Source of the DNA: Bacteroidales bacterium
GTDB taxonomy: Bacteria > Bacteroidota > Bacteroidia > Bacteroidales > FEN-979
Direction: 5' to 3'
DNA: 64,000 nucleotides
Assembly (NCBI GenBank): GCA_023231005.1
Contig: JALNWG010000006.1
Span: forward strand, 43,060-107,059
Under the pieces are notes generated by a model. That model was not told the DNA's origin, searched no databases, and was given only the letters and a program-made list of their open reading frames with translations. Positions 1 through 64,000 of this stretch are shown here, piece after piece (position 1 is the first letter of the stretch; every line of letters begins with the position of its first letter). Position numbers and translations under genes: made by a program.

Positions 1-1365
1 TATGTTAGTTATATGGTTGGTTTTGCTCAGAATCATTCGGAAATCTGTAAGTTGGATACCATTGGGACGACCATAGATAACAGATTATTGTTAGCTGTTA
101 GGATCAGTAAAAATATTAATCTTGAAGAGACAGAACCTCAGTTTTTTTACACATCCTCCATACATGGCGATGAAATAACAGGCTATGTTTTGATGTTACA
201 CCTGATTGATTATCTGCTGTCTAATTATGGAATCGATCCAAGAATTACCAATCTTATCAATACTACTGAAATCGTAATTAATCCCCTGGCTAATCCGGAT
301 GGGACATACCATGGAGGAAATAATTCCGTATCTGGCGCTGTCCGGTACAATGCAAATTATGTTGATCTGAATCGCAACTATCCAGATCCAAAAGTGGGAG
401 CGCATCCTGATGGGAATCAATGGCAAACGGAGACCAATGCATTCATGACCTATGCTTATAATAACCATTTTACCATGAGTGCAAATTTTCATGGTGGTTC
501 AGAGGTGTTCAACTACCCCTGGGATACCTGGTCGAAAAATACTGCCGATTATCAGTGGTGGCAGTTTGTCGGACGTGAATGGGCCGATACCGTTCATAAA
601 TATGCTGTTCCCGGTTACTTTACGTATTTAAATGATGGTATTACCAACGGAAACGCATGGTATGAAATCAATGGTGGCCGCCAGGATTATATGAATTATT
701 GGCATAAATGCAGAGAAGTTACCGTTGAAATCTCTGAAACTAAAATACTTCCTACGAGTGAATTGTTGTCGTTTTGGGATTATAATTATCATTCCTTCCT
801 GAACTTTATTGAAGAATCGCATTACGGATTTAGCGGAATTGTTACCGATTCAGTCACCGGGCAGCCGTTAAAAGCAAAAGTATTCATTCCGATGTTTGAT
901 ATTGACAGCTCTGAAGTGTTTTCAAGAGAAACCAATGGTTATTACATGCGTCCTATTTATGAAGGGAACTATGATGTCTCTTTTTCCGATTCCGGATATG
1001 TCACGAAATATGTTAAAAATGTCCAGGTTAGCAAATGGAGTTCTACCACGGTGAATGTTCAATTGCGGCCTCTTTCTTATACTAGCGATAATCTTGGAAG
1101 GGGTATCGGTACCATTCATATCTGTCCGAACCCAAACGACGGAGACTTTTTTATTGATTTACCGAAAAATGTGAATTATCCGGTAACTTTTCAACTCTAT
1201 TCCTGTATGGGAAAACTCATTTACCAAACGACTTGGAAATTTCAATCCGGTAGTGACAAATTACAACTTTCCATTCACGGATTAACTCCCGGAATCTATA
1301 CTGCAAAGGTTAGTACTGAAAATTCTGTTTATGCCAATAAACTGGTTATTCAATCAGTAAAATAA
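1..1365 (+). CDS. M14-family zinc carboxypeptidase with T9SS C-terminal sorting domain (5' end probably cut by window edge)
   Basis: ORF 13..1365. M14 motifs are SSIHGDEITG (HxxE), NPDG, NRNYPD and FHGG. The last ~80 aa (ICPNPNDGDF...GIYTAKV...KLVIQ) resemble a type-A Por/T9SS CTD. No signal peptide in the window. Confidence 0.8.
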   Translation, partial: YVSYMVGFAQNHSEICKLDTIGTTIDNRLLLAVRISKNINLEETEPQFFYTSSIHGDEITGYVLMLHLIDYLLSNYGIDPRITNLINTTEIVINPLANPDGTYHGGNNSVSGAVRYNANYVDLNRNYPDPKVGAHPDGNQWQTETNAFMTYAYNNHFTMSANFHGGSEVFNYPWDTWSKNTADYQWWQFVGREWADTVHKYAVPGYFTYLNDGITNGNAWYEINGGRQDYMNYWHKCREVTVEISETKILPTSELLSFWDYNYHSFLNFIEESHYGFSGIVTDSVTGQPLKAKVFIPMFDIDSSEVFSRETNGYYMRPIYEGNYDVSFSDSGYVTKYVKNVQVSKWSSTTVNVQLRPLSYTSDNLGRGIGTIHICPNPNDGDFFIDLPKNVNYPVTFQLYSCMGKLIYQTTWKFQSGSDKLQLSIHGLTPGIYTAKVSTENSVYANKLVIQSVK

Positions 1366-1392
1366 TACCGTTCCATCCGTATCTCTAAAAAA

Positions 1393-2298
1393 TCAAAGCC
1401 GGATCCCAATTCCAAATGCAATCCGGTAAGATATAAGTAAAAAGAACGTAATTCCAGCAATTAAACCAGAGAACTTTATCGTCCTCGGATCTTCATCAAA
1501 ATAAAGATCCTGCATGTTTTTTCCTCTTATTGCGACTGGTATTAAAATAAACAACATCGTTGCATTGGTACAAACTTCATAGATGGTGATGTTTGGAATT
1601 TTAAAAAGAGCGATAATTAAATTTCCAGCAAAAAAAGGATAAATTATTTGATTCCAGATAAACTTGGTCCGGTTTACTGAGTTAAGCATATTGAAATATA
1701 TATTCCCGGAAAATAAAAATATACGGGTCAGAAATAATCCTAAGGTGATCATTGCCAGTAAGGTGATAAAGCAGATAATCATTTTTCCTGTATCCATGAA
1801 AAAAAAGTAAATGATTACATAGCCAAAGCCCTGATTGAAAATTGCTCCCGTAAAGATATCTCCCAAAAAAAAGACGATGGAGTGTGCCATCATCCAGAGA
1901 ATCAATAATCTTAAAATACCCGTTTCTGCCATCACTTTAACATAGATGACAAGAAGCAAAATACCAAAAATGAATGAAGTCATTGGGGCGGTGCTGAAAA
2001 TCACCTGTACCGCATCAGTAAACCAATCTGTGCCTTTTATAAGATAATCGATATTGTAATAGTACAGAACCGTTTTAATGTCGAAGGCGTAAGCTGAAAT
2101 TCCCGTTGCTATTTTTGTTACCGTGGAGATGAGTAAATAGGCAAGCAGAAAAAGCAGGGTTGAGTTAAAAAAAATCACTGTAAACGTACCTTTTGGATAG
2201 GTGCTTTTACAGTGACCGGGATGGGAAGAAATGTTAAAAAATGAACCCTTCTTCCAAAGAAACTTGATTTTACGATATGCTGAATAAAACCGATTCAT
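1393..2298 (-). CDS. polytopic membrane protein, function unknown
   Basis: 301-aa ORF with many hydrophobic helices. No recognisable motif. Confidence 0.45.
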   Translation of the reverse strand: MNRFYSAYRKIKFLWKKGSFFNISSHPGHCKSTYPKGTFTVIFFNSTLLFLLAYLLISTVTKIATGISAYAFDIKTVLYYYNIDYLIKGTDWFTDAVQVIFSTAPMTSFIFGILLLVIYVKVMAETGILRLLILWMMAHSIVFFLGDIFTGAIFNQGFGYVIIYFFFMDTGKMIICFITLLAMITLGLFLTRIFLFSGNIYFNMLNSVNRTKFIWNQIIYPFFAGNLIIALFKIPNITIYEVCTNATMLFILIPVAIRGKNMQDLYFDEDPRTIKFSGLIAGITFFLLISYRIAFGIGIRL

Positions 2299-2321
2299 TT
2301 TGGCAGATAAGGATCTAACTG

Positions 2322-3575
2322 CTAATAAACATCACCAACAGGAGGGATGCCGCCGGTAGAGTATTTCCCATTATTAAGGTTATTTGAAACCTCTGAGAAT
2401 GCGCTGATCGTTTGGGTAACATCTTCTAGAGAGTGAGCAGCTGTGGGAATTAACCGAAGCATGATCACGTTTTTTGGAACGACCGGATATATGACAACGG
2501 AACAAAAAATACCGAAATTTTCACGTAGATCAGCGACTATTTGTGTTGCTTCTGAAACGCCTCCTTGCAGAAATACAGGAGTTACAGGAGATTGAGTTTT
2601 TCCGATGTCAAATCCTTTTTCCCTGAGACCACTCTGAAGGGCTCTCACGATAGTCCAAAGTTTTTCTCTCAATTCAGGGCGGGTTTGGATCAATTCAAGA
2701 CGTTTCATAGCTCCTATCACCATTGGCATGGGGAGTGATTTGGCAAAGATCTGCGACCGCATTTTATAGGATAATGTTTTTATGATTCGTTTCTCGGTGG
2801 CGATAAATCCTCCGATCCCAGCCATTGCTTTGGCGAAGGCTCCAAAGTACATATCTACACCATCCATAACTCCCTGTTCTTCACTGGTTCCGGCTCCAGA
2901 TTTTCCCATAGTCCCAAATCCGTGAGCATCATCAATGAGAAGACGGAATCCATATTTATCTTTAAATTGTAATATTCCCTTCAAATTGCCCAAATCACCT
3001 GGCATTCCAAAAACTCCTTCGGTAATCACAAGCAGGCCGCCCCCAGTTTCGTCTGCAGCTTTTCTGGCATGTTTGATTTGTGACTCAAATTTTTCCATGT
3101 CATTATGTGGATATACAAATCGCTTGCCGATGTGGAGACGTAGACCATCCAGAATGCAGGCATGTGACTCGGAATCATATACAACTACATCACGGCGATC
3201 CAATAGAGAATCAATAATAGAAACCATACCCATATAACCATAATTCAGGAGGTAGGCTGATTCTTTTTTCTCAAATGCAGCCAATTCGTGTTCCAGTTGT
3301 TCATGATATTTGGTTTGCCCCGACATCATCCTTGCACCCATGGGAGCTGCCAAACCCCATTGTCGTGTAGCTTCTGTGTCAGCTTTCCGGACTTCAGGAT
3401 GATTTGCCAGCCCCAGATAATTATTTAAACTCCACACAAGAACAGGTTTCCCTCTGAATTTCATGTGGCTGGAAATTTCACCTTCCAATTTCGGAAAATA
3501 GTAATATCCATAACCTTCATTTGCAAACTGGCCCAAATGACCAAGGTTGTTCTCAACTTTTTCAAAAATGTCCAC
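2322..3575 (-). CDS. alpha-oxoamine synthase family PLP enzyme (AONS/KBL/serine-palmitoyltransferase-like)
   Basis: 417 aa. Motifs SLNNYLGLANHPEV and DDAHGFG, and a PLP-lysine context GAFAKAMAGIGGF. The substrate cannot be told from sequence alone. Confidence 0.8.
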   Translation of the reverse strand: MDIFEKVENNLGHLGQFANEGYGYYYFPKLEGEISSHMKFRGKPVLVWSLNNYLGLANHPEVRKADTEATRQWGLAAPMGARMMSGQTKYHEQLEHELAAFEKKESAYLLNYGYMGMVSIIDSLLDRRDVVVYDSESHACILDGLRLHIGKRFVYPHNDMEKFESQIKHARKAADETGGGLLVITEGVFGMPGDLGNLKGILQFKDKYGFRLLIDDAHGFGTMGKSGAGTSEEQGVMDGVDMYFGAFAKAMAGIGGFIATEKRIIKTLSYKMRSQIFAKSLPMPMVIGAMKRLELIQTRPELREKLWTIVRALQSGLREKGFDIGKTQSPVTPVFLQGGVSEATQIVADLRENFGIFCSVVIYPVVPKNVIMLRLIPTAAHSLEDVTQTISAFSEVSNNLNNGKYSTGGIPPVGDVY

Positions 3576-3702
3576 GATTATAATATTTTGTTAAACAGTT
3601 TGATTATTTTTAATAGGTTGCAAAAGTACCAAAAATCAAATACTTTTTCATACTTAAAACCGTTACTAATTGTCAATATTATGATTATTCACTGAAATAA
3701 TG

Positions 3703-3710
3703 TAATTTTG
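3703..3710 (+). promoter_or_regulatory. Bacteroidota sigma-A -7 box (TAATTTTG = TAnnTTTG) 4 nt before the bamD ATG
   Basis: Exact match to the TAnnTTTG consensus in the divergent intergenic region 3576-3714. The spacing implies a very short or absent leader. Confidence 0.4.
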
Positions 3711-3714
3711 CAAA

Positions 3715-4560
3715 ATGAAAAAGAGTGTCTTTTTTATTGTTCTGTTTAGTTTCCTGATATCACTTTCTTCTTGTAAATTCCAGAAATTATTAAAATCTGG
3801 TTCAATAGATGAAAAGTATGAAATGGCTGTGAAACTATATAATGAAAAGGATTATTCAAGGGCATTACAACTATTTGATCAATTGACTGGTGTGATGCGT
3901 GCAACCGATAAATCACAGAAAATTTATTATTATTACGCCTATTGTTATTATAATCAGAAGGATTACACTTTGGCTTCCTATTATTTTAAACGTTATACAA
4001 GCAATTTTCCCAATACCCCGGAGGCAGAGGAATGTGCATATATGAGTGCCTATTGCAATTATTTAAATTCGCCAGAATACAGTCTTGATCAAACAGTAAC
4101 CAACGATGCATTAAAGGATCTTCAATTGTTCACCAATACCTATCCTGAAAGTAAGCGAGTATCTGAATGCAATGATTTGATTGATAAATTGCGTTTGAAG
4201 TTAGAAATGAAGGATTATAAGATCGCGAAAATGTATTATCGAATGGATGACTATGCTGCGGCTATTCAGGGTTTTAGCAATATTATCAAGGAATATCCTG
4301 ATACTCCCCATAAGGAAGAATTACTTTTTTTGATCTTTAAATCTTATCACAAATTTGCCAAGGAAAGCGTTGAACATAAAAAAAAGGAGAGATACACAAA
4401 AACCATTGCTGCATATAATGAGTTTGTTTCCCAATTTCCGCAAAGCGAGTTTTTATCCGAAGCAGCTGATCTGAAAGAAACCTCACGTAGAGAGCTTGAT
4501 GCAATGTATAATAAGGATCAAAAGAAAATCATTCGGGATAGTTCCCCGGAAAAACAATAA
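3715..4560 (+). CDS. bamD: outer membrane protein assembly factor BamD (TPR lipoprotein)
   Basis: Lipobox LSSC. TPR-like repeats and the YxxAxxYY pattern. Conserved position upstream of the omega-like gene and coaBC. Confidence 0.75.
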   Translation: MKKSVFFIVLFSFLISLSSCKFQKLLKSGSIDEKYEMAVKLYNEKDYSRALQLFDQLTGVMRATDKSQKIYYYYAYCYYNQKDYTLASYYFKRYTSNFPNTPEAEECAYMSAYCNYLNSPEYSLDQTVTNDALKDLQLFTNTYPESKRVSECNDLIDKLRLKLEMKDYKIAKMYYRMDDYAAAIQGFSNIIKEYPDTPHKEELLFLIFKSYHKFAKESVEHKKKERYTKTIAAYNEFVSQFPQSEFLSEAADLKETSRRELDAMYNKDQKKIIRDSSPEKQ

Positions 4561-4574
4561 AAAATAGAAATAAC

Positions 4575-4910
4575 ATGGATTATAAAAAAGTTAAAACAGA
4601 TGTAAATGCAGTAACTCGTAATATTGAGGATTTTACTGTAGGAACTAACAATGTTTATGAAACGGTTGCAGTTTTATCAAAGCGTGCCAATCAAATTGGG
4701 CTTGAAATGAAAGAGGAATTGAATCAGAAGATATCCGAATTTGCTACTACAACTGACAATCTGGAAGAAGTTTTCGAAAACCGGGAGCAAATTGAGATTG
4801 CTAAATACTATGAACATCTGCCAAAACCAACTTTGATTGCGATCCATGAATATGTAAATAAGGAGATTTATTTCCGCAATCCCCATAAGGAAAGGCCTGA
4901 AGATTTTTAA
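4575..4910 (+). CDS. RNA polymerase omega-subunit-like protein
   Basis: 111 aa. NVYETVAVLSKRANQIG resembles the omega core motif. Sits in the bamD-coaBC synteny typical of Bacteroidota. Confidence 0.55.
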   Translation: MDYKKVKTDVNAVTRNIEDFTVGTNNVYETVAVLSKRANQIGLEMKEELNQKISEFATTTDNLEEVFENREQIEIAKYYEHLPKPTLIAIHEYVNKEIYFRNPHKERPEDF

Positions 4911-4930
4911 TCAAAACATTTATTTACCTG

Positions 4931-6130
4931 ATGATGAAAGGGAAAAAGATTGTAATTGGAGTTACAGGTAGTATCGCGGCATACAAAATTGCCTCCCTGG
5001 TACGACTTTTAATTAGAGAAGGGGCTGAAGTACAGGTTATAATGACACCCATGGCCACTTCTTTCATAACACCACTTACGCTGTCAACATTATCGCAACG
5101 CCCCGTTATTATCGAACCTTTTCAGGAAGCAAACGGTCAATGGAACAGCCATGTGGAAATTGGATTATGGGCCGATGTAATGCTTTTTGCTCCCGTCACT
5201 GCAAACACCTTAGGTAAAATGGTAAATGGCATTGCTGATAACTCTGTTATTACCACCTATTTATCAGCCAAATGCCCTGTGTTTATTGCACCGGCAATGG
5301 ATCTGGATATGTTTCGTCATCCTTCAACACAACGCAATATTGAATTTCTTAAATCTTTTGGGAACATCATTATTGAACCTCAGGTAGGCGAATTGGCAAG
5401 TGGACTGTCGGGGCCTGGCAGAATGGAAGATCCTGAGAGAATGGTTGAAATTTTGAGTACACACTTCAAATCATCTACGGCTTTTAGTAAAAAAAAAATT
5501 CTCATAACAGCAGGACCTACCTACGAAAAGATTGATCCCGTTCGGTTTATCGGTAATTTTTCAACTGGGAAAATGGGCTTTTCCTTGGCCGAACAAGCTG
5601 CTTTACAAGGTGCTGAAGTATACTTGGTTACAGGTCCGACATCACTTCAACTCCAACATCCTTCTATTCACAGAATTGATGTACTTTCTGCAGAGGAAAT
5701 GTATCAAGCTTGTATGAACCTTGCTCATGATATGAATGTGATTATTATGGCAGCTGCTGTTTCAGATTATACGCCTCAAAAGCAGTACCAGAATAAGATA
5801 AAAAAAACGCAACATTCTTTAATGCTCTCTCTTTCACCTACCAACGATATTCTTAGCGAACTTGGTACCAGGAAATCAAAAAACCAGTTGCTTATTGGTT
5901 TTGCACTGGAAACAGATGATGAAATCACCAATGCCAGAAAAAAGTTGGAATTAAAGAATCTGGATGCAATCATATTAAATTCCCTAAACGACCAAGGAGC
6001 AGGTTTTGGCGCTACAACCAATAAAATAAGCATTATTGATCGAAAAGGGAAGATACACCACCGTCCACTTATGGATAAAAGAGAAGTAGCAATTGACATT
6101 CTTGATTTTGTAAAAAAAATAGAACTGTGA
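4931..6130 (+). CDS. coaBC: bifunctional phosphopantothenoylcysteine decarboxylase / phosphopantothenate-cysteine ligase
   Basis: 399 aa. N-terminal flavoprotein motif GVTGSIAAYK, PAMDLDM, and C-terminal ligase half ITAGPTYEKIDPVRFIGNFSTGKMG. Confidence 0.9.
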   Translation: MMKGKKIVIGVTGSIAAYKIASLVRLLIREGAEVQVIMTPMATSFITPLTLSTLSQRPVIIEPFQEANGQWNSHVEIGLWADVMLFAPVTANTLGKMVNGIADNSVITTYLSAKCPVFIAPAMDLDMFRHPSTQRNIEFLKSFGNIIIEPQVGELASGLSGPGRMEDPERMVEILSTHFKSSTAFSKKKILITAGPTYEKIDPVRFIGNFSTGKMGFSLAEQAALQGAEVYLVTGPTSLQLQHPSIHRIDVLSAEEMYQACMNLAHDMNVIIMAAAVSDYTPQKQYQNKIKKTQHSLMLSLSPTNDILSELGTRKSKNQLLIGFALETDDEITNARKKLELKNLDAIILNSLNDQGAGFGATTNKISIIDRKGKIHHRPLMDKREVAIDILDFVKKIEL

Positions 6131-6134
6131 AAAT

Positions 6135-7049
6135 ATGAATTGGCCAAAGCGAATTCTCAGCGTCGCGATATTCCTGCTTTGCATGGTTCAACTTCATGCA
6201 CAAGAATTTAACTGTATTGTTAATGTCTCTTCTTCACAAGTGGAAGGAACTGATAAAAGAGTGTTTGAAACTCTTCAAAATGCACTCTATGAGTTTGTGA
6301 ATAATCGGAAATGGTCGAATTTTACTTTTCGTACTGAAGAAAAAATTGAATGTACTATTTTATTGACTGTTACCGATCGTCTTGGCTCCGATGAATTCAG
6401 GGGGAATATCAATCTAGTTCTGCGTCGTCCCGTATTTAACGCTGCCTATAATTCAGTACTCCTGAATTATATTGATAAAGGATTCCAATTTCGCTATGTT
6501 GAATACCAACCATTGGATTATTCAGATGGCACCTTTACTTCGAACCTTACCTCAGTCATGGCTTATTATTCTTATGTTTTTTTGGGATTTTATTTCGATT
6601 CTTTCTCTCCTAACGGAGGAAATCCGTTTTTTGAAAAAGCTCAGGAAGTGGTCAATTCAGCACAAAATGCTCAGGAGTCTGGTTGGAAAGCCTCTGAAAG
6701 TGAAAAAAACAGATATTGGTTGGTGAATAATTATCTGAATTCAGCCAATTCAGAATTACGTCAATTCGCTTATACCTATCACAGACTCGGTTTGGATCAG
6801 ATGTATGAAAAAGTGGATGGCGGTCGTAATAGCGTTACTGAGAGCTTGGGTTACATACAGAAATTATACAATGCCAAACCCAATTTATTTGCCCTTCAAT
6901 TGGTTTTTGATGCAAAAAGGGATGAAATTGTCAATATTTATGCTGATCAACGTGTTCCTCCCATGGAAAAAGCAAATATTGTGAACCAATTGAAAGATAT
7001 GGATCCAGCTAATAGTTCGAAATACCAGGCAATTCTGGAACAGAAATAA
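6135..7049 (+). CDS. secreted conserved protein (DUF4835-like by recollection and synteny)
   Basis: Signal peptide ending LHAQEFNC. The position between coaBC and recN is typical for this family in Bacteroidota. Confidence 0.45.
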   Translation: MNWPKRILSVAIFLLCMVQLHAQEFNCIVNVSSSQVEGTDKRVFETLQNALYEFVNNRKWSNFTFRTEEKIECTILLTVTDRLGSDEFRGNINLVLRRPVFNAAYNSVLLNYIDKGFQFRYVEYQPLDYSDGTFTSNLTSVMAYYSYVFLGFYFDSFSPNGGNPFFEKAQEVVNSAQNAQESGWKASESEKNRYWLVNNYLNSANSELRQFAYTYHRLGLDQMYEKVDGGRNSVTESLGYIQKLYNAKPNLFALQLVFDAKRDEIVNIYADQRVPPMEKANIVNQLKDMDPANSSKYQAILEQK

Positions 7050-7080
7050 AAATCACCGGCTTCCTTTATTAAAGTAACCG

Positions 7081-8736
7081 ATGCTTCTAAAACTATCCAT
7101 AAAAAATTATATCTTAATTCAATCGCTTGAAGTTGATTTCACGCAAGGTCTTTCTGTAATCACTGGAGAAACCGGCGCTGGAAAATCAATTTTTCTGGGT
7201 GCATTGGGATTGATTTTAGGACAAAGGATTGATACCAGTGTACTTCTTGATAAATCAAAAAAATGTTACGTTGAAGGTATTTTTAATATCAAAGGGTATC
7301 ATTTGGAAGACTACTTTCAACAGCATGAATTGGATTTTGAAGAGGAAATCATTTTGCGTAGGGAAATAAATCAAGGAGGCAAGTCAAGGGCATTTATCAA
7401 CGACACTCCGGTTTCGCTTTCTGAGCTTAAAAACATGGGAGATCAACTGGTAAATATTCATTCTCAGCATTCTATTGTAACCCTGAACGATGCAAATTTC
7501 CAACTGGCTGTTTTGGATAGTTATGCAGGGATTTACCAGCAGGTTTTTAATTATAGGAAGAAATTTGCTTCTCTTCAGAGACAAAAAAAACAACTGGAGG
7601 ATTTGATACAGATAGATAATAAATCCAAAGGAGAAAGGGAGTATTTCAAGTTTTTATATAATGAACTTGTCACGGCTGATCTGAAACCTGGAGAACAATT
7701 GTTGATGGAAACCCAACTTCAGAAATTGACTCATGCAGAGGAAATTAAAAAAATTTTAATTCAGACTACTGAATCGTTATCTGACAGCGAATCAAATGTG
7801 ATTAGTCAACTCTCATCCACGATAAACCTTATTCAAGGAATTTCCAGGTTTCACCCAGATATTCAATCATTAGTTGAAAGATTAAAAGTTAATTATATTG
7901 ATATCAAGGATATATCAAGTGAAATATCGATACTTGAAGGAACACTTCAGGTTGACTCTGAGATGATAGAACAATTGTCGCAACGTCTTGACATTATTTA
8001 TAAGTTCTTAAAAAAACATCAAAAAACATCATCTGATGAGTTGATCGAATTGAAGGAAAATCTATCAAGTAAAATATCTGAATCAAATAGTTTAACTGAT
8101 CAGATTTCTCAACGAACCCAGGAAATTAAATGTGTTGAAGATGAACTTATTAAAGAAGCGAAATCAATTTCAAAGTCACGTAATAATATACTCCAACAAT
8201 TTGAAGATGAGATCATCAAAGTATTAATAAATCTCGGAATTTCGCAAGCACAGTTTAAAATCGAACATATTTCTACGGAAGCTCTTACAAAGGATGGCCT
8301 GGATAAAGTCCGGTTTTTATTCAGTGCTAACCGGGGAATTGAGTTGGATGATGTTGCACATATTGCGTCGGGGGGAGAACTTTCCAGATTAATGTTGAGT
8401 ATCAAATCATTGATTAGTCAAAAGAATTTATTACCGACTATTTTCTTTGATGAAATTGATAATGGTGTTTCTGGCGAAATTGCTGGAAAAGTAGGAGCGA
8501 TATTAAAAAAAATGGCGTTAAAAATGCAGGTTATCGCGATTACCCATCTTCCACAAATTGCAGCCAAAGGAGAAACACATTATTCTGTATACAAAATTGA
8601 TAATAAGGATTGTACGACATCTTATATAAAGCAATTAAGTAAGCATGAAAGAATTGAGGAAATTGCAAAAATGTTAAGTAATGAAAAGGTTACTCCAATT
8701 GCTTTGAAAAACGCCAAAGAGCTGATTAATGGTTAA
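7081..8736 (+). CDS. recN: DNA repair protein RecN
   Basis: 551 aa. Walker A GETGAGKS, a long central coiled coil, signature SGGELSRLMLS, and Walker B IFFDEID. Confidence 0.9.
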   Translation: MLLKLSIKNYILIQSLEVDFTQGLSVITGETGAGKSIFLGALGLILGQRIDTSVLLDKSKKCYVEGIFNIKGYHLEDYFQQHELDFEEEIILRREINQGGKSRAFINDTPVSLSELKNMGDQLVNIHSQHSIVTLNDANFQLAVLDSYAGIYQQVFNYRKKFASLQRQKKQLEDLIQIDNKSKGEREYFKFLYNELVTADLKPGEQLLMETQLQKLTHAEEIKKILIQTTESLSDSESNVISQLSSTINLIQGISRFHPDIQSLVERLKVNYIDIKDISSEISILEGTLQVDSEMIEQLSQRLDIIYKFLKKHQKTSSDELIELKENLSSKISESNSLTDQISQRTQEIKCVEDELIKEAKSISKSRNNILQQFEDEIIKVLINLGISQAQFKIEHISTEALTKDGLDKVRFLFSANRGIELDDVAHIASGGELSRLMLSIKSLISQKNLLPTIFFDEIDNGVSGEIAGKVGAILKKMALKMQVIAITHLPQIAAKGETHYSVYKIDNKDCTTSYIKQLSKHERIEEIAKMLSNEKVTPIALKNAKELING

Positions 8737-8778
8737 ATAGTTGTGTTACTTAATGTTTTAGGTTATATATAAAATCGT

Positions 8779-9615
8779 ATGGCATATAATTTATTAAAGG
8801 GAAAGAAAGGAATTATTTTTGGTGCGCTTGACGACCGATCCATTGCTTGGAAAATTGCAACCCGCGCTTTCGATGAAGGTGGTCGGTTTACACTTTCTAA
8901 TACACCAGTAGCTCTTAGGTTTGGTGAACTTGATCAATTAGCCAAATCTTGTGAGGCAGAAATCATTTTAGCCGATGCTACAAAAATTTCTGATATTGAA
9001 AAGGTTTTCAAACGGTCGATGGAAATTCTGGGTGGAAAAGTTGATTTTATATTACATTCTATTGCAATGTCAATGAATGTAAGAAAACATAGGGAATATG
9101 ATGATCTCGATTATGATTATTTTCAAAGGACCATTGATATTTCTGCTCTTTCATTTCATAAAATGTTACAGGTTGCAAAAAAAATGGATGCTATCAATAA
9201 TTGGGGATCTGTTTTAGCACTATCTTATATTGCATCCCAAAGAACGCTTGTTGGGTATAATGACATGGCCGATGCCAAAGCTTTACTCGAATCGATTGCC
9301 CGGAGTTTCGGGTATATTTATGGGAGGGAGAAACAAATACGGATCAATACGCTTTCACAGTCACCCACCCGAACTACTGCTGGAAGTGCTGTTAAAGGTG
9401 TAGATGGTTTGATCGATTTCACAGACAAAATGTCCCCTCTGGGGAACGCAACTGCTGATGAATGTGCCGACTTTTCAATTGTTATGTTCTCAGACTTATC
9501 CAGAAAAATAACCATGCAGAACATCTATCATGATGGAGGGTTCTCCAGTATGGCCATGAGTTTAAAGGCTATGAACCAATATAATAAGTGTTTGGATGAA
9601 GAGGAAAAATTATAG
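8779..9615 (+). CDS. fabI: enoyl-ACP reductase (FabI-type SDR)
   Basis: 278 aa. N-terminal GKKGIIFGALDDRSIAWKIA, and length and architecture typical of FabI. Confidence 0.75.
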   Translation: MAYNLLKGKKGIIFGALDDRSIAWKIATRAFDEGGRFTLSNTPVALRFGELDQLAKSCEAEIILADATKISDIEKVFKRSMEILGGKVDFILHSIAMSMNVRKHREYDDLDYDYFQRTIDISALSFHKMLQVAKKMDAINNWGSVLALSYIASQRTLVGYNDMADAKALLESIARSFGYIYGREKQIRINTLSQSPTRTTAGSAVKGVDGLIDFTDKMSPLGNATADECADFSIVMFSDLSRKITMQNIYHDGGFSSMAMSLKAMNQYNKCLDEEEKL

Positions 9616-9637
9616 ACCCTGTTTCTTGGTTTTTTTT

Positions 9638-9645
9638 TAACTTTG
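9638..9645 (+). promoter_or_regulatory. -7 box TAACTTTG upstream of etfB
   Basis: Exact TAnnTTTG match 38 nt upstream of the ATG at 9683. Confidence 0.4.
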
Positions 9646-9682
9646 CACCCCGAATTTCTATTCTGTAAATAATCTTAATCAA

Positions 9683-10429
9683 ATGAAGATTTTAGTTTGT
9701 ATTAGTCATGTCCCCGACACGACTACGAAAGTCAAATTTATTGATAATAAAAAATTAGATACAACTGGAATTCAATGGGTTATTAATCCATGGGATGAGT
9801 TATCTTTGACAAGAGCTTTAGAATTAAAAGATGATCCGAAAAATGGGGTCACAACTGTGACCGTGGCTCATGTTGGTCTCGTGGGTTCCGAACCTACCCT
9901 TAGGAAAGCTCTTGCTATTGGAGCTGATGATGCGATCCGTATCAATGCTGATCCAATGGATGCCTATTATGTTGCCTTTCAATTGGCTCAGGTAATCCGG
10001 AATGAAGCGTTTGATATTATTTTAACTGGAATTGAATCAAGTGATTACAATGGTTCTACGGTGGGAGGTATGTTGGCTGAATTTCTGGGTTATAATTCTG
10101 TTTCTTCAGTTTCATCAATAACTATTGACAATGGTCGTGTTATTCTTCATCGTGAAATTGATGGAGGAAAGGAAATAGTAACGGTACCTGTTCCTTTTGT
10201 GTCCGTTGTTCAGAAAGGTATTGCTAAAGAACCACGAATAGCTGCCATGCGTGGTATTATGATGGCACGTACCAAACCATTGAAAGTATTTGAACCTGTG
10301 GCTTGCGAGCCATTGACTGAATTATTGACCTTTGAGATGCCAAAGCCAAGGACTGCCTGCAAGTTTATTGATGCAGAAAATTCGAAACAGTTGATAGAGC
10401 TTTTACAGAATGAGGCCAAAATCATTTAA
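9683..10429 (+). CDS. etfB: electron transfer flavoprotein beta subunit
   Basis: 248 aa. MKILVCISHVPDTTTKV, NPWDELSLTRALELK. Confidence 0.85.
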   Translation: MKILVCISHVPDTTTKVKFIDNKKLDTTGIQWVINPWDELSLTRALELKDDPKNGVTTVTVAHVGLVGSEPTLRKALAIGADDAIRINADPMDAYYVAFQLAQVIRNEAFDIILTGIESSDYNGSTVGGMLAEFLGYNSVSSVSSITIDNGRVILHREIDGGKEIVTVPVPFVSVVQKGIAKEPRIAAMRGIMMARTKPLKVFEPVACEPLTELLTFEMPKPRTACKFIDAENSKQLIELLQNEAKII

Positions 10430-10452
10430 TTAAACGAACCAAATATATTTAT

Positions 10453-11424
10453 ATGTCTGTATTAATTTTTCTTGAAAATTGGGATGGAAAATTCAAAAAA
10501 TTAAGTTTTGAATTGGTCTCTTATGGCGCGAAATTGTCAGAAATGTTAAGTTCCGAACCCATTGTGTTGACATTTGGATCTTTGGCACCGGGAGAACTGG
10601 AAAAATTGGGTAAATATGGTGTTTCACGGATTATTAATGTGGTTGGTGATGGGTTGAATATCTTGGATAGCCAGGTTTATACTACTATTATTTCGGAGTT
10701 TACCCATAAAGAAAATGCCAACGTCATTCTTTTGTCAAATAATAATGTTGGAAAAGCAGTTGCTCCACGGTTGTCGGTTAGACTGAAAGCAGGAATGGGA
10801 GCCGGAGTTAGTAAATTACCTTCATGCATCGACCCGTTTACTATTTATAAAAAAGTCTATTCAGGGAATGCATTTGCCAATTACGTGTTACACACTGAAA
10901 TAAAAATTTTGACCCTCGCTCAGAATTCGTTTGAATTGATTGAAAATGTTAAAACACCCCAAATCGAGACTGTTCCTTTTCCGATAAATGGGGGAGATGT
11001 AAAAACACAAGTACTTGAAGTACAGAAACAATCAGGGAAGATTTTGTTGACAGATGCCGAGATTGTTGTTTCAGGAGGTCGTGGTATGAAATCACCCGAT
11101 AATTGGGGACCTATTGTTGAATTAGCTGAACTGCTTGGCGCTGCAACGGCATGTTCCCGTCCTGTTTCCGATGAAGGATGGCGTCCCCATGAAGAACATA
11201 CCGGACAAACCGGAAAAATCATCGCACCAAATCTTTATATGGCTATCGGAATTTCTGGTGCCACGCAACATCTGGCTGGTATTAGCGCATCCAAATTTAT
11301 TGTTGCAATCAACATTGACAAGGATGCACCTATTTTTTCTGCTGCACAGTATGGCATTGTCGGTGATGCAAGCAAAATCCTTCCCAAATTGGTTGAAGCA
11401 GTCAGAGAATTGAAAGGGAAATGA
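10453..11424 (+). CDS. etfA: electron transfer flavoprotein alpha subunit
   Basis: 323 aa. FAD-binding C-terminal half VVSGGRG...YMAIGISGATQHLAG...IVAINIDKDAPIF. Confidence 0.85.
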   Translation: MSVLIFLENWDGKFKKLSFELVSYGAKLSEMLSSEPIVLTFGSLAPGELEKLGKYGVSRIINVVGDGLNILDSQVYTTIISEFTHKENANVILLSNNNVGKAVAPRLSVRLKAGMGAGVSKLPSCIDPFTIYKKVYSGNAFANYVLHTEIKILTLAQNSFELIENVKTPQIETVPFPINGGDVKTQVLEVQKQSGKILLTDAEIVVSGGRGMKSPDNWGPIVELAELLGAATACSRPVSDEGWRPHEEHTGQTGKIIAPNLYMAIGISGATQHLAGISASKFIVAINIDKDAPIFSAAQYGIVGDASKILPKLVEAVRELKGK

Positions 11425-11431
11425 TTCGGAT

Positions 11432-12751
11432 ATGATTAAACAGATAATATTCTTAATTGTCCTGTTGATTACCCTCGGATGCTTTTTTTATACCATCCGT
11501 CGTATTTACCGCTTTTTCTTGCTCACCAAACCTGCTTTTCCGGTAAGGGATTTTGGCAAGCGGTTCAAGATAATGTTAAATGTTGCATTCGGTCAGAAAA
11601 AGATCTTTCGCCGCCCAGTAATCGGATTTTTTCATGCCTTGGTTTTTTGGGGGTTTTGTGTGATCCTTTTTGGTAGTATAGAAATGGTACTTGATGGCCT
11701 TTTCGGAACGGTGAGGATTTTGGGTTTCTTAGGACCGATTTATGACTTTATCATTGCTTTCGGAGATATCTTTGCTCCTTTAGTCGGAATCAGTATAATC
11801 ATTTTTCTTTTTCGTCGCATCTTCCTTCATATAAAACGGTTTCAGGGCGTTGAAATGAAGCATATATCTCACCTGGATGCCAATTTCGCGCTCAGTTTGA
11901 TCCTTCTTTTAATGATTTCTCTGATGGGAATGAATACATCCTATTACGAATATATGACTAAAACTGGGAAGGAGATAATCGGAGTTTTTCCGGTAAGCAG
12001 AATCCTTGCAGGGTTTATGGAACCACTATCAGAAAATACGGTTAAAGTTCTTTTGGAAACATGCTGGTGGTCGCACATCTTATTGATCTTTCTATTTGCC
12101 AATATCCTTCCTTATTCCAAACATTTTCATGTGTTTATGTCTATCCCGAATGTTTTTCTGTCCCGGTTGGATCCGCTTGGCAAATTGCCTAATATGGATA
12201 ATATCACCCGGGAAGTAAAACTCATGCTGGATCCAACAGCTAATTTTGAAGCTCCAGCCGGAGATATACCACCAGAACGTTTTGGGATTAAGGATGCAGA
12301 GGACATTTCCTGGAAAAATTATTTTGATTCATTATCTTGTACCGAATGTGGTCGCTGTACTTCTGTGTGTCCGGCCAATCTTACAGGCAAACGGTTATCT
12401 CCCAGAAAAATCATGATGGATGTTCGGGCCAGAATGAAAGAAAAAGGGCCGGGGCTTGTTAAAAATGGACCCAGTTATAACGATAACCGATCACTGATCC
12501 GGGATTTTATCCAGGAAGAGGAGGTTTGGGCTTGTACAACTTGTAATGCTTGTGCGAAGGAATGTCCGATCAATATTAACCATCCAACATTAATTGTTGA
12601 TCTGCGGCGATACCTGGTCATGGAAGAAGCATCTGCACCGGGAGGATTAAAAGGGATGTTCAATAATATTGAAAATAATGGCGCTCCCTGGCAATATTCT
12701 TCTGAAGACCGTTTAAATTGGGCAGAAAACTTAACAATAAAGATGAATTAA
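11432..12751 (+). CDS. membrane-anchored Fe-S oxidoreductase (NarI/DsrM-like helices fused to a 2x[4Fe-4S] ferredoxin domain)
   Basis: N-terminal TM helices carry conserved His. Two CxxCxxCxxxCP motifs: CTECGRCTSVCP and CTTCNACAKECP. Confidence 0.7.
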   Translation: MIKQIIFLIVLLITLGCFFYTIRRIYRFFLLTKPAFPVRDFGKRFKIMLNVAFGQKKIFRRPVIGFFHALVFWGFCVILFGSIEMVLDGLFGTVRILGFLGPIYDFIIAFGDIFAPLVGISIIIFLFRRIFLHIKRFQGVEMKHISHLDANFALSLILLLMISLMGMNTSYYEYMTKTGKEIIGVFPVSRILAGFMEPLSENTVKVLLETCWWSHILLIFLFANILPYSKHFHVFMSIPNVFLSRLDPLGKLPNMDNITREVKLMLDPTANFEAPAGDIPPERFGIKDAEDISWKNYFDSLSCTECGRCTSVCPANLTGKRLSPRKIMMDVRARMKEKGPGLVKNGPSYNDNRSLIRDFIQEEEVWACTTCNACAKECPININHPTLIVDLRRYLVMEEASAPGGLKGMFNNIENNGAPWQYSSEDRLNWAENLTIKMN

Positions 12752-12775
12752 CTGAAAAAATAAGAAATTTCGGAA

Positions 12776-13570
12776 ATGGAAGTCCAAAAAATTGAGGTTC
12801 CGGTTATGGCTGAAATGTTTGCCAAAGGTGAACATCCGGAATACCTTTTCTGGGTTGGCTGTGCAGGAGCATTCGATGATCGTTATAAAAATGTTACCCG
12901 TGCATTCACAAAGATTCTTTCCCATCTAAGGGTCAGTTATGCAGTCCTTGGAAAGGAAGAATCGTGTACCGGGGATCCTGCCCGTCGTGCCGGCAATGAA
13001 ATGCTTTACCAAATGCAGGCTTTGCAAAATATTGAACGATTTGAACATTATCAAATTAAAAAGATCATAACCATTTGTCCTCATTGCTATAATATTTTTA
13101 AAAATGAATACCCGGATCTTGGTGGTAAGTATGAGGTAATCAATTATTTGCAGTTCCTGGATCAATGTTTGACGGATGGTAAATTAACCCTTAACCCGGA
13201 TGTTCTGACTGATACTTCTATCACCTACCATGATCCATGTTACCTTGGCCGTGGAAATGATATCTATTTTGAACCCCGATCTATTTTGAAAAAGATTACA
13301 ACTCATTTTGTTGAAATGGAACGGCATAAAAGTTTTTCATTATGTTGTGGAGCGGGTGGTGCCCAGATGTTCAAAGAAGCTGAAAAAGGAGATAAAGAGA
13401 TATTTATCGAGCGAACAGAGGAAGCCTTAAGAACGAAAGCAACCGTCATCGCAACAGCTTGTCCTTTTTGCATGACCATGATTACCGATGGCATAAAATA
13501 TAAAAATCGTGAAGAAGATATTAAAAACTACGATATTGCTGAGTTAATTGTTCAAACCTTAAATATTTAA
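12776..13570 (+). CDS. CCG-domain Fe-S protein (HdrD/GlpC/DsrK C-terminal-like)
   Basis: Two Cys-rich CCG-type motifs: CPHC...DPCYLGR and SLCCGAGG...ATACPFC. Follows the Fe-S membrane subunit directly. Confidence 0.7.
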   Translation: MEVQKIEVPVMAEMFAKGEHPEYLFWVGCAGAFDDRYKNVTRAFTKILSHLRVSYAVLGKEESCTGDPARRAGNEMLYQMQALQNIERFEHYQIKKIITICPHCYNIFKNEYPDLGGKYEVINYLQFLDQCLTDGKLTLNPDVLTDTSITYHDPCYLGRGNDIYFEPRSILKKITTHFVEMERHKSFSLCCGAGGAQMFKEAEKGDKEIFIERTEEALRTKATVIATACPFCMTMITDGIKYKNREEDIKNYDIAELIVQTLNI

Positions 13571-15375
13571 TGATCTTTAAAACTATCAAAATGGAATCCA
13601 AAAAAGTGTTAAGCAGTGGCGAATTTCTTGTTGATGAAATTGATTTCAATGATATTTTCATTCCGGAAGAACTCAATGAAGAACAGAAAATGATTGCACA
13701 GACATGTCGGGACTTTATTGAGACTGAGTTATATCCAAATCTTGATCAGATTGATTCTCCGGATATTCAACTGATGAAGGAGACATTAAAAAAAGCAGGG
13801 GAATTAGGATTAATGGGTATTTCAATCCCGGAAGAATATGGTGGATTTGGACAGTCCTTTACCACTCAGATGCATGTTGCTGAAAAGATCGGTGCCGGAT
13901 ATTCATTCTCGGTTGCTTTTATGGCACATACTGGGATCGGGACTTTACCCATTATGTATTACGGGAATGAGGAACAACGGCAGAAATATGTTACCCGCTT
14001 AGCTACAGGTGAATTTCTTGGAGCTTATTGTTTGACGGAACCTGGAGCTGGAAGTGATGCAAATTCAGGAAAAACTAGCGCTGTTCTTGCCCCTGATGGA
14101 AAGCATTATATTCTGAATGGACAAAAAATGTGGATTACCAATGCCAATTTAGCAGATACTCAGGTTGTTTTTGCGAAAATTGAAAAGGATAGGGTACTTA
14201 GTGCATTTATCGTTGAAAGGAAGTTCCCGGGTGTTGTTGTGAATCCAGATGAACATAAAATGGGGATCAAGGGTTCTTCTACTGCTCAGATTTTTTATAA
14301 TGATGTTCAGGTTCCCATAGAGAATTTGATTGGTAAAAGAGGAGAAGGTTTCCGGATCGCCTTGAGTATTCTTCACATGGGTCGGTTGAAACTTGGGGCA
14401 AACGTTTTGGGTGCTTCAAAAAAGACGATTTGTGATGCTGTAAAATATGCCAACGAACGTAAACAGTTTGGTTCATTGATTTCGGAATTTGGTGCCATCA
14501 AATACAAACTTGCCGAGCAGGTAGTGAAAACATTTGCCTTGGAATCAGCTATATATAGGATAAGCAAAGATATTGATTGCCAGATTGATAAGAACAAGGC
14601 TGAAGGTATGGACAAAGGAAGAGCCACCATTGAGGGCATTTCTCATTTTGCAGTTGAAGCTGCTTTACTCAAAGTATATGGTTCCGAAGTGTTGGATTAT
14701 GTTGTTGACGAAGCAGTTCAGATTCACGGAGGAATGGGCTATTCGGCTGAGATGTCGGTGGAAAGGGGATATCGCGATTCCAGGATTAACCGGATCTTCG
14801 AGGGAACCAATGAAATTAACCGTTTGCTCGTGGTAGATACTGCAATGAAAAGAGCAATGAAAGGTGAATTTGACCTGTTTGGAAAAGCAGAAAAACTTGC
14901 TTCTGACTTGTCTAATGCTGTGGTAAAAGCTCAACCCGGGGAAACTTATTATGCCGAGAAACAAAGAAATCTGAAAAATTTCAAAAATCTTTGTCTTGTT
15001 ATTATTCAAGGTGCAGTGAAGTTCTTTGATAAAAAAATGATTCTCGAACAAGAGGTGATGAATAATCTTACCGATATAATGATCGAGATATATGTTGCTG
15101 AATCAACAGCATTTCGTCTTCAGAAGATCGAGCAAATGAAAGGATCTGATTTAATGTCGTTGTATAAAACGATTTTGGATATTCTGATTTTCGAAGCTGC
15201 CGAAAAAATCAGAATATACGCTCACGAAGCTTCACTTGCATATATGACCGTAGATCAGGCAACTACATTTAGAGTTTTCATTGATACTATGACGAATGTT
15301 CGGGGATTCAATGTGAAAGAAGCAAGAAGACGGGTTGCAAATAAATTGATTGAAGACAATATATACAGTTTTTAA
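13570..15375 (+). CDS. long-form acyl-CoA dehydrogenase
   Basis: 601 aa. YCLTEPGAGSDA, QIHGGMGY, RIFEGTNEI, plus a C-terminal extension. The start overlaps the upstream stop (TAATG). Confidence 0.85.
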   Translation: MIFKTIKMESKKVLSSGEFLVDEIDFNDIFIPEELNEEQKMIAQTCRDFIETELYPNLDQIDSPDIQLMKETLKKAGELGLMGISIPEEYGGFGQSFTTQMHVAEKIGAGYSFSVAFMAHTGIGTLPIMYYGNEEQRQKYVTRLATGEFLGAYCLTEPGAGSDANSGKTSAVLAPDGKHYILNGQKMWITNANLADTQVVFAKIEKDRVLSAFIVERKFPGVVVNPDEHKMGIKGSSTAQIFYNDVQVPIENLIGKRGEGFRIALSILHMGRLKLGANVLGASKKTICDAVKYANERKQFGSLISEFGAIKYKLAEQVVKTFALESAIYRISKDIDCQIDKNKAEGMDKGRATIEGISHFAVEAALLKVYGSEVLDYVVDEAVQIHGGMGYSAEMSVERGYRDSRINRIFEGTNEINRLLVVDTAMKRAMKGEFDLFGKAEKLASDLSNAVVKAQPGETYYAEKQRNLKNFKNLCLVIIQGAVKFFDKKMILEQEVMNNLTDIMIEIYVAESTAFRLQKIEQMKGSDLMSLYKTILDILIFEAAEKIRIYAHEASLAYMTVDQATTFRVFIDTMTNVRGFNVKEARRRVANKLIEDNIYSF

Positions 15376-15405
15376 GATTGATACGTTTCTTTTAAAATTT
15401 CCGCA

Positions 15406-16227
15406 TTGGTTCCTCTTCATTCAAATATCTCAGCAATTCTTCTCGCCAGAACAGCCAAGGACAGCACTTCCTTTGATTCCAGTATGCTTTATCTCATTTT
15501 AGCGCTAGTTTCATTTTTTGTTCTGGTCATAGTGATTATTTTTTTAAGGAAAAGGGTTGTTCCGCTATTTCGGTTATGGTATATTTCTCTTGTTCATGGA
15601 AGATATAGCTTTGAGTTTTTAGAATTTTTTAAGGAAAACAATCTCAGAAACCCACACAACAGCTGTGTCAAAGATGAGATTACGCTTCATTTTATGGTAT
15701 TTTTCCGACCTTTAAAAAACGCTCAGGAATATACGACCAATACACGTATCGATTTTGATGACATTCCTTATATGATTTCAGAAAAGAAACTTTTCAAATT
15801 GAAAGGTGTTCCCGACTGTGTCAATATTACAACTTTTAATGATGCTCGTGTAAAAGTTGTTGGTTATAATGAAACTTTACAGGGGATGAAGATGAAGTCG
15901 CTTTATTATTTCATCGACAATCAATTTTTGATGGGTGAATATGTTTTCCCTGAATTATTGCGCGTCAAACCGGTAAAAATAAAAGAGACACTGTCAGCAA
16001 AATATTTAAATAAAGTATCTCTGGATGGAGATGTATTTTATATTACAGACAATGAAGGAAACAAGCTTTGTTACGAATACAACGGTTTTTCCATTGGGAT
16101 AAAATACCTCTACTTAGGAGATACAGGTTTAACTCAAGTTCTCACTAATTTATTCCGTAACGGATCAGACGGAAGGTCTAATTTCGTAAAGGCTTTACAC
16201 AATGATGAAATGTTAAACCGATTCTGA
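15406..16227 (+). CDS. hypothetical membrane-anchored protein
   Basis: The ORF-track start is non-ATG. An internal Met followed by one TM (MLYLILALVSFFVLVIVIIF) is the more likely start. No motif recognised. Confidence 0.35.
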   Translation: MVPLHSNISAILLARTAKDSTSFDSSMLYLILALVSFFVLVIVIIFLRKRVVPLFRLWYISLVHGRYSFEFLEFFKENNLRNPHNSCVKDEITLHFMVFFRPLKNAQEYTTNTRIDFDDIPYMISEKKLFKLKGVPDCVNITTFNDARVKVVGYNETLQGMKMKSLYYFIDNQFLMGEYVFPELLRVKPVKIKETLSAKYLNKVSLDGDVFYITDNEGNKLCYEYNGFSIGIKYLYLGDTGLTQVLTNLFRNGSDGRSNFVKALHNDEMLNRF

Positions 16228-18747
16228 TTTTGACACCGTTATTTTAATTTCATCTTTCTCCTTGTCTAAGTCAATTGTGATAAGGTCGGTAGATGAAATT
16301 TTTGTCTTGATTATCTCTTCTGCGAGTATATCCTCCACATATTTTTGAATAGCACGTTTCAGTGGGCGAGCTCCAAACTGAGCATCCCAGCCCTTCTCGG
16401 CAATAAAGTCCTTAGCGTCAGGGGTCACCACGATTTGGTATCCCATTTTAACAATTCGTTCGTACAAATGTTTTAGTTCGATATCAATGATCTTGTGAAT
16501 ATCTTCACGTTCCAGAGATTCAAAGATGACAATATCATCAATTCTATTGATAAATTCGGGTGCAAAAGCCTTTTTTAAAGCATTTTCAATAACTCCACGC
16601 GCATGCTCACTGCTTGCCGATTGTTTGGCATTAGTTGAAAATCCGACACCCTGGCCAAAATCTTTTAATTGTCTTGACCCGATGTTAGAGGTCATGATTA
16701 CAATGGTATTTTTAAAATCCACTTTCCGGCCAAAGCTATCTGTTAAAACTCCATCATCAAGGACTTGTAGCAACAAATGAAAAACATCCGGATGTGCTTT
16801 TTCAATTTCATCCAACAAAATGATTGAGTAGGGGCGGCGGCGGATTTTTTCCGTAAGTTGTCCACCTTCTTCATACCCAACATAACCCGGAGGGGCTCCT
16901 ATAAGTCGCGAAACGGCAAATTTTTCCATATATTCGCTCATATCGATCCGAACCAGGGCATCATCACTGTCGAACAGGTATTTCGATAAAATTTTTGCCA
17001 GATGTGTTTTTCCAACTCCGGTTGGTCCAAGAAAGATAAAAGAACCAATGGGTTTATTGGGATCTTTCAGCCCTGCACGGTTTCTTCGAATCGCTTTAAC
17101 AACTTTTTTAATCGCTTCACTTTGTCCGATTACTGAATTTGCTAACTCATCTTCCATGTTGATAAGCCGGTCGCTTTCGTTTTTAGCAATTCTCTGAACC
17201 GGAATACCTGTCATCATGGCAACTACCTCTGCCACATTTTCCTCTTCAACCGTTTGACGGTTTAATTTAGCATCTTCCTCCCACTTCTTTTTTTCTCTTT
17301 CAAGTCCTTCCTGAAGTTTTCGTTCAGTATCTCTTAAATCTGCAGCTTCTTCAAATTTTTGACTATTGATAGCCTGCATTTTTTGTTTCCGTGTCTCTTC
17401 TATTTGATTTTCAATATTAACGATTTCGGCTGGTACATTGATGTTTGAAATGTGTACTCTGGCACCTGCTTCATCCAAAGCATCGATGGCTTTATCAGGC
17501 AAATAGCGATCTGAGATGTAACGATTTGTCAATGAAACACAAGCATTGATTGCATCATCGGTATATTTTACTAAATGATGTTCTTCATATTTTTCTTTTA
17601 TATTGTTTAAAATTTCTACTGTTTCTTCTGGTGAAGTAGGATCGACGAGGACTTTCTGGAAACGGCGTTCAAGAGCGCCATCTTTTTCGATGTACTGGCG
17701 GTATTCATCTAAAGTGGTAGCCCCGATACATTGAATTTCTCCCCGAGCGAGAGCTGGTTTGAACATATTGGAAGCATCGAGGGACCCGGATGCGTTTCCG
17801 GCACCGACAATAGTATGAATTTCATCAATAAAGACAATGATATTAGGGTTTTTCTCCAATTCATTCAGTACTGCTTTCATGCGTTCTTCGAATTGGCCAC
17901 GGTATTTTGTTCCGGCGACCAAGGAGGCCAAATCAAGCGAAACTACCCGTTTGTTAAATAATGCCCTGGATACTTTTCGCTGTACAATTCGTAAGGCAAG
18001 ACCTTCAGCAATAGCAGATTTACCAACTCCGGGTTCACCAATTAATATGGGGTTATTTTTCTTACGGCGGCTCAATACCTGTGCAATGCGCTGAAGCTCT
18101 TTTTCGCGGCCAACTATCGGATCAAGGCGGCCTTCTTCGGCAGCTTTTGTAATATCCCGACCGAAATTATCCAGGACAGGGGTCTTTGATTTTGAGTCTT
18201 GCGGTTTCTTCTGACTGGGGGAGAACCCTTTTCCGCTTTCCTCGGGCTCGTCTTCATCCTCATCTTTGGGAAGAATGTTCTGCGGATCAAACCGTGGTTC
18301 CTCACTGCCGTTAGTCAGTATTGCTTTTAGTTCATCTTTAACTGTATTGTAATTTACATTTACATTAACAAAAGCTTTTGTAACAAGATTGTTCTCATCT
18401 TTTAAAATAGCCAGTAATAAATGTTCAGTCCCAATCAATTCACTATTGAATAATTTGGCTTCGAGGTAGGTGATCTTAAGGGCTCTTTCTGCTTGTTTAA
18501 TCAATGGCAGATTTTCACCGCCAACTGGTCTTTCTTTATGGCTGGCGACTGCCATTTCGACTTTTTTTCTGATTTCTGCCAGGTCGACACCGAGGTTTCG
18601 TAAGATACGGATAGCGAGGCCGTCGCCTTCCCTGATTATACCCAGCAGTAAGTGTTCCAAGCCGATATAATCATTACCTAGTCTTTGTGCTTCTTCTCGG
18701 CTATATATAAGAACGTCTTTGACGCGTTGTGAAAATTTTGCTTCCAT
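16213..18747 (-). CDS. clpC: ClpC-type AAA+ chaperone / Clp protease ATP-binding subunit
   Basis: 844 aa. Two Clp_N repeats, Walker A motifs GEPGVGKS and GPTGVGKT, a UVR-like QKFEEAADLRD, and a short middle domain (ClpC-like rather than ClpB-like). Confidence 0.8.
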   Translation of the reverse strand: MEAKFSQRVKDVLIYSREEAQRLGNDYIGLEHLLLGIIREGDGLAIRILRNLGVDLAEIRKKVEMAVASHKERPVGGENLPLIKQAERALKITYLEAKLFNSELIGTEHLLLAILKDENNLVTKAFVNVNVNYNTVKDELKAILTNGSEEPRFDPQNILPKDEDEDEPEESGKGFSPSQKKPQDSKSKTPVLDNFGRDITKAAEEGRLDPIVGREKELQRIAQVLSRRKKNNPILIGEPGVGKSAIAEGLALRIVQRKVSRALFNKRVVSLDLASLVAGTKYRGQFEERMKAVLNELEKNPNIIVFIDEIHTIVGAGNASGSLDASNMFKPALARGEIQCIGATTLDEYRQYIEKDGALERRFQKVLVDPTSPEETVEILNNIKEKYEEHHLVKYTDDAINACVSLTNRYISDRYLPDKAIDALDEAGARVHISNINVPAEIVNIENQIEETRKQKMQAINSQKFEEAADLRDTERKLQEGLEREKKKWEEDAKLNRQTVEEENVAEVVAMMTGIPVQRIAKNESDRLINMEDELANSVIGQSEAIKKVVKAIRRNRAGLKDPNKPIGSFIFLGPTGVGKTHLAKILSKYLFDSDDALVRIDMSEYMEKFAVSRLIGAPPGYVGYEEGGQLTEKIRRRPYSIILLDEIEKAHPDVFHLLLQVLDDGVLTDSFGRKVDFKNTIVIMTSNIGSRQLKDFGQGVGFSTNAKQSASSEHARGVIENALKKAFAPEFINRIDDIVIFESLEREDIHKIIDIELKHLYERIVKMGYQIVVTPDAKDFIAEKGWDAQFGARPLKRAIQKYVEDILAEEIIKTKISSTDLITIDLDKEKDEIKITVSKSESV

Positions 18748-19017
18748 GATGGATTTTAATAACTAAAATAAAGCAATGACAAATATCGAACCATATTAAA
18801 ATGGATGGAAATTAATCATAGTTTTCAAAAGTACGATCGAATTTACAATTTTATTTCGGAATTCCCTTAATTTATTAACAGTTTCATGTTAGTAAGAGGA
18901 CGAAATTATTATGAGAAAATTCGTGGTCGGAAAGGGGATTTTTGCTACCTTCGTGAATTAATAAGAATATTATTATCTATTTGAATATTAACACATTAAT
19001 TAATTGTTGAAAGCTAT

Positions 19018-21549
19018 ATGGTACCGGGAGAGAAAATAGTTCAAGTAAATATCGAAAATCAGATGAAAACAGCCTACATTGACTATTCAATGTCGGTCAT
19101 TGTGCAGCGTGCATTACCTGATGTGAGGGATGGATTAAAACCAGTTCATCGCAGGGTTTTATATGGTATGTATGATTTGGGCATTGTTTCAAACAGGTCC
19201 TATAAAAAATCAGCAAGGATTGTAGGGGAGGTGCTTGGAAAGTATCATCCTCATGGAGATACGTCTGTTTATGATGCGATGGTCAGGTTGGCACAGGATT
19301 GGAGTTTAAGATATCCGCTTGTCGATGGTCAGGGGAACTTTGGTTCAATGGATGGTGATAATGCAGCGGCAATGCGTTATACCGAGGCCAGATTGAGAAA
19401 GATAGCAGAAGAAATGGTAGCCGATATTGAAAAAGATACTGTTGATTTCCAGTTAAATTTTGATGATTCCCTAAAAGAACCGACTGTAATGCCATCGAGG
19501 ATTCCTAATCTACTTGTTAATGGAGCAAGTGGAATTGCTGTCGGAATGGCAACCAACATGGCTCCACATAACATGAGTGAAGTTGTAGACGGCATTATTG
19601 CTTATATTGACAATCCTCAGATCACCATTCCTGAATTAATGAAATATATTAAAGCACCGGATTTTCCGACGGGTGGTGTCATTTATGGATATGATGGAGT
19701 GAAAGAAGCTTATGAAACTGGACGGGGACGGATTATAATACGTGGGGAAACAAAGATTGAGCAGGATGACAATGGTCGTGAGAGTATTATTGTTACCTCC
19801 GTACCATATCAGGTCAATAAATCTGAAATGATCAAGAAAACAGCCGAATTGGTCAATGATAAAAAGATTGAAGGAATTAGCGATATCCGTGATGAATCCG
19901 ATCGAGATGGAGTTCGGATTGTATATGAATTGAAGCGAGAAGCTGTTACAAACGTGGTATTGAATAAATTGTTTCAGATGACCCCCTTACAGTCTTCGTT
20001 CAATACCAACAATATTGCGCTCGTAAATGGACGCCCGATGATGTTGACATTGAAAGACATGATTGTTCATTATGTAGAACATCGGCATATTGTTATTCAA
20101 CGGAGGACCCGGTTTGAATTAGCAGAAACTGAAAAACGTGCTCATATTTTGGAGGGGTTATTGATTGCGCTCGACCGTCTTGACGAAGTGATCGCTTTGA
20201 TTCGCGCTTCCCAAACCCCCGAGGATGCAAAAGTAGGATTGATGTCAACATTCTCATTGAGTGACGTTCAGGCCAAAGCCATTCTCGATATGCGTTTACA
20301 GCGACTTACCGGATTGGAAAGAGATAAAATCAAAGAGGAATATGATGAATTAATTAAATTGATTGAACATCTGAAAGAAATTCTGGCTGATGTGAAATTG
20401 CAAATGGATATTATTAAGGAAGAACTCCGAGATATTAAAACAAAATATGGGGATGAACCTAGATCACAAATTATATATACAACTTCGGATTTTAAAATTG
20501 AGGATACCATTCCGGATGAAAATGTGGTCATAACCATTTCACACATGGGTTATGTCAAGCGGACTCCCCTATCGGAATATCGTCGTCAGAATAGGGGAGG
20601 GCGTGGTGTTAAAGGGACAGACATCCGGGATGAGGATTTCCTGGAACATTTGTTTGTTGCCACGAACCATAACTATTTACTTTTCTTTACGGAAAAAGGC
20701 AAATGTTTTTGGCTTCGGGTTTTTGAAATTCCAGAAGGAGGAAAGACATCAAAAGGAAGAGCTATACAAAACCTTGTCAACATTGAGAAGGATGATATTG
20801 TAAGGGCCTATATCAATATAAAGGATTTAAAAGACGAGGAGTACATTAAATCGAATTATATTATTTTGGCTACTCAACACGGGACGATTAAAAAAACTTC
20901 CCTTGAGGCTTATTCCCGTCCACGGCAAAACGGTATCAATGCCATTACTGTTCATGAAGGGGATCATTTATTGGAGGCGAAATTGACTCAGGGAACAGAT
21001 GAAGTAGTGATGGCGCTTAAATCAGGTCGTGCTATCCGGTTTAATGAACAAAAAGTCAGACCAATGGGAAGAAATGCAGCAGGTGTCAGAGGAATTTTAT
21101 TATCTGGACCTGGGGACGAAGTAGTTGGGATGATTTGTATCCCCTTGAATAAAAAGAGTGAAGTGCTGGTTGTTTCTGAAAATGGATATGGAAAACGATC
21201 TGATCTGGATGATTACCGGATTACAAACCGGGGTGGTAAAGGTGTTAAAACGTTGAACATTACTGATAAAACGGGAGTATTGATCGCGGTTAAAGATGTT
21301 TCTGATGGGGATGACCTGATGATAATCAATAAATCGGGAGTCATTATCCGTATGGGTATATCTTCCCTTCGCGTGATGGGTCGTGCAACGCAAGGAGTAA
21401 GGCTGATCAAGATTGATGAGGGAGATGCCATTGCTGCCGTTGCAAAGGTCAGTGTACCAGAGGAGGCAGAAGACACTTCAGAATCGGAAAGAACCTCTGA
21501 TATTGAGGACCAGGATACAAATCACACTGAAACTGAAATTGAAAATTAA
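19018..21549 (+). CDS. gyrA: DNA gyrase subunit A
   Basis: 843 aa. [28 protein letters not shown], active-site [11 protein letters not shown]-terminal beta-pinwheel repeats and an acidic tail. Confidence 0.95.
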
Positions 21550-21606
21550 TTTTTATATTTGCCGCCTGAAAATCAACTCAAAAGAACAATATTAATATTC
21601 TATGCA

Positions 21607-22794
21607 ATGAAAAAAATCGCCATTTTGTTGGTACTGGTATCAACCTTTACCCTTGCCTTTGGACAGAAAAATGTCCGGCAAACTGCCTCTAATTTTCTGA
21701 AAGATGGGAAATTAGATAAAGCGATGGAAGCTATTAATCAATGCGTTTTAGATCCTAGTACAGCACAGGATGCGAAAGCTTGGTTTATTCGGGGAAATAT
21801 TTATCTCGAAATTTCCAATGCAAAAGATGATAAGTATAAATCACTTGACGCAGATCCCTTGAAGAAAGCGCTGGAATCCTATAAAAATGCCATTGAATTT
21901 GATACAAAAAAGGAATATTATGATGATATTTTTGCAAAGCTGAACTGGCAACGGAATAACTATTATAACAGCGGGGTAGAAGCTTATAATAAACGTGATT
22001 ATAAAGAGGCTATGAAAGCATTCAGCAATGGCGCAGATGTAATCGATCTGGCAAAAGTGTCTGATACTTTATCGCTATTGAATGCAGCCACTTGTGCTGC
22101 ACTTGCAAATGAACGTGAATTTGCTAAAGAATATTATATCAGATTATTAAAGGGTAACTATAAATCACCGGCTTTATTTATGGCGTTATCAGATGTTTAT
22201 CGTCAGGATAAAGACTCTGTAAATGCAATTAAATATGTTCGGATGGGGCAACAACTATATCCTACAGATCTCCGACTTCTTTTAACTGAAACGAATATTT
22301 ACCTGACTTTTGGAAATACTGCTAAAGCTTTACGGAATTTACAGGTTGCTAAAGAAAAAGACACTGCGAATATGTCGGTTTTTTTCGCATTAGGTACTAT
22401 TTATGATAATATCTCATCTGACAGCGCTAATCCATTAAACGTAAGAGCAGAAGCTTTTGAAAATGCGGTAAAATCCTATAGTGATGCAATTCGTTTGAAT
22501 ACAAATTATTTTGAGGCAAATTACAATCTCGGAGCACTTTATGTGAACAAGGCAGCTGGGTTGAACGATGATGCCAATAGATTACCGTTAGATGCTACAT
22601 CTCAATATGATAAATTAAAGAAAGAAGCAGATGGTTTTTTAGAAATGGCGTTGCCATATCTTGAAAAAGCAATTGAGCTTCAACCAGGGGATTTGAATAC
22701 ACTCTATTCGTTGAAACAAATTTATGCACGTACCAATCGTCCGGATAAAATGAAAGCGATTCAGCAAAAGATAGATGAGACACAGAAGAAATAA
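21607..22794 (+). CDS. secreted TPR-repeat protein
   Basis: The ATG at 21607 (MKKIAILLVLVSTFTLAFGQ, a signal peptide) is preferred over the track start at 21559. TPR-like repeats throughout. Confidence 0.65.
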   Translation: MKKIAILLVLVSTFTLAFGQKNVRQTASNFLKDGKLDKAMEAINQCVLDPSTAQDAKAWFIRGNIYLEISNAKDDKYKSLDADPLKKALESYKNAIEFDTKKEYYDDIFAKLNWQRNNYYNSGVEAYNKRDYKEAMKAFSNGADVIDLAKVSDTLSLLNAATCAALANEREFAKEYYIRLLKGNYKSPALFMALSDVYRQDKDSVNAIKYVRMGQQLYPTDLRLLLTETNIYLTFGNTAKALRNLQVAKEKDTANMSVFFALGTIYDNISSDSANPLNVRAEAFENAVKSYSDAIRLNTNYFEANYNLGALYVNKAAGLNDDANRLPLDATSQYDKLKKEADGFLEMALPYLEKAIELQPGDLNTLYSLKQIYARTNRPDKMKAIQQKIDETQKK

Positions 22795-22811
22795 AGACTA
22801 ACACAGGAGTG

Positions 22812-22848
22812 ACAGGAGCGTAGTAAATCTATTCTCCTGTTTTATTTT
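22812..22848 (+). terminator. rho-independent terminator after the TPR gene
   Basis: Stem acaggag (22812-22818) pairs with ctcctgt (22834-22840), followed by tttatttt. Confidence 0.6.
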
Positions 22849-22994
22849 ACAACTTATATTTAACATAATATTAATTATAAGACAATTTGAAAAGTGCATA
22901 TATTTGATAATTAGTCCATTATGATTTTTTAAAATGACCAAAAAAGGTCAATTATGGATAACCAAAATAGGAAAATCAACATAAATGAGGTACA

Positions 22995-23050
22995 ACGAAC
23001 AGAGAACGAACAACATACGAACATGCAAACTCGCGCGTGTTTGCACGAAT
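22995..23050. promoter_or_regulatory. three 11-bp-phased ACGAACA direct repeats plus a near-perfect 22-bp palindrome
   Basis: ACGAACA at 22995, 23006 and 23017. Palindrome tgcaaac-tcgcgcgt-gtttgca at 23024-23045, then ACGAAT at 23045. Lies 50-105 bp upstream of ORF 23101. Confidence 0.3.
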
Positions 23051-23100
23051 ATGAGATATATAACAGATAGACAAGGTATTAACAATAATTAATAACAGGA

Positions 23101-23676
23101 ATGAGAAAAATAGCACTAACCCATATTGAGGTTCCTGAAAGCAGCAGTTTCTTAAAAGAGCGGAACTGTTTTAGTATCGCCCTGGGCAATGGCGTGATTG
23201 CCGGTTGGTCAAATGACCGGTTGGCAACTGATTTTATGGTGAAAATAAATTTGGAGTTGAATTATAAGCTCGTAACTCTCAATCAAATCCTTATTGAGAC
23301 TTACTCCCACTACCGGAAAGTTTGGTTTTATGTAACAAACTTTCCGGATCACACGGCAATTGAAAGAGCTATTTTGAGTGCATTTTCATCCATTGACCGT
23401 TGCTTAGACCTGGCTACAACTCGTGGACATTTTCCAAATGGTAATCATATGGTATTCAGACATTTATTTTCTTCACTGGATAGCCTTGATGAAATTTTGG
23501 CCGACCTTCAAAAGATTGAAAAGTACTGTAAACATTACGTAGAAGTACGAATGTTACAGGTTTTTAGGGACCGTGTTGGGTATGTCAGAAATGATCTTAA
23601 AAGCCTTGGTCAAGGTGAAGGAAATGTTGAAATGCGAACTGGTCCAGTAAACGGAAAATCAATATCAGCAAATTGA
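23101..23676 (+). CDS. hypothetical protein, co-oriented with and 4 nt upstream of the recombinase
   Basis: 191-aa ORF. No motif recognised. Confidence 0.4.
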   Translation: MRKIALTHIEVPESSSFLKERNCFSIALGNGVIAGWSNDRLATDFMVKINLELNYKLVTLNQILIETYSHYRKVWFYVTNFPDHTAIERAILSAFSSIDRCLDLATTRGHFPNGNHMVFRHLFSSLDSLDEILADLQKIEKYCKHYVEVRMLQVFRDRVGYVRNDLKSLGQGEGNVEMRTGPVNGKSISAN

Positions 23677-23680
23677 AATT

Positions 23681-24586
23681 ATGAATAATTGGAACTCCTA
23701 TTTGAAAGGTTTTGCAGGATTTATGAAGCTTGAAAGGTCGCTTTCAAACAAAACTGTGGAAGGTTATTCTTATGATGTATGGAAATTGAGGAATTATCTT
23801 GATATGGAAAACATCATTATCACTCCTGAGAAAGTAGAAGTAAAACATCTGCGGGGGTTCATAACCTGGATTAACAAGGAAGGAATAACCGCTCGGGCTC
23901 AGGTTCGTATATTGCATGGAATAAGGGCATTTTTCAATTATTTATGGTCGGAAGGTGCTGTAAAACAGAATATTGCTTTATTGATCGACTTACCAGTAGT
24001 GGGTTTTAGATTGCCTGTGATGCTCAGTGTTACTGAAATTGACAGAATGATAAGAAACATTGACCTCAATGCGCCGGAAGGCAAAAGAAACAAAGCAATG
24101 GTTGAAACGCTTTATGGATGCGGACTTCGGGTTTCGGAACTGGTTAATTTGAAAATTTCTGAATTATACTTTCGTGAAGGATACATCAAAGTAACCGGTA
24201 AAGGTGACAAACAAAGAATAGTGCCTATTGGAACAGTTGCAATGAACGAAATTAATGGATATATGCGGTTTGCTCGGCCACAATTAACCATTAAAAAGGG
24301 ACAGGATAACTTTGTATTCCTTAACAAACGTGGTTCTTCCCTTTCCCGGGAAATGGTATTTGTCATCGTTCAACAACTGGCAATTATGGCAGGGATAAGA
24401 AAACCGATCGGTCCACATACTTTAAGACATTCCTTTGCATCACACCTTTTAGAAGGTGGCGCTGACCTACGTGCAATTCAAGAAATGCTGGGGCATGCTT
24501 CCATTGTCACAACGGAAATCTATACTCATATGAACAAAGAGCATCTCAGAGACACTATTATAATGTATCATCCACGGAACAATTAA
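23681..24586 (+). CDS. xerD: XerD-family tyrosine recombinase (chromosomal XerD or island integrase; undecided)
   Basis: 301 aa. LERSLSNKTVEGY, ETLYGCGLRVSEL, HTLRHSFASHLLEGGADLRAIQEMLGHASIVTTEIYTH (the R..HxxR..Y catalytic set), and an HPRN tail as in Bacteroidota XerD. Confidence 0.8.
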   Translation: MNNWNSYLKGFAGFMKLERSLSNKTVEGYSYDVWKLRNYLDMENIIITPEKVEVKHLRGFITWINKEGITARAQVRILHGIRAFFNYLWSEGAVKQNIALLIDLPVVGFRLPVMLSVTEIDRMIRNIDLNAPEGKRNKAMVETLYGCGLRVSELVNLKISELYFREGYIKVTGKGDKQRIVPIGTVAMNEINGYMRFARPQLTIKKGQDNFVFLNKRGSSLSREMVFVIVQQLAIMAGIRKPIGPHTLRHSFASHLLEGGADLRAIQEMLGHASIVTTEIYTHMNKEHLRDTIIMYHPRNN

Positions 24587-24660
24587 TTCTTGGTATTGGA
24601 ATACTTATAGCTCTACAAAAGGTTTAAAAGTATAGCATTTATTATTTGCAAGCCAGAATG

Positions 24661-25242
24661 TTAACTGATAATACAAGTTATAGTTATCGTCAGCAACCCA
24701 AGTATTTCACCATCTACCGGTGCTTCTACCGGCACACCATCTTTAGGAATTGTGACAGCTCCATCCCCTGCAGCCAGGCTAAAATAAAGCCAGTTATCTT
24801 GTGACAGGGCTGAGAATGAAAAGACAGTCGTTTCTGTTCCGGTGTAGGCAGCCTGGATTGGCAACTGGGTTAAAAGAAGTCCCTGATCATTTACCCCGGT
24901 TCTGCATTCAATATTGAAATCCACCCTCGATTCATTGCTGAAATGAGAATCAATCCTCACTACTGTCTGGTCCTCATATAATCTCACAAAGACCATTGCA
25001 GATTTACTCGAAGGATTCGGGATATTCAGTATGTACTGTTTTACCTGCTGAACCTGGCCGCCACCTCCGGTTTCTCCCCATGGAATCCAATAACTGCCGT
25101 TCCACAGATAGGCTGTGAACTTTCCGGAATTATAATACAACTGCCCTTCTACCGGATTTTGAGGTAAATCCGGTAGATTATGCAGGACAGCGTTTAATAG
25201 TTGATTTTGTTGAATGTCCAGATTGGACTTAAATGAAGGCAT
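24661..25242 (-). CDS. phage tail-fibre-like protein (short paralogue)
   Basis: 193 aa. The N-terminal ~55 aa is homologous to the N-terminus of the 363-aa fibre (L.D...N.L.NAV..NL...P..P..GQ.Y...WNG..W). Confidence 0.5.
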   Translation of the reverse strand: MPSFKSNLDIQQNQLLNAVLHNLPDLPQNPVEGQLYYNSGKFTAYLWNGSYWIPWGETGGGGQVQQVKQYILNIPNPSSKSAMVFVRLYEDQTVVRIDSHFSNESRVDFNIECRTGVNDQGLLLTQLPIQAAYTGTETTVFSFSALSQDNWLYFSLAAGDGAVTIPKDGVPVEAPVDGEILGLLTITITCIIS

Positions 25243-25264
25243 AACAGCTTTTTAAGTTTCCAGA

Positions 25265-26356
25265 TTATCCCACAATTACGATCTGACCGGTAATTGCAGT
25301 TGCAGAAGTCCAGGTTACGTCACCGGCAGCGTTCACGTTGATGTCCACTTCAACTGAATAGCGGGTTGTTGAAATGGTTTCATAAACCGAAACAACCACA
25401 TCGGCGGTGCAACCATGTGTAGCAGCTGCAATGGTCTGAGTTGCAACACCGGTGATTGCTCCCACATATTTCTTGGTTCGCCCAGTGGTTTTTCCGTCAA
25501 CATAGGTCTTTGTGGCTTTCTGGGTTGCAAGCCTGGTATCACTGTTTGCAGTCAGAGTTCCATCAGTATCAATGACACCGGCCTTGAAATTATCGGTTTC
25601 AAGGTTGTTGATCGTATTGCTATCAGCATCGATGGATTTGTTGGTCAAGGTCTGGACGGCCGCCAACCTTACCAGATCAGAGGATTCAGTGTTGTCGACC
25701 CCGTCGAAGTCGGCAGCGACAATGGCGGAACCTTTGGTAACATTGGCAATTACCATATCACCAACGCTCACTCCGGCACCGGATGGAGTACTCACCCCGG
25801 AAGTCGTACCGGCAACAGTCACTTTCCAGAACCATCCTTTTTGAATGGTCGTGATCCCTTGGGCTGCAATGGTCTGGCTTCCATCAAAGGTACCTTTGTA
25901 AACCATCCCGGCAGTGATTTGACCCTGAATAGCCGCAACCTGACCGTCAACATAGGTCTTGGTAGCCTTCTGGCTGGCCACTTTCACATCGGAATTAGCC
26001 GCCAGGTTACCATCAATATCAAGGTACGCCAAAGGCATTTGCTTGATATCATCAACATTGGTCAACCCTACCTGTGCCTTGGTTGTGGCGTGAGGGTTGG
26101 AAGTCGATGCAAGATGGGTGTCAATCGCGGCATGGGTATTCGTACCCCGGTTGAGCAGGGAATTGTGATCAATAGCTGTGGGATCAACGCATTTTACCCA
26201 GACCGTTCCATTCCAGTATTTCTCATAATTATCCGTCGTGTCGAAATACTTCTGGCCTTTGATCGGGCTTGCCGGGGCCGATGCCAGGTTTTGAATTACA
26301 GCATTCTGCAATTCGTTTTTGTTGAAGTCCAACGGGACCAGTACTTTTTTTGCCAT
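25265..26356 (-). CDS. phage tail fibre protein
   Basis: 363 aa. Internal repeat [20 protein letters not shown] / [20 protein letters not shown], typical of fibre repeats. Ala/Thr/Gly/Val-rich. Confidence 0.65.
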
Positions 26357-26384
26357 GTTTGTGATTTTAAGGTTTGTAAAAAGG

Positions 26385-27146
26385 TTAACTGTAAATTATT
26401 TTTCCACTTGCAGGTGGATTCAGCCGGATCACCATCTGATCAGTAGATTCATGAGTAATTTCCGAGATCAGTTCACGACCGGTGGTGTCCACAACAACCA
26501 CAGTCGGGTATTTTTGAAGGTTATGCTGAATCGTAATTTCGCTTTGGTTGACAAAAGATTGTACAACTTGAGGCGCTGAGCTTCCACCGCCGCCACCGGG
26601 AGTTCCTGAAGCTGCCGGGTCAACGATCCGGTAAAGAAAGAAAAGTTCGATCTGTGCGCTTCCGGATTTTGGGTTCTCACCACCGGACAGGCAAACATAA
26701 ACCGGGGTGTTGGTAAACAACTGTGTCGAAAAAACTGGCGTCATGCGCTGTATTTCCATCGACGAAGACATAAGAACCAATGACGGGAAATAACCCCAAT
26801 CCTGTGTTTCAGTATCGCCATCCGTTGTAACATTCAATGTCTGGTTAGGATAAATGTTCAACCCTCCAATTGGCGGTGGTGTCGGAGTGATCCGGGCAAT
26901 AAGAGAAATCAGGTCAATGATTTTTCCGGATCCCGGAGCCGGGATGATTACATGGATCTCTGTCAGGCGATTGCTTTCATCTTCGGTAATTACATGCTTT
27001 CCCGCAATGACAGGCGAAGACTGGCTATTTTGCAGACTGTTATACAGTTCTGTGAAGTTTTCATTGATTTTCTTCCCGCCAACGCGGAGTTTGTCACCCC
27101 TTTTATCGCCCGGTACAATCCCGAGATTTATTTCTTGTCTTGCCAT
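26385..27146 (-). CDS. phage receptor-binding / tail-fibre-like protein
   Basis: 253 aa. The N-terminal [23 protein letters not shown] resembles the GDxLRxxxxKxNxNFxxL motif of phage fibre and spike N-termini. A poly-Gly linker precedes a ~65-aa C-terminal domain. Confidence 0.5.
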
Positions 27147-27149
27147 AGC

Positions 27150-28847
27150 TTAATATTCTATCTGGTCAAATGTTATTTCCATGTCGTCAAAGCTGACCTC
27201 TATATTATCCCAGGTCAGCGGCTGGGGAAGAATGACCGGATTAGCCGAGCTTTCCGGAACATGAACCGAAAAGAAGGAGTTCTGATACGAGCGTTCATAC
27301 TCGATTTCGAGGTTGTACATGTATTCTCCGTCTTTGAGGAATGGAGTTATTTTTGCCGATTTGACGACAATCTGGAACAGTTCTTTCCCGATCTGTTCAT
27401 ATGCCTCCAGGGATAAGAGAAGCTCCCTGAGGCAATTCTTTTCTTCAAGGGATATCCACCCGGAATTGGCTTTGCAGATTTCCGTCTCTTTGGCACTGAA
27501 CTGTTTGGCGGGAGCATTAAAGAAGGAGTATTTTTCCTCCCTGACAATGGAACCGAACAAGCGTTCATATTCCAGGTTGAGTTCGGACTTACCTAAAAAC
27601 CTGAAAGTATCATAGGCCGAAAAAGAGTTGCGATAAAAAAAGACTTTTTCATTCTCGAAAACCCGGGAATCGTTATTGAACACTCTGCGTTCAGATAGAT
27701 AGTCGTCATTGCTGTCCATTAGAAACACTTCCCATGACCGGACAACTTTGCCGGGCTGGACATTTACCAGGTCAAGATGATCAAACCCGACCTTGAATTC
27801 TATCACTGAAAAGGCAGGATAGACCACCTGAGGGGTTGCATTAATCACTTTGTGGGAACCATCGGTGAAATTGACGATTACAACCATTCGGTATTGAACA
27901 GCTGACGGGTTATCCTGAAAAAGGAAAAAGAGCTTTTCCATCACTCCGCTGCGGGAATACTTTGCCAAAGGAAGCCAGGAAAGAAATTTCTGCTTGTTTG
28001 CCGCAATGGAGAAGTATTCCAGGTATTTTTCATTCAGCGATGTCAGCAGTTCATGGTTAAGGCCGCCGGCCAAAGCATATTTCCAACCGTTCGACTGCAG
28101 GCCTTTGACATTGCCGGCAATGCTTTCTGCAAACGAAATCCGGTATTTGAGAAGGTAATCCCATCCGTGAGATTTGACATTGCCTGAGAGTTCAGGGAAT
28201 TCAAAACGTTGCATTTCCCAAGCGGTAAACTTTGACTGGATGTAATCCGATATATCAAACCTTGCACAACCGATGAAATCGGCGGGCTTGATGTCCTCCC
28301 CTATCGGATTATTAGCAGAATCGCGCACCAGGCACAGGATACCAAAGAAATCCTGGTACTGATCATCGGTTCCGGGAGTATTAACCCCCTGCCCTACCCC
28401 GATAACGTTGACATTTGAGAAAACTATAGAGCCATCAGTTCCGGAATTTTTCGCCTGAAGGTGGATCTTCCTGTTGCTCGTTCCCGGACCATCCAGCGTT
28501 ACGTTGAAATATTTCTGGATGTCGTAATTCTCAAGGAAACACTGATAAATACTGTTTGCAAAGTCATTGAAAGTCTGGCCGAAAGAACCCACTTCAAATA
28601 ACAGGCCGTCAAAGTCGGTAAGCCCGGCAGTTTTAAATTCCAGGGTTTTACCCGCAAATTGAAGTTTGAAGGAATGGCCAATTGAAGTATCAACTGCTGA
28701 TACCACCAGTTCAAAGGATGCACGGCTGCCAAGTGAGATAAGATAACTATCCGAGCAAGCTTCGTAAATGACGGGATTCCCGGCAAATGAAATGAAGTTG
28801 GGCGACTCCGTGATATCGATCATGGTGCAATAGTACCATGAGATCAC
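27150..28847 (-). CDS. large phage tail/baseplate-region protein, unknown family
   Basis: 565-aa ORF (alternative start MIDITESP at 28823). Lies between the tape-measure-proximal protein and the fibres. Tightly packed operon. Confidence 0.4.
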   Translation of the reverse strand: MISWYYCTMIDITESPNFISFAGNPVIYEACSDSYLISLGSRASFELVVSAVDTSIGHSFKLQFAGKTLEFKTAGLTDFDGLLFEVGSFGQTFNDFANSIYQCFLENYDIQKYFNVTLDGPGTSNRKIHLQAKNSGTDGSIVFSNVNVIGVGQGVNTPGTDDQYQDFFGILCLVRDSANNPIGEDIKPADFIGCARFDISDYIQSKFTAWEMQRFEFPELSGNVKSHGWDYLLKYRISFAESIAGNVKGLQSNGWKYALAGGLNHELLTSLNEKYLEYFSIAANKQKFLSWLPLAKYSRSGVMEKLFFLFQDNPSAVQYRMVVIVNFTDGSHKVINATPQVVYPAFSVIEFKVGFDHLDLVNVQPGKVVRSWEVFLMDSNDDYLSERRVFNNDSRVFENEKVFFYRNSFSAYDTFRFLGKSELNLEYERLFGSIVREEKYSFFNAPAKQFSAKETEICKANSGWISLEEKNCLRELLLSLEAYEQIGKELFQIVVKSAKITPFLKDGEYMYNLEIEYERSYQNSFFSVHVPESSANPVILPQPLTWDNIEVSFDDMEITFDQIEY

Positions 28848-28866
28848 AGGGAAATAAAGGACAGTA

Positions 28867-30498
28867 TCAGGGTGACGTGAAGCACTTGAGTTGAGCGGAT
28901 TTAATCGAGGATTTGTTCAGGGTGACGGAAATTTCACTGATAAGGTAATTGATCCCATTAATGCGGTAACGCTTAGTGAAATCAAGGTTTTTCAATTCTA
29001 TAAAATCCATCTGTTTTTCGATCTTTACGCTCTTGCGATCATCCATGATCCAGTTTACCCAATCTTTCCAATATAGATTGAATAACCCATTAGGGCCCGG
29101 GTACCGCAATGAAAAATTGCTGTTGTTGGCAAAACCCCTGAGCCTTACCGGTGTTCCCCACCCGCCTGCCATCCCCACCCAAAACAATCGAGGTGTAATT
29201 TTCTGGTAATCTGCTCCCAGGTTTCCGCAGTTCACCGAAATGTACTTATCAGGCAATGAGGAAAAAATCGTTTCGAACTTATTTTTCTCATCACCCCATT
29301 TGTAGAAGAACTTATCTGTGAGCATCGGCCCGGCAGGTAGTTGTTGCCATTCAATCAGAAATGTATAGGGGTTGACCGCCAACTGCCACCAGGTATTTGT
29401 ATCCACGATATAATAGATGTCTCCCAGCCAGGTAAATGGATATGGGGGAATATCAGAAAAATGCTGAACAGCGCCTTTGATCATTTCTGTAATACCTTTC
29501 TCAGCGTCCAGTTGTGCCTGGTATGCCATATCACCTGCATCAGGTCCCAACAGGAATCGGAACCCGGTAATCTGTTCGGGGATCTCCTGAGTGAGCGAAA
29601 GGATATTCTTTGAAAACTCCACAATCTCCGAGCGAAGCAACACCTCTTTGTTGCCGACGATGCGTATTACCCGTTGCCGGGTATCAACATGAAAACTGCA
29701 ATTGAACCACTTTTCCAGTCCTGCGATAAATTCGCTGACCTTCACATTTGGCACAAGGCGACAATAATAAAGCTTTTGCAGCCCGAACAAAACTTCGCTC
29801 AGGCTTACCGAATTGTAGACAACCAGGCGCGAAAGTTCGATGCTGGAAGTAAAAAATTCATCCTGCAGCCGGTACCCGAAAATTTCGGCCAGTTTGTTCA
29901 ATACGAATTTCAGGTAAAGAAAAGGGGTCAAAATGGTTCTGCATTGCCCGTCAGTTGTGTACTTTCTCAGCCAGCCATCAGGAAATATGTAGTTATAGGA
30001 CATCAGTTCCGGGTTGGTTGCCGGGGGATCATAAAAAGTAGGGTTACTTATTTCTGGCATCGAGAAATCCACCTCGGGATAAAAATGAGTCAACGACCAG
30101 TTGAAATAATCTACCGCCTGCTGATCACTCGCAAAGCTCATCATCCCTAAGTCCACCCGGTTCAAAAAGATGTCCTTCACCTCGAAATTGAAATTCCCCT
30201 TGTTGATGTATAGGGTTCCTTCAAATGTCTTCTCCCCGGCTGTTTTGATCTTGATCTGACCGGTGTACAAAACCATCCCGTTCCAGCGGATACTTCCTTC
30301 GAAAGTCTCATAGATGCTCCGGGTTGATGCGATCCGGTTCTTCCATCCCAGGATTGAAACATTTCTTGCAGTGGACGGAACCTTGAAGGGAAAAGAATAA
30401 TCTCCAACATCGTTGAAGATCGGAGATTTGAGATTCAGGGAAACCGAAAAATCATCGTTCAGGTCAAGGGATTGATCACCAATCAGGATGGAAAGCAT
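28867..30498 (-). CDS. large phage distal-tail-region protein, unknown family
   Basis: 543-aa ORF immediately downstream of the tape measure (12-nt gap). Positional inference only. Confidence 0.4.
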   Translation of the reverse strand: MLSILIGDQSLDLNDDFSVSLNLKSPIFNDVGDYSFPFKVPSTARNVSILGWKNRIASTRSIYETFEGSIRWNGMVLYTGQIKIKTAGEKTFEGTLYINKGNFNFEVKDIFLNRVDLGMMSFASDQQAVDYFNWSLTHFYPEVDFSMPEISNPTFYDPPATNPELMSYNYIFPDGWLRKYTTDGQCRTILTPFLYLKFVLNKLAEIFGYRLQDEFFTSSIELSRLVVYNSVSLSEVLFGLQKLYYCRLVPNVKVSEFIAGLEKWFNCSFHVDTRQRVIRIVGNKEVLLRSEIVEFSKNILSLTQEIPEQITGFRFLLGPDAGDMAYQAQLDAEKGITEMIKGAVQHFSDIPPYPFTWLGDIYYIVDTNTWWQLAVNPYTFLIEWQQLPAGPMLTDKFFYKWGDEKNKFETIFSSLPDKYISVNCGNLGADYQKITPRLFWVGMAGGWGTPVRLRGFANNSNFSLRYPGPNGLFNLYWKDWVNWIMDDRKSVKIEKQMDFIELKNLDFTKRYRINGINYLISEISVTLNKSSIKSAQLKCFTSP

Positions 30499-30510
30499 AA
30501 TTTTCTACGA

Positions 30511-33500
30511 TTATTTTGATACTTCGGCTTCTATTTCATTGACCCGGTTTGTTGTTTCCCTGAGATGTTCGTAGGAGATAAAGGCAGGAATCCCCTGCTC
30601 GATCAGAAAATTCAACCGGTTTATACTGGCCATAAATTCAGGATCAACCGCTGCCGGTACTCCCGCAGGAGTAGAAGCCGGAGAATCCAGGTACCGGCCA
30701 ACTGCCCTTTGAGGAACCCTTGCAAAATTGATTGCGTCAATCACATGGGGGTAGTTTACCATCAGGTTCTTGGTGGTTTTAGGATCAATGACGATTTCTT
30801 GACCGGTCTCGCTGATCAGCGTGGGCGTGGAATACAATCCAGTTTGGGGAGAATTTACCAGCGGAACATCTTTATAAAGTTTATTGTCATCCTGACCGAT
30901 AACGGAATAGCGGCCTTTGGCTGCTTCCGGTACTTTTTGGCTCAGGATGTAACCGATCTGAATTGCACCAAGTGCGGCTGTAATGATGCTGAGAACAATT
31001 CCGACACCGGGACCGGCACCCAGCGCTGAAGCGACCGCCGTGGCAACACTGATAAGGGCATTGAACAATGCAACTTCTTTGTTGCGCACAGCCTGGTCAT
31101 GTTCCATCTTCTTGCGCTTCTTGTCCAGGTCTTTATCCATTCTATTGACCTGCGCATCGTACTGGGCTTTTGTGATGAGTTTTGCATCAAGCTGTGCCTG
31201 AAGATTTGATTTCTTCTTGTTGTTAGCTTCTTCATCCTGCTTTAACTGCTGGTTTTCAGCATCAGTCTGCATGGAGAAGATGGCAGCCAGGCCATCAACA
31301 GCGCCTTTTGCCAGGGAAATGGCATCTTCTGAGACTCTTAGTGCTGTATCCTTTGAAAGCTGAACCTGCTTTGCAGCAACCTCTTCTGCCATTTGTTTTT
31401 TGATCTCGGCAGTCCGTGCTTCATCCTTGATGTTATCTTCAAGTATCTTCCTATACTTTGCATCTACTTCCAGGCGGATCTTCACCTGTTTTTCCGCCAG
31501 GTCGATATCGGATTTCAGGCGCAGGGTTTTTAGCTGCTCCTGGTAATCGAAAATGTTCTTGTCATCATTATCGACATGCTTTGCCACTACCGTTGCACCT
31601 TTTTGAGCAAACGTGTCCCGGATGGCTTGCTTCTGCTGCTCGGTTGCCTTGGTAACCGACAGCGTGTATTCCATTTCCTTTTGAAGCGAATCAAGGACTG
31701 CCTGCAAATACTCATCAGAATCCTTATCCATGGATTCCATTTTGGCATCCGCTTTTTCCTTCTCGATTTTGTACTGGGACTGAATTTCCTTTTCCGCATA
31801 TTTGAGGCGAATATCATCCTGCTTTTCTATCAGCTGATCTGTGAGAACTCGCCTGAGTTCTACTTCATCGGCTGAATTACCTTTGATTTTGTCTAGACGT
31901 TCACCCAACTTTTCCTCTTCAATGGCCAGTTCCCTGTCCATTTCTCCTTCGGTGACAGCCGCTCTGGCCTGGGCCAGTTGCTTCTTTATGTTGAGAAGGT
32001 AATCAGCCTGTTTCTTTGCCTTAGATTCTGCTTCTGCCGGGGTTCCTGTGGATGGATCAGATTTGTCGAACGACTGAATCTTTTTGTTCAGGTCCTTGAT
32101 CTTGCCCTGAACCCTGATAAAATCCTCTGAGCCTGCCACGGAGGCTTTCAGGGCAATCTGGTATTTTGAAAGTTTCGCTTCAAGGTTATCGAGCGATTCC
32201 CCAATGATTTTATCACCGATGCTTTCCGCGTTTAGCACATCGCTCAGCGATTGCTTTGCATCTTTGAACTGGGAGATTTTATCCTGGAGCTTTTTGATCC
32301 CTTGATCATAGGGCTTTGTTGCTTCGGTGCGGTTCTCCTGCGCATCAATGGCATTGTCAGCCACAGCCATAGCAGCGCCACCGGGACTGGCACCGCCTTT
32401 TACCGTATTCCAAACCCTTTGCAGGATCGTCGGTTTTGCTGCTGCTTCGCCAATAGATTTCTGTTTTGTCTGCATCAAAAGCAGTTCTGCTTCTGCCTGT
32501 TTGATGGTCAGGTCGATCTTTTCCTGAAGATCCTTTTTCTCCTGGACAGAAAGTAGGTTCAAATTTCTGACGGTACCTGCTACCTTCTCATATGCATCTT
32601 CAAGTTTCTTATTGGCCTCGGCCAGCAAAACAGTGGTTGAAGCCTTCAATTTCTCCAGGGCAATAGCCTGGCTATTGTACGTTTCGTATGTCTTGATCCC
32701 GGCAACCAAAGCAGTAATAGCGGCTATGACCAGTCCTATCGGGTTTGCTGCCATGGCAGCATTCCAAAGCCACTGGGCAGTAGTTGCCAGCTTGGTGGCG
32801 ATCGTACCGTTTCCTTTCCAAATGGCAAGCAACTGCTCTTTGACGATCAGGTATTCTAGAACCACGGCATCTTTCATTTTCAGAAGGATGCCTTCCTTTA
32901 AAGTCAGGTTGTTCAAAATTGCAACCTGGATTGATCTTGTCTGAGCTGCAATGTAAACCCCAATGGCACCGGTGAGTGCGATAAGAGCGATACGGTATTT
33001 GTCGATCCATTCGGGCAGTGCCTTAAGCCATGCCACCAGGTTTACCACTGCGCCAACCATTGATTTGAGAAACTCCGTCACACCCGGCAAGGTGATCAGC
33101 CGGTAAAACTCTTTCCCGAGTTTATCCAGGGTAGCTCCCAGGGTCGTGTTCTTGTCGTTGAATTGTCTGGTGATTTCATCAGTGCCCTGCAGAGACTTGC
33201 CGGCCAGGGCAACTTTCTGCTGGAGCATATCGGTATTGTTGCCAAGTTTGGCAAAGACTTCCGAGGCCCCGGCACCTGAAATTTCCAGTTCCCTGATCAG
33301 TTTTCCTAATATTGTTGCACCCTCTCCGCCTCTTTTGGATCCTTCGACAACTTTCACAAAAGCACCATAGAGATCAGTGTTTACCAGCGTTGTGAATTCC
33401 TGCAATGGGATCCCGGCCACCTTTGCAAAATCGGCGGTGTTGTAAGTCATCTTCATAAGGATCTTCGTCATTGCCGTTCCGCCCCGTTCGGTGGAAACTG

Positions 33501-34299
33501 CAAGCTCCTGGAGTGTGGCAGAAATGCCCATCACTTCAGCAGAAGATAACCCGAGCGACATACCTACACCACCAATTCTGTTTGAAAGATCGACCAGTAC
33601 TGGCGCAGTTGCAAAACCGTCAGCCCCTAATACATTGATTGCATTGCCCAAACGAAGCATATCATCAGAAACAGCAGAAGTTTTCATGTCTGTCAGGACA
33701 TTTCTGAGGGTTCCCATTTGCGTGGCAACCTCGCTTGCTCCACCCTGGATTTCAGCCCCGAGGGCGACATTGAGTTTGTCAATGGAATCTACAAATGGAA
33801 GGATATCCTTCTGAGCGATCCCAAGCTGCCCGGCAACCACAGCCATTTCCCGAAGGTCGCTTCGAGAAGTCCGGGTGTCGATCTTACCCAGTTCGGTATT
33901 CAGCTTTTTAACTTCATCAACAGTCAGTTTCGTGGTTTTGCGGATATCGGCCAGTGAATCTTCCAGTTTTGCATTGCCTTTGATAATACCAACCACAGCA
34001 GCGCCGAACCCGATAACTCCCACAGTGATCATCTGTAGCACCTGCTGGTATTTGTTGGCCTGGTCGGCCAGTTTTGAAAAAGCACCTCCAGTCTGGTTTA
34101 TCTCTCCCCTGAGGTCTTTAAGCCTGCCGTTGACTTTCTGAAACTCACGTTCTTTTTCGCCAAATTCCTTGGAGTTTACATTCAATTGGCGAAGTTCAGC
34201 ATTCAGTTTCCGTGCTTCTGCCTCCAATTGTTTAAGGGTAGCATTGGCTTTTTCACCGTTGAATATGACGGTGGCTGTGGACGTTTCGTTTTTAGCCAT
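30511..34299 (-). CDS. phage tail tape measure protein
   Basis: About 1260 aa (start MAKNETST at 34299 preferred). TP901-like core DLREMAVVAGQLGI...LNVALGAEIQGGASEVATQMG, central hydrophobic helices, and a very long K/E/A/Q coiled coil. Confidence 0.85.
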   Translation of the reverse strand: MAKNETSTATVIFNGEKANATLKQLEAEARKLNAELRQLNVNSKEFGEKEREFQKVNGRLKDLRGEINQTGGAFSKLADQANKYQQVLQMITVGVIGFGAAVVGIIKGNAKLEDSLADIRKTTKLTVDEVKKLNTELGKIDTRTSRSDLREMAVVAGQLGIAQKDILPFVDSIDKLNVALGAEIQGGASEVATQMGTLRNVLTDMKTSAVSDDMLRLGNAINVLGADGFATAPVLVDLSNRIGGVGMSLGLSSAEVMGISATLQELAVSTERGGTAMTKILMKMTYNTADFAKVAGIPLQEFTTLVNTDLYGAFVKVVEGSKRGGEGATILGKLIRELEISGAGASEVFAKLGNNTDMLQQKVALAGKSLQGTDEITRQFNDKNTTLGATLDKLGKEFYRLITLPGVTEFLKSMVGAVVNLVAWLKALPEWIDKYRIALIALTGAIGVYIAAQTRSIQVAILNNLTLKEGILLKMKDAVVLEYLIVKEQLLAIWKGNGTIATKLATTAQWLWNAAMAANPIGLVIAAITALVAGIKTYETYNSQAIALEKLKASTTVLLAEANKKLEDAYEKVAGTVRNLNLLSVQEKKDLQEKIDLTIKQAEAELLLMQTKQKSIGEAAAKPTILQRVWNTVKGGASPGGAAMAVADNAIDAQENRTEATKPYDQGIKKLQDKISQFKDAKQSLSDVLNAESIGDKIIGESLDNLEAKLSKYQIALKASVAGSEDFIRVQGKIKDLNKKIQSFDKSDPSTGTPAEAESKAKKQADYLLNIKKQLAQARAAVTEGEMDRELAIEEEKLGERLDKIKGNSADEVELRRVLTDQLIEKQDDIRLKYAEKEIQSQYKIEKEKADAKMESMDKDSDEYLQAVLDSLQKEMEYTLSVTKATEQQKQAIRDTFAQKGATVVAKHVDNDDKNIFDYQEQLKTLRLKSDIDLAEKQVKIRLEVDAKYRKILEDNIKDEARTAEIKKQMAEEVAAKQVQLSKDTALRVSEDAISLAKGAVDGLAAIFSMQTDAENQQLKQDEEANNKKKSNLQAQLDAKLITKAQYDAQVNRMDKDLDKKRKKMEHDQAVRNKEVALFNALISVATAVASALGAGPGVGIVLSIITAALGAIQIGYILSQKVPEAAKGRYSVIGQDDNKLYKDVPLVNSPQTGLYSTPTLISETGQEIVIDPKTTKNLMVNYPHVIDAINFARVPQRAVGRYLDSPASTPAGVPAAVDPEFMASINRLNFLIEQGIPAFISYEHLRETTNRVNEIEAEVSK

Positions 34300-34732
34300 T
34301 GTTGATTGATTTATCGGAAACATTTTCGGTAATGGCGATCACACCCCTGTGGCCGTATTCTTTGGCAAATATTTCGCTCAGCTTCATCACTTCGGCATGA
34401 AAAGTCTTGGAATACCATTTCTTTGGTCTCCTTCGGTTTCCAAGCATTTTCCCAGAGAGTCGGCGGGATGTGGCAGATTCTTTCACATCACCGATCTTGA
34501 CACCCCTGCCGACACCCATATCCACAAAGCGACCGTAATACTCAAAAAGCAGGGTGATTTTCAGCACATTTCCTTGTGCTGATGCCAGAACATTGTATTG
34601 AAAGCTTTGGAGAAGTGATCCGGAATTGCCCACCTTATTAATGGCGAGCTTCTTTTTCCATTTGATAATAGTGATTTTAGCCCAGGCTTCGGCTATTTCA
34701 CGCTCGGAAAGTTTGGGTTGGGAGGATTGCAT
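34292..34732 (-). CDS. phage protein upstream of the tape measure (possible tail-assembly role)
   Basis: The ATG at 34732 (MQSSQPKLSEREIAEAW) is preferred over the TTG at 34756. Basic C-terminal half. Position only. Confidence 0.4.
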   Translation of the reverse strand: MQSSQPKLSEREIAEAWAKITIIKWKKKLAINKVGNSGSLLQSFQYNVLASAQGNVLKITLLFEYYGRFVDMGVGRGVKIGDVKESATSRRLSGKMLGNRRRPKKWYSKTFHAEVMKLSEIFAKEYGHRGVIAITENVSDKSINNG

Positions 34733-34757
34733 TGGGCAAAGAAAAGCCCAATGCAAT
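34726..34757 (-). promoter_or_regulatory. perfect 12-bp hairpin enclosing the ATG of the 34732 gene
   Basis: attgcattgggc (34726-34737) pairs with gcccaatgcaat (34746-34757), with an 8-nt loop. On the mRNA the ATG lies in the 3' arm. Confidence 0.4.
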
Positions 34758-34771
34758 GATTTATAAAGGAC

Positions 34772-34795
34772 AAAAAAAGCCAGTCAATGACTGGC
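34772..34795 (-). terminator. rho-independent terminator closing cassette 1
   Basis: Minus-strand gccagtca-t-tgactggc followed by TTTTTTT. Lies 31 nt after the stop at 34826. Confidence 0.7.
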
Positions 34796-34825
34796 TAAAA
34801 TCAAAATGAAATGGACATTACCTGT

Positions 34826-35389
34826 CTACCAGTGATAATTGTGATGGTGGTAATGATTGTACCGCAGGGATTGCATATTGTTATAACACTGGCTTGCCTG
34901 GCTTGAAAAGTATCCGGTCATGTTATATCCCTGCATCTTATGGTACATCGTGCTGTCATGCGACCAGCAGTCGCCGAATCCTTGCCAATTCTGGAATTGT
35001 AGGGTATCGAGTCCGCATTGCCAGTTGCCCATGTTCCAATTGCCACCTCCCATATTCCAGTTCCATCCGCCATTACCATAGTTTTGCCCGCCATGGTTGG
35101 CATATATGTTACGGCAATAATCATAAAAATTATATGAAAACAAACTGTCGTACTGATTGAACTGGTGCCAGTAAAAATAACAGCTATCATGACTGCCCGA
35201 TCCTGTACGCTGATGAAAACTTACCAGGAGTGCATCGTTGGCCGTGGCTGCCTTATAATTATTCTGCATTGCGTTGGCTTGAGCAAGAGGATCGGGAGTC
35301 GTGGTCGTTGTGCTCTCTTTCTTGCAGCCGACCAGAGCTATGAGCAAAGAAAAAGTAAGAATGAAAAGACTGTTTCTCAAATTTTTCAT
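34826..35389 (-). CDS. Trp/Asn/Gly/Tyr/His-rich lipoprotein, paralogue of the Met-rich lipoprotein at 60922-61473
   Basis: Lipobox LVGC. GGWNWNMGGGNWNMGNW repeat. C-terminus YNHYHHHNYHW. Shared anchors with the Met-rich protein: TTPD, LLV..H...G, DS.C, YDSL, YC, NMQS. Confidence 0.6.
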   Translation of the reverse strand: MKNLRNSLFILTFSLLIALVGCKKESTTTTTPDPLAQANAMQNNYKAATANDALLVSFHQRTGSGSHDSCYFYWHQFNQYDSLFSYNFYDYCRNIYANHGGQNYGNGGWNWNMGGGNWNMGNWQCGLDTLQFQNWQGFGDCWSHDSTMYHKMQGYNMTGYFSSQASQCYNNMQSLRYNHYHHHNYHW

Positions 35390-35532
35390 GTTTTCTTTGG
35401 ATAAAAATGTTTTTGAAACAAACGGATTAAATTACTTATTATTATATGTAGATGCGATGATGTAAGAATGGTTGCTTCAAACTGGAAAATTTATTTTTAC
35501 GAAACTTCCGGGTAAATATTGATTTGCTTCAA

Positions 35533-36048
35533 CTATTCCAATTCAAAACCTGCTTTCTTAATTTGGCCTTCTAAATCAGAGTATTTGATAATTTTGTGGT
35601 CGTACTCAATGTAAACCTGGTTCGATTTTTTATTCAGCTTGAAGTTTTTAACACCCTTGATACTGGATAAAATCTCACTCAGTTGCTTATCCTGCCCTTC
35701 TTTTAATCTGGTAAAACAAATTACCGTTTTATCTTCATCTATTGTAATATCCTTAACAATATCTTTCCCCTGAGCATCCCGAATGATCCGGGCATCCAGA
35801 TAAAGCCCGAACGGCAATTGGGATAATTTCGTTTTCTTATTATTAAATTTAACGGTCATGTTTGTATCGACATTAACCGGCAAACAAGCTGCCGAGCCAT
35901 ACACACAAATGACAATTCTATCGTTACCCATCTTTTCATTTCCGATGGTTCCAGTGATTTTTTCCTGGTTCTGGGAAAAGACAGATGAAAATCCGGTTAA
36001 TGAGACCAGAAATATGACGACGATTATTTTTAATTGATATTTTTTCAT
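35533..36048 (-). CDS. secreted protein with C-terminal HMA-like (ferredoxin-fold) region lacking CxxC
   Basis: Signal peptide. The C-terminal IKGVKNFKLNKKSNQVYIEYDHKIIKYSDLEGQIKKAGFELE has an HMA-like pattern without the metal-binding Cys pair. Confidence 0.4.
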   Translation of the reverse strand: MKKYQLKIIVVIFLVSLTGFSSVFSQNQEKITGTIGNEKMGNDRIVICVYGSAACLPVNVDTNMTVKFNNKKTKLSQLPFGLYLDARIIRDAQGKDIVKDITIDEDKTVICFTRLKEGQDKQLSEILSSIKGVKNFKLNKKSNQVYIEYDHKIIKYSDLEGQIKKAGFELE

Positions 36049-36093
36049 TAGTCAGAATTTTAATAGGTTTAAAAAGATTAACTTACATGATTT

Positions 36094-36480
36094 TTACAAT
36101 GATTTTATCACTGCCTGGAGTTTTGCTGTTATTTCCTGCGCAATGCCTGCCAGGTCAGGATTTTTAATAGCCATCATGGATGCGATGGGATTCACGGCTG
36201 ATATTTCAATACGATCTACAGCAAATTCCTGGACAATGACGTTACATGGCAACATTGTCCCGACTTTGTCTTCGGCCTGAAGCGCTTTGTAGGCATAGGG
36301 TGGATTACAGGCTCCCAGAATCCTGTACCGGCGAAAATCCACATTCAACTTTTCTTTGAGTTTTTCATGGATGTTGATTTCGGAGATAACGCCAAACCCT
36401 TCTTTTTTAAGGGCTTCTGTGGTTTTTTGTACAGCTTCGTCAAACGAAGTTTCCAATGTTTTGCTGAAATAATATTCCAT
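36094..36480 (-). CDS. DUF302 domain protein
   Basis: 128 aa. AVQKTTEALKKEGFGVISEINIHEKLKEKL...YRILGACNP is the DUF302 pattern as I recall it. Confidence 0.7.
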   Translation of the reverse strand: MEYYFSKTLETSFDEAVQKTTEALKKEGFGVISEINIHEKLKEKLNVDFRRYRILGACNPPYAYKALQAEDKVGTMLPCNVIVQEFAVDRIEISAVNPIASMMAIKNPDLAGIAQEITAKLQAVIKSL

Positions 36481-36531
36481 GTTTAAACAATTTAACGGTT
36501 ATTAATACTAATTACTGATTAAAGATAAGGT

Positions 36532-37131
36532 CTATTTTAAACTTTCAAAATAAAAATGATTTACACGATACATCTTATAATAATCATCATAGATTAACAA
36601 TTCCTCATCTGATTTGAAATATAAATCAATCAGATCGTGAAACTTTTTATTCGTGGGGAAGGAGGATTCCAAATTTGATAAATTCAATTCTTTCAAAGGG
36701 CTGTCCGATTTTTCACTAAAGAAATATGAGATTGTATGACTTGAGTTATTGCCCCTGGGATTCATATTTCTAATATAATGTTTCTGGTAAATAATAATAG
36801 AGGATCTATCAATGATCTCAAACTCTTGATTTTTGAATATCCTGTACTCTTTCCCATTACACAAACGATAACCCCAAATAGAAGATTTAGCTAATTTAAA
36901 AGTTGAATCATGATATGAAATACGAACCGTTTTTCGTTGATCAAAATCGGAATTCTTAATGCTGTTCCTGTTGTTCAGACAGTTTGTTTCGTAGGTAAGT
37001 TTACCTTTTGAGAAATCATCTGAGGTCATATACAAGCCGCTTTTACTTGTCTTTGAATCAACTGCCTGTCCTTTGCAAGTACCAGCAAACACTACCAGGA
37101 TTACTGAAAATAATAATGTTGTCTTTTTCAT
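36532..37131 (-). CDS. secreted hypothetical protein (very AT-rich gene)
   Basis: The start at 37131 (MKKTTLLFSVILVVFAGTCKGQ) is preferred. The track start at 37221 would overlap the ATPase. A spot line at 36541 is 20% GC. Confidence 0.4.
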   Translation of the reverse strand: MKKTTLLFSVILVVFAGTCKGQAVDSKTSKSGLYMTSDDFSKGKLTYETNCLNNRNSIKNSDFDQRKTVRISYHDSTFKLAKSSIWGYRLCNGKEYRIFKNQEFEIIDRSSIIIYQKHYIRNMNPRGNNSSHTISYFFSEKSDSPLKELNLSNLESSFPTNKKFHDLIDLYFKSDEELLIYDDYYKMYRVNHFYFESLK

Positions 37132-37186
37132 AACTATCCAGATTAAATATAAAAAAAAGAAGGGACTTCGTGACCCGCAATTAATT

Positions 37187-39283
37187 TTAAGATGAAATAT
37201 TCTTTTGAACTCTGATAGCATTAAAAACTGCTATCAAAGCAACACCCATATCACCGAAAACTGCCTCCCACATTGTGGCAATACCAAAAATTCCCAGAAC
37301 AATAAAAAGCAGTTTGACGGTCATGGCAAAGAGGATGTTCTGCCAAACGATGATCCGGGTCCGTTTTGCCAGGTCTATCGCCATGGCCACCTTCGATGGT
37401 GAATCGGTCATCAGAACGACATCGGCAGTTTCAATGGCGGCATCCGAGCCAAGTGCTCCCATTGCAATACCAACGTCTGCACGGGCAATCACCGGGGAAT
37501 CATTTATGCCATCGCCGACGAAGGCTACTTTGCCGCCTTTGCTTTCAGACATTAATCTCTCGATATGATTGACTTTATCTTCTGGGAGAAGCTGAGAAAA
37601 GAATTTGCCAATATTTAATTTCCGGGCAAAGGCGGATGCAGCATATTGGTTATCGCCGGTAAGCATGACGGTCTGAATGTTCCTGGCATTCAGCTTTTCG
37701 ATGGCTTCAATCGCATCATCTTTCAGGGAATCCGAAATAATGATATACCCGGCATATCTCGCATCAATGGCAATGTGGACAACCGTTCCTTCAACCTCGC
37801 AAACCGGATGTTGAATGTTCTCTTTATGCAACAGTTTATCATTTCCGGCAAGAACTGTTTTACCGTCAATAATTGCCCGGATGCCAAATCCTGAAATTTC
37901 ATCTACCTGCTTAATCCTGGAGTAGTCGATCTTCCGGTCAAACTTTTCAGTAATTGATTTCGCAATGGGATGGTTGGAACTTGACTCAGCATAGGCGGCG
38001 AATTCCAGTATTTCTGAGGCAGAAAACCCGTTCGATGTAACAATCTCGGAAACTTTGAATTCACCTTTAGTCAGCGTACCTGTCTTGTCGAATACCACGG
38101 TTTTAACCTTCGTCAGTGCATCCAGAAAATTTGACCCTTTGACCAGGATACCTCGTTTTGAAGCGGCCCCTATTCCACCGAAATAGCCCAGCGGAATACT
38201 GATCACCAGGGCACACGGACATGAAATTACAAGCACTACCAAGGCCCGGTAAATCCAGTCGCTAAACGTTTGGCCATTGAATAACAGCGGTGGCAAAATG
38301 GCAAGCATCAATGCCCCAATAACCACCACCGGCGTATAATATTTAGCAAACGTGGTGATGAATTTCTCGGTCTCTGCTTTTTTTGACGAGGCGTTCTCGA
38401 CCATTTCAAGGATTTTTGAAACGGACGATTCACCAAATAATTTAGTCACGCTGATGGTGAGCAAGCCTGTTTGATTTATCATACCGGCCAGCACCGTATC
38501 CTTCTCATTGACCTTTCTTGGAACACTTTCTCCTGTAAGAGCTGAAGTATCCAAAAAAGAGATACCTTCGACGATAACACCGTCAAGTGGAATTTTCTCC
38601 CCGGCTTTAACGATAATGGTATCACCAACCCTGACAGCTTCAGGGTCGACCCTTGAGACCTCTCCATTCACTGACAAATTTGCGTAGTCGGGCTTTATCT
38701 CAAGCAGAGATTTGATGGATCTCCGGGAACGATTCACGGCAATATCCTGGAACAACTCTCCGACAACATAAAAGAGCATGACAGCTACCGCTTCAGGCAT
38801 CTGGTCAATGGCAAATGCTCCAAGGGTTGCCACTACCATCAAAAAATGCTCATTGAAAACCTGGCCTTTGACAATATTTTTTCCAGCCGACACAAGGACC
38901 TTCCATCCGGTGATGAGATATGCTGCTCCAAAAACAAGGTATTCCAGATAATGATACGGAGTATCATGAAGATAGTCCTCAAATATCAACCCTGAAACCA
39001 ACAATAAAAGACCCAGAGAAGCTTTAATAATAGTCTGTCTGTTTTCAGCGAGTTCACTGACTGAAATCATCGCTTTCCCTTTATCATCCGTTTCAATCTC
39101 AACTTCCGGTTCAATCTCTTTGATCCTGGATTTCACCTTATCTATGTCATCCGTATCGATTGTCATGGTTGAATGAACGAAGTTTACATTGACAAACTTC
39201 ACTTCTCCCATTTTGGTTAGACCGTCTTCTATTTTTGCGGCACATGATGCGCAATCAAGGTTCTTCAGTTTGTACTTTTTCAT
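37187..39283 (-). CDS. heavy-metal P-type ATPase, P1B-2 (Zn/Cd/Pb) signature
   Basis: N-terminal HMA CASCAAKIE. TM6 CPCALVISIP (CPCx4SxP). DKTGTLT, SNHP, GDGINDSP. TM7 NILFAMTVK (Nx7K). TM8 GDMG (DxG). Confidence 0.9.
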   Translation of the reverse strand: MKKYKLKNLDCASCAAKIEDGLTKMGEVKFVNVNFVHSTMTIDTDDIDKVKSRIKEIEPEVEIETDDKGKAMISVSELAENRQTIIKASLGLLLLVSGLIFEDYLHDTPYHYLEYLVFGAAYLITGWKVLVSAGKNIVKGQVFNEHFLMVVATLGAFAIDQMPEAVAVMLFYVVGELFQDIAVNRSRRSIKSLLEIKPDYANLSVNGEVSRVDPEAVRVGDTIIVKAGEKIPLDGVIVEGISFLDTSALTGESVPRKVNEKDTVLAGMINQTGLLTISVTKLFGESSVSKILEMVENASSKKAETEKFITTFAKYYTPVVVIGALMLAILPPLLFNGQTFSDWIYRALVVLVISCPCALVISIPLGYFGGIGAASKRGILVKGSNFLDALTKVKTVVFDKTGTLTKGEFKVSEIVTSNGFSASEILEFAAYAESSSNHPIAKSITEKFDRKIDYSRIKQVDEISGFGIRAIIDGKTVLAGNDKLLHKENIQHPVCEVEGTVVHIAIDARYAGYIIISDSLKDDAIEAIEKLNARNIQTVMLTGDNQYAASAFARKLNIGKFFSQLLPEDKVNHIERLMSESKGGKVAFVGDGINDSPVIARADVGIAMGALGSDAAIETADVVLMTDSPSKVAMAIDLAKRTRIIVWQNILFAMTVKLLFIVLGIFGIATMWEAVFGDMGVALIAVFNAIRVQKNISS

Positions 39284-39339
39284 TGTTATCCATTTATGAA
39301 AACTTTCAACAATCTGCCTTACTAAAATAAAATGTCAAA

Positions 39340-39373
39340 GTTCAGTCCGTCCGGTTATACGGGCGGACTGAAC
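39340..39373 (-). other. 14-bp stem hairpin (one mismatch) between the PII-like gene and the ATPase gene
   Basis: gttcagtccgtccg (39340-39353) pairs with cgggcggactgaac (39360-39373), loop gttata. Only a weak U-tract follows on the minus strand. Confidence 0.4.
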
Positions 39374-39380
39374 AACATTC

Positions 39381-39719
39381 TCAATCTTGACCATTCTCCA
39401 TGCCGGTTTTTACGCGATAAACTTTTTCGACAGGACTGACAGTAATTATCCCATCTCCAGGATTTCCTGTTCTTCCGACAGAAGAAATGATACTAACTAT
39501 ATTTTCAACTTCGGTATCCTTACAGATAATTCCAATTACAGCTACTTTACTGTCAGTAATTGAAAAATGCGTTGACAGTGTTGAATCACTGTTTTTAAAG
39601 TTACCTGTGCCTTCGGATAAGTCAACTGTGATATTAGGATGCCCGGCTTCGAGAAGCTGGTTTAAAATATCATTGACTTTGAAGGGTTTAACTATGGCTT
39701 TTACTTCTTTCATATTCAT
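39381..39719 (-). CDS. PII-superfamily protein with divergent T-loop (metal-efflux-linked PII-NG type)
   Basis: MKEVKAIVKPFKV... and GDGIITVSPVEKVYRVKTG parallel GlnB. The T-loop region lacks the GlnB Tyr51 context. Confidence 0.7.
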   Translation of the reverse strand: MNMKEVKAIVKPFKVNDILNQLLEAGHPNITVDLSEGTGNFKNSDSTLSTHFSITDSKVAVIGIICKDTEVENIVSIISSVGRTGNPGDGIITVSPVEKVYRVKTGMENGQD

Positions 39720-39737
39720 ATTTTTTTAGAATTAATT

Positions 39738-40925
39738 TTACCCGCAGCTCATTTCACCTGCATTTTTTTTGGCTGAAAGCAGATTATACGCACCCTTGAT
39801 CACGACCTTAGCTGTTTTAATGTCGAGGTCTTTAGGCAATACAACCTCCGTAAAGCCTTCATCCGTGACACCTTTCTGCACTTCAATCATTCGGTATTCT
39901 GTAAACTGCTTTCCATTTTCTTCCTTATTCTTTTCAAAAACAAAAATATAATCCTTGTCATCAAAGCTCACTATTGACTCAGACGGTAAGGCTGTCACTT
40001 CACCTGAGGTAGCTTCAATCATCGCGTTTACATACATGCCCGGAAGAACATTCTTGCAATTACTTTCTACTGTGGCGTAAACTTTATATGTTTTGTCGGC
40101 ATTTACAACTTTTCCTGTCTGGTAAATGATTGCAGCGTGCTGATCTGATTCATTGTTTATAAAGAAACGAATCTTTTGCCCGACTGAAACTTTGTCTGCA
40201 TCTTTTTCAAAAAGTGTGAGTTCGAGATAGAGTTTATTACTATTGACAATCTCGAATAGGATGTCGGTTGGGGCAACATATTTCCCTATATTCACGTTGA
40301 CTGCCTTAATATAACCGGATATTGGGGCAACAACAGCAACAGACCTGGTGATATCGTCTTCATGCAGTTCAGCAGGATTAATGCCGATCATGTTCAGTTT
40401 TTGTTCGAGGGCATGGACCTGAGCTTTCAGACTTTTATAATCGGATGTTACCTGTTGGAGGTTTTTCTGAGAGTATACATCCTCCTTGTATAACTCGGCA
40501 TGTCGCTTATAGTCGGCTTCCGTAAATTCAAGTTTGCTTTTCGCTTCCAGGTAGTTCTGCTGGATGTCAACGAACTCCTGATTTTCCAGAATGGCCAGTG
40601 TCTGTCCTTTGGTCACTGCAATGCCTGGCATCAGGTTGGCGCTTTTGACAAAACCACCAAATGGCATGCATACCGTAGCAAGATTTTCCGGAGATACTCC
40701 GACCAGGCCGGTAACTTTAAGCGTTCCGCTTATGGAACGCATTCCTACCGAACCTGTTTCAATATCGGCTAGTTTGATCTGGTCATCTCTTAACTCCACT
40801 ATATCCTCTGGCAGAACTTCCGCTTCTTTCGTTTCCTGGATGTTTTTTTTTCCTCCATTGCATGAGACCAGGATCGCAATAAATGCTGTCAGAATGAAGG
40901 TTTGTATGAATCGATTTGTTTTCAT
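39738..40925 (-). CDS. RND periplasmic adaptor (CzcB-like membrane fusion protein)
   Basis: 395 aa. Lipobox LVSC, coiled-coil hairpin, barrel-sandwich hybrid motifs. Immediately downstream of the RND pump. Confidence 0.85.
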   Translation of the reverse strand: MKTNRFIQTFILTAFIAILVSCNGGKKNIQETKEAEVLPEDIVELRDDQIKLADIETGSVGMRSISGTLKVTGLVGVSPENLATVCMPFGGFVKSANLMPGIAVTKGQTLAILENQEFVDIQQNYLEAKSKLEFTEADYKRHAELYKEDVYSQKNLQQVTSDYKSLKAQVHALEQKLNMIGINPAELHEDDITRSVAVVAPISGYIKAVNVNIGKYVAPTDILFEIVNSNKLYLELTLFEKDADKVSVGQKIRFFINNESDQHAAIIYQTGKVVNADKTYKVYATVESNCKNVLPGMYVNAMIEATSGEVTALPSESIVSFDDKDYIFVFEKNKEENGKQFTEYRMIEVQKGVTDEGFTEVVLPKDLDIKTAKVVIKGAYNLLSAKKNAGEMSCG

Positions 40926-40937
40926 GATATTTTCAGA

Positions 40938-43900
40938 TTAAAAAATTTTTCCGGTTATAAAATCGAGGTTGATAATGGTCTGATTATAGCTGTTGAGCGC
41001 ATCAAGATAATTTTGCTTGATGCCAAGCGCTCTGTTTAGCGTGATGACATAATCGAGGTAATCCAAGGCTCCTGCCTTGTAGCTCTGGCTTGATTGTTCT
41101 ATGATCATGTCCGCTTCAGGAATGGCTTGCTGTTCATAATAATCAACACTGGTACTGAATTTATTGTATTCATCCAGGAGCGAGCTGTAATTACTTTTCA
41201 GTGCAGCCGTAAAATATTCAGCATTCGTACCGGCAACTTTTTCCTGTAATCTGGCAGCCTTTGTTTTCTGTATTCCAGGACCAAACCAGATCGGGATCCC
41301 AATTCCGGCCTGAAGACCAGTAAACCTGTAAGCGGCATCAAAGGTCCGGGGTACCCCATCGATCTCCTGTGTCCCGATAATGGATTGATTATAATATCCG
41401 ATGCTCAGATCGGGCCACATCCGACTGGCTTCAAGCTGCTTTGTTCTTTGAGCCACTTCCACTTGTTGCCGGATGTAGCCAAGAGATGGATTCTCTGCAA
41501 GGACAGTACTATCCTTCGTTTTTGCGAAACCGATCCGATGCAGGACTGAATCCACTGTATAAACAACCTGACTGGTATTAAGCAGGGTTTGCAATTTTCG
41601 GTAATAGATTCCGACATCGATGTTTACCTGGTGGAGCTGATTTTTAATCTCAAAACTTTGCGAACGGGCGGTGATCATTTCCAGCCTATTTGTCTCTCCG
41701 GACTTTGCCCTGAGATCTGCAGCCCGCAAGAAACCAGAGTATAAACTGTCCTGGTAAACGAGTAAACGCTCCCGGGATAACAGATAAGCCAGTTGCCAGT
41801 AAACCTGCTTAACCTGAATGGCAACCTCAAGCCTGGAACTTTTCAGTTGCCAATCAGCGCTGTTGATATTGGCTTGTGACAATTTATTCTGATTAACATA
41901 CACTGTGGGAAATGCAAAAGACTGTGAAATGGTAAAGCTATTGTCTTTCTGATAGGAGTTAAACTGCCCGTATTGTCCTTCCACCACTGTTTTAGGAATA
42001 TCCCAGGAAGCGCCTTTCAGCGCCTTCTGTACATCTTTAGAATAGGCCGTAGATCGTATTGACAGATTGCTGTCAATGGCAATTTTTATGGCTTCCTGCA
42101 GATTGACTTTTCTTGGATTTTGAGCCTTAGCTGAGATAAAGGCTGAAGGCAGAAAGAAAAGTAACAAGAGCATCAAAGCAGTTACTGATTTCCTTTTAAA
42201 GGAAAACCTGAACCTGCGGGAGAATAGGATATAAAAGACCGGCAGAACCACTAGCGTGAGAAAAGTGGCACTGATCAGCCCGCCAATCACAACCGTCGCA
42301 AGTGGTTTTTGAACTTCAGCCCCTGCCGAGGTCGAGAGAGCCATTGGAAGAAATCCGAGCGAAGCCACGGCAGCAGTCATTATAACCGGTCGTAACCGTG
42401 AATGGAGACCTTTCAAAACACGTTCAGTAATATCCGTTATACCCTCCTTTTCCAGCCGGTTAAATTCTGCGATCAACACGATGCCATTCAGTACCGCAAC
42501 TCCGAAGAGTGCAATAAAACCGACACCGGCAGAAATGGAAAAGTTCATATCCCGTAACCACAACGCAAAGACACCTCCGATGGCCGACATAGGCACTGCG
42601 GTAAAAATGATGAAAGTTTGTTTAACGGAGTGAAATGTAAAAAACAGCAGGACGAATATCAGAAGCAATGCCACTGGGACTGCAACCGCAAGCCTGCTTT
42701 TTGCAGCTTCAAGGTTCTTGAACTGTCCTCCATAAGTAACATAATACCCTGTAGGCAGAATAACCTGTTTATCAATATTTGCAGTGACATCATTGATCAC
42801 ACTTTGAACATCACGGTTTCTTACATTAAACCCTATGGTGATGCGCCGTTTGGTGTCTTCCCGGGAAACCTGGGCGGGACCTGACTTAATGGTTATATCT
42901 GCCACCTGTTCCAGTGGCAATTGCGATCCATTGGGCAGGCCGACTGAAATATTCTTGACATCGTTCAGACTTTGCCTGAAATCCTTGTCAAAACGGACGA
43001 CCAGCCCGAATCTTTTTTCTCCGTCAAAAACCACTCCTGCCTGACTTCCTGCAAATGCTGCACGCAGCACCTTGTTGGCATCATCCACTGAAAGGCCATA
43101 CTGGGCCAACCTGTCACGGTTAAAATCAACCTGGACCTGAGCCAACCCGGTTACCTTCTCAACATTAATGTCCTCAACACCTTCGATCTGCTGAATGATC
43201 TTCTCTAAATCTTCGGCCTTTTCTGCCAACGTTTTAAGGTCATCACCAAATATTTTAATGGCAATATCCTGCTTCGAACCCGTCATCAGTTCGTTGAACC
43301 GCATTTGGATAGGTTGCTGGAATTCAAATTTGACGCCTGCAAGCGGAACCAGCTTTTCTTCCATCTTTTCAACCAGTTCTTCACGGGTTTTTGCAGATGT
43401 CCATTCACTTTTATTTTTCAGGGTGATTACATAATCCCCGGTTTCCATCGGAGTCGGGTCTGTAGGAATTTCTCCTGCTCCAATTTTGCAGACAGTATGT
43501 TTAATTTCCGGGAAATTATTCAAAAGGATCTTATTTGCTTTGATCACGGTCTCTACTGTATTGGATAGTGATCCTCCCTGAAGCGTAATGACACCGGCAG
43601 CCAAGTCCCCTTCTTCGAGCTGAGGAATAAACTCCCCTCCAAGCCGGCTGAACATAAACAGGCTGAAAAGGAAAAGCGCAATGGATAGAGAAACCACAAT
43701 AAACTTATGTTTCAGAGCTAAAGCAATCGTAGGATTAAAAATACTATGGAACCAGTCCATCAAACGGTTGGAAAAATTCCGTTTGTGCTCGGTCTTTTTG
43801 CTAAGGAACAGGGCAGATGCCATCGGAACATAGGTCAGTGACAGAATGGCTGCGCCAAGGAGGGCAAATGCCACAACCTGTGCCATGGGCCGAAACATTT

Positions 43901-45323
43901 TACCTTCGATTCCGATGAGCGCCATGATCGGAAGATAAACGATCAGGATGATGATTTGTCCGAAGGTTGCCGAACTCATCATTCGTTTGGCGGATTCAAA
44001 GACATTTTCATCCATTTGCACCTGAGAAAGTTTTTTAACACCAACATGATGATGGTTGCTCAGGGATATTCGGTGAACAACGCTTTCGACAATGATCACC
44101 GCACCATCCACAATGAGGCCGAAGTCGATCGCTCCAAGGCTCATCAGATTTCCCGAAACACCAAAAAAATTCATCATGGAGATTGCAAACAGCATGGATA
44201 GCGGAATCACTGAGGCTACGATCAATCCGGCTCTGATATTCCCAAGCAGTAAAACCAGAACGAAGATGACGATAAGGGCGCCCTCGATCAGGTTTTGAGA
44301 AACCGTCCCGATTGCCCTGTCAACGAGGTCTGAACGATTCAGGAAAGGTTCAATCTTAACCCCTTTTGGCAGGGACTTCTGAATAGAAACGATGCGGTTT
44401 TCAACATTGTCGATCACCTCATGGGCATTCGCTCCTTTGAGCATCATAACAACCCCGCCAACAGCTTCACTGGTATCAACCACAAAAGCACCGTAACGGG
44501 TGGCGCTTCCGAATTGCACGGTCGCAACATCCCTTATTAAAACAGGGATCCCTGACGGATTATTTCTGACTACGATTTTTTCAATATCGCTTAGTGTTTT
44601 GACAAGACCAATACCTCGAATGAAATAGGCTGTTGGCTTTTTGTCTATGTAAGCGCTGCCAGTGTTCTCGTTGTTCTTCTCAAGGGCTTCAAAAATATCC
44701 GTCAGGGTCAGGTTCATCCCCCTGAGCCGTTCAGGGTTGACAGCGATCTCATATTGCTTGACGAAACCTCCATAACTGTTTATGTCAGCAACACCGGAAG
44801 TGCCAAGCATTTGACGCCGTACGACCCAATCCTCGAGCGTACGAAGTTCCATCGGGGTGTATTTCTTCTCCAATCCTTTGTCGACAACCAGTCGGTACTG
44901 ATAAATCTCCCCGAGTCCGGTACTGATCGGGGCCAGTTCAATTTTAGCCAATCCGGCGGGAATAACGTCCTCAGCTTCTTTAAGCCGTTCGCTAAGTTGC
45001 TGCCTGGCCCAATAGATATTGACATCATCTTTAAAAACGATGGTGACGACCGACAATCCCAGCCGTGAAATTGACCGGAGTTCAATAATGTCGGGGATAT
45101 TGGCGACAGCAACTTCAATAGGCGCTGTTATGAAACTTTCGACCTCCTGCACTGCAAGTGAAGGCGCTAATGAGATGACCTGCACCTGGTTATTCGTTAT
45201 ATCGGGTATTGCATCTATGGGAAGTCGCATCAGGGAATAGGTTCCCCAACCGACCAGTGCCAGAACAAACAGCCCGATAATGAATTTGTTCTTTACTGAA
45301 AAATGAATAATACGTTCTATCAT
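40938..45323 (-). CDS. CzcA-type heavy-metal RND pump fused in frame to a TolC/CzcC-type outer-membrane factor
   Basis: 1461 aa. Residues 1 to ~1040 are RND (GAIDFGLIVDGAVIIVE proton-relay motif). Residues 1043-1067, KRKSVTALMLLLLFFLPSAFISAKA, are signal-peptide-like. Residues 1068-1461 are OMF-like. Confidence 0.85.
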   Translation of the reverse strand: MIERIIHFSVKNKFIIGLFVLALVGWGTYSLMRLPIDAIPDITNNQVQVISLAPSLAVQEVESFITAPIEVAVANIPDIIELRSISRLGLSVVTIVFKDDVNIYWARQQLSERLKEAEDVIPAGLAKIELAPISTGLGEIYQYRLVVDKGLEKKYTPMELRTLEDWVVRRQMLGTSGVADINSYGGFVKQYEIAVNPERLRGMNLTLTDIFEALEKNNENTGSAYIDKKPTAYFIRGIGLVKTLSDIEKIVVRNNPSGIPVLIRDVATVQFGSATRYGAFVVDTSEAVGGVVMMLKGANAHEVIDNVENRIVSIQKSLPKGVKIEPFLNRSDLVDRAIGTVSQNLIEGALIVIFVLVLLLGNIRAGLIVASVIPLSMLFAISMMNFFGVSGNLMSLGAIDFGLIVDGAVIIVESVVHRISLSNHHHVGVKKLSQVQMDENVFESAKRMMSSATFGQIIILIVYLPIMALIGIEGKMFRPMAQVVAFALLGAAILSLTYVPMASALFLSKKTEHKRNFSNRLMDWFHSIFNPTIALALKHKFIVVSLSIALFLFSLFMFSRLGGEFIPQLEEGDLAAGVITLQGGSLSNTVETVIKANKILLNNFPEIKHTVCKIGAGEIPTDPTPMETGDYVITLKNKSEWTSAKTREELVEKMEEKLVPLAGVKFEFQQPIQMRFNELMTGSKQDIAIKIFGDDLKTLAEKAEDLEKIIQQIEGVEDINVEKVTGLAQVQVDFNRDRLAQYGLSVDDANKVLRAAFAGSQAGVVFDGEKRFGLVVRFDKDFRQSLNDVKNISVGLPNGSQLPLEQVADITIKSGPAQVSREDTKRRITIGFNVRNRDVQSVINDVTANIDKQVILPTGYYVTYGGQFKNLEAAKSRLAVAVPVALLLIFVLLFFTFHSVKQTFIIFTAVPMSAIGGVFALWLRDMNFSISAGVGFIALFGVAVLNGIVLIAEFNRLEKEGITDITERVLKGLHSRLRPVIMTAAVASLGFLPMALSTSAGAEVQKPLATVVIGGLISATFLTLVVLPVFYILFSRRFRFSFKRKSVTALMLLLLFFLPSAFISAKAQNPRKVNLQEAIKIAIDSNLSIRSTAYSKDVQKALKGASWDIPKTVVEGQYGQFNSYQKDNSFTISQSFAFPTVYVNQNKLSQANINSADWQLKSSRLEVAIQVKQVYWQLAYLLSRERLLVYQDSLYSGFLRAADLRAKSGETNRLEMITARSQSFEIKNQLHQVNIDVGIYYRKLQTLLNTSQVVYTVDSVLHRIGFAKTKDSTVLAENPSLGYIRQQVEVAQRTKQLEASRMWPDLSIGYYNQSIIGTQEIDGVPRTFDAAYRFTGLQAGIGIPIWFGPGIQKTKAARLQEKVAGTNAEYFTAALKSNYSSLLDEYNKFSTSVDYYEQQAIPEADMIIEQSSQSYKAGALDYLDYVITLNRALGIKQNYLDALNSYNQTIINLDFITGKIF

Positions 45324-45330
45324 AATCTGA

Positions 45331-45567
45331 TTATTTTATATGATGTGTTAGATAGTGTTGAACCCTGCCAATGATACCAAGAAGAAGAATGAAGCATGCC
45401 AGGACTATAAAAAACCATTTAATAACCTGGACAATTCCGATTTTTTTACGCGTTTTCTCTTTTTGTTTTGACTTTTGCCTTGGTTTTTGGCTCATAAAAT
45501 CATTACCAATGATTGAAATATTTGTTCCCGCGATGGGAACTGAATATTTTGACCGCTTAAACGACAA
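45331..45567 (-). CDS. small basic single-TM protein
   Basis: Possible start at 45495 (MSQKPRQKSKQKEKTRKK, then a TM helix, then HYLTHHIK). Sits between the Cys-rich gene and the pump. Confidence 0.35.
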   Translation of the reverse strand: MSFKRSKYSVPIAGTNISIIGNDFMSQKPRQKSKQKEKTRKKIGIVQVIKWFFIVLACFILLLGIIGRVQHYLTHHIK

Positions 45568-45570
45568 ATA

Positions 45571-45933
45571 TCAGAGCGTCCTTTGATGATACAGACACTG
45601 TGTATCATTTGCCGTAAAAGGCAGGAATCCGGATTTAGGAGGGATCAGGAAATCAAAAAGGTCAAGACTATTAAAGTCACGGTGATTTTCATAATAATTG
45701 AAGGCAATGGCTTCTGCCGGAAAAAGTAATGACGTCCCGGAAACATAAAAATTGGCCTGGCAACAGGAACAGGTACAGAAAGGGGAACAATGGTCAACAT
45801 CCTCTTGATGGTCATTTGCCGACTTCTGGGAAAGTTCAACTTTCTGTACTGAATAATGCCTGACTACATCAACGCAGGGAATGCCGCTGAGCAGAATAAT
45901 ATAAAATGACAGAAAAACAGCTAAAGCCTTCAT
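45571..45933 (-). CDS. small membrane-anchored Cys-rich protein (CSPFCxCxCC motif; DUF6660-like by recollection)
   Basis: Start at 45933 (MKALAVFLSFYIILLSGIPC). Motif HCSPFCTCSCCQ, later LIPP. Lies between the Fur gene and the pump. Confidence 0.55.
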   Translation of the reverse strand: MKALAVFLSFYIILLSGIPCVDVVRHYSVQKVELSQKSANDHQEDVDHCSPFCTCSCCQANFYVSGTSLLFPAEAIAFNYYENHRDFNSLDLFDFLIPPKSGFLPFTANDTQCLYHQRTL

Positions 45934-45981
45934 AAATTTTGCGATGCACAAAAGTAAATGAAAATTTATGCAATTAAGTTG

Positions 45982-45989
45982 CAAAGTTA
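45982..45989 (-). promoter_or_regulatory. -7 box TAACTTTG with adjacent palindrome GCAAnnnnnTTGC (45970-45982)
   Basis: Exact TAnnTTTG on the minus strand, overlapping the Fur stop codon. Lies 49 nt upstream of the ATG at 45933. Confidence 0.35.
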
Positions 45990-46400
45990 TCTGCGGCAGT
46001 TTGCGCAGATCCCTTTGACTACCATATTGATACTTTGGAGATCAAAATTAACAGGAAGGGAGACTGAAGGGACAGGGATTTCGTTTAGACAATAGGTTTT
46101 CTGACACATCGTGCAGAAGAAGTGAACGTGAAGCTCTGCGGGGTTGCATTGACAAGTATCTGTACACATGGCATACTTTACAGATCCCGAGCCATCATCG
46201 ATACTATGTATGATCTTATTTTCTTCAAAGGTCTTCAGGGTGCGGTAAAGGGTGACTTTATCTGCTTTTTCAAACTTTTGTTCCAGGTCTGAGAGACTGA
46301 TCGCAGTGGTCTGTTTGATTAAGACATCCAGCACTAACTCTCGCATAGCGGTAGGCTTGACATTCTTACTGTTGAGTTTATCATCTATCGGGATTTTCAT
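45987..46400 (-). CDS. Fur-family metalloregulator (Zur-like context)
   Basis: 137 aa. Winged-helix PTAMRELVLDVL...VTLYRTLKTFEE, HVHFFC, and two CxxC pairs (CTMC, CANC). Confidence 0.8.
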   Translation of the reverse strand: MKIPIDDKLNSKNVKPTAMRELVLDVLIKQTTAISLSDLEQKFEKADKVTLYRTLKTFEENKIIHSIDDGSGSVKYAMCTDTCQCNPAELHVHFFCTMCQKTYCLNEIPVPSVSLPVNFDLQSINMVVKGICANCRR

Positions 46401-46422
46401 AATTCTGTGTTATTGAAGTGCC

Positions 46423-46430
46423 AAATTTAC
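46423..46430 (-). promoter_or_regulatory. -7 box TAAATTTG upstream of the Fur-family gene (head of cassette 1)
   Basis: Exact TAnnTTTG on the minus strand, 22 nt before the ATG at 46400. It sits in the 63-nt gap after the phage gene. Confidence 0.4.
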
Positions 46431-46463
46431 GAAAATCAATTATTTGAGTGAAACGATAAAATC

Positions 46464-46982
46464 TCAAATGGCAATCCAAATAGATGAGTCAAACTGCAAA
46501 TCAAGACAATCCAGTAGTTTGAAAGAATACATCACCCCGTAATCATTATCAAAAACAGGCCCCAGCATCTCATAACTCACCGAATTGATATTGAACCCCG
46601 GAATAGCTTTCACGATAAGCAGTTCACATTTCATATGATCATGCAGCATCCTGGCAATGATATCAGTCCCTATCTGCTTCATTTTTTCGAGAATCAATAA
46701 CTCGCCGGAAAAATCATCAATCTGATCGAGATGGCCGATAATCAGGAAACCGGCATTGATCGAATCTAAGATATTATCCAGGTTTGAAGCTTCAAAATTT
46801 CCGGAGAGGCTTGTCAGGATCAGGGCAGGGTATTTGATGTTTGACCGAAGGGCAGCAAGCGGCTCGTTGATGTCCATCATGTAAAAATCATTGATTTCTT
46901 TATGTTCCCTGGCAAGGGTGCGGAAATACTCAACGTAGCTGTTAATGTCGGTCATAGGAATCGATCTTATGCATATACTCAT
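46464..46982 (-). CDS. phage-block hypothetical protein
   Basis: 172 aa (alternative start MTDINSY at 46955). Overlaps the upstream gene end. Part of the tightly coupled 51974-46464 block. Confidence 0.4.
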   Translation of the reverse strand: MSICIRSIPMTDINSYVEYFRTLAREHKEINDFYMMDINEPLAALRSNIKYPALILTSLSGNFEASNLDNILDSINAGFLIIGHLDQIDDFSGELLILEKMKQIGTDIIARMLHDHMKCELLIVKAIPGFNINSVSYEMLGPVFDNDYGVMYSFKLLDCLDLQFDSSIWIAI

Positions 46983-47748
46983 GATACTCTTTCGCCTTCT
47001 TGTTTAACCCGATGAAAACATTGTAAAGGTTTGAATTCATTACCGTTTCGAGGCTCTTGTCATCGGTCTTGCCATCGGCCAGGGAGATGATGAGCGATGC
47101 CCAACCATTATCTTCGCTTCCGGTGCCACCTTGTTGTTCATAAACATAAGGATACAGCAGGGGCAATGAATTCAGAACACCGGAAAAGAAAAGGAATATG
47201 GAGTACTTGACTTCATAATCCAGTTTGGCAATTCTTTGGCACCGATGTTTCAACGATCGGTTGGCAAACTTTTTCCGAGGATCTTGGTTATCGGTAAAAG
47301 ACTTCCGGATGAGCCAAAACCATTTCCTTGGCCGGTAAAAAACTGCCACCATTTCATCGAGGTATTTTTGCTCCTTTGTTTTTGAAAAGGAATCGAGCAG
47401 GGAATTGGCCATTGTGAATTCCCCAAAGGTGCAGTTCATCATGGCATCCGCAGGGCCAAAGTATTTTCTTCTGCCGGTTCGTAGGACAGGGAGTAGATTT
47501 TGGGTCAGTGAGACTTCTTTGAATAGGAAATCGAGGCTTTCACAAAGGAAATATGCGTCATCATAATGGATTCGTTTGAGAACCTTCTGTTTGAGAGAAA
47601 GGAACTTTAAAAGCACCCTGAGCTTAAAATCCATCATGGTGAGTTGGCCCTGAAACAGACGGCTGACATACAAAACTTGTTTTCTGGTCAGCTCATTCCA
47701 ATCAGAAGGCATTAAAAATGATTTACCATCTATTTCAACATGGTTCAT
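46942..47748 (-). CDS. phage-block hypothetical protein
   Basis: The ATG at 47748 (MNHVEIDGKSF) overlaps the upstream stop (ATGA). No motif recognised. Confidence 0.4.
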   Translation of the reverse strand: MNHVEIDGKSFLMPSDWNELTRKQVLYVSRLFQGQLTMMDFKLRVLLKFLSLKQKVLKRIHYDDAYFLCESLDFLFKEVSLTQNLLPVLRTGRRKYFGPADAMMNCTFGEFTMANSLLDSFSKTKEQKYLDEMVAVFYRPRKWFWLIRKSFTDNQDPRKKFANRSLKHRCQRIAKLDYEVKYSIFLFFSGVLNSLPLLYPYVYEQQGGTGSEDNGWASLIISLADGKTDDKSLETVMNSNLYNVFIGLNKKAKEYHEYMHKIDSYDRH

Positions 47749-48257
47749 GGCAGTAATTTCCTTTTGATATAGAAACGGATCAATTTTATTGCAACAATTA
47801 TGACAATGACAACCCAGGCAATCCCTCCCGACCAAATCAGAAAGTTCTGAAAACCGGTGACTTTATACACCGGCTTTTCAATTGTCTTTGATTCAATCCT
47901 GGATTCCCGGATGTGAGTTTCTTTCCAGGAAAAATAGATCGAGCTGCTGTCGATCTTTGCGCCTGTGGTCAAAACATTATTCTGAACCGAAAAGAATGGA
48001 ATAACCCGCTTTCCCGGTTTTATGGAAAGAATCTCTTTCACAACCACTTTCCCATCCCGGCATTCCAACAGTGCTTTGAGCAAGCCGCTGTCTGCCGGCA
48101 ACGGAATCAGGGAATCTTTAACGGAAGTTACTGTATCGTGCTGCACAAAGACAGTCGATCGTTCGGCGACAGGATATCTTTCAGCACATCTTTTTTCAGT
48201 AATGCAGCCGGACATCAAGGCGGCCAGAAGTAGGATCAGAAAACCCGGTTTTATCAT
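47745..48257 (-). CDS. unimolecular-spanin-like protein (N-terminal lipoprotein signal plus C-terminal TM)
   Basis: MIKPGFLILLLAALMSGC lipobox. C-terminal TM FLIWSGGIAWVVIVIIVAI followed by KLIRFYIKRK. The start overlaps the endolysin stop (ATGA). Confidence 0.45.
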   Translation of the reverse strand: MIKPGFLILLLAALMSGCITEKRCAERYPVAERSTVFVQHDTVTSVKDSLIPLPADSGLLKALLECRDGKVVVKEILSIKPGKRVIPFFSVQNNVLTTGAKIDSSSIYFSWKETHIRESRIESKTIEKPVYKVTGFQNFLIWSGGIAWVVIVIIVAIKLIRFYIKRKLLP

Positions 48258-48775
48258 GCTATGAATTTAAAATTGTTCAATCGGTTCATCCATCCATTGA
48301 AGAATTTGATCTGGTCAGGATGATTCTTTACCAGTTCTTCAATAAAGACCTTTCTTGCCTGGAAAATAGCAGCATGAAGTCCGCGCTGGTTGACGTTGTT
48401 GACAGCAAACAGGGTTGCAGTTCCGACGATTCCATCATCAGGAACTTTCAGCAACCGTTGCGGAATGACAATGCCCCATTTTCCGCTGCCCCAGACCCAG
48501 TCAACCAGAATTTCCGCAATGCTTTGATTGGTAACCTGGTCACCTTTCCACCGGTTCCAGTAATTCAATCTCAGGACTTTGACAGCATCTGCTTTGGAAA
48601 GGAGCTTGATATCCTCACAGTCAATGTCTCCATCTGCGTCTTTGTCATAGCCAACCTGTCGCCAAGTGGCCAGGGTTACGCCCATGTTCGTTGCTCCTCC
48701 CCTATCTTTGGGATCATTAACAAACCCGCCTTCAAATCGAAGGATCTTCGGGGCAAATAATTCGAGCTTTGCCAT
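48254..48775 (-). CDS. endolysin, GH108 N-acetylmuramidase with PG_binding_3-like C-terminus
   Basis: FEGGFVNDPKDRGGATNMGVT is the GH108 signature. C-terminal DGIVGTATL. The start MAKLELF at 48775 is preferred over the track start at 48805. Confidence 0.85.
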   Translation of the reverse strand: MAKLELFAPKILRFEGGFVNDPKDRGGATNMGVTLATWRQVGYDKDADGDIDCEDIKLLSKADAVKVLRLNYWNRWKGDQVTNQSIAEILVDWVWGSGKWGIVIPQRLLKVPDDGIVGTATLFAVNNVNQRGLHAAIFQARKVFIEELVKNHPDQIKFFNGWMNRLNNFKFIA

Positions 48776-48776
48776 A

Positions 48777-48947
48777 TTACTTTTTAAATGATGGGTCTTT
48801 GACAAAGATCAGGGCGAAGCAAACCGGGGCAAATACCACGTATTCGCTCAATGTTGCCTTGCCGATTCCGACCAGCGCTAAACCACCGGCCAGCATCAGG
48901 ATGCCTGTCAGGGTGGTTTTCCAATTCTTAAAAATTCTCTCTTTCAT
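48777..48947 (-). CDS. holin candidate (56 aa, two TM helices), not in the ORF track
   Basis: Hand translation: MKERIFKNWKTTLTGILMLAGGLALVGIGKATLSEYVVFAPVCFALIFVKDPSFKK*. The stop lies 1 nt before the endolysin ATG. Confidence 0.5.
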   Translation of the reverse strand: MKERIFKNWKTTLTGILMLAGGLALVGIGKATLSEYVVFAPVCFALIFVKDPSFKK

Positions 48948-48953
48948 ATTTTT

Positions 48954-49244
48954 CTATTTTAAAAGTTGACCTTCTACTTTTGAAATTCTTTCGCCATGAT
49001 CGCCCAGGGTGGCTTTCATTTCATCAATCCCGGTATCATGGCGGCACAGGTGTTCGCCAATTTCTTTATGCTTTTCGGTGCAATAGGTTTCCCTGCATTG
49101 CATCTGGACGATGAGCTTATCGACAGATTTTTTCAGGGCAATCACACTCATGTAAAACTGGTACAGGAAAAACCCGATGACCGGAATTGCAATTATTTTG
49201 ATGATGTCAAAGACATCCTGGAGGATAAAATCAAGTGGCTTCAT
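48954..49244 (-). CDS. N-terminally anchored small protein with Cys/His cluster and coiled coil
   Basis: 96 aa. TM IIKIIAIPVIGFFLYQFYMSVIAL, then CRETYCTEKHKEIGEHLCRHD. Directly upstream of the holin candidate. Confidence 0.4.
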   Translation of the reverse strand: MKPLDFILQDVFDIIKIIAIPVIGFFLYQFYMSVIALKKSVDKLIVQMQCRETYCTEKHKEIGEHLCRHDTGIDEMKATLGDHGERISKVEGQLLK

Positions 49245-50251
49245 GCGAGGAAAAATGAGTTATCGGATTTGTTTATGAATTCGTTGCGTGTTTCTGCAAT
49301 TGCCTTTCCGGCGTAGCGGGTCGAATGAAAATAGGCAGGGTAAATATCTTCACTGGCGGTTTCATCAAGATATTGCTGCAGGGCTTTCAATTCGGATTCT
49401 CCATCTCTTTGATTGGCTTCAGCCATGATGGAGATTCGGTCTTTGTTGGAAGCCTGCTTTGATGAGACGTTAGCAAACGTGTTGCCGGCAGTATCGAAAA
49501 TGCCCCAGTCCAGAACGTCAATTGAAATTTCTATCAGTGCTCTGGCCATGGTAAGATGAGCCAATGCCGGACGGATCAAGTCCAACAGAACCAATTGCGC
49601 GGTTGTCAAATCATCATCGGATTTCCAGGCCGCTTTAAACTCATCGAACAATTCCGCAGAAAGTGTAGGGCGGATATATTTTTTTTCCATAGAGCGGATG
49701 ATCGGTTTAAGGCTTACGAAAACCCGTCTGCTCTCGCGTATATCCACCTCACTGTTGAACTCAAGGGTCCCACGGATAAACAGGTCTTCATCCTGGGGAT
49801 CGAATCCGGGGTAGTCTTCCTTGTGTTCATCAAGGAATTTGAGAACAAGGTCCAGCGATGTGTTTGCCCGACGGATCCAATTCTCTTTGAGGTTCTGCAC
49901 GCGGTATTGCGGTGCCGTTTTGTGGGTTGGTGTTTCTATGACCTGGATACCCTGGGAGGAAATGCTCACCCCGAATTCATCGGCGCCAAGCCACAAAGCA
50001 TAAAGTGCAAGTGGTTTGCGGAGCATAGCGAGTAGTACTGCCAAATTTCCTGTTGTTGTTCCATCATCCGGAGGAACCGGATCAAGGGCCATCAGGTCTT
50101 GAAGTTGATCATAGAGAACATCGCCCAGCACAGGTTTGATGAAGGTTTCCTGCGCTTCATCAATATACGGGAACCAGTTTTCGATCGAGTTGCTGACATT
50201 TATGGAAGCAGCCGTTAAAACCTGTGAAAGATTATCTATCAGTCTTGTCAT
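49241..50251 (-). CDS. internally duplicated phage protein downstream of the portal (connector/adaptor-like by position)
   Basis: 336 aa. The two halves align: FIKPVLGDVLYDQL / YIRPTLSAELFDEF; LLAMLRKPLALYAL / LLDLIRPALAHLTM; LKFLDEHKEDYPGF / LQQYLDETASEDIYPAY. Confidence 0.35.
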   Translation of the reverse strand: MTRLIDNLSQVLTAASINVSNSIENWFPYIDEAQETFIKPVLGDVLYDQLQDLMALDPVPPDDGTTTGNLAVLLAMLRKPLALYALWLGADEFGVSISSQGIQVIETPTHKTAPQYRVQNLKENWIRRANTSLDLVLKFLDEHKEDYPGFDPQDEDLFIRGTLEFNSEVDIRESRRVFVSLKPIIRSMEKKYIRPTLSAELFDEFKAAWKSDDDLTTAQLVLLDLIRPALAHLTMARALIEISIDVLDWGIFDTAGNTFANVSSKQASNKDRISIMAEANQRDGESELKALQQYLDETASEDIYPAYFHSTRYAGKAIAETRNEFINKSDNSFFLA

Positions 50252-51585
50252 GCGATATTCTTGTCGATGCGTTTATCAATCTTCGTTGGATGGTCCTGCA
50301 TGGTCTGAGAGGTGTCAACTGTCACATAATCAAACTCGATATCTGGAGACCATTTATTGAAATCCCGGATGAAATACAATGGTTCCAAACTGATTTGCCG
50401 GTAAATGCCCATCTCGGCATTGAGTTGCCAGAAGGCTTCCCGTTTGTCTGATCCGCTGCCTGCTCCGAGATTTCCCCCGGGAAGTCCTGAACCAACCAGG
50501 CATGGATCAACCCCGATAGCAAAGAGGATTTCCGAATTTGCAGCCTGTGAATCTGGCAGATAAGCATCATCTTTGAGCTTATTATCAATCACATTGATCT
50601 TCCATCCGGCCAGGTATTCACCTTTGAACTTGTTGAAAAAGGTGAAGGTGAGAAAGGCTTTCCCGGTATTCTCGACATCTGACAGGAAATCGTTCATTTC
50701 CGAAAGCACCTTCGTTCTTGCCGACTCACGCTGTTCGCGGGTGTAATCCGGTGAAGGGTACCTATTCATGAAATAATCATCGGGTATCTCAATGTGATAC
50801 TTGATGGTCATCTGGTTTTTCATGATGGCCTGCTTGAGCTGCGGGACCTTGTTGGCAATGCCGAGCCATCCGCTTTGACGGATTCCGTTCCATACTGAAA
50901 GATGATAATAGGATTTGTTGAACGAACGGTAAAAAACCGGATAAGCAAACTGAGGGTCCTGGTATCGTTTACCATCATATTTAAACGGATCATACATCGG
51001 AATCTTAGCCAATGATCCGTCGGCTTCATTCGGAGAAAGATCCCACTGGGCCGAAAAGAATAGGAATGGAATCCGTGATGGATGGTCACTGTCCATTTTG
51101 GCATTCCGGCAATAGGCCGGGTCTTTCACGAAAACCTTGTTGATCTTGTCTTTTCCCTTGTTCAGGATGAATTCCACCCAGCCGTTGGCAAATATTTCCA
51201 GACTGCCGATAAGGTCAATCCATTGAAAGTTCAAACGGTTGATGCGAAGAAACTCAACTACATCCGGATCAGTGACTATTTCCCGGATGGGCGCTCCCAG
51301 GTTATCCTTGCCTTTATCACGATATGCTAGGATGCCCCGGCCATAATGGACGGTCTTTCGTTTTTCAAGTGCCCGGAGTGCAATCGAATTCTTTTCCAGG
51401 TCAGTCAATACATTCTGAGGGAACAAATTGTCGTCACCCCAGGGTGACCAGGGCCAAGAGCTGTAATCCTTTGGGATCACAACCTTTTCTGTGGCTGCAT
51501 CCTCAGTCTTTTTATAGGATGTGGCGACAGCTTTGGCTCCCGGCAAAAACGCGATCCCATTTTCGTAAACGATCTTTTGTTTCAT
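50248..51585 (-). CDS. phage portal-like protein
   Basis: About 445 aa (start MKQKIVYENG at 51585). Size, position and a Gly-rich loop (GSGLPGGNLGAGSGSDKREAF) are reminiscent of portals. Not verified by search. Confidence 0.55.
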   Translation of the reverse strand: MKQKIVYENGIAFLPGAKAVATSYKKTEDAATEKVVIPKDYSSWPWSPWGDDNLFPQNVLTDLEKNSIALRALEKRKTVHYGRGILAYRDKGKDNLGAPIREIVTDPDVVEFLRINRLNFQWIDLIGSLEIFANGWVEFILNKGKDKINKVFVKDPAYCRNAKMDSDHPSRIPFLFFSAQWDLSPNEADGSLAKIPMYDPFKYDGKRYQDPQFAYPVFYRSFNKSYYHLSVWNGIRQSGWLGIANKVPQLKQAIMKNQMTIKYHIEIPDDYFMNRYPSPDYTREQRESARTKVLSEMNDFLSDVENTGKAFLTFTFFNKFKGEYLAGWKINVIDNKLKDDAYLPDSQAANSEILFAIGVDPCLVGSGLPGGNLGAGSGSDKREAFWQLNAEMGIYRQISLEPLYFIRDFNKWSPDIEFDYVTVDTSQTMQDHPTKIDKRIDKNIA

Positions 51586-51974
51586 CAATAGCAAACTTTC
51601 TTGTTATTGAATTCGATGATCAGCCGGATATGGAGCTTTCGCTTCTGACCGTTGGGCAGAAGGATGTTCCTGGTTGAATTGACCCAGTGGTTAGGATCTT
51701 TTGTAATCCGTTCAACGACAGGGATGTTCTTCTTTGCTGCAAAGATTTCCTTTCCCTTTTTCGTTCTTACTGAGCATTTGCAAGCATCCTTTAGTTCAAT
51801 GATCTCGCCGCCGGTTTTCTCCGACCTGTTTGCAGTGACAAATTTCAACTGGAACCTGACGGGTTTTTCCTGGCCATCAAATGAGTCCATGATCTCAAGG
51901 ACATCCCACAACCGTATAAAAGTAGAATTCATGGGAGCAATAGTACAATGGCGGTCATTTAGAATAAAGGACAC
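51585..51974 (-). CDS. phage-block hypothetical protein upstream of the portal
   Basis: 129-aa basic protein. Its stop overlaps the portal ATG. First gene after the cassette-2 terminator. Confidence 0.35.
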   Translation of the reverse strand: MSFILNDRHCTIAPMNSTFIRLWDVLEIMDSFDGQEKPVRFQLKFVTANRSEKTGGEIIELKDACKCSVRTKKGKEIFAAKKNIPVVERITKDPNHWVNSTRNILLPNGQKRKLHIRLIIEFNNKKVCY

Positions 51975-51994
51975 TATTTTAGCAGTGAAATTCA

Positions 51995-52010
51995 GACCAT
52001 AAAAAAAGCG
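51995..52010. repeat. 16-bp direct repeat GACCATAAAAAAAGCG, copy 1 (low-coordinate edge of cassette 2)
   Basis: Identical 16-mer at 63055-63070. Each copy is fused to a terminator hairpin. Confidence 0.6.
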
Positions 52011-52031
52011 CTCCGTCTTTCGATGGAACGC
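52001..52031 (-). terminator. rho-independent terminator closing cassette 2
   Basis: Minus-strand gcgttccatc-gaaa-gacggagcgc (one mismatch, one G-U pair) followed by TTTTTTT. Lies 41 nt after the stop at 52072. Confidence 0.65.
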
Positions 52032-52071
52032 TTGATTAAAAAGTGACTGAGTGTTAGAACACTCTATTGCC

Positions 52072-52419
52072 TCATTTTTTTACTGGCCGGTCATACTGGC
52101 AGCATCCTAGCAATGCATTGTAAGTTTTATCAGTGGCTTTGGCATTATCAGTATCGTGTCCGACCTTTGCAACTGCTTCTTCGATCTTTATGGCTGTGGT
52201 CTTGGTGTCATCAAAGGTCACAGTTAACATTAAATCTTCTGAATCCCACGTTGCTTTGGTGACGCCTTTTACGGAATTGGCAGCCTTCTCGATCCGGGTT
52301 TTACACATGCCGCAATTACCGTAAACTTTGATTTTTTCGGTTTTCGCAACATTGGCAAAAATTGAGGTCATGCTGAAAAACAGCAAACCTACTACTAACA
52401 TCATTGATTTTGTTCTCAT
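52072..52419 (-). CDS. periplasmic heavy-metal-associated (HMA) domain protein
   Basis: Signal peptide. YGNCGMCKTRIEKAANSVKGVT (CxxC). C-terminal DKTYNALLGCCQY. Paralogue of the C-terminal domain of the adjacent adaptor. Confidence 0.75.
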   Translation of the reverse strand: MRTKSMMLVVGLLFFSMTSIFANVAKTEKIKVYGNCGMCKTRIEKAANSVKGVTKATWDSEDLMLTVTFDDTKTTAIKIEEAVAKVGHDTDNAKATDKTYNALLGCCQYDRPVKK

Positions 52420-52448
52420 CGTTTTTAAAATTTAGTGGTTAAAAAAAA

Positions 52449-54107
52449 TTACTTTCTGTAATGACAGCACTCAGGTAAACTCTCGTATGTTTTGTCATCA
52501 GCTTTAAACTTTTCAGTATCATGTCCTGCTCTGGCAATGGCCTTCTGTATAGCGCTCAGATCGGTTTTCATGGAGTCAAATTCCACCTTGATTTTGTGAG
52601 TTTTTGTATCCCAGATGGCCGATGTTACGCCACCAACCGATTTAGCAGCCTTTTCTATCCGTTCCTTACACAAGTCGCAATTCCCGGATACGGTAAACAT
52701 TTCATTCTCTATCATAGGTTTCATTGATTTATCCATTGTTTCTTTAGTTGGCTGTGTTGATTTGTCCGCCGGGTCAGGGTTCCCCTTCGACCTTTTATCC
52801 CCGGGCATATCCATTCCAGGCATAGATGAAACCTGGCCACCTGAGGGATTCATCATACTCGGCTTGCCTTCAAGCTGGGCGGCTGCATCCACGCTGAACG
52901 TCCCCTGGGTTACAATTTCCTCTCCTTCGGTCAGACCATCCGCTACAATATAACTGCTGCCCAGCATGGGACCAAGACCAATTTCCCTGATTTTGAATAT
53001 GGGTTCGTCCGTTCCGGGCAGTTTTACATAAACAATGGAGCGTTTGCCGGTCCATAATACGGCTGAACGGGGAATAACCATTTTATCCTTAAATTCGGCC
53101 ATGTTGGCCTTGACAACCCCGGTGGCAAACATCTCCGGTTTCAATTTTCCTGAGCGGTTGTTAATCTCAACCCTTACCTTTGAAACACGGGTTATCGGAT
53201 CAACCACTGGATCAATAAAGATGATTTTTCCCGAATAAGTCTCCCCGGGCATAGCCTGGACAGTAAAATCAATTTTATCGCCGGATTTCAGAAATGGCAG
53301 GTCACTCTCGTAGGCATCAAACATAACCCATAAGGAGGTAAGATCAACAAGATCATATAAGGAAGTACCCTGCGAGACATAATCACCATTGTTCACCCGC
53401 CTTGAAGTAACGATTCCTGAAATGGTTGAAACAACTTCAAATTTGGTTTGAACCTTTCCGGAATTCTCTATGCCGGCAATCTGACTATCTGAAAGCTTCC
53501 AAAGCTGCAGTTTTTCCTTTGCTGCTTCATATATCTCGGGTTGGGATTGTTTTGTCTTCGCAGCTTCGAGCAATTCCTGTTGAGCAGTAACCAATTCCGG
53601 TGAGTAAATTAATGCCAGGGTTTGGCCCTTTTTAACCGTCTCACCTGTAAAATTCACCAGTAGTTTGTCGATACGTCCGGGGTATTGTGCAACCTGGCTT
53701 TGCAACAACCTTTCATCGGCCTGTAGCTTGCCATACAGCCTGACTTCTTTAACAGATGATTGGCGCGAAACCACCGAAGTGAGGACATTGGCGAGTTGGG
53801 CAGCTTCCTTGGTTAAATGAATAGCATTGGGGTCAACATCCGCTACATTCTGGTTTAGCGGGATCAGGTCCATGCCACAGATGGGGCATTTTCCCGGGGC
53901 ATCTCTGCGGATCTGAGGGTGCATCGCACAAGTCCAGATTGTTGTCTTTCCATCCTGTACGGCATGTTCATGCTTTTCCTCTACTTTTCCTGAGGAATGA
54001 AAAAACAGCCAGCCAATAAACAGACCTCCAATAGCAAACAAACTGAAATGGAAATATCTGTTGAACAAAATTTTCTTCATCAATATTGAACTCTTCGTGG
54101 TATTCAT
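52449..54107 (-). CDS. CusB-like RND adaptor with N-terminal CPxHPx-type metal-binding domain and C-terminal HMA domain
   Basis: 552 aa. TM, then WTCAMHPQIRRDAPGKCPICGMDL (53859-53939). MFP core. Met/Pro-rich linker MMNPSGGQVSSMPGMDMPG. C-terminal GNCDLCKERIEKAA...CCHY (52452-52697). Confidence 0.85.
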   Translation of the reverse strand: MNTTKSSILMKKILFNRYFHFSLFAIGGLFIGWLFFHSSGKVEEKHEHAVQDGKTTIWTCAMHPQIRRDAPGKCPICGMDLIPLNQNVADVDPNAIHLTKEAAQLANVLTSVVSRQSSVKEVRLYGKLQADERLLQSQVAQYPGRIDKLLVNFTGETVKKGQTLALIYSPELVTAQQELLEAAKTKQSQPEIYEAAKEKLQLWKLSDSQIAGIENSGKVQTKFEVVSTISGIVTSRRVNNGDYVSQGTSLYDLVDLTSLWVMFDAYESDLPFLKSGDKIDFTVQAMPGETYSGKIIFIDPVVDPITRVSKVRVEINNRSGKLKPEMFATGVVKANMAEFKDKMVIPRSAVLWTGKRSIVYVKLPGTDEPIFKIREIGLGPMLGSSYIVADGLTEGEEIVTQGTFSVDAAAQLEGKPSMMNPSGGQVSSMPGMDMPGDKRSKGNPDPADKSTQPTKETMDKSMKPMIENEMFTVSGNCDLCKERIEKAAKSVGGVTSAIWDTKTHKIKVEFDSMKTDLSAIQKAIARAGHDTEKFKADDKTYESLPECCHYRK

Positions 54108-54111
54108 AATA

Positions 54112-55569
54112 TCAATTTTCTTGAATGGGTGAAGATGCCATCAAACGTTGTAACCAGGAAATTGCCGTGTTGTAATCTACAACAGCTTCAATCTTTTTAA
54201 ATTCATAATCAAGCAACTGCTGCCTGACCCGTAAAATATCAGTGAGCGGGACAACAGATGTGGAAAGGCCTTTTAACATGATGTCAAGTGTTTTGCCGGC
54301 CAGATCACTCTGACTATCGTATAACTTCACCCTGCGTTGCCCGTCTTTAAATAATTGAACCGCTTCGTAATAGTTGGTTTGCAGAGAATTGGCCGTTGCT
54401 TGGTAATTTTCCTTATTGGCAGATTTCAATAACTCAGCCTCGATTTTCATGGCATTGTACTTATTCCGGTATATGGGCAAGGTAACCGTTGCCATCGGCA
54501 TGATCATATCCTTACCATTCATTGACGATGTGGACATCGCGCTTTTACTGATCACAGAATAATTCAATCCCAGCCCCATCATCGGATACCCCATTTTGGT
54601 AACCATTTTTTGGCGTGCATCCAGCGATTGCTGCTCGTATTGCAGCATCCCCAGCATGGGGTTATGTGAAAGCATGCTGTCTGTTACCGCAAGAAGTGAT
54701 AAGCCAAGTGAATCAGGAATAAGCTGATCAGGTAATTGAACAGGTGAAGCTGAAGGTCGGTTCAAATAAGCATTGAAACGGGCTTCGATTGTGTTTCGCT
54801 GGGTCTTCAACAGTTCAATATTGTTTTCAAGTTCACCAATTTCGATCTGAATCCTGTATAAATCGGCCAAGCCTGATCCACCGGATGAGCTGCCCATGGA
54901 GCTGCTTTGCATGGCAGATGGTGACTGAGCTGAACTTGCTCCCGACTGGCCACCGGAATTTCCACCCATGGTCTGCATTCCTTGTGGATTTGCGGAACTG
55001 CTTTGTGATGAGCCCGCCGGATTGGATGTTCCTGATGCAGGACTACTGTTTCCTCCTGCCGGAGCTGCTTTAAATTTCACCAGGGTGAGCCGCTCAATCG
55101 TATGCAGGATATCAAGGTTCTTTTCAGAAATCCGAATATCCTGCTGAACTTTCTGCAACTCGTACCAGCTCTTTTTCACATCAAAAAACACCTGCAATTT
55201 GGCATCCCTGAATGATTCAAATTTTGCTTTTGCCATAAGACTCATCTCATCCTTTGCGGATTTCAGCGTACCGAACCAGGGAAACATCTGCATCAGTTTT
55301 ATATCTGCGTTCTGTCTACCGTCAACGAGTTCCATGGGTTGAATAAATACTCCGACGTTTAATTCAGGATCCGGTAACGCTCCAACCTGCGGAACTTTTT
55401 GAAGTGCAGCCTGATATTCATAGAACTTCTGTTGAACAGTCGGGTTGTTCTTTGCTGATATGACCAGGTATTGCAACAGTGAGTCCGGTTGTTTCTGGCT
55501 GCTGGCAACAAACCAACCACAGGCCCCGATGAAAGCCAGCAATATGTTTTTATAAGCTGTGATTTTCAT
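54112..55569 (-). CDS. TolC-family outer-membrane factor with Ser/Gly/Gln/Met low-complexity insertion
   Basis: 485 aa. Two OEP-like repeats. Residues ~168-233 are low-complexity (AAPAGGNSSPASG...MQTMGGNSGG...AMQSSSMGSSSGGSG). Confidence 0.85.
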   Translation of the reverse strand: MKITAYKNILLAFIGACGWFVASSQKQPDSLLQYLVISAKNNPTVQQKFYEYQAALQKVPQVGALPDPELNVGVFIQPMELVDGRQNADIKLMQMFPWFGTLKSAKDEMSLMAKAKFESFRDAKLQVFFDVKKSWYELQKVQQDIRISEKNLDILHTIERLTLVKFKAAPAGGNSSPASGTSNPAGSSQSSSANPQGMQTMGGNSGGQSGASSAQSPSAMQSSSMGSSSGGSGLADLYRIQIEIGELENNIELLKTQRNTIEARFNAYLNRPSASPVQLPDQLIPDSLGLSLLAVTDSMLSHNPMLGMLQYEQQSLDARQKMVTKMGYPMMGLGLNYSVISKSAMSTSSMNGKDMIMPMATVTLPIYRNKYNAMKIEAELLKSANKENYQATANSLQTNYYEAVQLFKDGQRRVKLYDSQSDLAGKTLDIMLKGLSTSVVPLTDILRVRQQLLDYEFKKIEAVVDYNTAISWLQRLMASSPIQEN

Positions 55570-55571
55570 CT

Positions 55572-58500
55572 CTATTGGGTATTACTTGTTTGAATTGCTT
55601 TTTTATTGGCGCGCAATACTGCCCTTTCTCTCCACATCGCCTGGAACATCGGGACCACAAAGACGGTCATCACCTGGATGATCATACCACCAAAGGTTGG
55701 TATCGCCATGGGGACCATAATATCAGCCCCCTTCCCGGTTGATGTTAAAACAGGTAAGAGCGCAATCACCGCAACCGCGGTGGTCATCATGGCAGGGCGG
55801 ACACGTTTCAGCCCGGCAGCAACCACCGCTTCACGAACTTCGTGGACGGTCGTTGGATGTCGTTGTTCAAATACCTGGTGTATGTATGTTCCCATAATCA
55901 CCCCGTCATTGGTAGCAATGCCAAAAAGGGCAATAAAACCGACCCAGACTGCGACACTCAGGTTGATGGTATGCATCTGGAACATATCCCGCAGGTTAAT
56001 TCCGGCAACGGAAAAGTTCATAAACCAACCCTGTCCATAGAGCCAGAGCATTATAAATCCACCGGCAAACGCCACAAAAACACCTGAAAAATGAATGAAG
56101 GCGGCGGTCACCGTACGGAACTGGAAGTACAACAGCAGCAATATAAGGATCAGACTGATGGGGATTACGATGGAGAGCCTTTTTGTGGCCCTGATCTGCT
56201 GTTCATAATTCCCGGCAAATTTGTATGAAACCCCGGGAGGCAGTTTTATACCGCCGGTGCTTATTTTCGCCTGGATGATTTTTGCGGCATCTTCAACTAC
56301 ATCAACTTCGGCTTTACCTTCCTGCATATCGAAGATCACATATCCAACCAGGAAGGTATTTTCACTACGAATCATTTGCGCACCCCTGGTGTAGTCAATG
56401 TCGGCGATCTCACCCAGCGGAACCTGCACGCCATTCATAGCAGGGATCAGAATGCGTTTAATATCATCTGGATTATCCCTTAGTTCACGGGCATAACGGA
56501 CCCTGATCGGGAATCTTTCACGTCCTTCAACTGAGTTGCTGAGCGACATGCCTCCAACTGCCACCTGCAGAATTTCCTGCACGTCGCTGATGCTCATTCC
56601 GTAGCGGGCCATCGCTTCACGGTTCAGCTTAATTTCAAGATAAGGAGCACCAACTGCACGGTCGTAGAATACAGATGTGGCTTTTACAGAAGGGACATCT
56701 TTCAAAACTTTCTCGAACATCATACCTGCCTGTTCGATCGATTCCAGGTCGGGCCCATAGACCTTCAGTCCCATGGGTGCCCGCATCCCGGTGGAGAGCA
56801 TGACCAACCGTGTTTCAATGGGCTGTAATTTCGGTGCTGATGTCAAACCCGGAATGTTGGTCACTTTGACGATTTCATTCCAGATATCGTTTGGTTTTTT
56901 AATCTGCGGGCGCCATTGACGGAAAAATTCGCCTTTTTCGTCCGGAATAAGACTGTCTGCCGGAATTATTCTGAATGTCTCTTTTTCAGGATTGTACTTT
57001 GATCCATTTTTTAACCGGTAGTAATCATTCCTGTCCGTTTTGAACCGCATCCTGTGTCCGTCTTCATCAAGAATATATTCTGACCGGTAGTTTATGGTAT
57101 TCTCGAACATCTGAACAGGTGCGGGATCCAATGCTGAATTCACCCGGCCCCATTTGCCGACGGCAATTTCAACTTCAGGAATGACCGAAAGCCGTTTATC
57201 AAGCGTTTCGATGTACTCAAGGTTTTTTTCAATGCTCGAATGAGGCATACTGGTGGGCATCAGCAGGTATGAACCTTCATTAAGTGAAGGCATGAATTCT
57301 TTACCGGTACCGGGAAATGTTTTCACCGCACCCTGCCATACCGCTGTCTGTCTCACACTCTTCCAGCCGATCTTCTCCAAACCATCCGGGACAATTCCGA
57401 AAATTTTATCAATGCCCTGCCATGCCAGGATGCCGAAAAGCAAAGTAAAAGCAGGAAGCATAAGGAATTTCCATTTATGGATCAAACACCACCGAAGGAT
57501 GGGTTCATAAAAATGTACCATGGTCATCAAGGCACCAAGAATGACAGTCACGATACCGGCCACAAAAATGAAGTTGACAACAGAACTGTTGTGAGCGCCC
57601 AATGGAAGCCATTCGATGGAAAGGTACCAGACAGCTACCAAAACAGTGATGGCAATGTTGATGTAGTTGGTTATTGCACTGCTTTTTTCTTTCCACAGAT
57701 GTCCGGATAAATTATTGAATCCGATGGCAACCAAAGCCAAAGCCGGCCATGTGTGCCAGAAAATGACAAACAGGACCCCTGCACCAATTAGAATTCCGTT
57801 CCAGATTTTGCGAATTTTGGTCTTGTCAAAACGTATATTAAAAAAAATGTGCACCAGTGTTGGCAAAACAATGATGCCAAGTAGAAAAGCCGACAGAAGG
57901 GCAAACGTTTTGGTAAAGGCCAATGGTCGGAAAAGTTTTCCTTCGGCAGCTTCCATGGCAAATACAGGTAAGAAACTTACTATGGTAGTGGCAATCGAAG
58001 TAACCACGGCAGCTCTCACTTCTGTAGTCGCCTGGTAGATGACATCCAGCAATTTCTTTCCCCGTATCCCCTTATTCTCCGGCATCTCCAGGTGTCGAAG
58101 GATATTCTCTACATCCACAATACCAATGTCAACCATAACGCCAATAGCAATTGCAATTCCTGACAAGGCGACAATGTTGGCATCAACCCCGAAGAAGCGC
58201 ATCAGGATAAAGGTCATCAGCACTCCCAAAGGCAATAATCCGGCGACAATGAATGAAGCCCGCAGGTTCATGACAAGCACAATAATGACGATGATGCTGA
58301 TAAGGATTTCATGGGACAGGGCATATTCAAGGGTGCCAATGGTTTCCTTGATCAACCCGGTCCTGTCGTAGAAAGGAACAATGCTCACTTTTGAGATACT
58401 GCCATCCGGCAAGGTCTTTTGAGGCAACCCTGCTTCAATTTCCTTTATCTTCTGTTTCACATTGCCGATGACCTCCATCGGATTGGAACCGTAACGGGCA

Positions 58501-59423
58501 ACAACAACCGCCCCCACGGCCTCTGATCCGGCTTTGTCAAGTCCCCCGCGGCGTGTAGCCGGTCCAAATGTAGTATGGCCAATATCCTTTATTCTGACCG
58601 GAACATTGTTCCGAACGGCGACCACGGAGTTTTCAAGATCATCGAGGTTCTTGATATAACCAAGTCCTCTGATGATATACTCCACATTGTTCAATTCAAT
58701 GGTTTCAGCACCGATGTCGAGATTGCTTTTACGAACGGCATTCATCACATCCATGACTGAAACACTGAATGCTTTTAATGCTTCAGGGTTAAGATCGACC
58801 TGGTACTCCTTTACAAAACCACCCACCGATGCCACTTCTGAGACCCCTTCCGCAGTTGCCAGGCCATATTTTACATAAAAATCCTGGATCGTGCGTAGCT
58901 CCGCCGGATCCCATCCGCCATTTGGCTTCCCGGTTTTGGGATCCCGCCCTTCAAGTGTGTACCAGAATATCTGACCCAGCGCCGTTGCATCAGGCCCTAA
59001 CGTTGGCTGCACGCCTGCTGGCAAGGTCCCGGATGGCAATGAATTGAGTTTTTCCAGGATACGGGAGCGACTCCAATAGAATTCAACTTTATCTTTAAAG
59101 ATGATATAGATGAACGACATGCCAAACATGGAGGTACTTCGAACCGTACTCACCCCGGGAATTCCCAACAAGGCAGTGGTTAATGGATAGGTCACCTGGT
59201 CCTGGATATCTTTAGGAGAGCGACCCATCCATTCGGTAGCAACTATTTGCTGGTTGTCACCAATGTCAGGGATCGCATCCACTGGTACCGGGTCGCGTGG
59301 AATAAAACCGGTTTGCCAGTTAAACGGTGCAAACACAATCCCACCGACAATAAAGGCGATCAGAAAAATGAAAGTGATCAGCCGGTTATCCAGGAAATAC
59401 TTTACAAGTCGGTTAAAAAACAT
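55572..59423 (-). CDS. CusA-type Cu(I)/Ag(I) RND pump, long form
   Basis: 1283 aa. IAIAIGVMVDIGIVDVEN parallels the CusA TM4 motif. YLLMPT, VQMFEN and LVMLSTG align, by recollection, with the CusA Met573/623/672 contexts. Extra hydrophobic block at residues ~538-640. Confidence 0.88.
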   Translation of the reverse strand: MFFNRLVKYFLDNRLITFIFLIAFIVGGIVFAPFNWQTGFIPRDPVPVDAIPDIGDNQQIVATEWMGRSPKDIQDQVTYPLTTALLGIPGVSTVRSTSMFGMSFIYIIFKDKVEFYWSRSRILEKLNSLPSGTLPAGVQPTLGPDATALGQIFWYTLEGRDPKTGKPNGGWDPAELRTIQDFYVKYGLATAEGVSEVASVGGFVKEYQVDLNPEALKAFSVSVMDVMNAVRKSNLDIGAETIELNNVEYIIRGLGYIKNLDDLENSVVAVRNNVPVRIKDIGHTTFGPATRRGGLDKAGSEAVGAVVVARYGSNPMEVIGNVKQKIKEIEAGLPQKTLPDGSISKVSIVPFYDRTGLIKETIGTLEYALSHEILISIIVIIVLVMNLRASFIVAGLLPLGVLMTFILMRFFGVDANIVALSGIAIAIGVMVDIGIVDVENILRHLEMPENKGIRGKKLLDVIYQATTEVRAAVVTSIATTIVSFLPVFAMEAAEGKLFRPLAFTKTFALLSAFLLGIIVLPTLVHIFFNIRFDKTKIRKIWNGILIGAGVLFVIFWHTWPALALVAIGFNNLSGHLWKEKSSAITNYINIAITVLVAVWYLSIEWLPLGAHNSSVVNFIFVAGIVTVILGALMTMVHFYEPILRWCLIHKWKFLMLPAFTLLFGILAWQGIDKIFGIVPDGLEKIGWKSVRQTAVWQGAVKTFPGTGKEFMPSLNEGSYLLMPTSMPHSSIEKNLEYIETLDKRLSVIPEVEIAVGKWGRVNSALDPAPVQMFENTINYRSEYILDEDGHRMRFKTDRNDYYRLKNGSKYNPEKETFRIIPADSLIPDEKGEFFRQWRPQIKKPNDIWNEIVKVTNIPGLTSAPKLQPIETRLVMLSTGMRAPMGLKVYGPDLESIEQAGMMFEKVLKDVPSVKATSVFYDRAVGAPYLEIKLNREAMARYGMSISDVQEILQVAVGGMSLSNSVEGRERFPIRVRYARELRDNPDDIKRILIPAMNGVQVPLGEIADIDYTRGAQMIRSENTFLVGYVIFDMQEGKAEVDVVEDAAKIIQAKISTGGIKLPPGVSYKFAGNYEQQIRATKRLSIVIPISLILILLLLYFQFRTVTAAFIHFSGVFVAFAGGFIMLWLYGQGWFMNFSVAGINLRDMFQMHTINLSVAVWVGFIALFGIATNDGVIMGTYIHQVFEQRHPTTVHEVREAVVAAGLKRVRPAMMTTAVAVIALLPVLTSTGKGADIMVPMAIPTFGGMIIQVMTVFVVPMFQAMWRERAVLRANKKAIQTSNTQ

Positions 59424-59480
59424 AGATTTAATTTAAAAACATGATCCATTTCGCCATTTACACGCTCATTTTCAGCTAAG

Positions 59481-60584
59481 TTAGTACTTTAATAAAGTTC
59501 CACCAAAGGAATCGTTGTTATTCAAAACGATGGTATAAAAATAAATACCGGAAGGCAGCTTATCTCCGTTGATAATTATCTTATTATCAGTAATAGTTTC
59601 ATCAACCTGAACTCTTTTCCCGATTGAATTGTAGAGTGAAACAGAAAGAAGAGTTCTCCCCGCATCAAGTTGCAATGTCACGACAGAAGAAAACGGATTT
59701 GGAAAAGCATGAAAACCTTCGGCTGGGTTGTTCTCATTGAGTCCCAGGGCAGATGTACTTTTAGCATAATACCGGACTTGCTGAAAATAAGGAGGCTGTT
59801 GATTCTGAAAACCCCTATTGATCTGTAGTATCGGGAAGCCGGTGCTTTTTGCGTACCACCTGTAATAGTAATTGTCAGGATAAACATGAACATCGGTGAT
59901 CACATTATTCACATATAAGGTGTCATACACCGTTTCAGTAGTCTTTATCCGGATTACCTGAGCTGTAGTATCCGGGATTGTGATCGTACCCCATCCATCG
60001 ACAACGGATTTGCTGACAACATGATATACCCTCAATGTATCACCGGAAATCGGAATATGGATTTTGGCAACATTTTCCGATGAATCGCCATAGGCTAAAA
60101 GTGGGAAAATAGTCAGGTTCGAGCCAAGAACTATGTTGGACGGATCCTCAAGACCATACTTTGACAATCCGGTTATATCCCGGATGTAATGATCATAATA
60201 GCACTGTGTTATGTCAGTGTGGGTAATATGGGAGTGATACATGTAACACCGCTCTTTTCGTGCAATATTCGAAAGTGGAAAATAACCTGCATTAAGGGTG
60301 GCATCATGGTTAATCCAGTCGACGGTATCCAGGGAGGCCTGTAGACTTCCACAACATGGGATTAGTATGCTGAAATCCCATGTTATATTGGCACCGGACG
60401 GGCCTGGCAAAAGGGTTACCCCCTGAGCGCTGTCAACCCTGACGCTGAACTGAACATCTCCTGGTTGCGGCAAGTCATTGATATCAAGTGATATTTGAGC
60501 CATCCCGGGTACAATCAACAGGATCGTAATAAAAAACGCAAGAACCGCTTTCAAAAATGTTTGATGTGTTTTTTTCATTTTCAT
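59481..60584 (-). CDS. T9SS-sorted secreted protein of unknown function inside the Cu cassette
   Basis: Signal peptide. C-terminal AFPNPFSSVVTLQL...LPSGIYFYTIVL is a T9SS CTD pattern. His/Cys-rich patch CYMYHSHITHTDITQCYYDHY. Confidence 0.6.
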   Translation of the reverse strand: MKMKKTHQTFLKAVLAFFITILLIVPGMAQISLDINDLPQPGDVQFSVRVDSAQGVTLLPGPSGANITWDFSILIPCCGSLQASLDTVDWINHDATLNAGYFPLSNIARKERCYMYHSHITHTDITQCYYDHYIRDITGLSKYGLEDPSNIVLGSNLTIFPLLAYGDSSENVAKIHIPISGDTLRVYHVVSKSVVDGWGTITIPDTTAQVIRIKTTETVYDTLYVNNVITDVHVYPDNYYYRWYAKSTGFPILQINRGFQNQQPPYFQQVRYYAKSTSALGLNENNPAEGFHAFPNPFSSVVTLQLDAGRTLLSVSLYNSIGKRVQVDETITDNKIIINGDKLPSGIYFYTIVLNNNDSFGGTLLKY

Positions 60585-60622
60585 ATTGTTTTATGGTCTG
60601 ATTAGGTGACTGATATATATGA

Positions 60623-60910
60623 CTACCGCATACCACATCCCCCGCCACTACCACCGTAATTGTAGCCGTCTTTATTACGTTTCATCTTACAATCACCATG
60701 GTTATGGCCCCCCTTGGCATCGGCTGTGACCAGGTCCATGCCGCATTTTGGGCATGAGCCTGGCTTTTCGCTGACCACTTCAGGGTGCATCGGGCATGTG
60801 TAAGTTACTTTACCCTGACCTGCAGCAGTCGGGCTTGCTTTAGGAGCACAACCGGCAATTGTAATCATCATTGCTGCAATCAGACCGAAAATCAAATTCA
60901 CTGGTTTCAT
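60623..60910 (-). CDS. small lipoprotein with CPMHP...CPxCGM heavy-metal-binding domain
   Basis: Lipobox IAGC. YTCPMHPEVVSEKPGSCPKCGMDL is the same module as the N-terminus of the CusB-like protein. His/Cys/Gly tail GGHNHGDC...GGGCGMR. Confidence 0.7.
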   Translation of the reverse strand: MKPVNLIFGLIAAMMITIAGCAPKASPTAAGQGKVTYTCPMHPEVVSEKPGSCPKCGMDLVTADAKGGHNHGDCKMKRNKDGYNYGGSGGGCGMR

Positions 60911-60921
60911 ATACTATGATA

Positions 60922-61473
60922 TTAATTGAGATGCAACTTCGCATGTTCTTTTCTCATTGTCTGCATGTTATCAACCATGCTTTGCATATTAGCTGACATG
61001 GTTCCCATGGCCGGGCAGTTTTTCATGTGAAGCAACATCATGCTGTCCATTTTCATCGTGGTCATGTTCATCATATTTCCCATTACCACCATCATGCTGT
61101 CCATGTTGCACATCATACCACCAGAACCACCCATCATGCCGCCAGAACCGCCCATCATACCATTGGATCCCATTCCGTTCATCTTCATCATGTCTTTGCA
61201 ATAGGTCTGGAAGTGCATGGCAAAAGAGGTGTCTGGCATATGATATAAGCTGTCGTACATTTTGCAGGTCGAATCCATCATGGTCATCCCAGGCGTTTTA
61301 TGGCGTTCAACCAGTAAAGATTCATATTGTTGTGCCTGCGAATAATCTTTATTCAGCAAGGCTTCAGTAGCCTTCAAATCTGCCGAATTAGTGTCAGGTG
61401 TCGTTTTACTTTTGTTACAACTTGCCGCAAATAACATCACGGCTCCAATGGCAATAATTGCAATTTTTCTCAT
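60922..61473 (-). CDS. Met-rich lipoprotein (putative periplasmic Cu(I)/Ag(I) binder)
   Basis: Lipobox FAASC. GMMGGSGGMMGGSGGMM repeat and MxM/MMxM runs throughout the C-terminal 110 aa. Confidence 0.7.
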   Translation of the reverse strand: MRKIAIIAIGAVMLFAASCNKSKTTPDTNSADLKATEALLNKDYSQAQQYESLLVERHKTPGMTMMDSTCKMYDSLYHMPDTSFAMHFQTYCKDMMKMNGMGSNGMMGGSGGMMGGSGGMMCNMDSMMVVMGNMMNMTTMKMDSMMLLHMKNCPAMGTMSANMQSMVDNMQTMRKEHAKLHLN

Positions 61474-61594
61474 TTTGAATAATTTTAATTTGTGGATAAA
61501 TAATTGAAATGACTTGCGACGCTGATAGCAACATCAAAAGCAGGAAAATGCCGTTAATTCAGGCAGATCCTTACAAGGATAATGAAATGGATTT

Positions 61595-61996
61595 TCAGAA
61601 AAGGAAAACCTGCAGGACTTGGGAAGTCTGTCCTGAACAAATAGGTTTTGACGTAAAGGGATTTTTTCGAAGTCCTCCTGATCCGTCATTCATGAGGGAT
61701 AATTCAGGTGAATTCGAGAATGCAAGTATAGTAGGCAGCGATACTTGTTCCAATTGTGTTTGAAATCCTGCCTTAAAGTCTAAATGATCCTGGGTGGATT
61801 CAAATTGATCGGTGATCTTGAGACTGATCTTTTCATTATGACAACCCGGGCAATTGCCGTTACAGCAATTGTCGGGTGTCGAATACAAAGCCGTATGCAT
61901 GAGATTTTTGCCACAATAATGCCGGGTTATTGTCAATCCGGTCGTACCGAAAAGCAACGCAATGATCATTAAAATATGTCCGGCCTTCTTAAGCAT
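61595..61996 (-). CDS. small membrane-anchored Cys-rich protein (HYC...CC...CPGC motifs; HYC_CC_PP-like by recollection)
   Basis: N-terminal TM ILMIIALLFGTTGLTI, then RHYCGKNL, DNCCNGNCPGCHNE. A -7 box TAATTTTG (62001-62008) lies 4 nt before the ATG. Confidence 0.55.
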   Translation of the reverse strand: MLKKAGHILMIIALLFGTTGLTITRHYCGKNLMHTALYSTPDNCCNGNCPGCHNEKISLKITDQFESTQDHLDFKAGFQTQLEQVSLPTILAFSNSPELSLMNDGSGGLRKNPFTSKPICSGQTSQVLQVFLF

Positions 61997-62055
61997 GCAA
62001 CAAAATTACTAACATTTAAGACTAATAACGATTATTGTTTCAAAATATTACGCTT

Positions 62056-62070
62056 GGATAAAATTTATCC
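62056..62070. promoter_or_regulatory. 15-bp palindrome GGATAAA-A-TTTATCC upstream of the Cys-rich gene
   Basis: Perfect 7-bp arms. Lies 60-75 nt upstream of the ATG at 61996, just upstream of the -7 box. Confidence 0.3.
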
Positions 62071-62139
62071 TATGTAAAGTTAGACAACCAAATCAATAAA
62101 AACTTGCGGTATATCATAAAAAAAGTTGAATGCCTTATC

Positions 62140-62916
62140 CTACTTGATTACCATAAAAGTAAATACCGTGTTACCATCCATCCCTGTGGTCATGTCCATC
62201 ACTTCGATGATACCCTTAACACCTGATGCGGTAATATACCCAAGCATGTCACCCATCGCCAGATTTTTTACCGACGAACCGGTTACCATAGATACCGCTT
62301 CAGGAGTTTCATCCATGATTATACCGACTTTAGTATTGTTTTTAGTTGTCCAGGTTGATAAATTGAATATGGGATCGGATGGGGCGCCAATACAAACACC
62401 ATCTGTGGTGGAATATGTGTAAACCAGGTCAACCGATCCTTGATGTGTAAAAGCATTGGCGGCAGTATATGTTGCCAAAGTTGAACCATTGATGAAACTT
62501 GAAAACGTACTTGTCGTTGTTCCTAAAGTGATTTCAATGTCTTTTACAATAGAATAGGTAAGCGTCTTTTGGATTGGCACATCAGAAAGACCACCTTTTT
62601 CTGAAATCGTGAAAACCAAAGTTCCAACAGAGTCAGTTACAATATAATTTACCACTGCTGAATAACTTTTACTGTTGGTAACACCAGGAATGGCAACTAC
62701 TTTGCCTCCTGTCTTGGTCATGGTAATCGAGTTAATATCATCATTTGAGGTTGATCCCTTGATTGTTAATGGAATAGTGTCGCCTAAATGCCCGATTGCC
62801 CTGTCCTGGGTCACTGTCAGGGTCATATCAGAGGTCTCAGCGCTTTTTTTACAGCTTGCTACCATAAGAGCAAGACTTGCAAGAAAGATTACGGATAATG
62901 TATTTATATTTTTCAT
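62140..62916 (-). CDS. beta-rich lipoprotein, unknown function
   Basis: Lipobox VASC. 258 aa, Thr/Ser/Val-rich. Own -7 box TATCTTTG (62941-62948, minus strand). Followed by CTTTTTTTATGA. Confidence 0.45.
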   Translation of the reverse strand: MKNINTLSVIFLASLALMVASCKKSAETSDMTLTVTQDRAIGHLGDTIPLTIKGSTSNDDINSITMTKTGGKVVAIPGVTNSKSYSAVVNYIVTDSVGTLVFTISEKGGLSDVPIQKTLTYSIVKDIEITLGTTTSTFSSFINGSTLATYTAANAFTHQGSVDLVYTYSTTDGVCIGAPSDPIFNLSTWTTKNNTKVGIIMDETPEAVSMVTGSSVKNLAMGDMLGYITASGVKGIIEVMDMTTGMDGNTVFTFMVIK

Positions 62917-63054
62917 GTGTCGTTATTTAGAATGATTCTGCAAAGATATACTTAAATATCTTGATAATTACATATATTTGAATTTAATCTCAATAAGGTT
63001 AAGTACTATAAATTAATTCCATGCTAAGGATAACCCATTTGTTTGCTGCTTTAC

Positions 63055-63070
63055 GACCATAAAAAAAGCG
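63055..63070. repeat. 16-bp direct repeat GACCATAAAAAAAGCG, copy 2 (high-coordinate edge of cassette 2)
   Basis: Identical to 51995-52010. Confidence 0.6.
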
Positions 63071-63091
63071 TTCAGGCCTTAGCCTGAACGC
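63061..63091 (-). terminator. rho-independent terminator after the 148-aa gene
   Basis: Minus-strand gcgttcaggc-taag-gcctgaacgc (perfect 10-bp stem) followed by TTTTTTT. Confidence 0.75.
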
Positions 63092-63115
63092 CGAAATCTC
63101 AGATTTGACCGAAGG

Positions 63116-63562
63116 TCAGAACTTGATTTTTCCTTCAACATCAGAGATGCTTGCATCGAAGGATGATCTGAGAAAATCAATGACTTTCTTGATGCCAGGG
63201 GTGAAACTGGTAGTGAAGACATTTCCGTCTGAGTCGTTCAGCCGCATGGAGCAGTTGAAATCATTGGAGGCTGTCTGAAACCTTTCCAGTTCGCTCCGGG
63301 TCTGGACCAGCTTCGCCCTTTTTTCGATGACCAGTTGGAGGTTTTCGACCTTGAGGATCTTCTCCATCAGGGTCATTTCCTTGACCGGTTCAGGAGCAGG
63401 AACAACGGGTTTTTCAAGTTCGACCTTCAAGAGCGGCTTTTGCTCCTCGGTTTTGTTCTCTTCAGGGTTGAGAACCGTTTTTGCGGCTGCAAGAACTGCG
63501 TTTTCTTCCTTGGATGCTCCGCCGTTGGTCGGCTTCAGTACTGGTGCTGTAATCTTTGTCAT
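63116..63562 (-). CDS. hypothetical protein with Pro/Glu/Lys-rich N-terminal half
   Basis: 148-aa ORF between the SSB-side intergenic region and cassette 2. No motif recognised. Confidence 0.4.
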   Translation of the reverse strand: MTKITAPVLKPTNGGASKEENAVLAAAKTVLNPEENKTEEQKPLLKVELEKPVVPAPEPVKEMTLMEKILKVENLQLVIEKRAKLVQTRSELERFQTASNDFNCSMRLNDSDGNVFTTSFTPGIKKVIDFLRSSFDASISDVEGKIKF

Positions 63563-63824
63563 TGTGTTTCGCTGCTGCCTTGCAGACTTTTTTAGGCATC
63601 TGGCTCGCCGGGGTTTAAGAAAAAATTTATGCCACCGGGAACAAACGGAGTGAAAATTTTAAGCAAGAGTTCAGGTCATGATTTTATGCAATAAAATCTG
63701 AATGAACCCCAAGGGTGACGGTGCCAGAAGGCGGTCACTCTTAGCGAAAAAGATTTTCACGAGTTTAACTTTGCTGCAAATTTTGAGTAATAGTGGGTTG
63801 GCTTTTGCTTGCTTTTTATAAAAG

Positions 63825-63942
63825 CTGCCCGGAAGGGATTTCTTTTTTGGCAGGGTTTCTTCTTTGTCCTGGTCTCAAAGAAAAAAGCCTGATTCGCGAA
63901 AAAAAAAAGACTGCCGGAAGGGCAGCCTTTCTCAGGGTTTCT
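63825..63942. repeat. two imperfect ~35-bp direct repeats (CTGCC(C)GGAAGGG ... CAGGGTTTCT)
   Basis: Copy 1 at 63825-63860 and copy 2 at 63911-63942. Copy 2 contains the hairpin ctgcc-ggaag-ggcag preceded by A10, which acts as a minus-strand terminator for the edge gene. Confidence 0.45.
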
Positions 63943-63950
63943 GTGTTTGA

Positions 63951-64000
63951 TCAGAAGGGGATTTCATCTGATGGCGTTTCTTTGGAGACCTTCTTTGAAG
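63951..64000 (-). CDS. ssb: 3' end of a single-stranded DNA-binding protein gene (partial, runs off the window)
   Basis: Hand translation of the minus strand gives ...SKKVSKETPSDEIPF*. The acidic D-E-I-P-F tail matches the conserved SSB C-terminal tip (DDIPF/DDLPF type). A terminator lies 26 nt downstream. Confidence 0.45.
   Translation of the reverse strand, partial: SKKVSKETPSDEIPF

Follow-up and report, generated by a model that had tools for sequence, protein, structure and literature searches.

The region analysed here, part of a stretch of 64,000 nucleotides to which we refer as the window, is a tailed prophage carried by an uncultured member of the Bacteroidales. The gene that closes its early/accessory block encodes a 148-aa protein with no Pfam or PHROG match, which belongs to a large family (545 homologues at E ≤ 1e-10). 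The structural block begins with a gene for a 115-aa protein, which corresponds to the '129-aa' open reading frame of the original prediction, counted there from a GTG at 51974 instead of the ATG at 51932, and is followed on its 3' side by a portal-like 448-aa gene and then by a DUF6712 gene. In this phage family, the two blocks are joined by an intergenic module of approximately 125 bp, which is composed of an intrinsic terminator, a T7-8 tract, ATGGTCGTAAAG, a spacer of approximately 8 nt and a promoter-like motif (AAAATAGTGTCCTTTATT...TAGTATTGC). In the window, a nine-gene Cu/Ag cassette lies between the two blocks (Table 1). The same prophage holds a second metal cassette of the Zn/Co/Cd type (~11.7 kb), bringing the total cargo to approximately 23 kb, and the only gene for a tyrosine recombinase in the window is located at the prophage's far end (23681-24586).

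Table 1. Features of the cargo site, listed in the direction of transcription
Feature	Position	Strand	Remarks
Phage 148-aa gene	63116..63562	-	ORF; ends early/accessory block (ArdC, methyltransferases and RadC upstream)
Putative terminator module B	63055..63091	-	Hairpin 63068-63091, T7, then ATGGTC
Native spacer GTAAAGC	63048..63054	-	Continues module B; compared with L006, L005 and L007
Cargo ('cassette 2'), ~11 kb	52048..63047	-	Pfam; not in cargo-free relatives
Candidate cargo promoter TATCTTTG	62941..62948	-	Read from sequence; 25 nt upstream of lipoprotein ATG
Lipoprotein-like gene, 258 aa	62140-62916	-	First cargo gene
133 aa		-	Second cargo gene
183 aa		-	Third cargo gene
HMBD, 95 aa		-	Fourth cargo gene
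Por_Secre_tail, 367 aa		-	Fifth cargo gene
CusA-type RND, 1283 aa		-	Sixth cargo gene
Outer-membrane factor, 485 aa		-	Seventh cargo gene
CusB-type MFP, 552 aa		-	Eighth cargo gene
HMA, 115 aa	52072-52419	-	Last cargo gene
Putative terminator module A	51995..52037	-	AATCAA, hairpin 52008-52031, T7, then ATGGTC
14-nt spacer TGAATTTCACTGCT	51981..51994	-	Sequence comparison across contigs
Promoter-like element AAAATAGTGTCCTTTATT...GTACTATTGC	51937..51980	-	Ahead of structural operon; family-conserved
Phage 115-aa gene	51585..51932	-	Opens structural block

Pfam assigns six of the nine cargo proteins to families of metal efflux, metal binding or secretion tails and leaves three without a match; it detected no integrase, transposase or other recombinase among the nine. 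The Cu/Ag efflux operon comes from Bacteroidales chromosomes, and a chromosomal homologue of the cargo in contig L019 shares 86% DNA identity with it. The G+C content of the cargo (42-49%) overlaps that of the phage flanks (45-47%), and only the lipoprotein segment is lower (36.7%). Searches of IMG/VR with the first (lipoprotein) and last (HMA) cargo genes gave no matches, and when the lipoprotein and the 183-aa protein were looked up as exact proteins, both led to the same phage only, from three samples. Upstream of the lipoprotein gene, we infer a candidate cargo-borne promoter from a single short motif, TATCTTTG, which matches TAnnTTTG, reportedly the Bacteroidetes -7 promoter consensus (Bayley et al. 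2000). At the other end, the cargo stops within ~52048-52060, approximately 15-30 nt before the hairpin of module A. The exact position of this junction is uncertain, and its similarity to the stop-codon context of a 148-type gene is weak (p ~0.01 before correcting for 12 comparisons). Scans of the region for tRNA genes and Rfam families were negative, and no terminal inverted repeats were found at the cargo ends.

Hairpin modules at the cassette edges

The original prediction described a 16-bp direct repeat, GACCATAAAAAAAGCG, at 51995-52010 and 63055-63070, and the two copies do flank the Cu/Ag cassette, slightly offset from its exact edges. The window contains no further occurrence of the 16-mer, even with two mismatches allowed. 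The prediction had proposed a shuffled-sequence control for its significance; the shuffles averaged 0.07 matches and none of 100 reached two. A repeat search extended the pair to 37 nt with 78% identity (51995-52031 and 63055-63091), of which GACCATAAAAAAAGCG is the conserved tail, and on the minus strand both copies read as a G+C-rich hairpin followed by T7 and ATGGTC. Outside the 16-mer, the copies differ at approximately 8 of 21 positions, mostly through paired compensatory changes in the inner stem, and folding agreed with the earlier reading that the outer stem is common to both hairpins and the inner stem is not. The terminator module is present in two copies in the 64-kb window and is not a dispersed family. 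Two further short matches, one at 62832-62851, within the signal-peptide codons of the lipoprotein gene, and one at 60586-60601, look like chance; both resemble many others of 14-16 nt from the repeat search.

The hairpin of copy B, GCGTTCAGGC-TAAG-GCCTGAACGC, has a perfect stem (-20.8 kcal/mol, z -5.2) and was the top match in a consensus terminator scan. That of copy A, GCGTTCCATC-GAAA-GACGGAGCGC, contains one A-C mismatch and one G-U pair (-15.6 kcal/mol, z -4.3). The hairpins consist of a G+C-rich stem of 10-11 bp, a tetraloop and a tract of 7-8 U, and are located 22-28 nt past a stop codon. In an alignment of 11 family members (alignment A1), 99.1% of the cells pair and 5 of the 10 pairs have changed on both sides, a level that was reached in none of 500 shuffles, whereas slid controls paired in 19-43% of cells. 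Given the stable G+C-rich stem, the U-tract 3' of the stop codon and the compensatory changes, the hairpins are predicted to be intrinsic terminators. In stem, tetraloop, U tract, post-stop position and compensatory changes, they resemble known Rho-independent terminators, with nothing unusual about them.

The two copies are, as had been proposed, homologous versions of one phage terminator module, but the suggestion that they are duplicated and diverging was not supported. The hairpin of copy B is identical to that of L006, the closest cargo-free relative, and phage homology on this side runs through GTAAAGC, 7 nt past the module, to end at 63048, the left cargo junction (the blastn match ends at 63048/63049); copy B therefore appears to be the native terminator of the 148-aa gene. 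Copy A reads GCGTTCC...GGAGCGC in the window, and its allele class, GCGTTCC...GGRRCGC with an AATCAA 5' flank, follows the 148-aa genes of L005, L011, L012, L120 and L126, some of which are cargo-free. Judged by this distribution, copy A appears to be an ectopic terminator of a 148-aa gene, belonging to a different natural allele class, and not a locally diverged duplicate. The family terminator stays with the 148-aa gene even where the downstream gene is ArdC. No match to hairpin allele A was found by exact-match search of IMG/VR, and because no cargo-free phage with this allele or with the TGAATTTCACTGCT spacer was found by exact-match searches, we infer the donor lineage of copy A rather than observe it.

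The 16-mer occurs 17 times in IMG/VR, and L005 alone among these sequences is a relative of this phage; the remaining 16 matches lie in unrelated sequence with no related hairpin nearby and were judged to be chance, indicating that the 16-mer is not a widespread terminator type. Chromosomal copies of the operon in L019, L020, L023 and L025 contain no 16-mer core, and the chromosomal cus operon of L019 has no phage-type terminator. The identity over 16 bases simply reflects conservation of the module's tail across the family and does not mark a recombination core. A third, partial terminator copy that had been reported near 62116 (CTTTTTTTATGA, 62114-62125 on the minus strand) does not fold into a hairpin (z -0.75; 39 of 200 shuffled sequences were equally stable), and this region is part of the cargo: it aligns with the cassette in L075 and L018, with a recognisable motif in L075 only. 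A resemblance of the hairpins to integron attC sites was likewise rejected on inspection, as the stems depart from the R''/R' consensus and no integrase is present.

Cargo-free and cargo-bearing relatives

The original prediction had taken a single-copy spacer between the 148-aa and '129-aa' genes as the ancestral junction, and this was essentially right. In at least nine related phage contigs without the cassette, including L005, L006/L002, L007/L003, L008, L011, L012 and L017, the 148-aa and 115-aa genes are 120-130 bp apart and are separated by one terminator copy, and both copies of the window align to the same 42 nt of L003. The proposal of a recombination or cargo hotspot was also supported, as other relatives hold different cargoes at the same place: RadC and a lipoprotein in L009, a type IIG restriction-modification enzyme in L014, and in L126 a 6.3-kb cargo with two T9SS-secreted proteins, inserted between GTAAAGAC, which directly precedes it, and TGTCCTTTAT, and lacking a second terminator. 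The gain of cargo by L126 without duplication, together with the lack of a recombinase in the cassette, argues against an att site or a target-site duplication.

Sequence identity changes across the locus. The 148-aa protein is 96% identical to that of L002 but 86% identical to that of L003. For the 115-aa and 448-aa proteins, by contrast, the window, L002 and L003 stand at roughly equal distances from one another; at the DNA level, identity to L002 is 94.4% in the left flank and 83.6% in the right flank. Module boundaries in phages are commonly mosaic, and this break between the 148-aa and 115-aa genes could predate the cargo or be unrelated to it. L075, a more distant prophage (448-aa protein 87% identical), carries the same cassette, hairpin A and the TGAATTTCACTGCT spacer, and its DNA is ~88% identical to the window in the cargo and ~76% in the backbone, with the break at ~52000. 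Module A also lies 3' of the cargo in L098, in which the HMA gene and module A form a tract of 100% identity, with more diverged cargo on one side and more diverged backbone on the other. These comparisons suggest that the cargo and copy A move as a unit. In L018, a decayed remnant of the 148-aa gene and half a hairpin adjoin the same cassette, together with arsenic-resistance genes; bracketing by a B-type copy is seen in one lineage only, plus this decayed remnant. The L075 orthologue of the cassette-1 RND protein did not appear among the 120 homologues listed.

The spacer TGAATTTCACTGCT equals the native GTAAAGnnnnnnnn spacer in length but is unrelated to it in sequence, and it was found only in cargo-bearing contigs. 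When the A-type junction (T-run, ATGnnC and TGAATTTCACTGCT) was sought in IMG/VR and the JGI metagenomes, one further contig was recovered, the cargo-bearing L098; in this exact-match search, which also covered the predicted deletion junction, every contig recovered carried the cargo, and neither a cargo-free version nor a deletion product turned up. The promoter-like element ahead of the structural operon recurs before the starts of two further operons of the prophage, and its motif TGTCCTTTAT, with three occurrences, was not duplicated together with the terminator.

Origin of the bracketed cassette

We consider it probable that the cassette is a moron, placed between a terminator and a late promoter and insulated on both sides, which obtained its second terminator by recombination between phages. 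A host-derived Cu/Ag efflux operon would have landed in the short, dispensable spacer between terminator and promoter, and it is this position that identifies it as a moron. Copy B would block read-through from the early operon into the cargo, and copy A would keep transcription of the cargo, which is presumably active in the lysogen, out of the late structural operon. Copy A itself is probably the terminator allele of a different lineage within this phage family. Most likely, two related phages recombined, and a single illegitimate cross-over immediately 3' of a 148-type gene attached this allele to the cargo's 3' end; it would have travelled with the cargo since then. As a phage cargo insertion site, the locus is well documented but ordinary, and it involves no new mechanism.

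A rather unlikely alternative is that the cargo and one module moved as a circle, which entered the resident module by a single homologous cross-over, much as in the PeSL (promoter-early stem-loop) cassettes of the T4-type phages RB49 and phi1 described by Arbiol et al. in 2010 (PMC2839356). Integration of this kind would automatically yield two flanking copies, its reversal would delete the cargo, and the circle junction would read hairpin A, T7ATGGTC and GTAAAGCAGCAAAC. The topology is the same as in RB49/phi1, with variable genes between two stem-loop or terminator copies in one phage and a single copy in relatives (PMC2839356), and in both cases the motifs lie between genes, at places that are selectively 'acceptable', and serve, or here would serve, to keep early and late transcription apart. 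A history of the cargo separate from that of the backbone, the 100%-identical tract of L098, and the differing sequences on both sides of the identical 16-mer, as a cross-over would leave them, also fit this reading. However, copy B is native for 7 nt past the 16-mer (GTAAAGC, as in L006), so that a resident phage with hairpin B and TGAATTTCACTGCT would be needed, and no such phage was found in IMG/VR or the JGI metagenomes. PeSLs number approximately 50 per genome and combine a promoter with the stem-loop (PMC2839356), whereas here the terminator part alone is duplicated, the window holds just two copies and no dispersed family, and the left copy is apparently unrecombined native sequence. 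The homology available is short (16-23 bp exact), L126 gained its cargo without a second copy, and the phage, for which no mini-circles have been observed, is temperate and infects Bacteroidota. The broader idea that the module 3' of the 148-aa gene is a PeSL-like 'docking' substrate for recombination in temperate Bacteroidota phages, such that large host operons which had gained one copy could form circles and pass from one phage lineage to another and into chromosomal islands, is doubtful; if true, it would represent a recombinase-independent phage route for the spread of metal-resistance operons on the 10-kb scale.

The direct repeats at both cargo edges, with their perfect 16-mer, might instead have arisen in place, through an insertion that doubled a target of ~40-60 bp (a long target-site or replication-based duplication), after which the copies diverged or one was converted. 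This is improbable, as the 16 nt of 100% identity lie directly beside 21 positions of which approximately 8 differ, both hairpin versions are natural alleles in cargo-free relatives, and copy A continues with TGAATTT... and not with the native GTAAAG that target duplication requires; in addition, neither a transposase nor terminal inverted repeats were found, and L126 lacks the duplication. The att-like core of the original prediction, in which the 16-mer would be the common core of attL and attR of an integrative element carrying the cus operon, resembles true attachment sites in that both ends carry the identical short core and empty sites carry it once, but we regard it as very improbable. 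The cargo encodes no recombinase, integrases included, the arms are hairpins homologous to each other (78% over 37 nt) and not the unrelated arms of attP and attB, the core is the tail of a terminator, native phage sequence runs through and past it at copy B, the chromosomal operons of L019, L020, L023 and L025 lack it, other cargoes are found at this point without the repeat, and the tRNA scan of the region was negative. It is hardly credible that the resemblance is coincidental and that the cargo brought an unrelated intrinsic terminator: although terminators are generic in their features, A/T-runs following GC hairpins as a rule, and half of the 16-mer is an A-run, none of 100 shuffles gave two matches, and the likeness extends to the ATGGTC that follows the T-run, to the outer stem GCGTTC/RCGC and to the AATCAA 5' flank of family members. 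Moreover, the chromosomal cus operons lack the hairpin module, as do the other 16 IMG/VR matches.

The moron reading places the cassette among the morons of lambdoid and other temperate phages, a concept of Juhala and Hendrix that is reviewed in 'The moron comes of age' (PMC3594210). Like these, it is extra DNA that separates two genes found side by side in close relatives; it forms its own transcription unit of host origin with a putative promoter and a predicted terminator; and it probably benefits the lysogen, here through metal resistance. The locus offers a clean example, resolved to the base pair, of a temperate phage of environmental Bacteroidales carrying a very large host operon. It illustrates how cargo can settle in a handful of dispensable bases that separate a terminator from the promoter after it, how co-directional cargo may come to be insulated by an additional copy of the phage's own terminator gained through recombination, and how cargo and backbone can have separate recombination histories, and it bears on the phage-mediated spread of metal resistance and on the rules for placing cargo boundaries in metagenomic prophages. 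The cassette differs from typical morons in being unusually large, an 11-kb nine-gene RND efflux operon in a prophage with a second metal cassette, and in that its downstream terminator is an allele of the phage's own and not one brought from the host. Its G+C content is not clearly apart from that of the backbone, such a difference being typical of morons but not strictly defining.

Terminator module at the edges of the copper/silver cassette

The 16-mer GACCATAAAAAAAGCG, which the original prediction placed at the two edges of the Cu/Ag efflux (cus) cassette, was found at exactly these sites (51995-52010 and 63055-63070) and nowhere else in the whole window with up to two mismatches allowed. 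Dinucleotide-preserving shuffles (n=100) gave a mean of 0.07 matches and none reached two. The repeat pair extends to 37 nt with 78% identity (family D2), and on the minus strand, which carries every gene of this region, copies A and B alike read as a hairpin followed by T7 and ATGGTC; the description of hairpins with common outer stem bases and differing inner stems was accurate. In an alignment of 11 hairpin sequences, 99.1% of the cells pair and 5 of the 10 pairs show changes on both sides; the observed values were matched in none of 500 shuffles, and pairing fell to 19-43% when the partners were slid. The terminator hairpin is a real conserved structure. The same terminator type lies 3' of homologues of the 148-aa gene, the last early gene of the phage, even in a lineage in which ArdC is encoded by the next gene, and it therefore belongs to the 148-aa gene. 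This gene has at least 545 homologues. A small GACC-UUCG-GGUC stem-loop directly after or overlapping the stop codon of this gene, upstream of the main terminator, is kept in many family members (L006, L008, L017, L120 and L126).

The third, partial copy that had been proposed, CTTTTTTTATGA, proved to be no copy of the module. Its surroundings align with cassette sequence in the cassette-bearing prophage L075 and in the metal-resistance island L018, and the motif is recognisable only in L075. The feature as a whole is real and essentially as first guessed, and it is ordinary in kind. Cassette 2 is best read as a moron as Hendrix and colleagues conceived it (PMC3594210). It stands out for how large its cargo is and what the cargo encodes, and for a downstream terminator borrowed from among the alleles of the phage's own terminator.

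The tailed prophage extends from ~24.6 kb to beyond 64 kb of the window, which is matched by a 151-kb ENA metagenome contig (ERZ27247350 k141_757587); the source metagenome has the sample accessions ERZ27247350 and SRR6484787. It is marked by tape-measure, baseplate and fibre proteins, a GH108 endolysin, a portal-like protein and a DUF6712 protein; ArdC, methyltransferases and RadC are encoded upstream of the 148-aa gene. The cargo has no mobility genes, a recombinase being absent from the genes between the two repeat copies, and no tRNA was found anywhere in the window. A XerC/D-like tyrosine recombinase gene adjoins the tail-fibre end of the prophage and could encode either the integrase of the phage or a Xer protein of the host.

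Features of the cassette, its surroundings and a related island
Feature	Position	Strand	Description
Copy B	63091->63055	minus	perfect 10-11-bp stem, -20.8 kcal/mol, z -5.2
Copy A	52031->51995	minus	one A-C mismatch and one G-U pair, -15.6 kcal/mol, z -4.3
Small stem-loop, TGACCTTCGGTC	63104-63115	minus	
Proposed partial copy, CTTTTTTTATGA	62114-62125	minus	bare T-run, no hairpin (z -0.75)
Candidate cargo promoter, TATCTTTG	62941-62948		
Cargo gene 1			lipoprotein-like, 258 aa
Cargo genes 2-3			133-aa and 183-aa proteins, no family match
Cargo gene 4			HMBD protein
Cargo gene 5			Por_Secre_tail protein
Cargo gene 6			CusA-type RND pump
Cargo gene 7			outer-membrane factor
Cargo gene 8			CusB-type adaptor
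Cargo gene 9			HMA protein
TGTCCTTTAT motifs	28854-28863, 34763-34772, 51964-51973	minus	
Cassette 1	46497-34778 (34778-46497)		second cargo island, not in L002
Tyrosine recombinase	23681-24586	plus	Phage_integrase and SAM-like N domains
L018	CAZGIM010000033.1, 7090-7330 and 17400-23756		metal-resistance island

The ancestral site holds a single copy

A single-copy junction between the 148-aa gene and the '129-aa' gene had been suggested as a check, and an IMG/VR search with both flanking proteins found it in phage contigs. (The '129-aa' ORF most likely starts at ATG 51932, giving 115 aa; a gene caller made the same call in another sample.) In the family phage contigs the two genes are 120-130 bp apart with one module copy between them, and the empty site reads stop codon, ~22-28 nt, hairpin, T7-8, ATGGTCGTAAAG, ~8 nt, AAAATAGTGTCCTTTATT...GCCATTGTAGTATTGC and ATG. 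Window copies A and B alike align to the same 42 nt of the cargo-free relative L003.

On the B side, the hairpin is identical to that of cargo-free L006, and the two sequences agree across the hairpin, T-run, ATGGTC and GTAAAGC, after which the window reads AGCAAAC... and L006 CTGGAGG..., which places the left junction at 63048|63047. On the A side, homology to the family is secure between AATCAA (5 nt 5' of the hairpin) and ATGGTC, after which TGAATTTCACTGCT replaces GTAAAGnnnnnnnn, both of 14 nt, and homology returns at AAAATAGTGTCC. Upstream of AATCAA, a weak similarity to the 148-gene stop-codon context (TTCTAACA-CTCA versus cargo-free L012, p ~0.008 uncorrected for 12 comparisons) is a slight indication that copy A may extend as far as ~52060. 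The homology of L018 to the window cargo stops at 52048.

Hairpins of the relatives fall into two classes, one with GCGTTCAGGC/GCCTGAACGC (L006 and L008, and also L009) and the other with GCGTTCC.../...GGRACGC (L005, L011, L012, L120 and L126). Copy B falls into the first class and copy A into the second; on this classification copy A represents a different allele and not a duplicate that has decayed. The T-run and ATGGTC are conserved across both classes, which accounts for 16 identical nt next to inner stems that differ by paired substitutions. The 148-aa protein of the window shares 96% identity with that of cargo-free L002 and 86% with that of L003, whereas on the other flank the three phages are roughly equidistant (115-aa protein, 78-82%; 448-aa protein, 92-94%). 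In a comparison with L002, DNA identity is 94.4% for the left flank but only 83.6% for the right; judged by these identities, the flanks are mosaic.

Cargo and copy A are transferred together

Scanning genomes with CusA turned up cus operons on the chromosomes of Bacteroidales MAGs. One of them (L019), flanked by TPR, RDD and oxidoreductase genes, has 86% DNA identity over 7.4 kb and lacks a phage-type terminator 3' of its HMA gene; the cargo is therefore of host origin. The Prolixibacteraceae MAG prophage L075, on contig CAYYPH010000038.1, whose backbone is more distant than those of cargo-free L002 and L003 (448-aa protein, 87% versus 93-94%), has this cassette as well. There too it is followed by hairpin A, then by T7, ATGTCC and TGAATTTCACTGCT, and the prophage's identity to the window steps at ~52000, from ~88% in the cargo to ~76% in the backbone. 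In L098 (Ga0209749_1000051), a JGI metagenome phage closely related to that of the window, copy A is identical and the cargo only 83-92% identical. An essentially 100% tract of ~660 bp (window 51900-52560), comprising HMA gene, terminator A and the predicted promoter, sits there between cargo at only 83-87% and phage genes at 90-93% identity, and looks like a recent recombination patch. From these patterns, the cargo and copy A behave as a unit with a history apart from the backbone, and recombination within the cargo is ongoing.

The island L018 carries, in order, cassette-1-like genes, a 148-gene remnant, a lipoprotein-gene remnant, the cus cassette and arsenic-resistance genes (ACR3-type SBF, DsbD-like and an ArsC-ArsM fusion), along with a MacB-type ABC transporter gene. 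The 148-gene remnant is a decayed 127-bp piece of the 3' end, accompanied by the loop and first arm of hairpin B, and is joined to the lipoprotein-gene remnant, so that the ancestor had a window-like left junction. L018 resembles phage cargo that became fossilised within a chromosome or some other element. In the window, cassette 1 encodes FUR-family regulators, DUF6660, a 1461-aa CzcA-OEP fusion, MFP, a P-II-like protein, a P-type ATPase with HMA, and DUF302, and ends in an unrelated terminator (AGCCAGTCATTGACTGGCT and T7) abutting or fused to a TGTCCTTTAT motif. Its homologue is the immediate upstream neighbour of the cus cassette in both L075 and L018, which means that the cassettes shift relative position between prophages. 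Together the two cassettes give the window prophage ~23 kb of cargo.

Other cargoes occupy the same place, in keeping with the predicted hotspot. RadC and a lipoprotein follow the 148-gene terminator in L009; a 169-aa protein and a type IIG restriction-modification enzyme are found in L014; and in L126 an insert of 6.3 kb, with genes for two T9SS-secreted proteins on the opposite strand, sits between GTAAAGAC, which it directly follows, and ...TGTCCTTTAT. The genes for the 115-aa homologue, the portal and DUF6712 come next. No second terminator is present at the cargo site of L126. By this comparison the site is a hotspot, and duplication is not part of insertion. All left junctions of cargoes at the site fall within a few bases 3' of GTAAAG, for which the simplest explanation is selection, only the ~8-14-nt terminator-promoter spacer being interruptible without damage.

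Further arrangements were seen near this site. An IS110-family transposase gene (DEDD_Tnp_IS110/Transposase_20; 993-2198) lies directly upstream of the 148-aa gene in L126. In ENA ERZ1426847 (34 kb, the contig with P0036), a 148-gene homologue, called as 213 aa, directly precedes MutS, SpoU methylase, TPR, dNK and HPPK genes, a set resembling host chromosome; the prophage of that lineage has either its end here or a truncation at the hotspot. IMGVR_UViG_3300009502_002970 (57.5 kb) carries two different copies (L015 and L017) of the block of 148-gene 3' end, 115-aa, portal-like and DUF6712 genes, the intergenic spacer of L015 being taken up by ATGGAAGAAATGGAAGATTT-type repeats in tandem; phages in tandem, chimeric phages or an artefact of assembly could account for this.

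Origin and predicted role of the second copy

Copy A most likely arose by one illegitimate join between the cargo 3' end and the region just 3' of the 148-type gene of another lineage; this join would have been set during phage-phage recombination, with homologous exchange in the structural genes afterwards. A less probable route, to which we give a low chance, is recombination through the terminator module as in the promoter-early stem-loop (PeSL) cassettes of T4-type phages, whose pattern of two copies versus one resembles the topology seen here (PMC2839356). Unlike in the PeSL family, the window module is not dispersed, being present in two copies only, and the terminator half alone is duplicated. 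That route would yield a circle with hairpin A-T7ATGGTC-GTAAAGCAGCAAACAAATGGG and a deletion with hairpin B-T7ATGGTC-TGAATTTCACTGCT; it requires a parent with hairpin B and the TGAATTT spacer, and none was found in exact-match searches of IMG/VR and JGI metagenomes.

The original prediction favoured one module duplicated and then diverging, but in-place duplication is improbable given the two allele classes and the non-native sequence 3' of copy A. Its suggestion of an att-like core fares worse and is very improbable, being contradicted by the lack of a recombinase and by L126, which was filled without duplication. Chance resemblance of unrelated terminators is effectively excluded by the shuffles, by the chromosomal cus operons without such a terminator and by the other 16 IMG/VR matches to the 16-mer, which have no related hairpin.

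In the predicted roles, copy B would end early-operon transcripts and the cargo would be transcribed from its own promoter, for which TATCTTTG is a candidate; it fits the Bacteroidetes -7 box consensus TAnnTTTG. Copy A would keep cargo transcription out of the late operon, whose promoter-like element follows at once. Its motif TGTCCTTTAT occurs three times in the window, on the minus strand only (0.17 expected), each time just upstream of a phage operon start, and one copy lies directly downstream of the end of each metal cassette. In two of the three, TACTATTGC follows 18-30 nt later and then ATG (0 expected). The element probably serves as a late promoter of the phage or as a site where a regulator binds, and the motif AAATAGTGTCCTTTATT is also present 5' of 115-aa-gene homologues at only 33% identity (L130 and L132).
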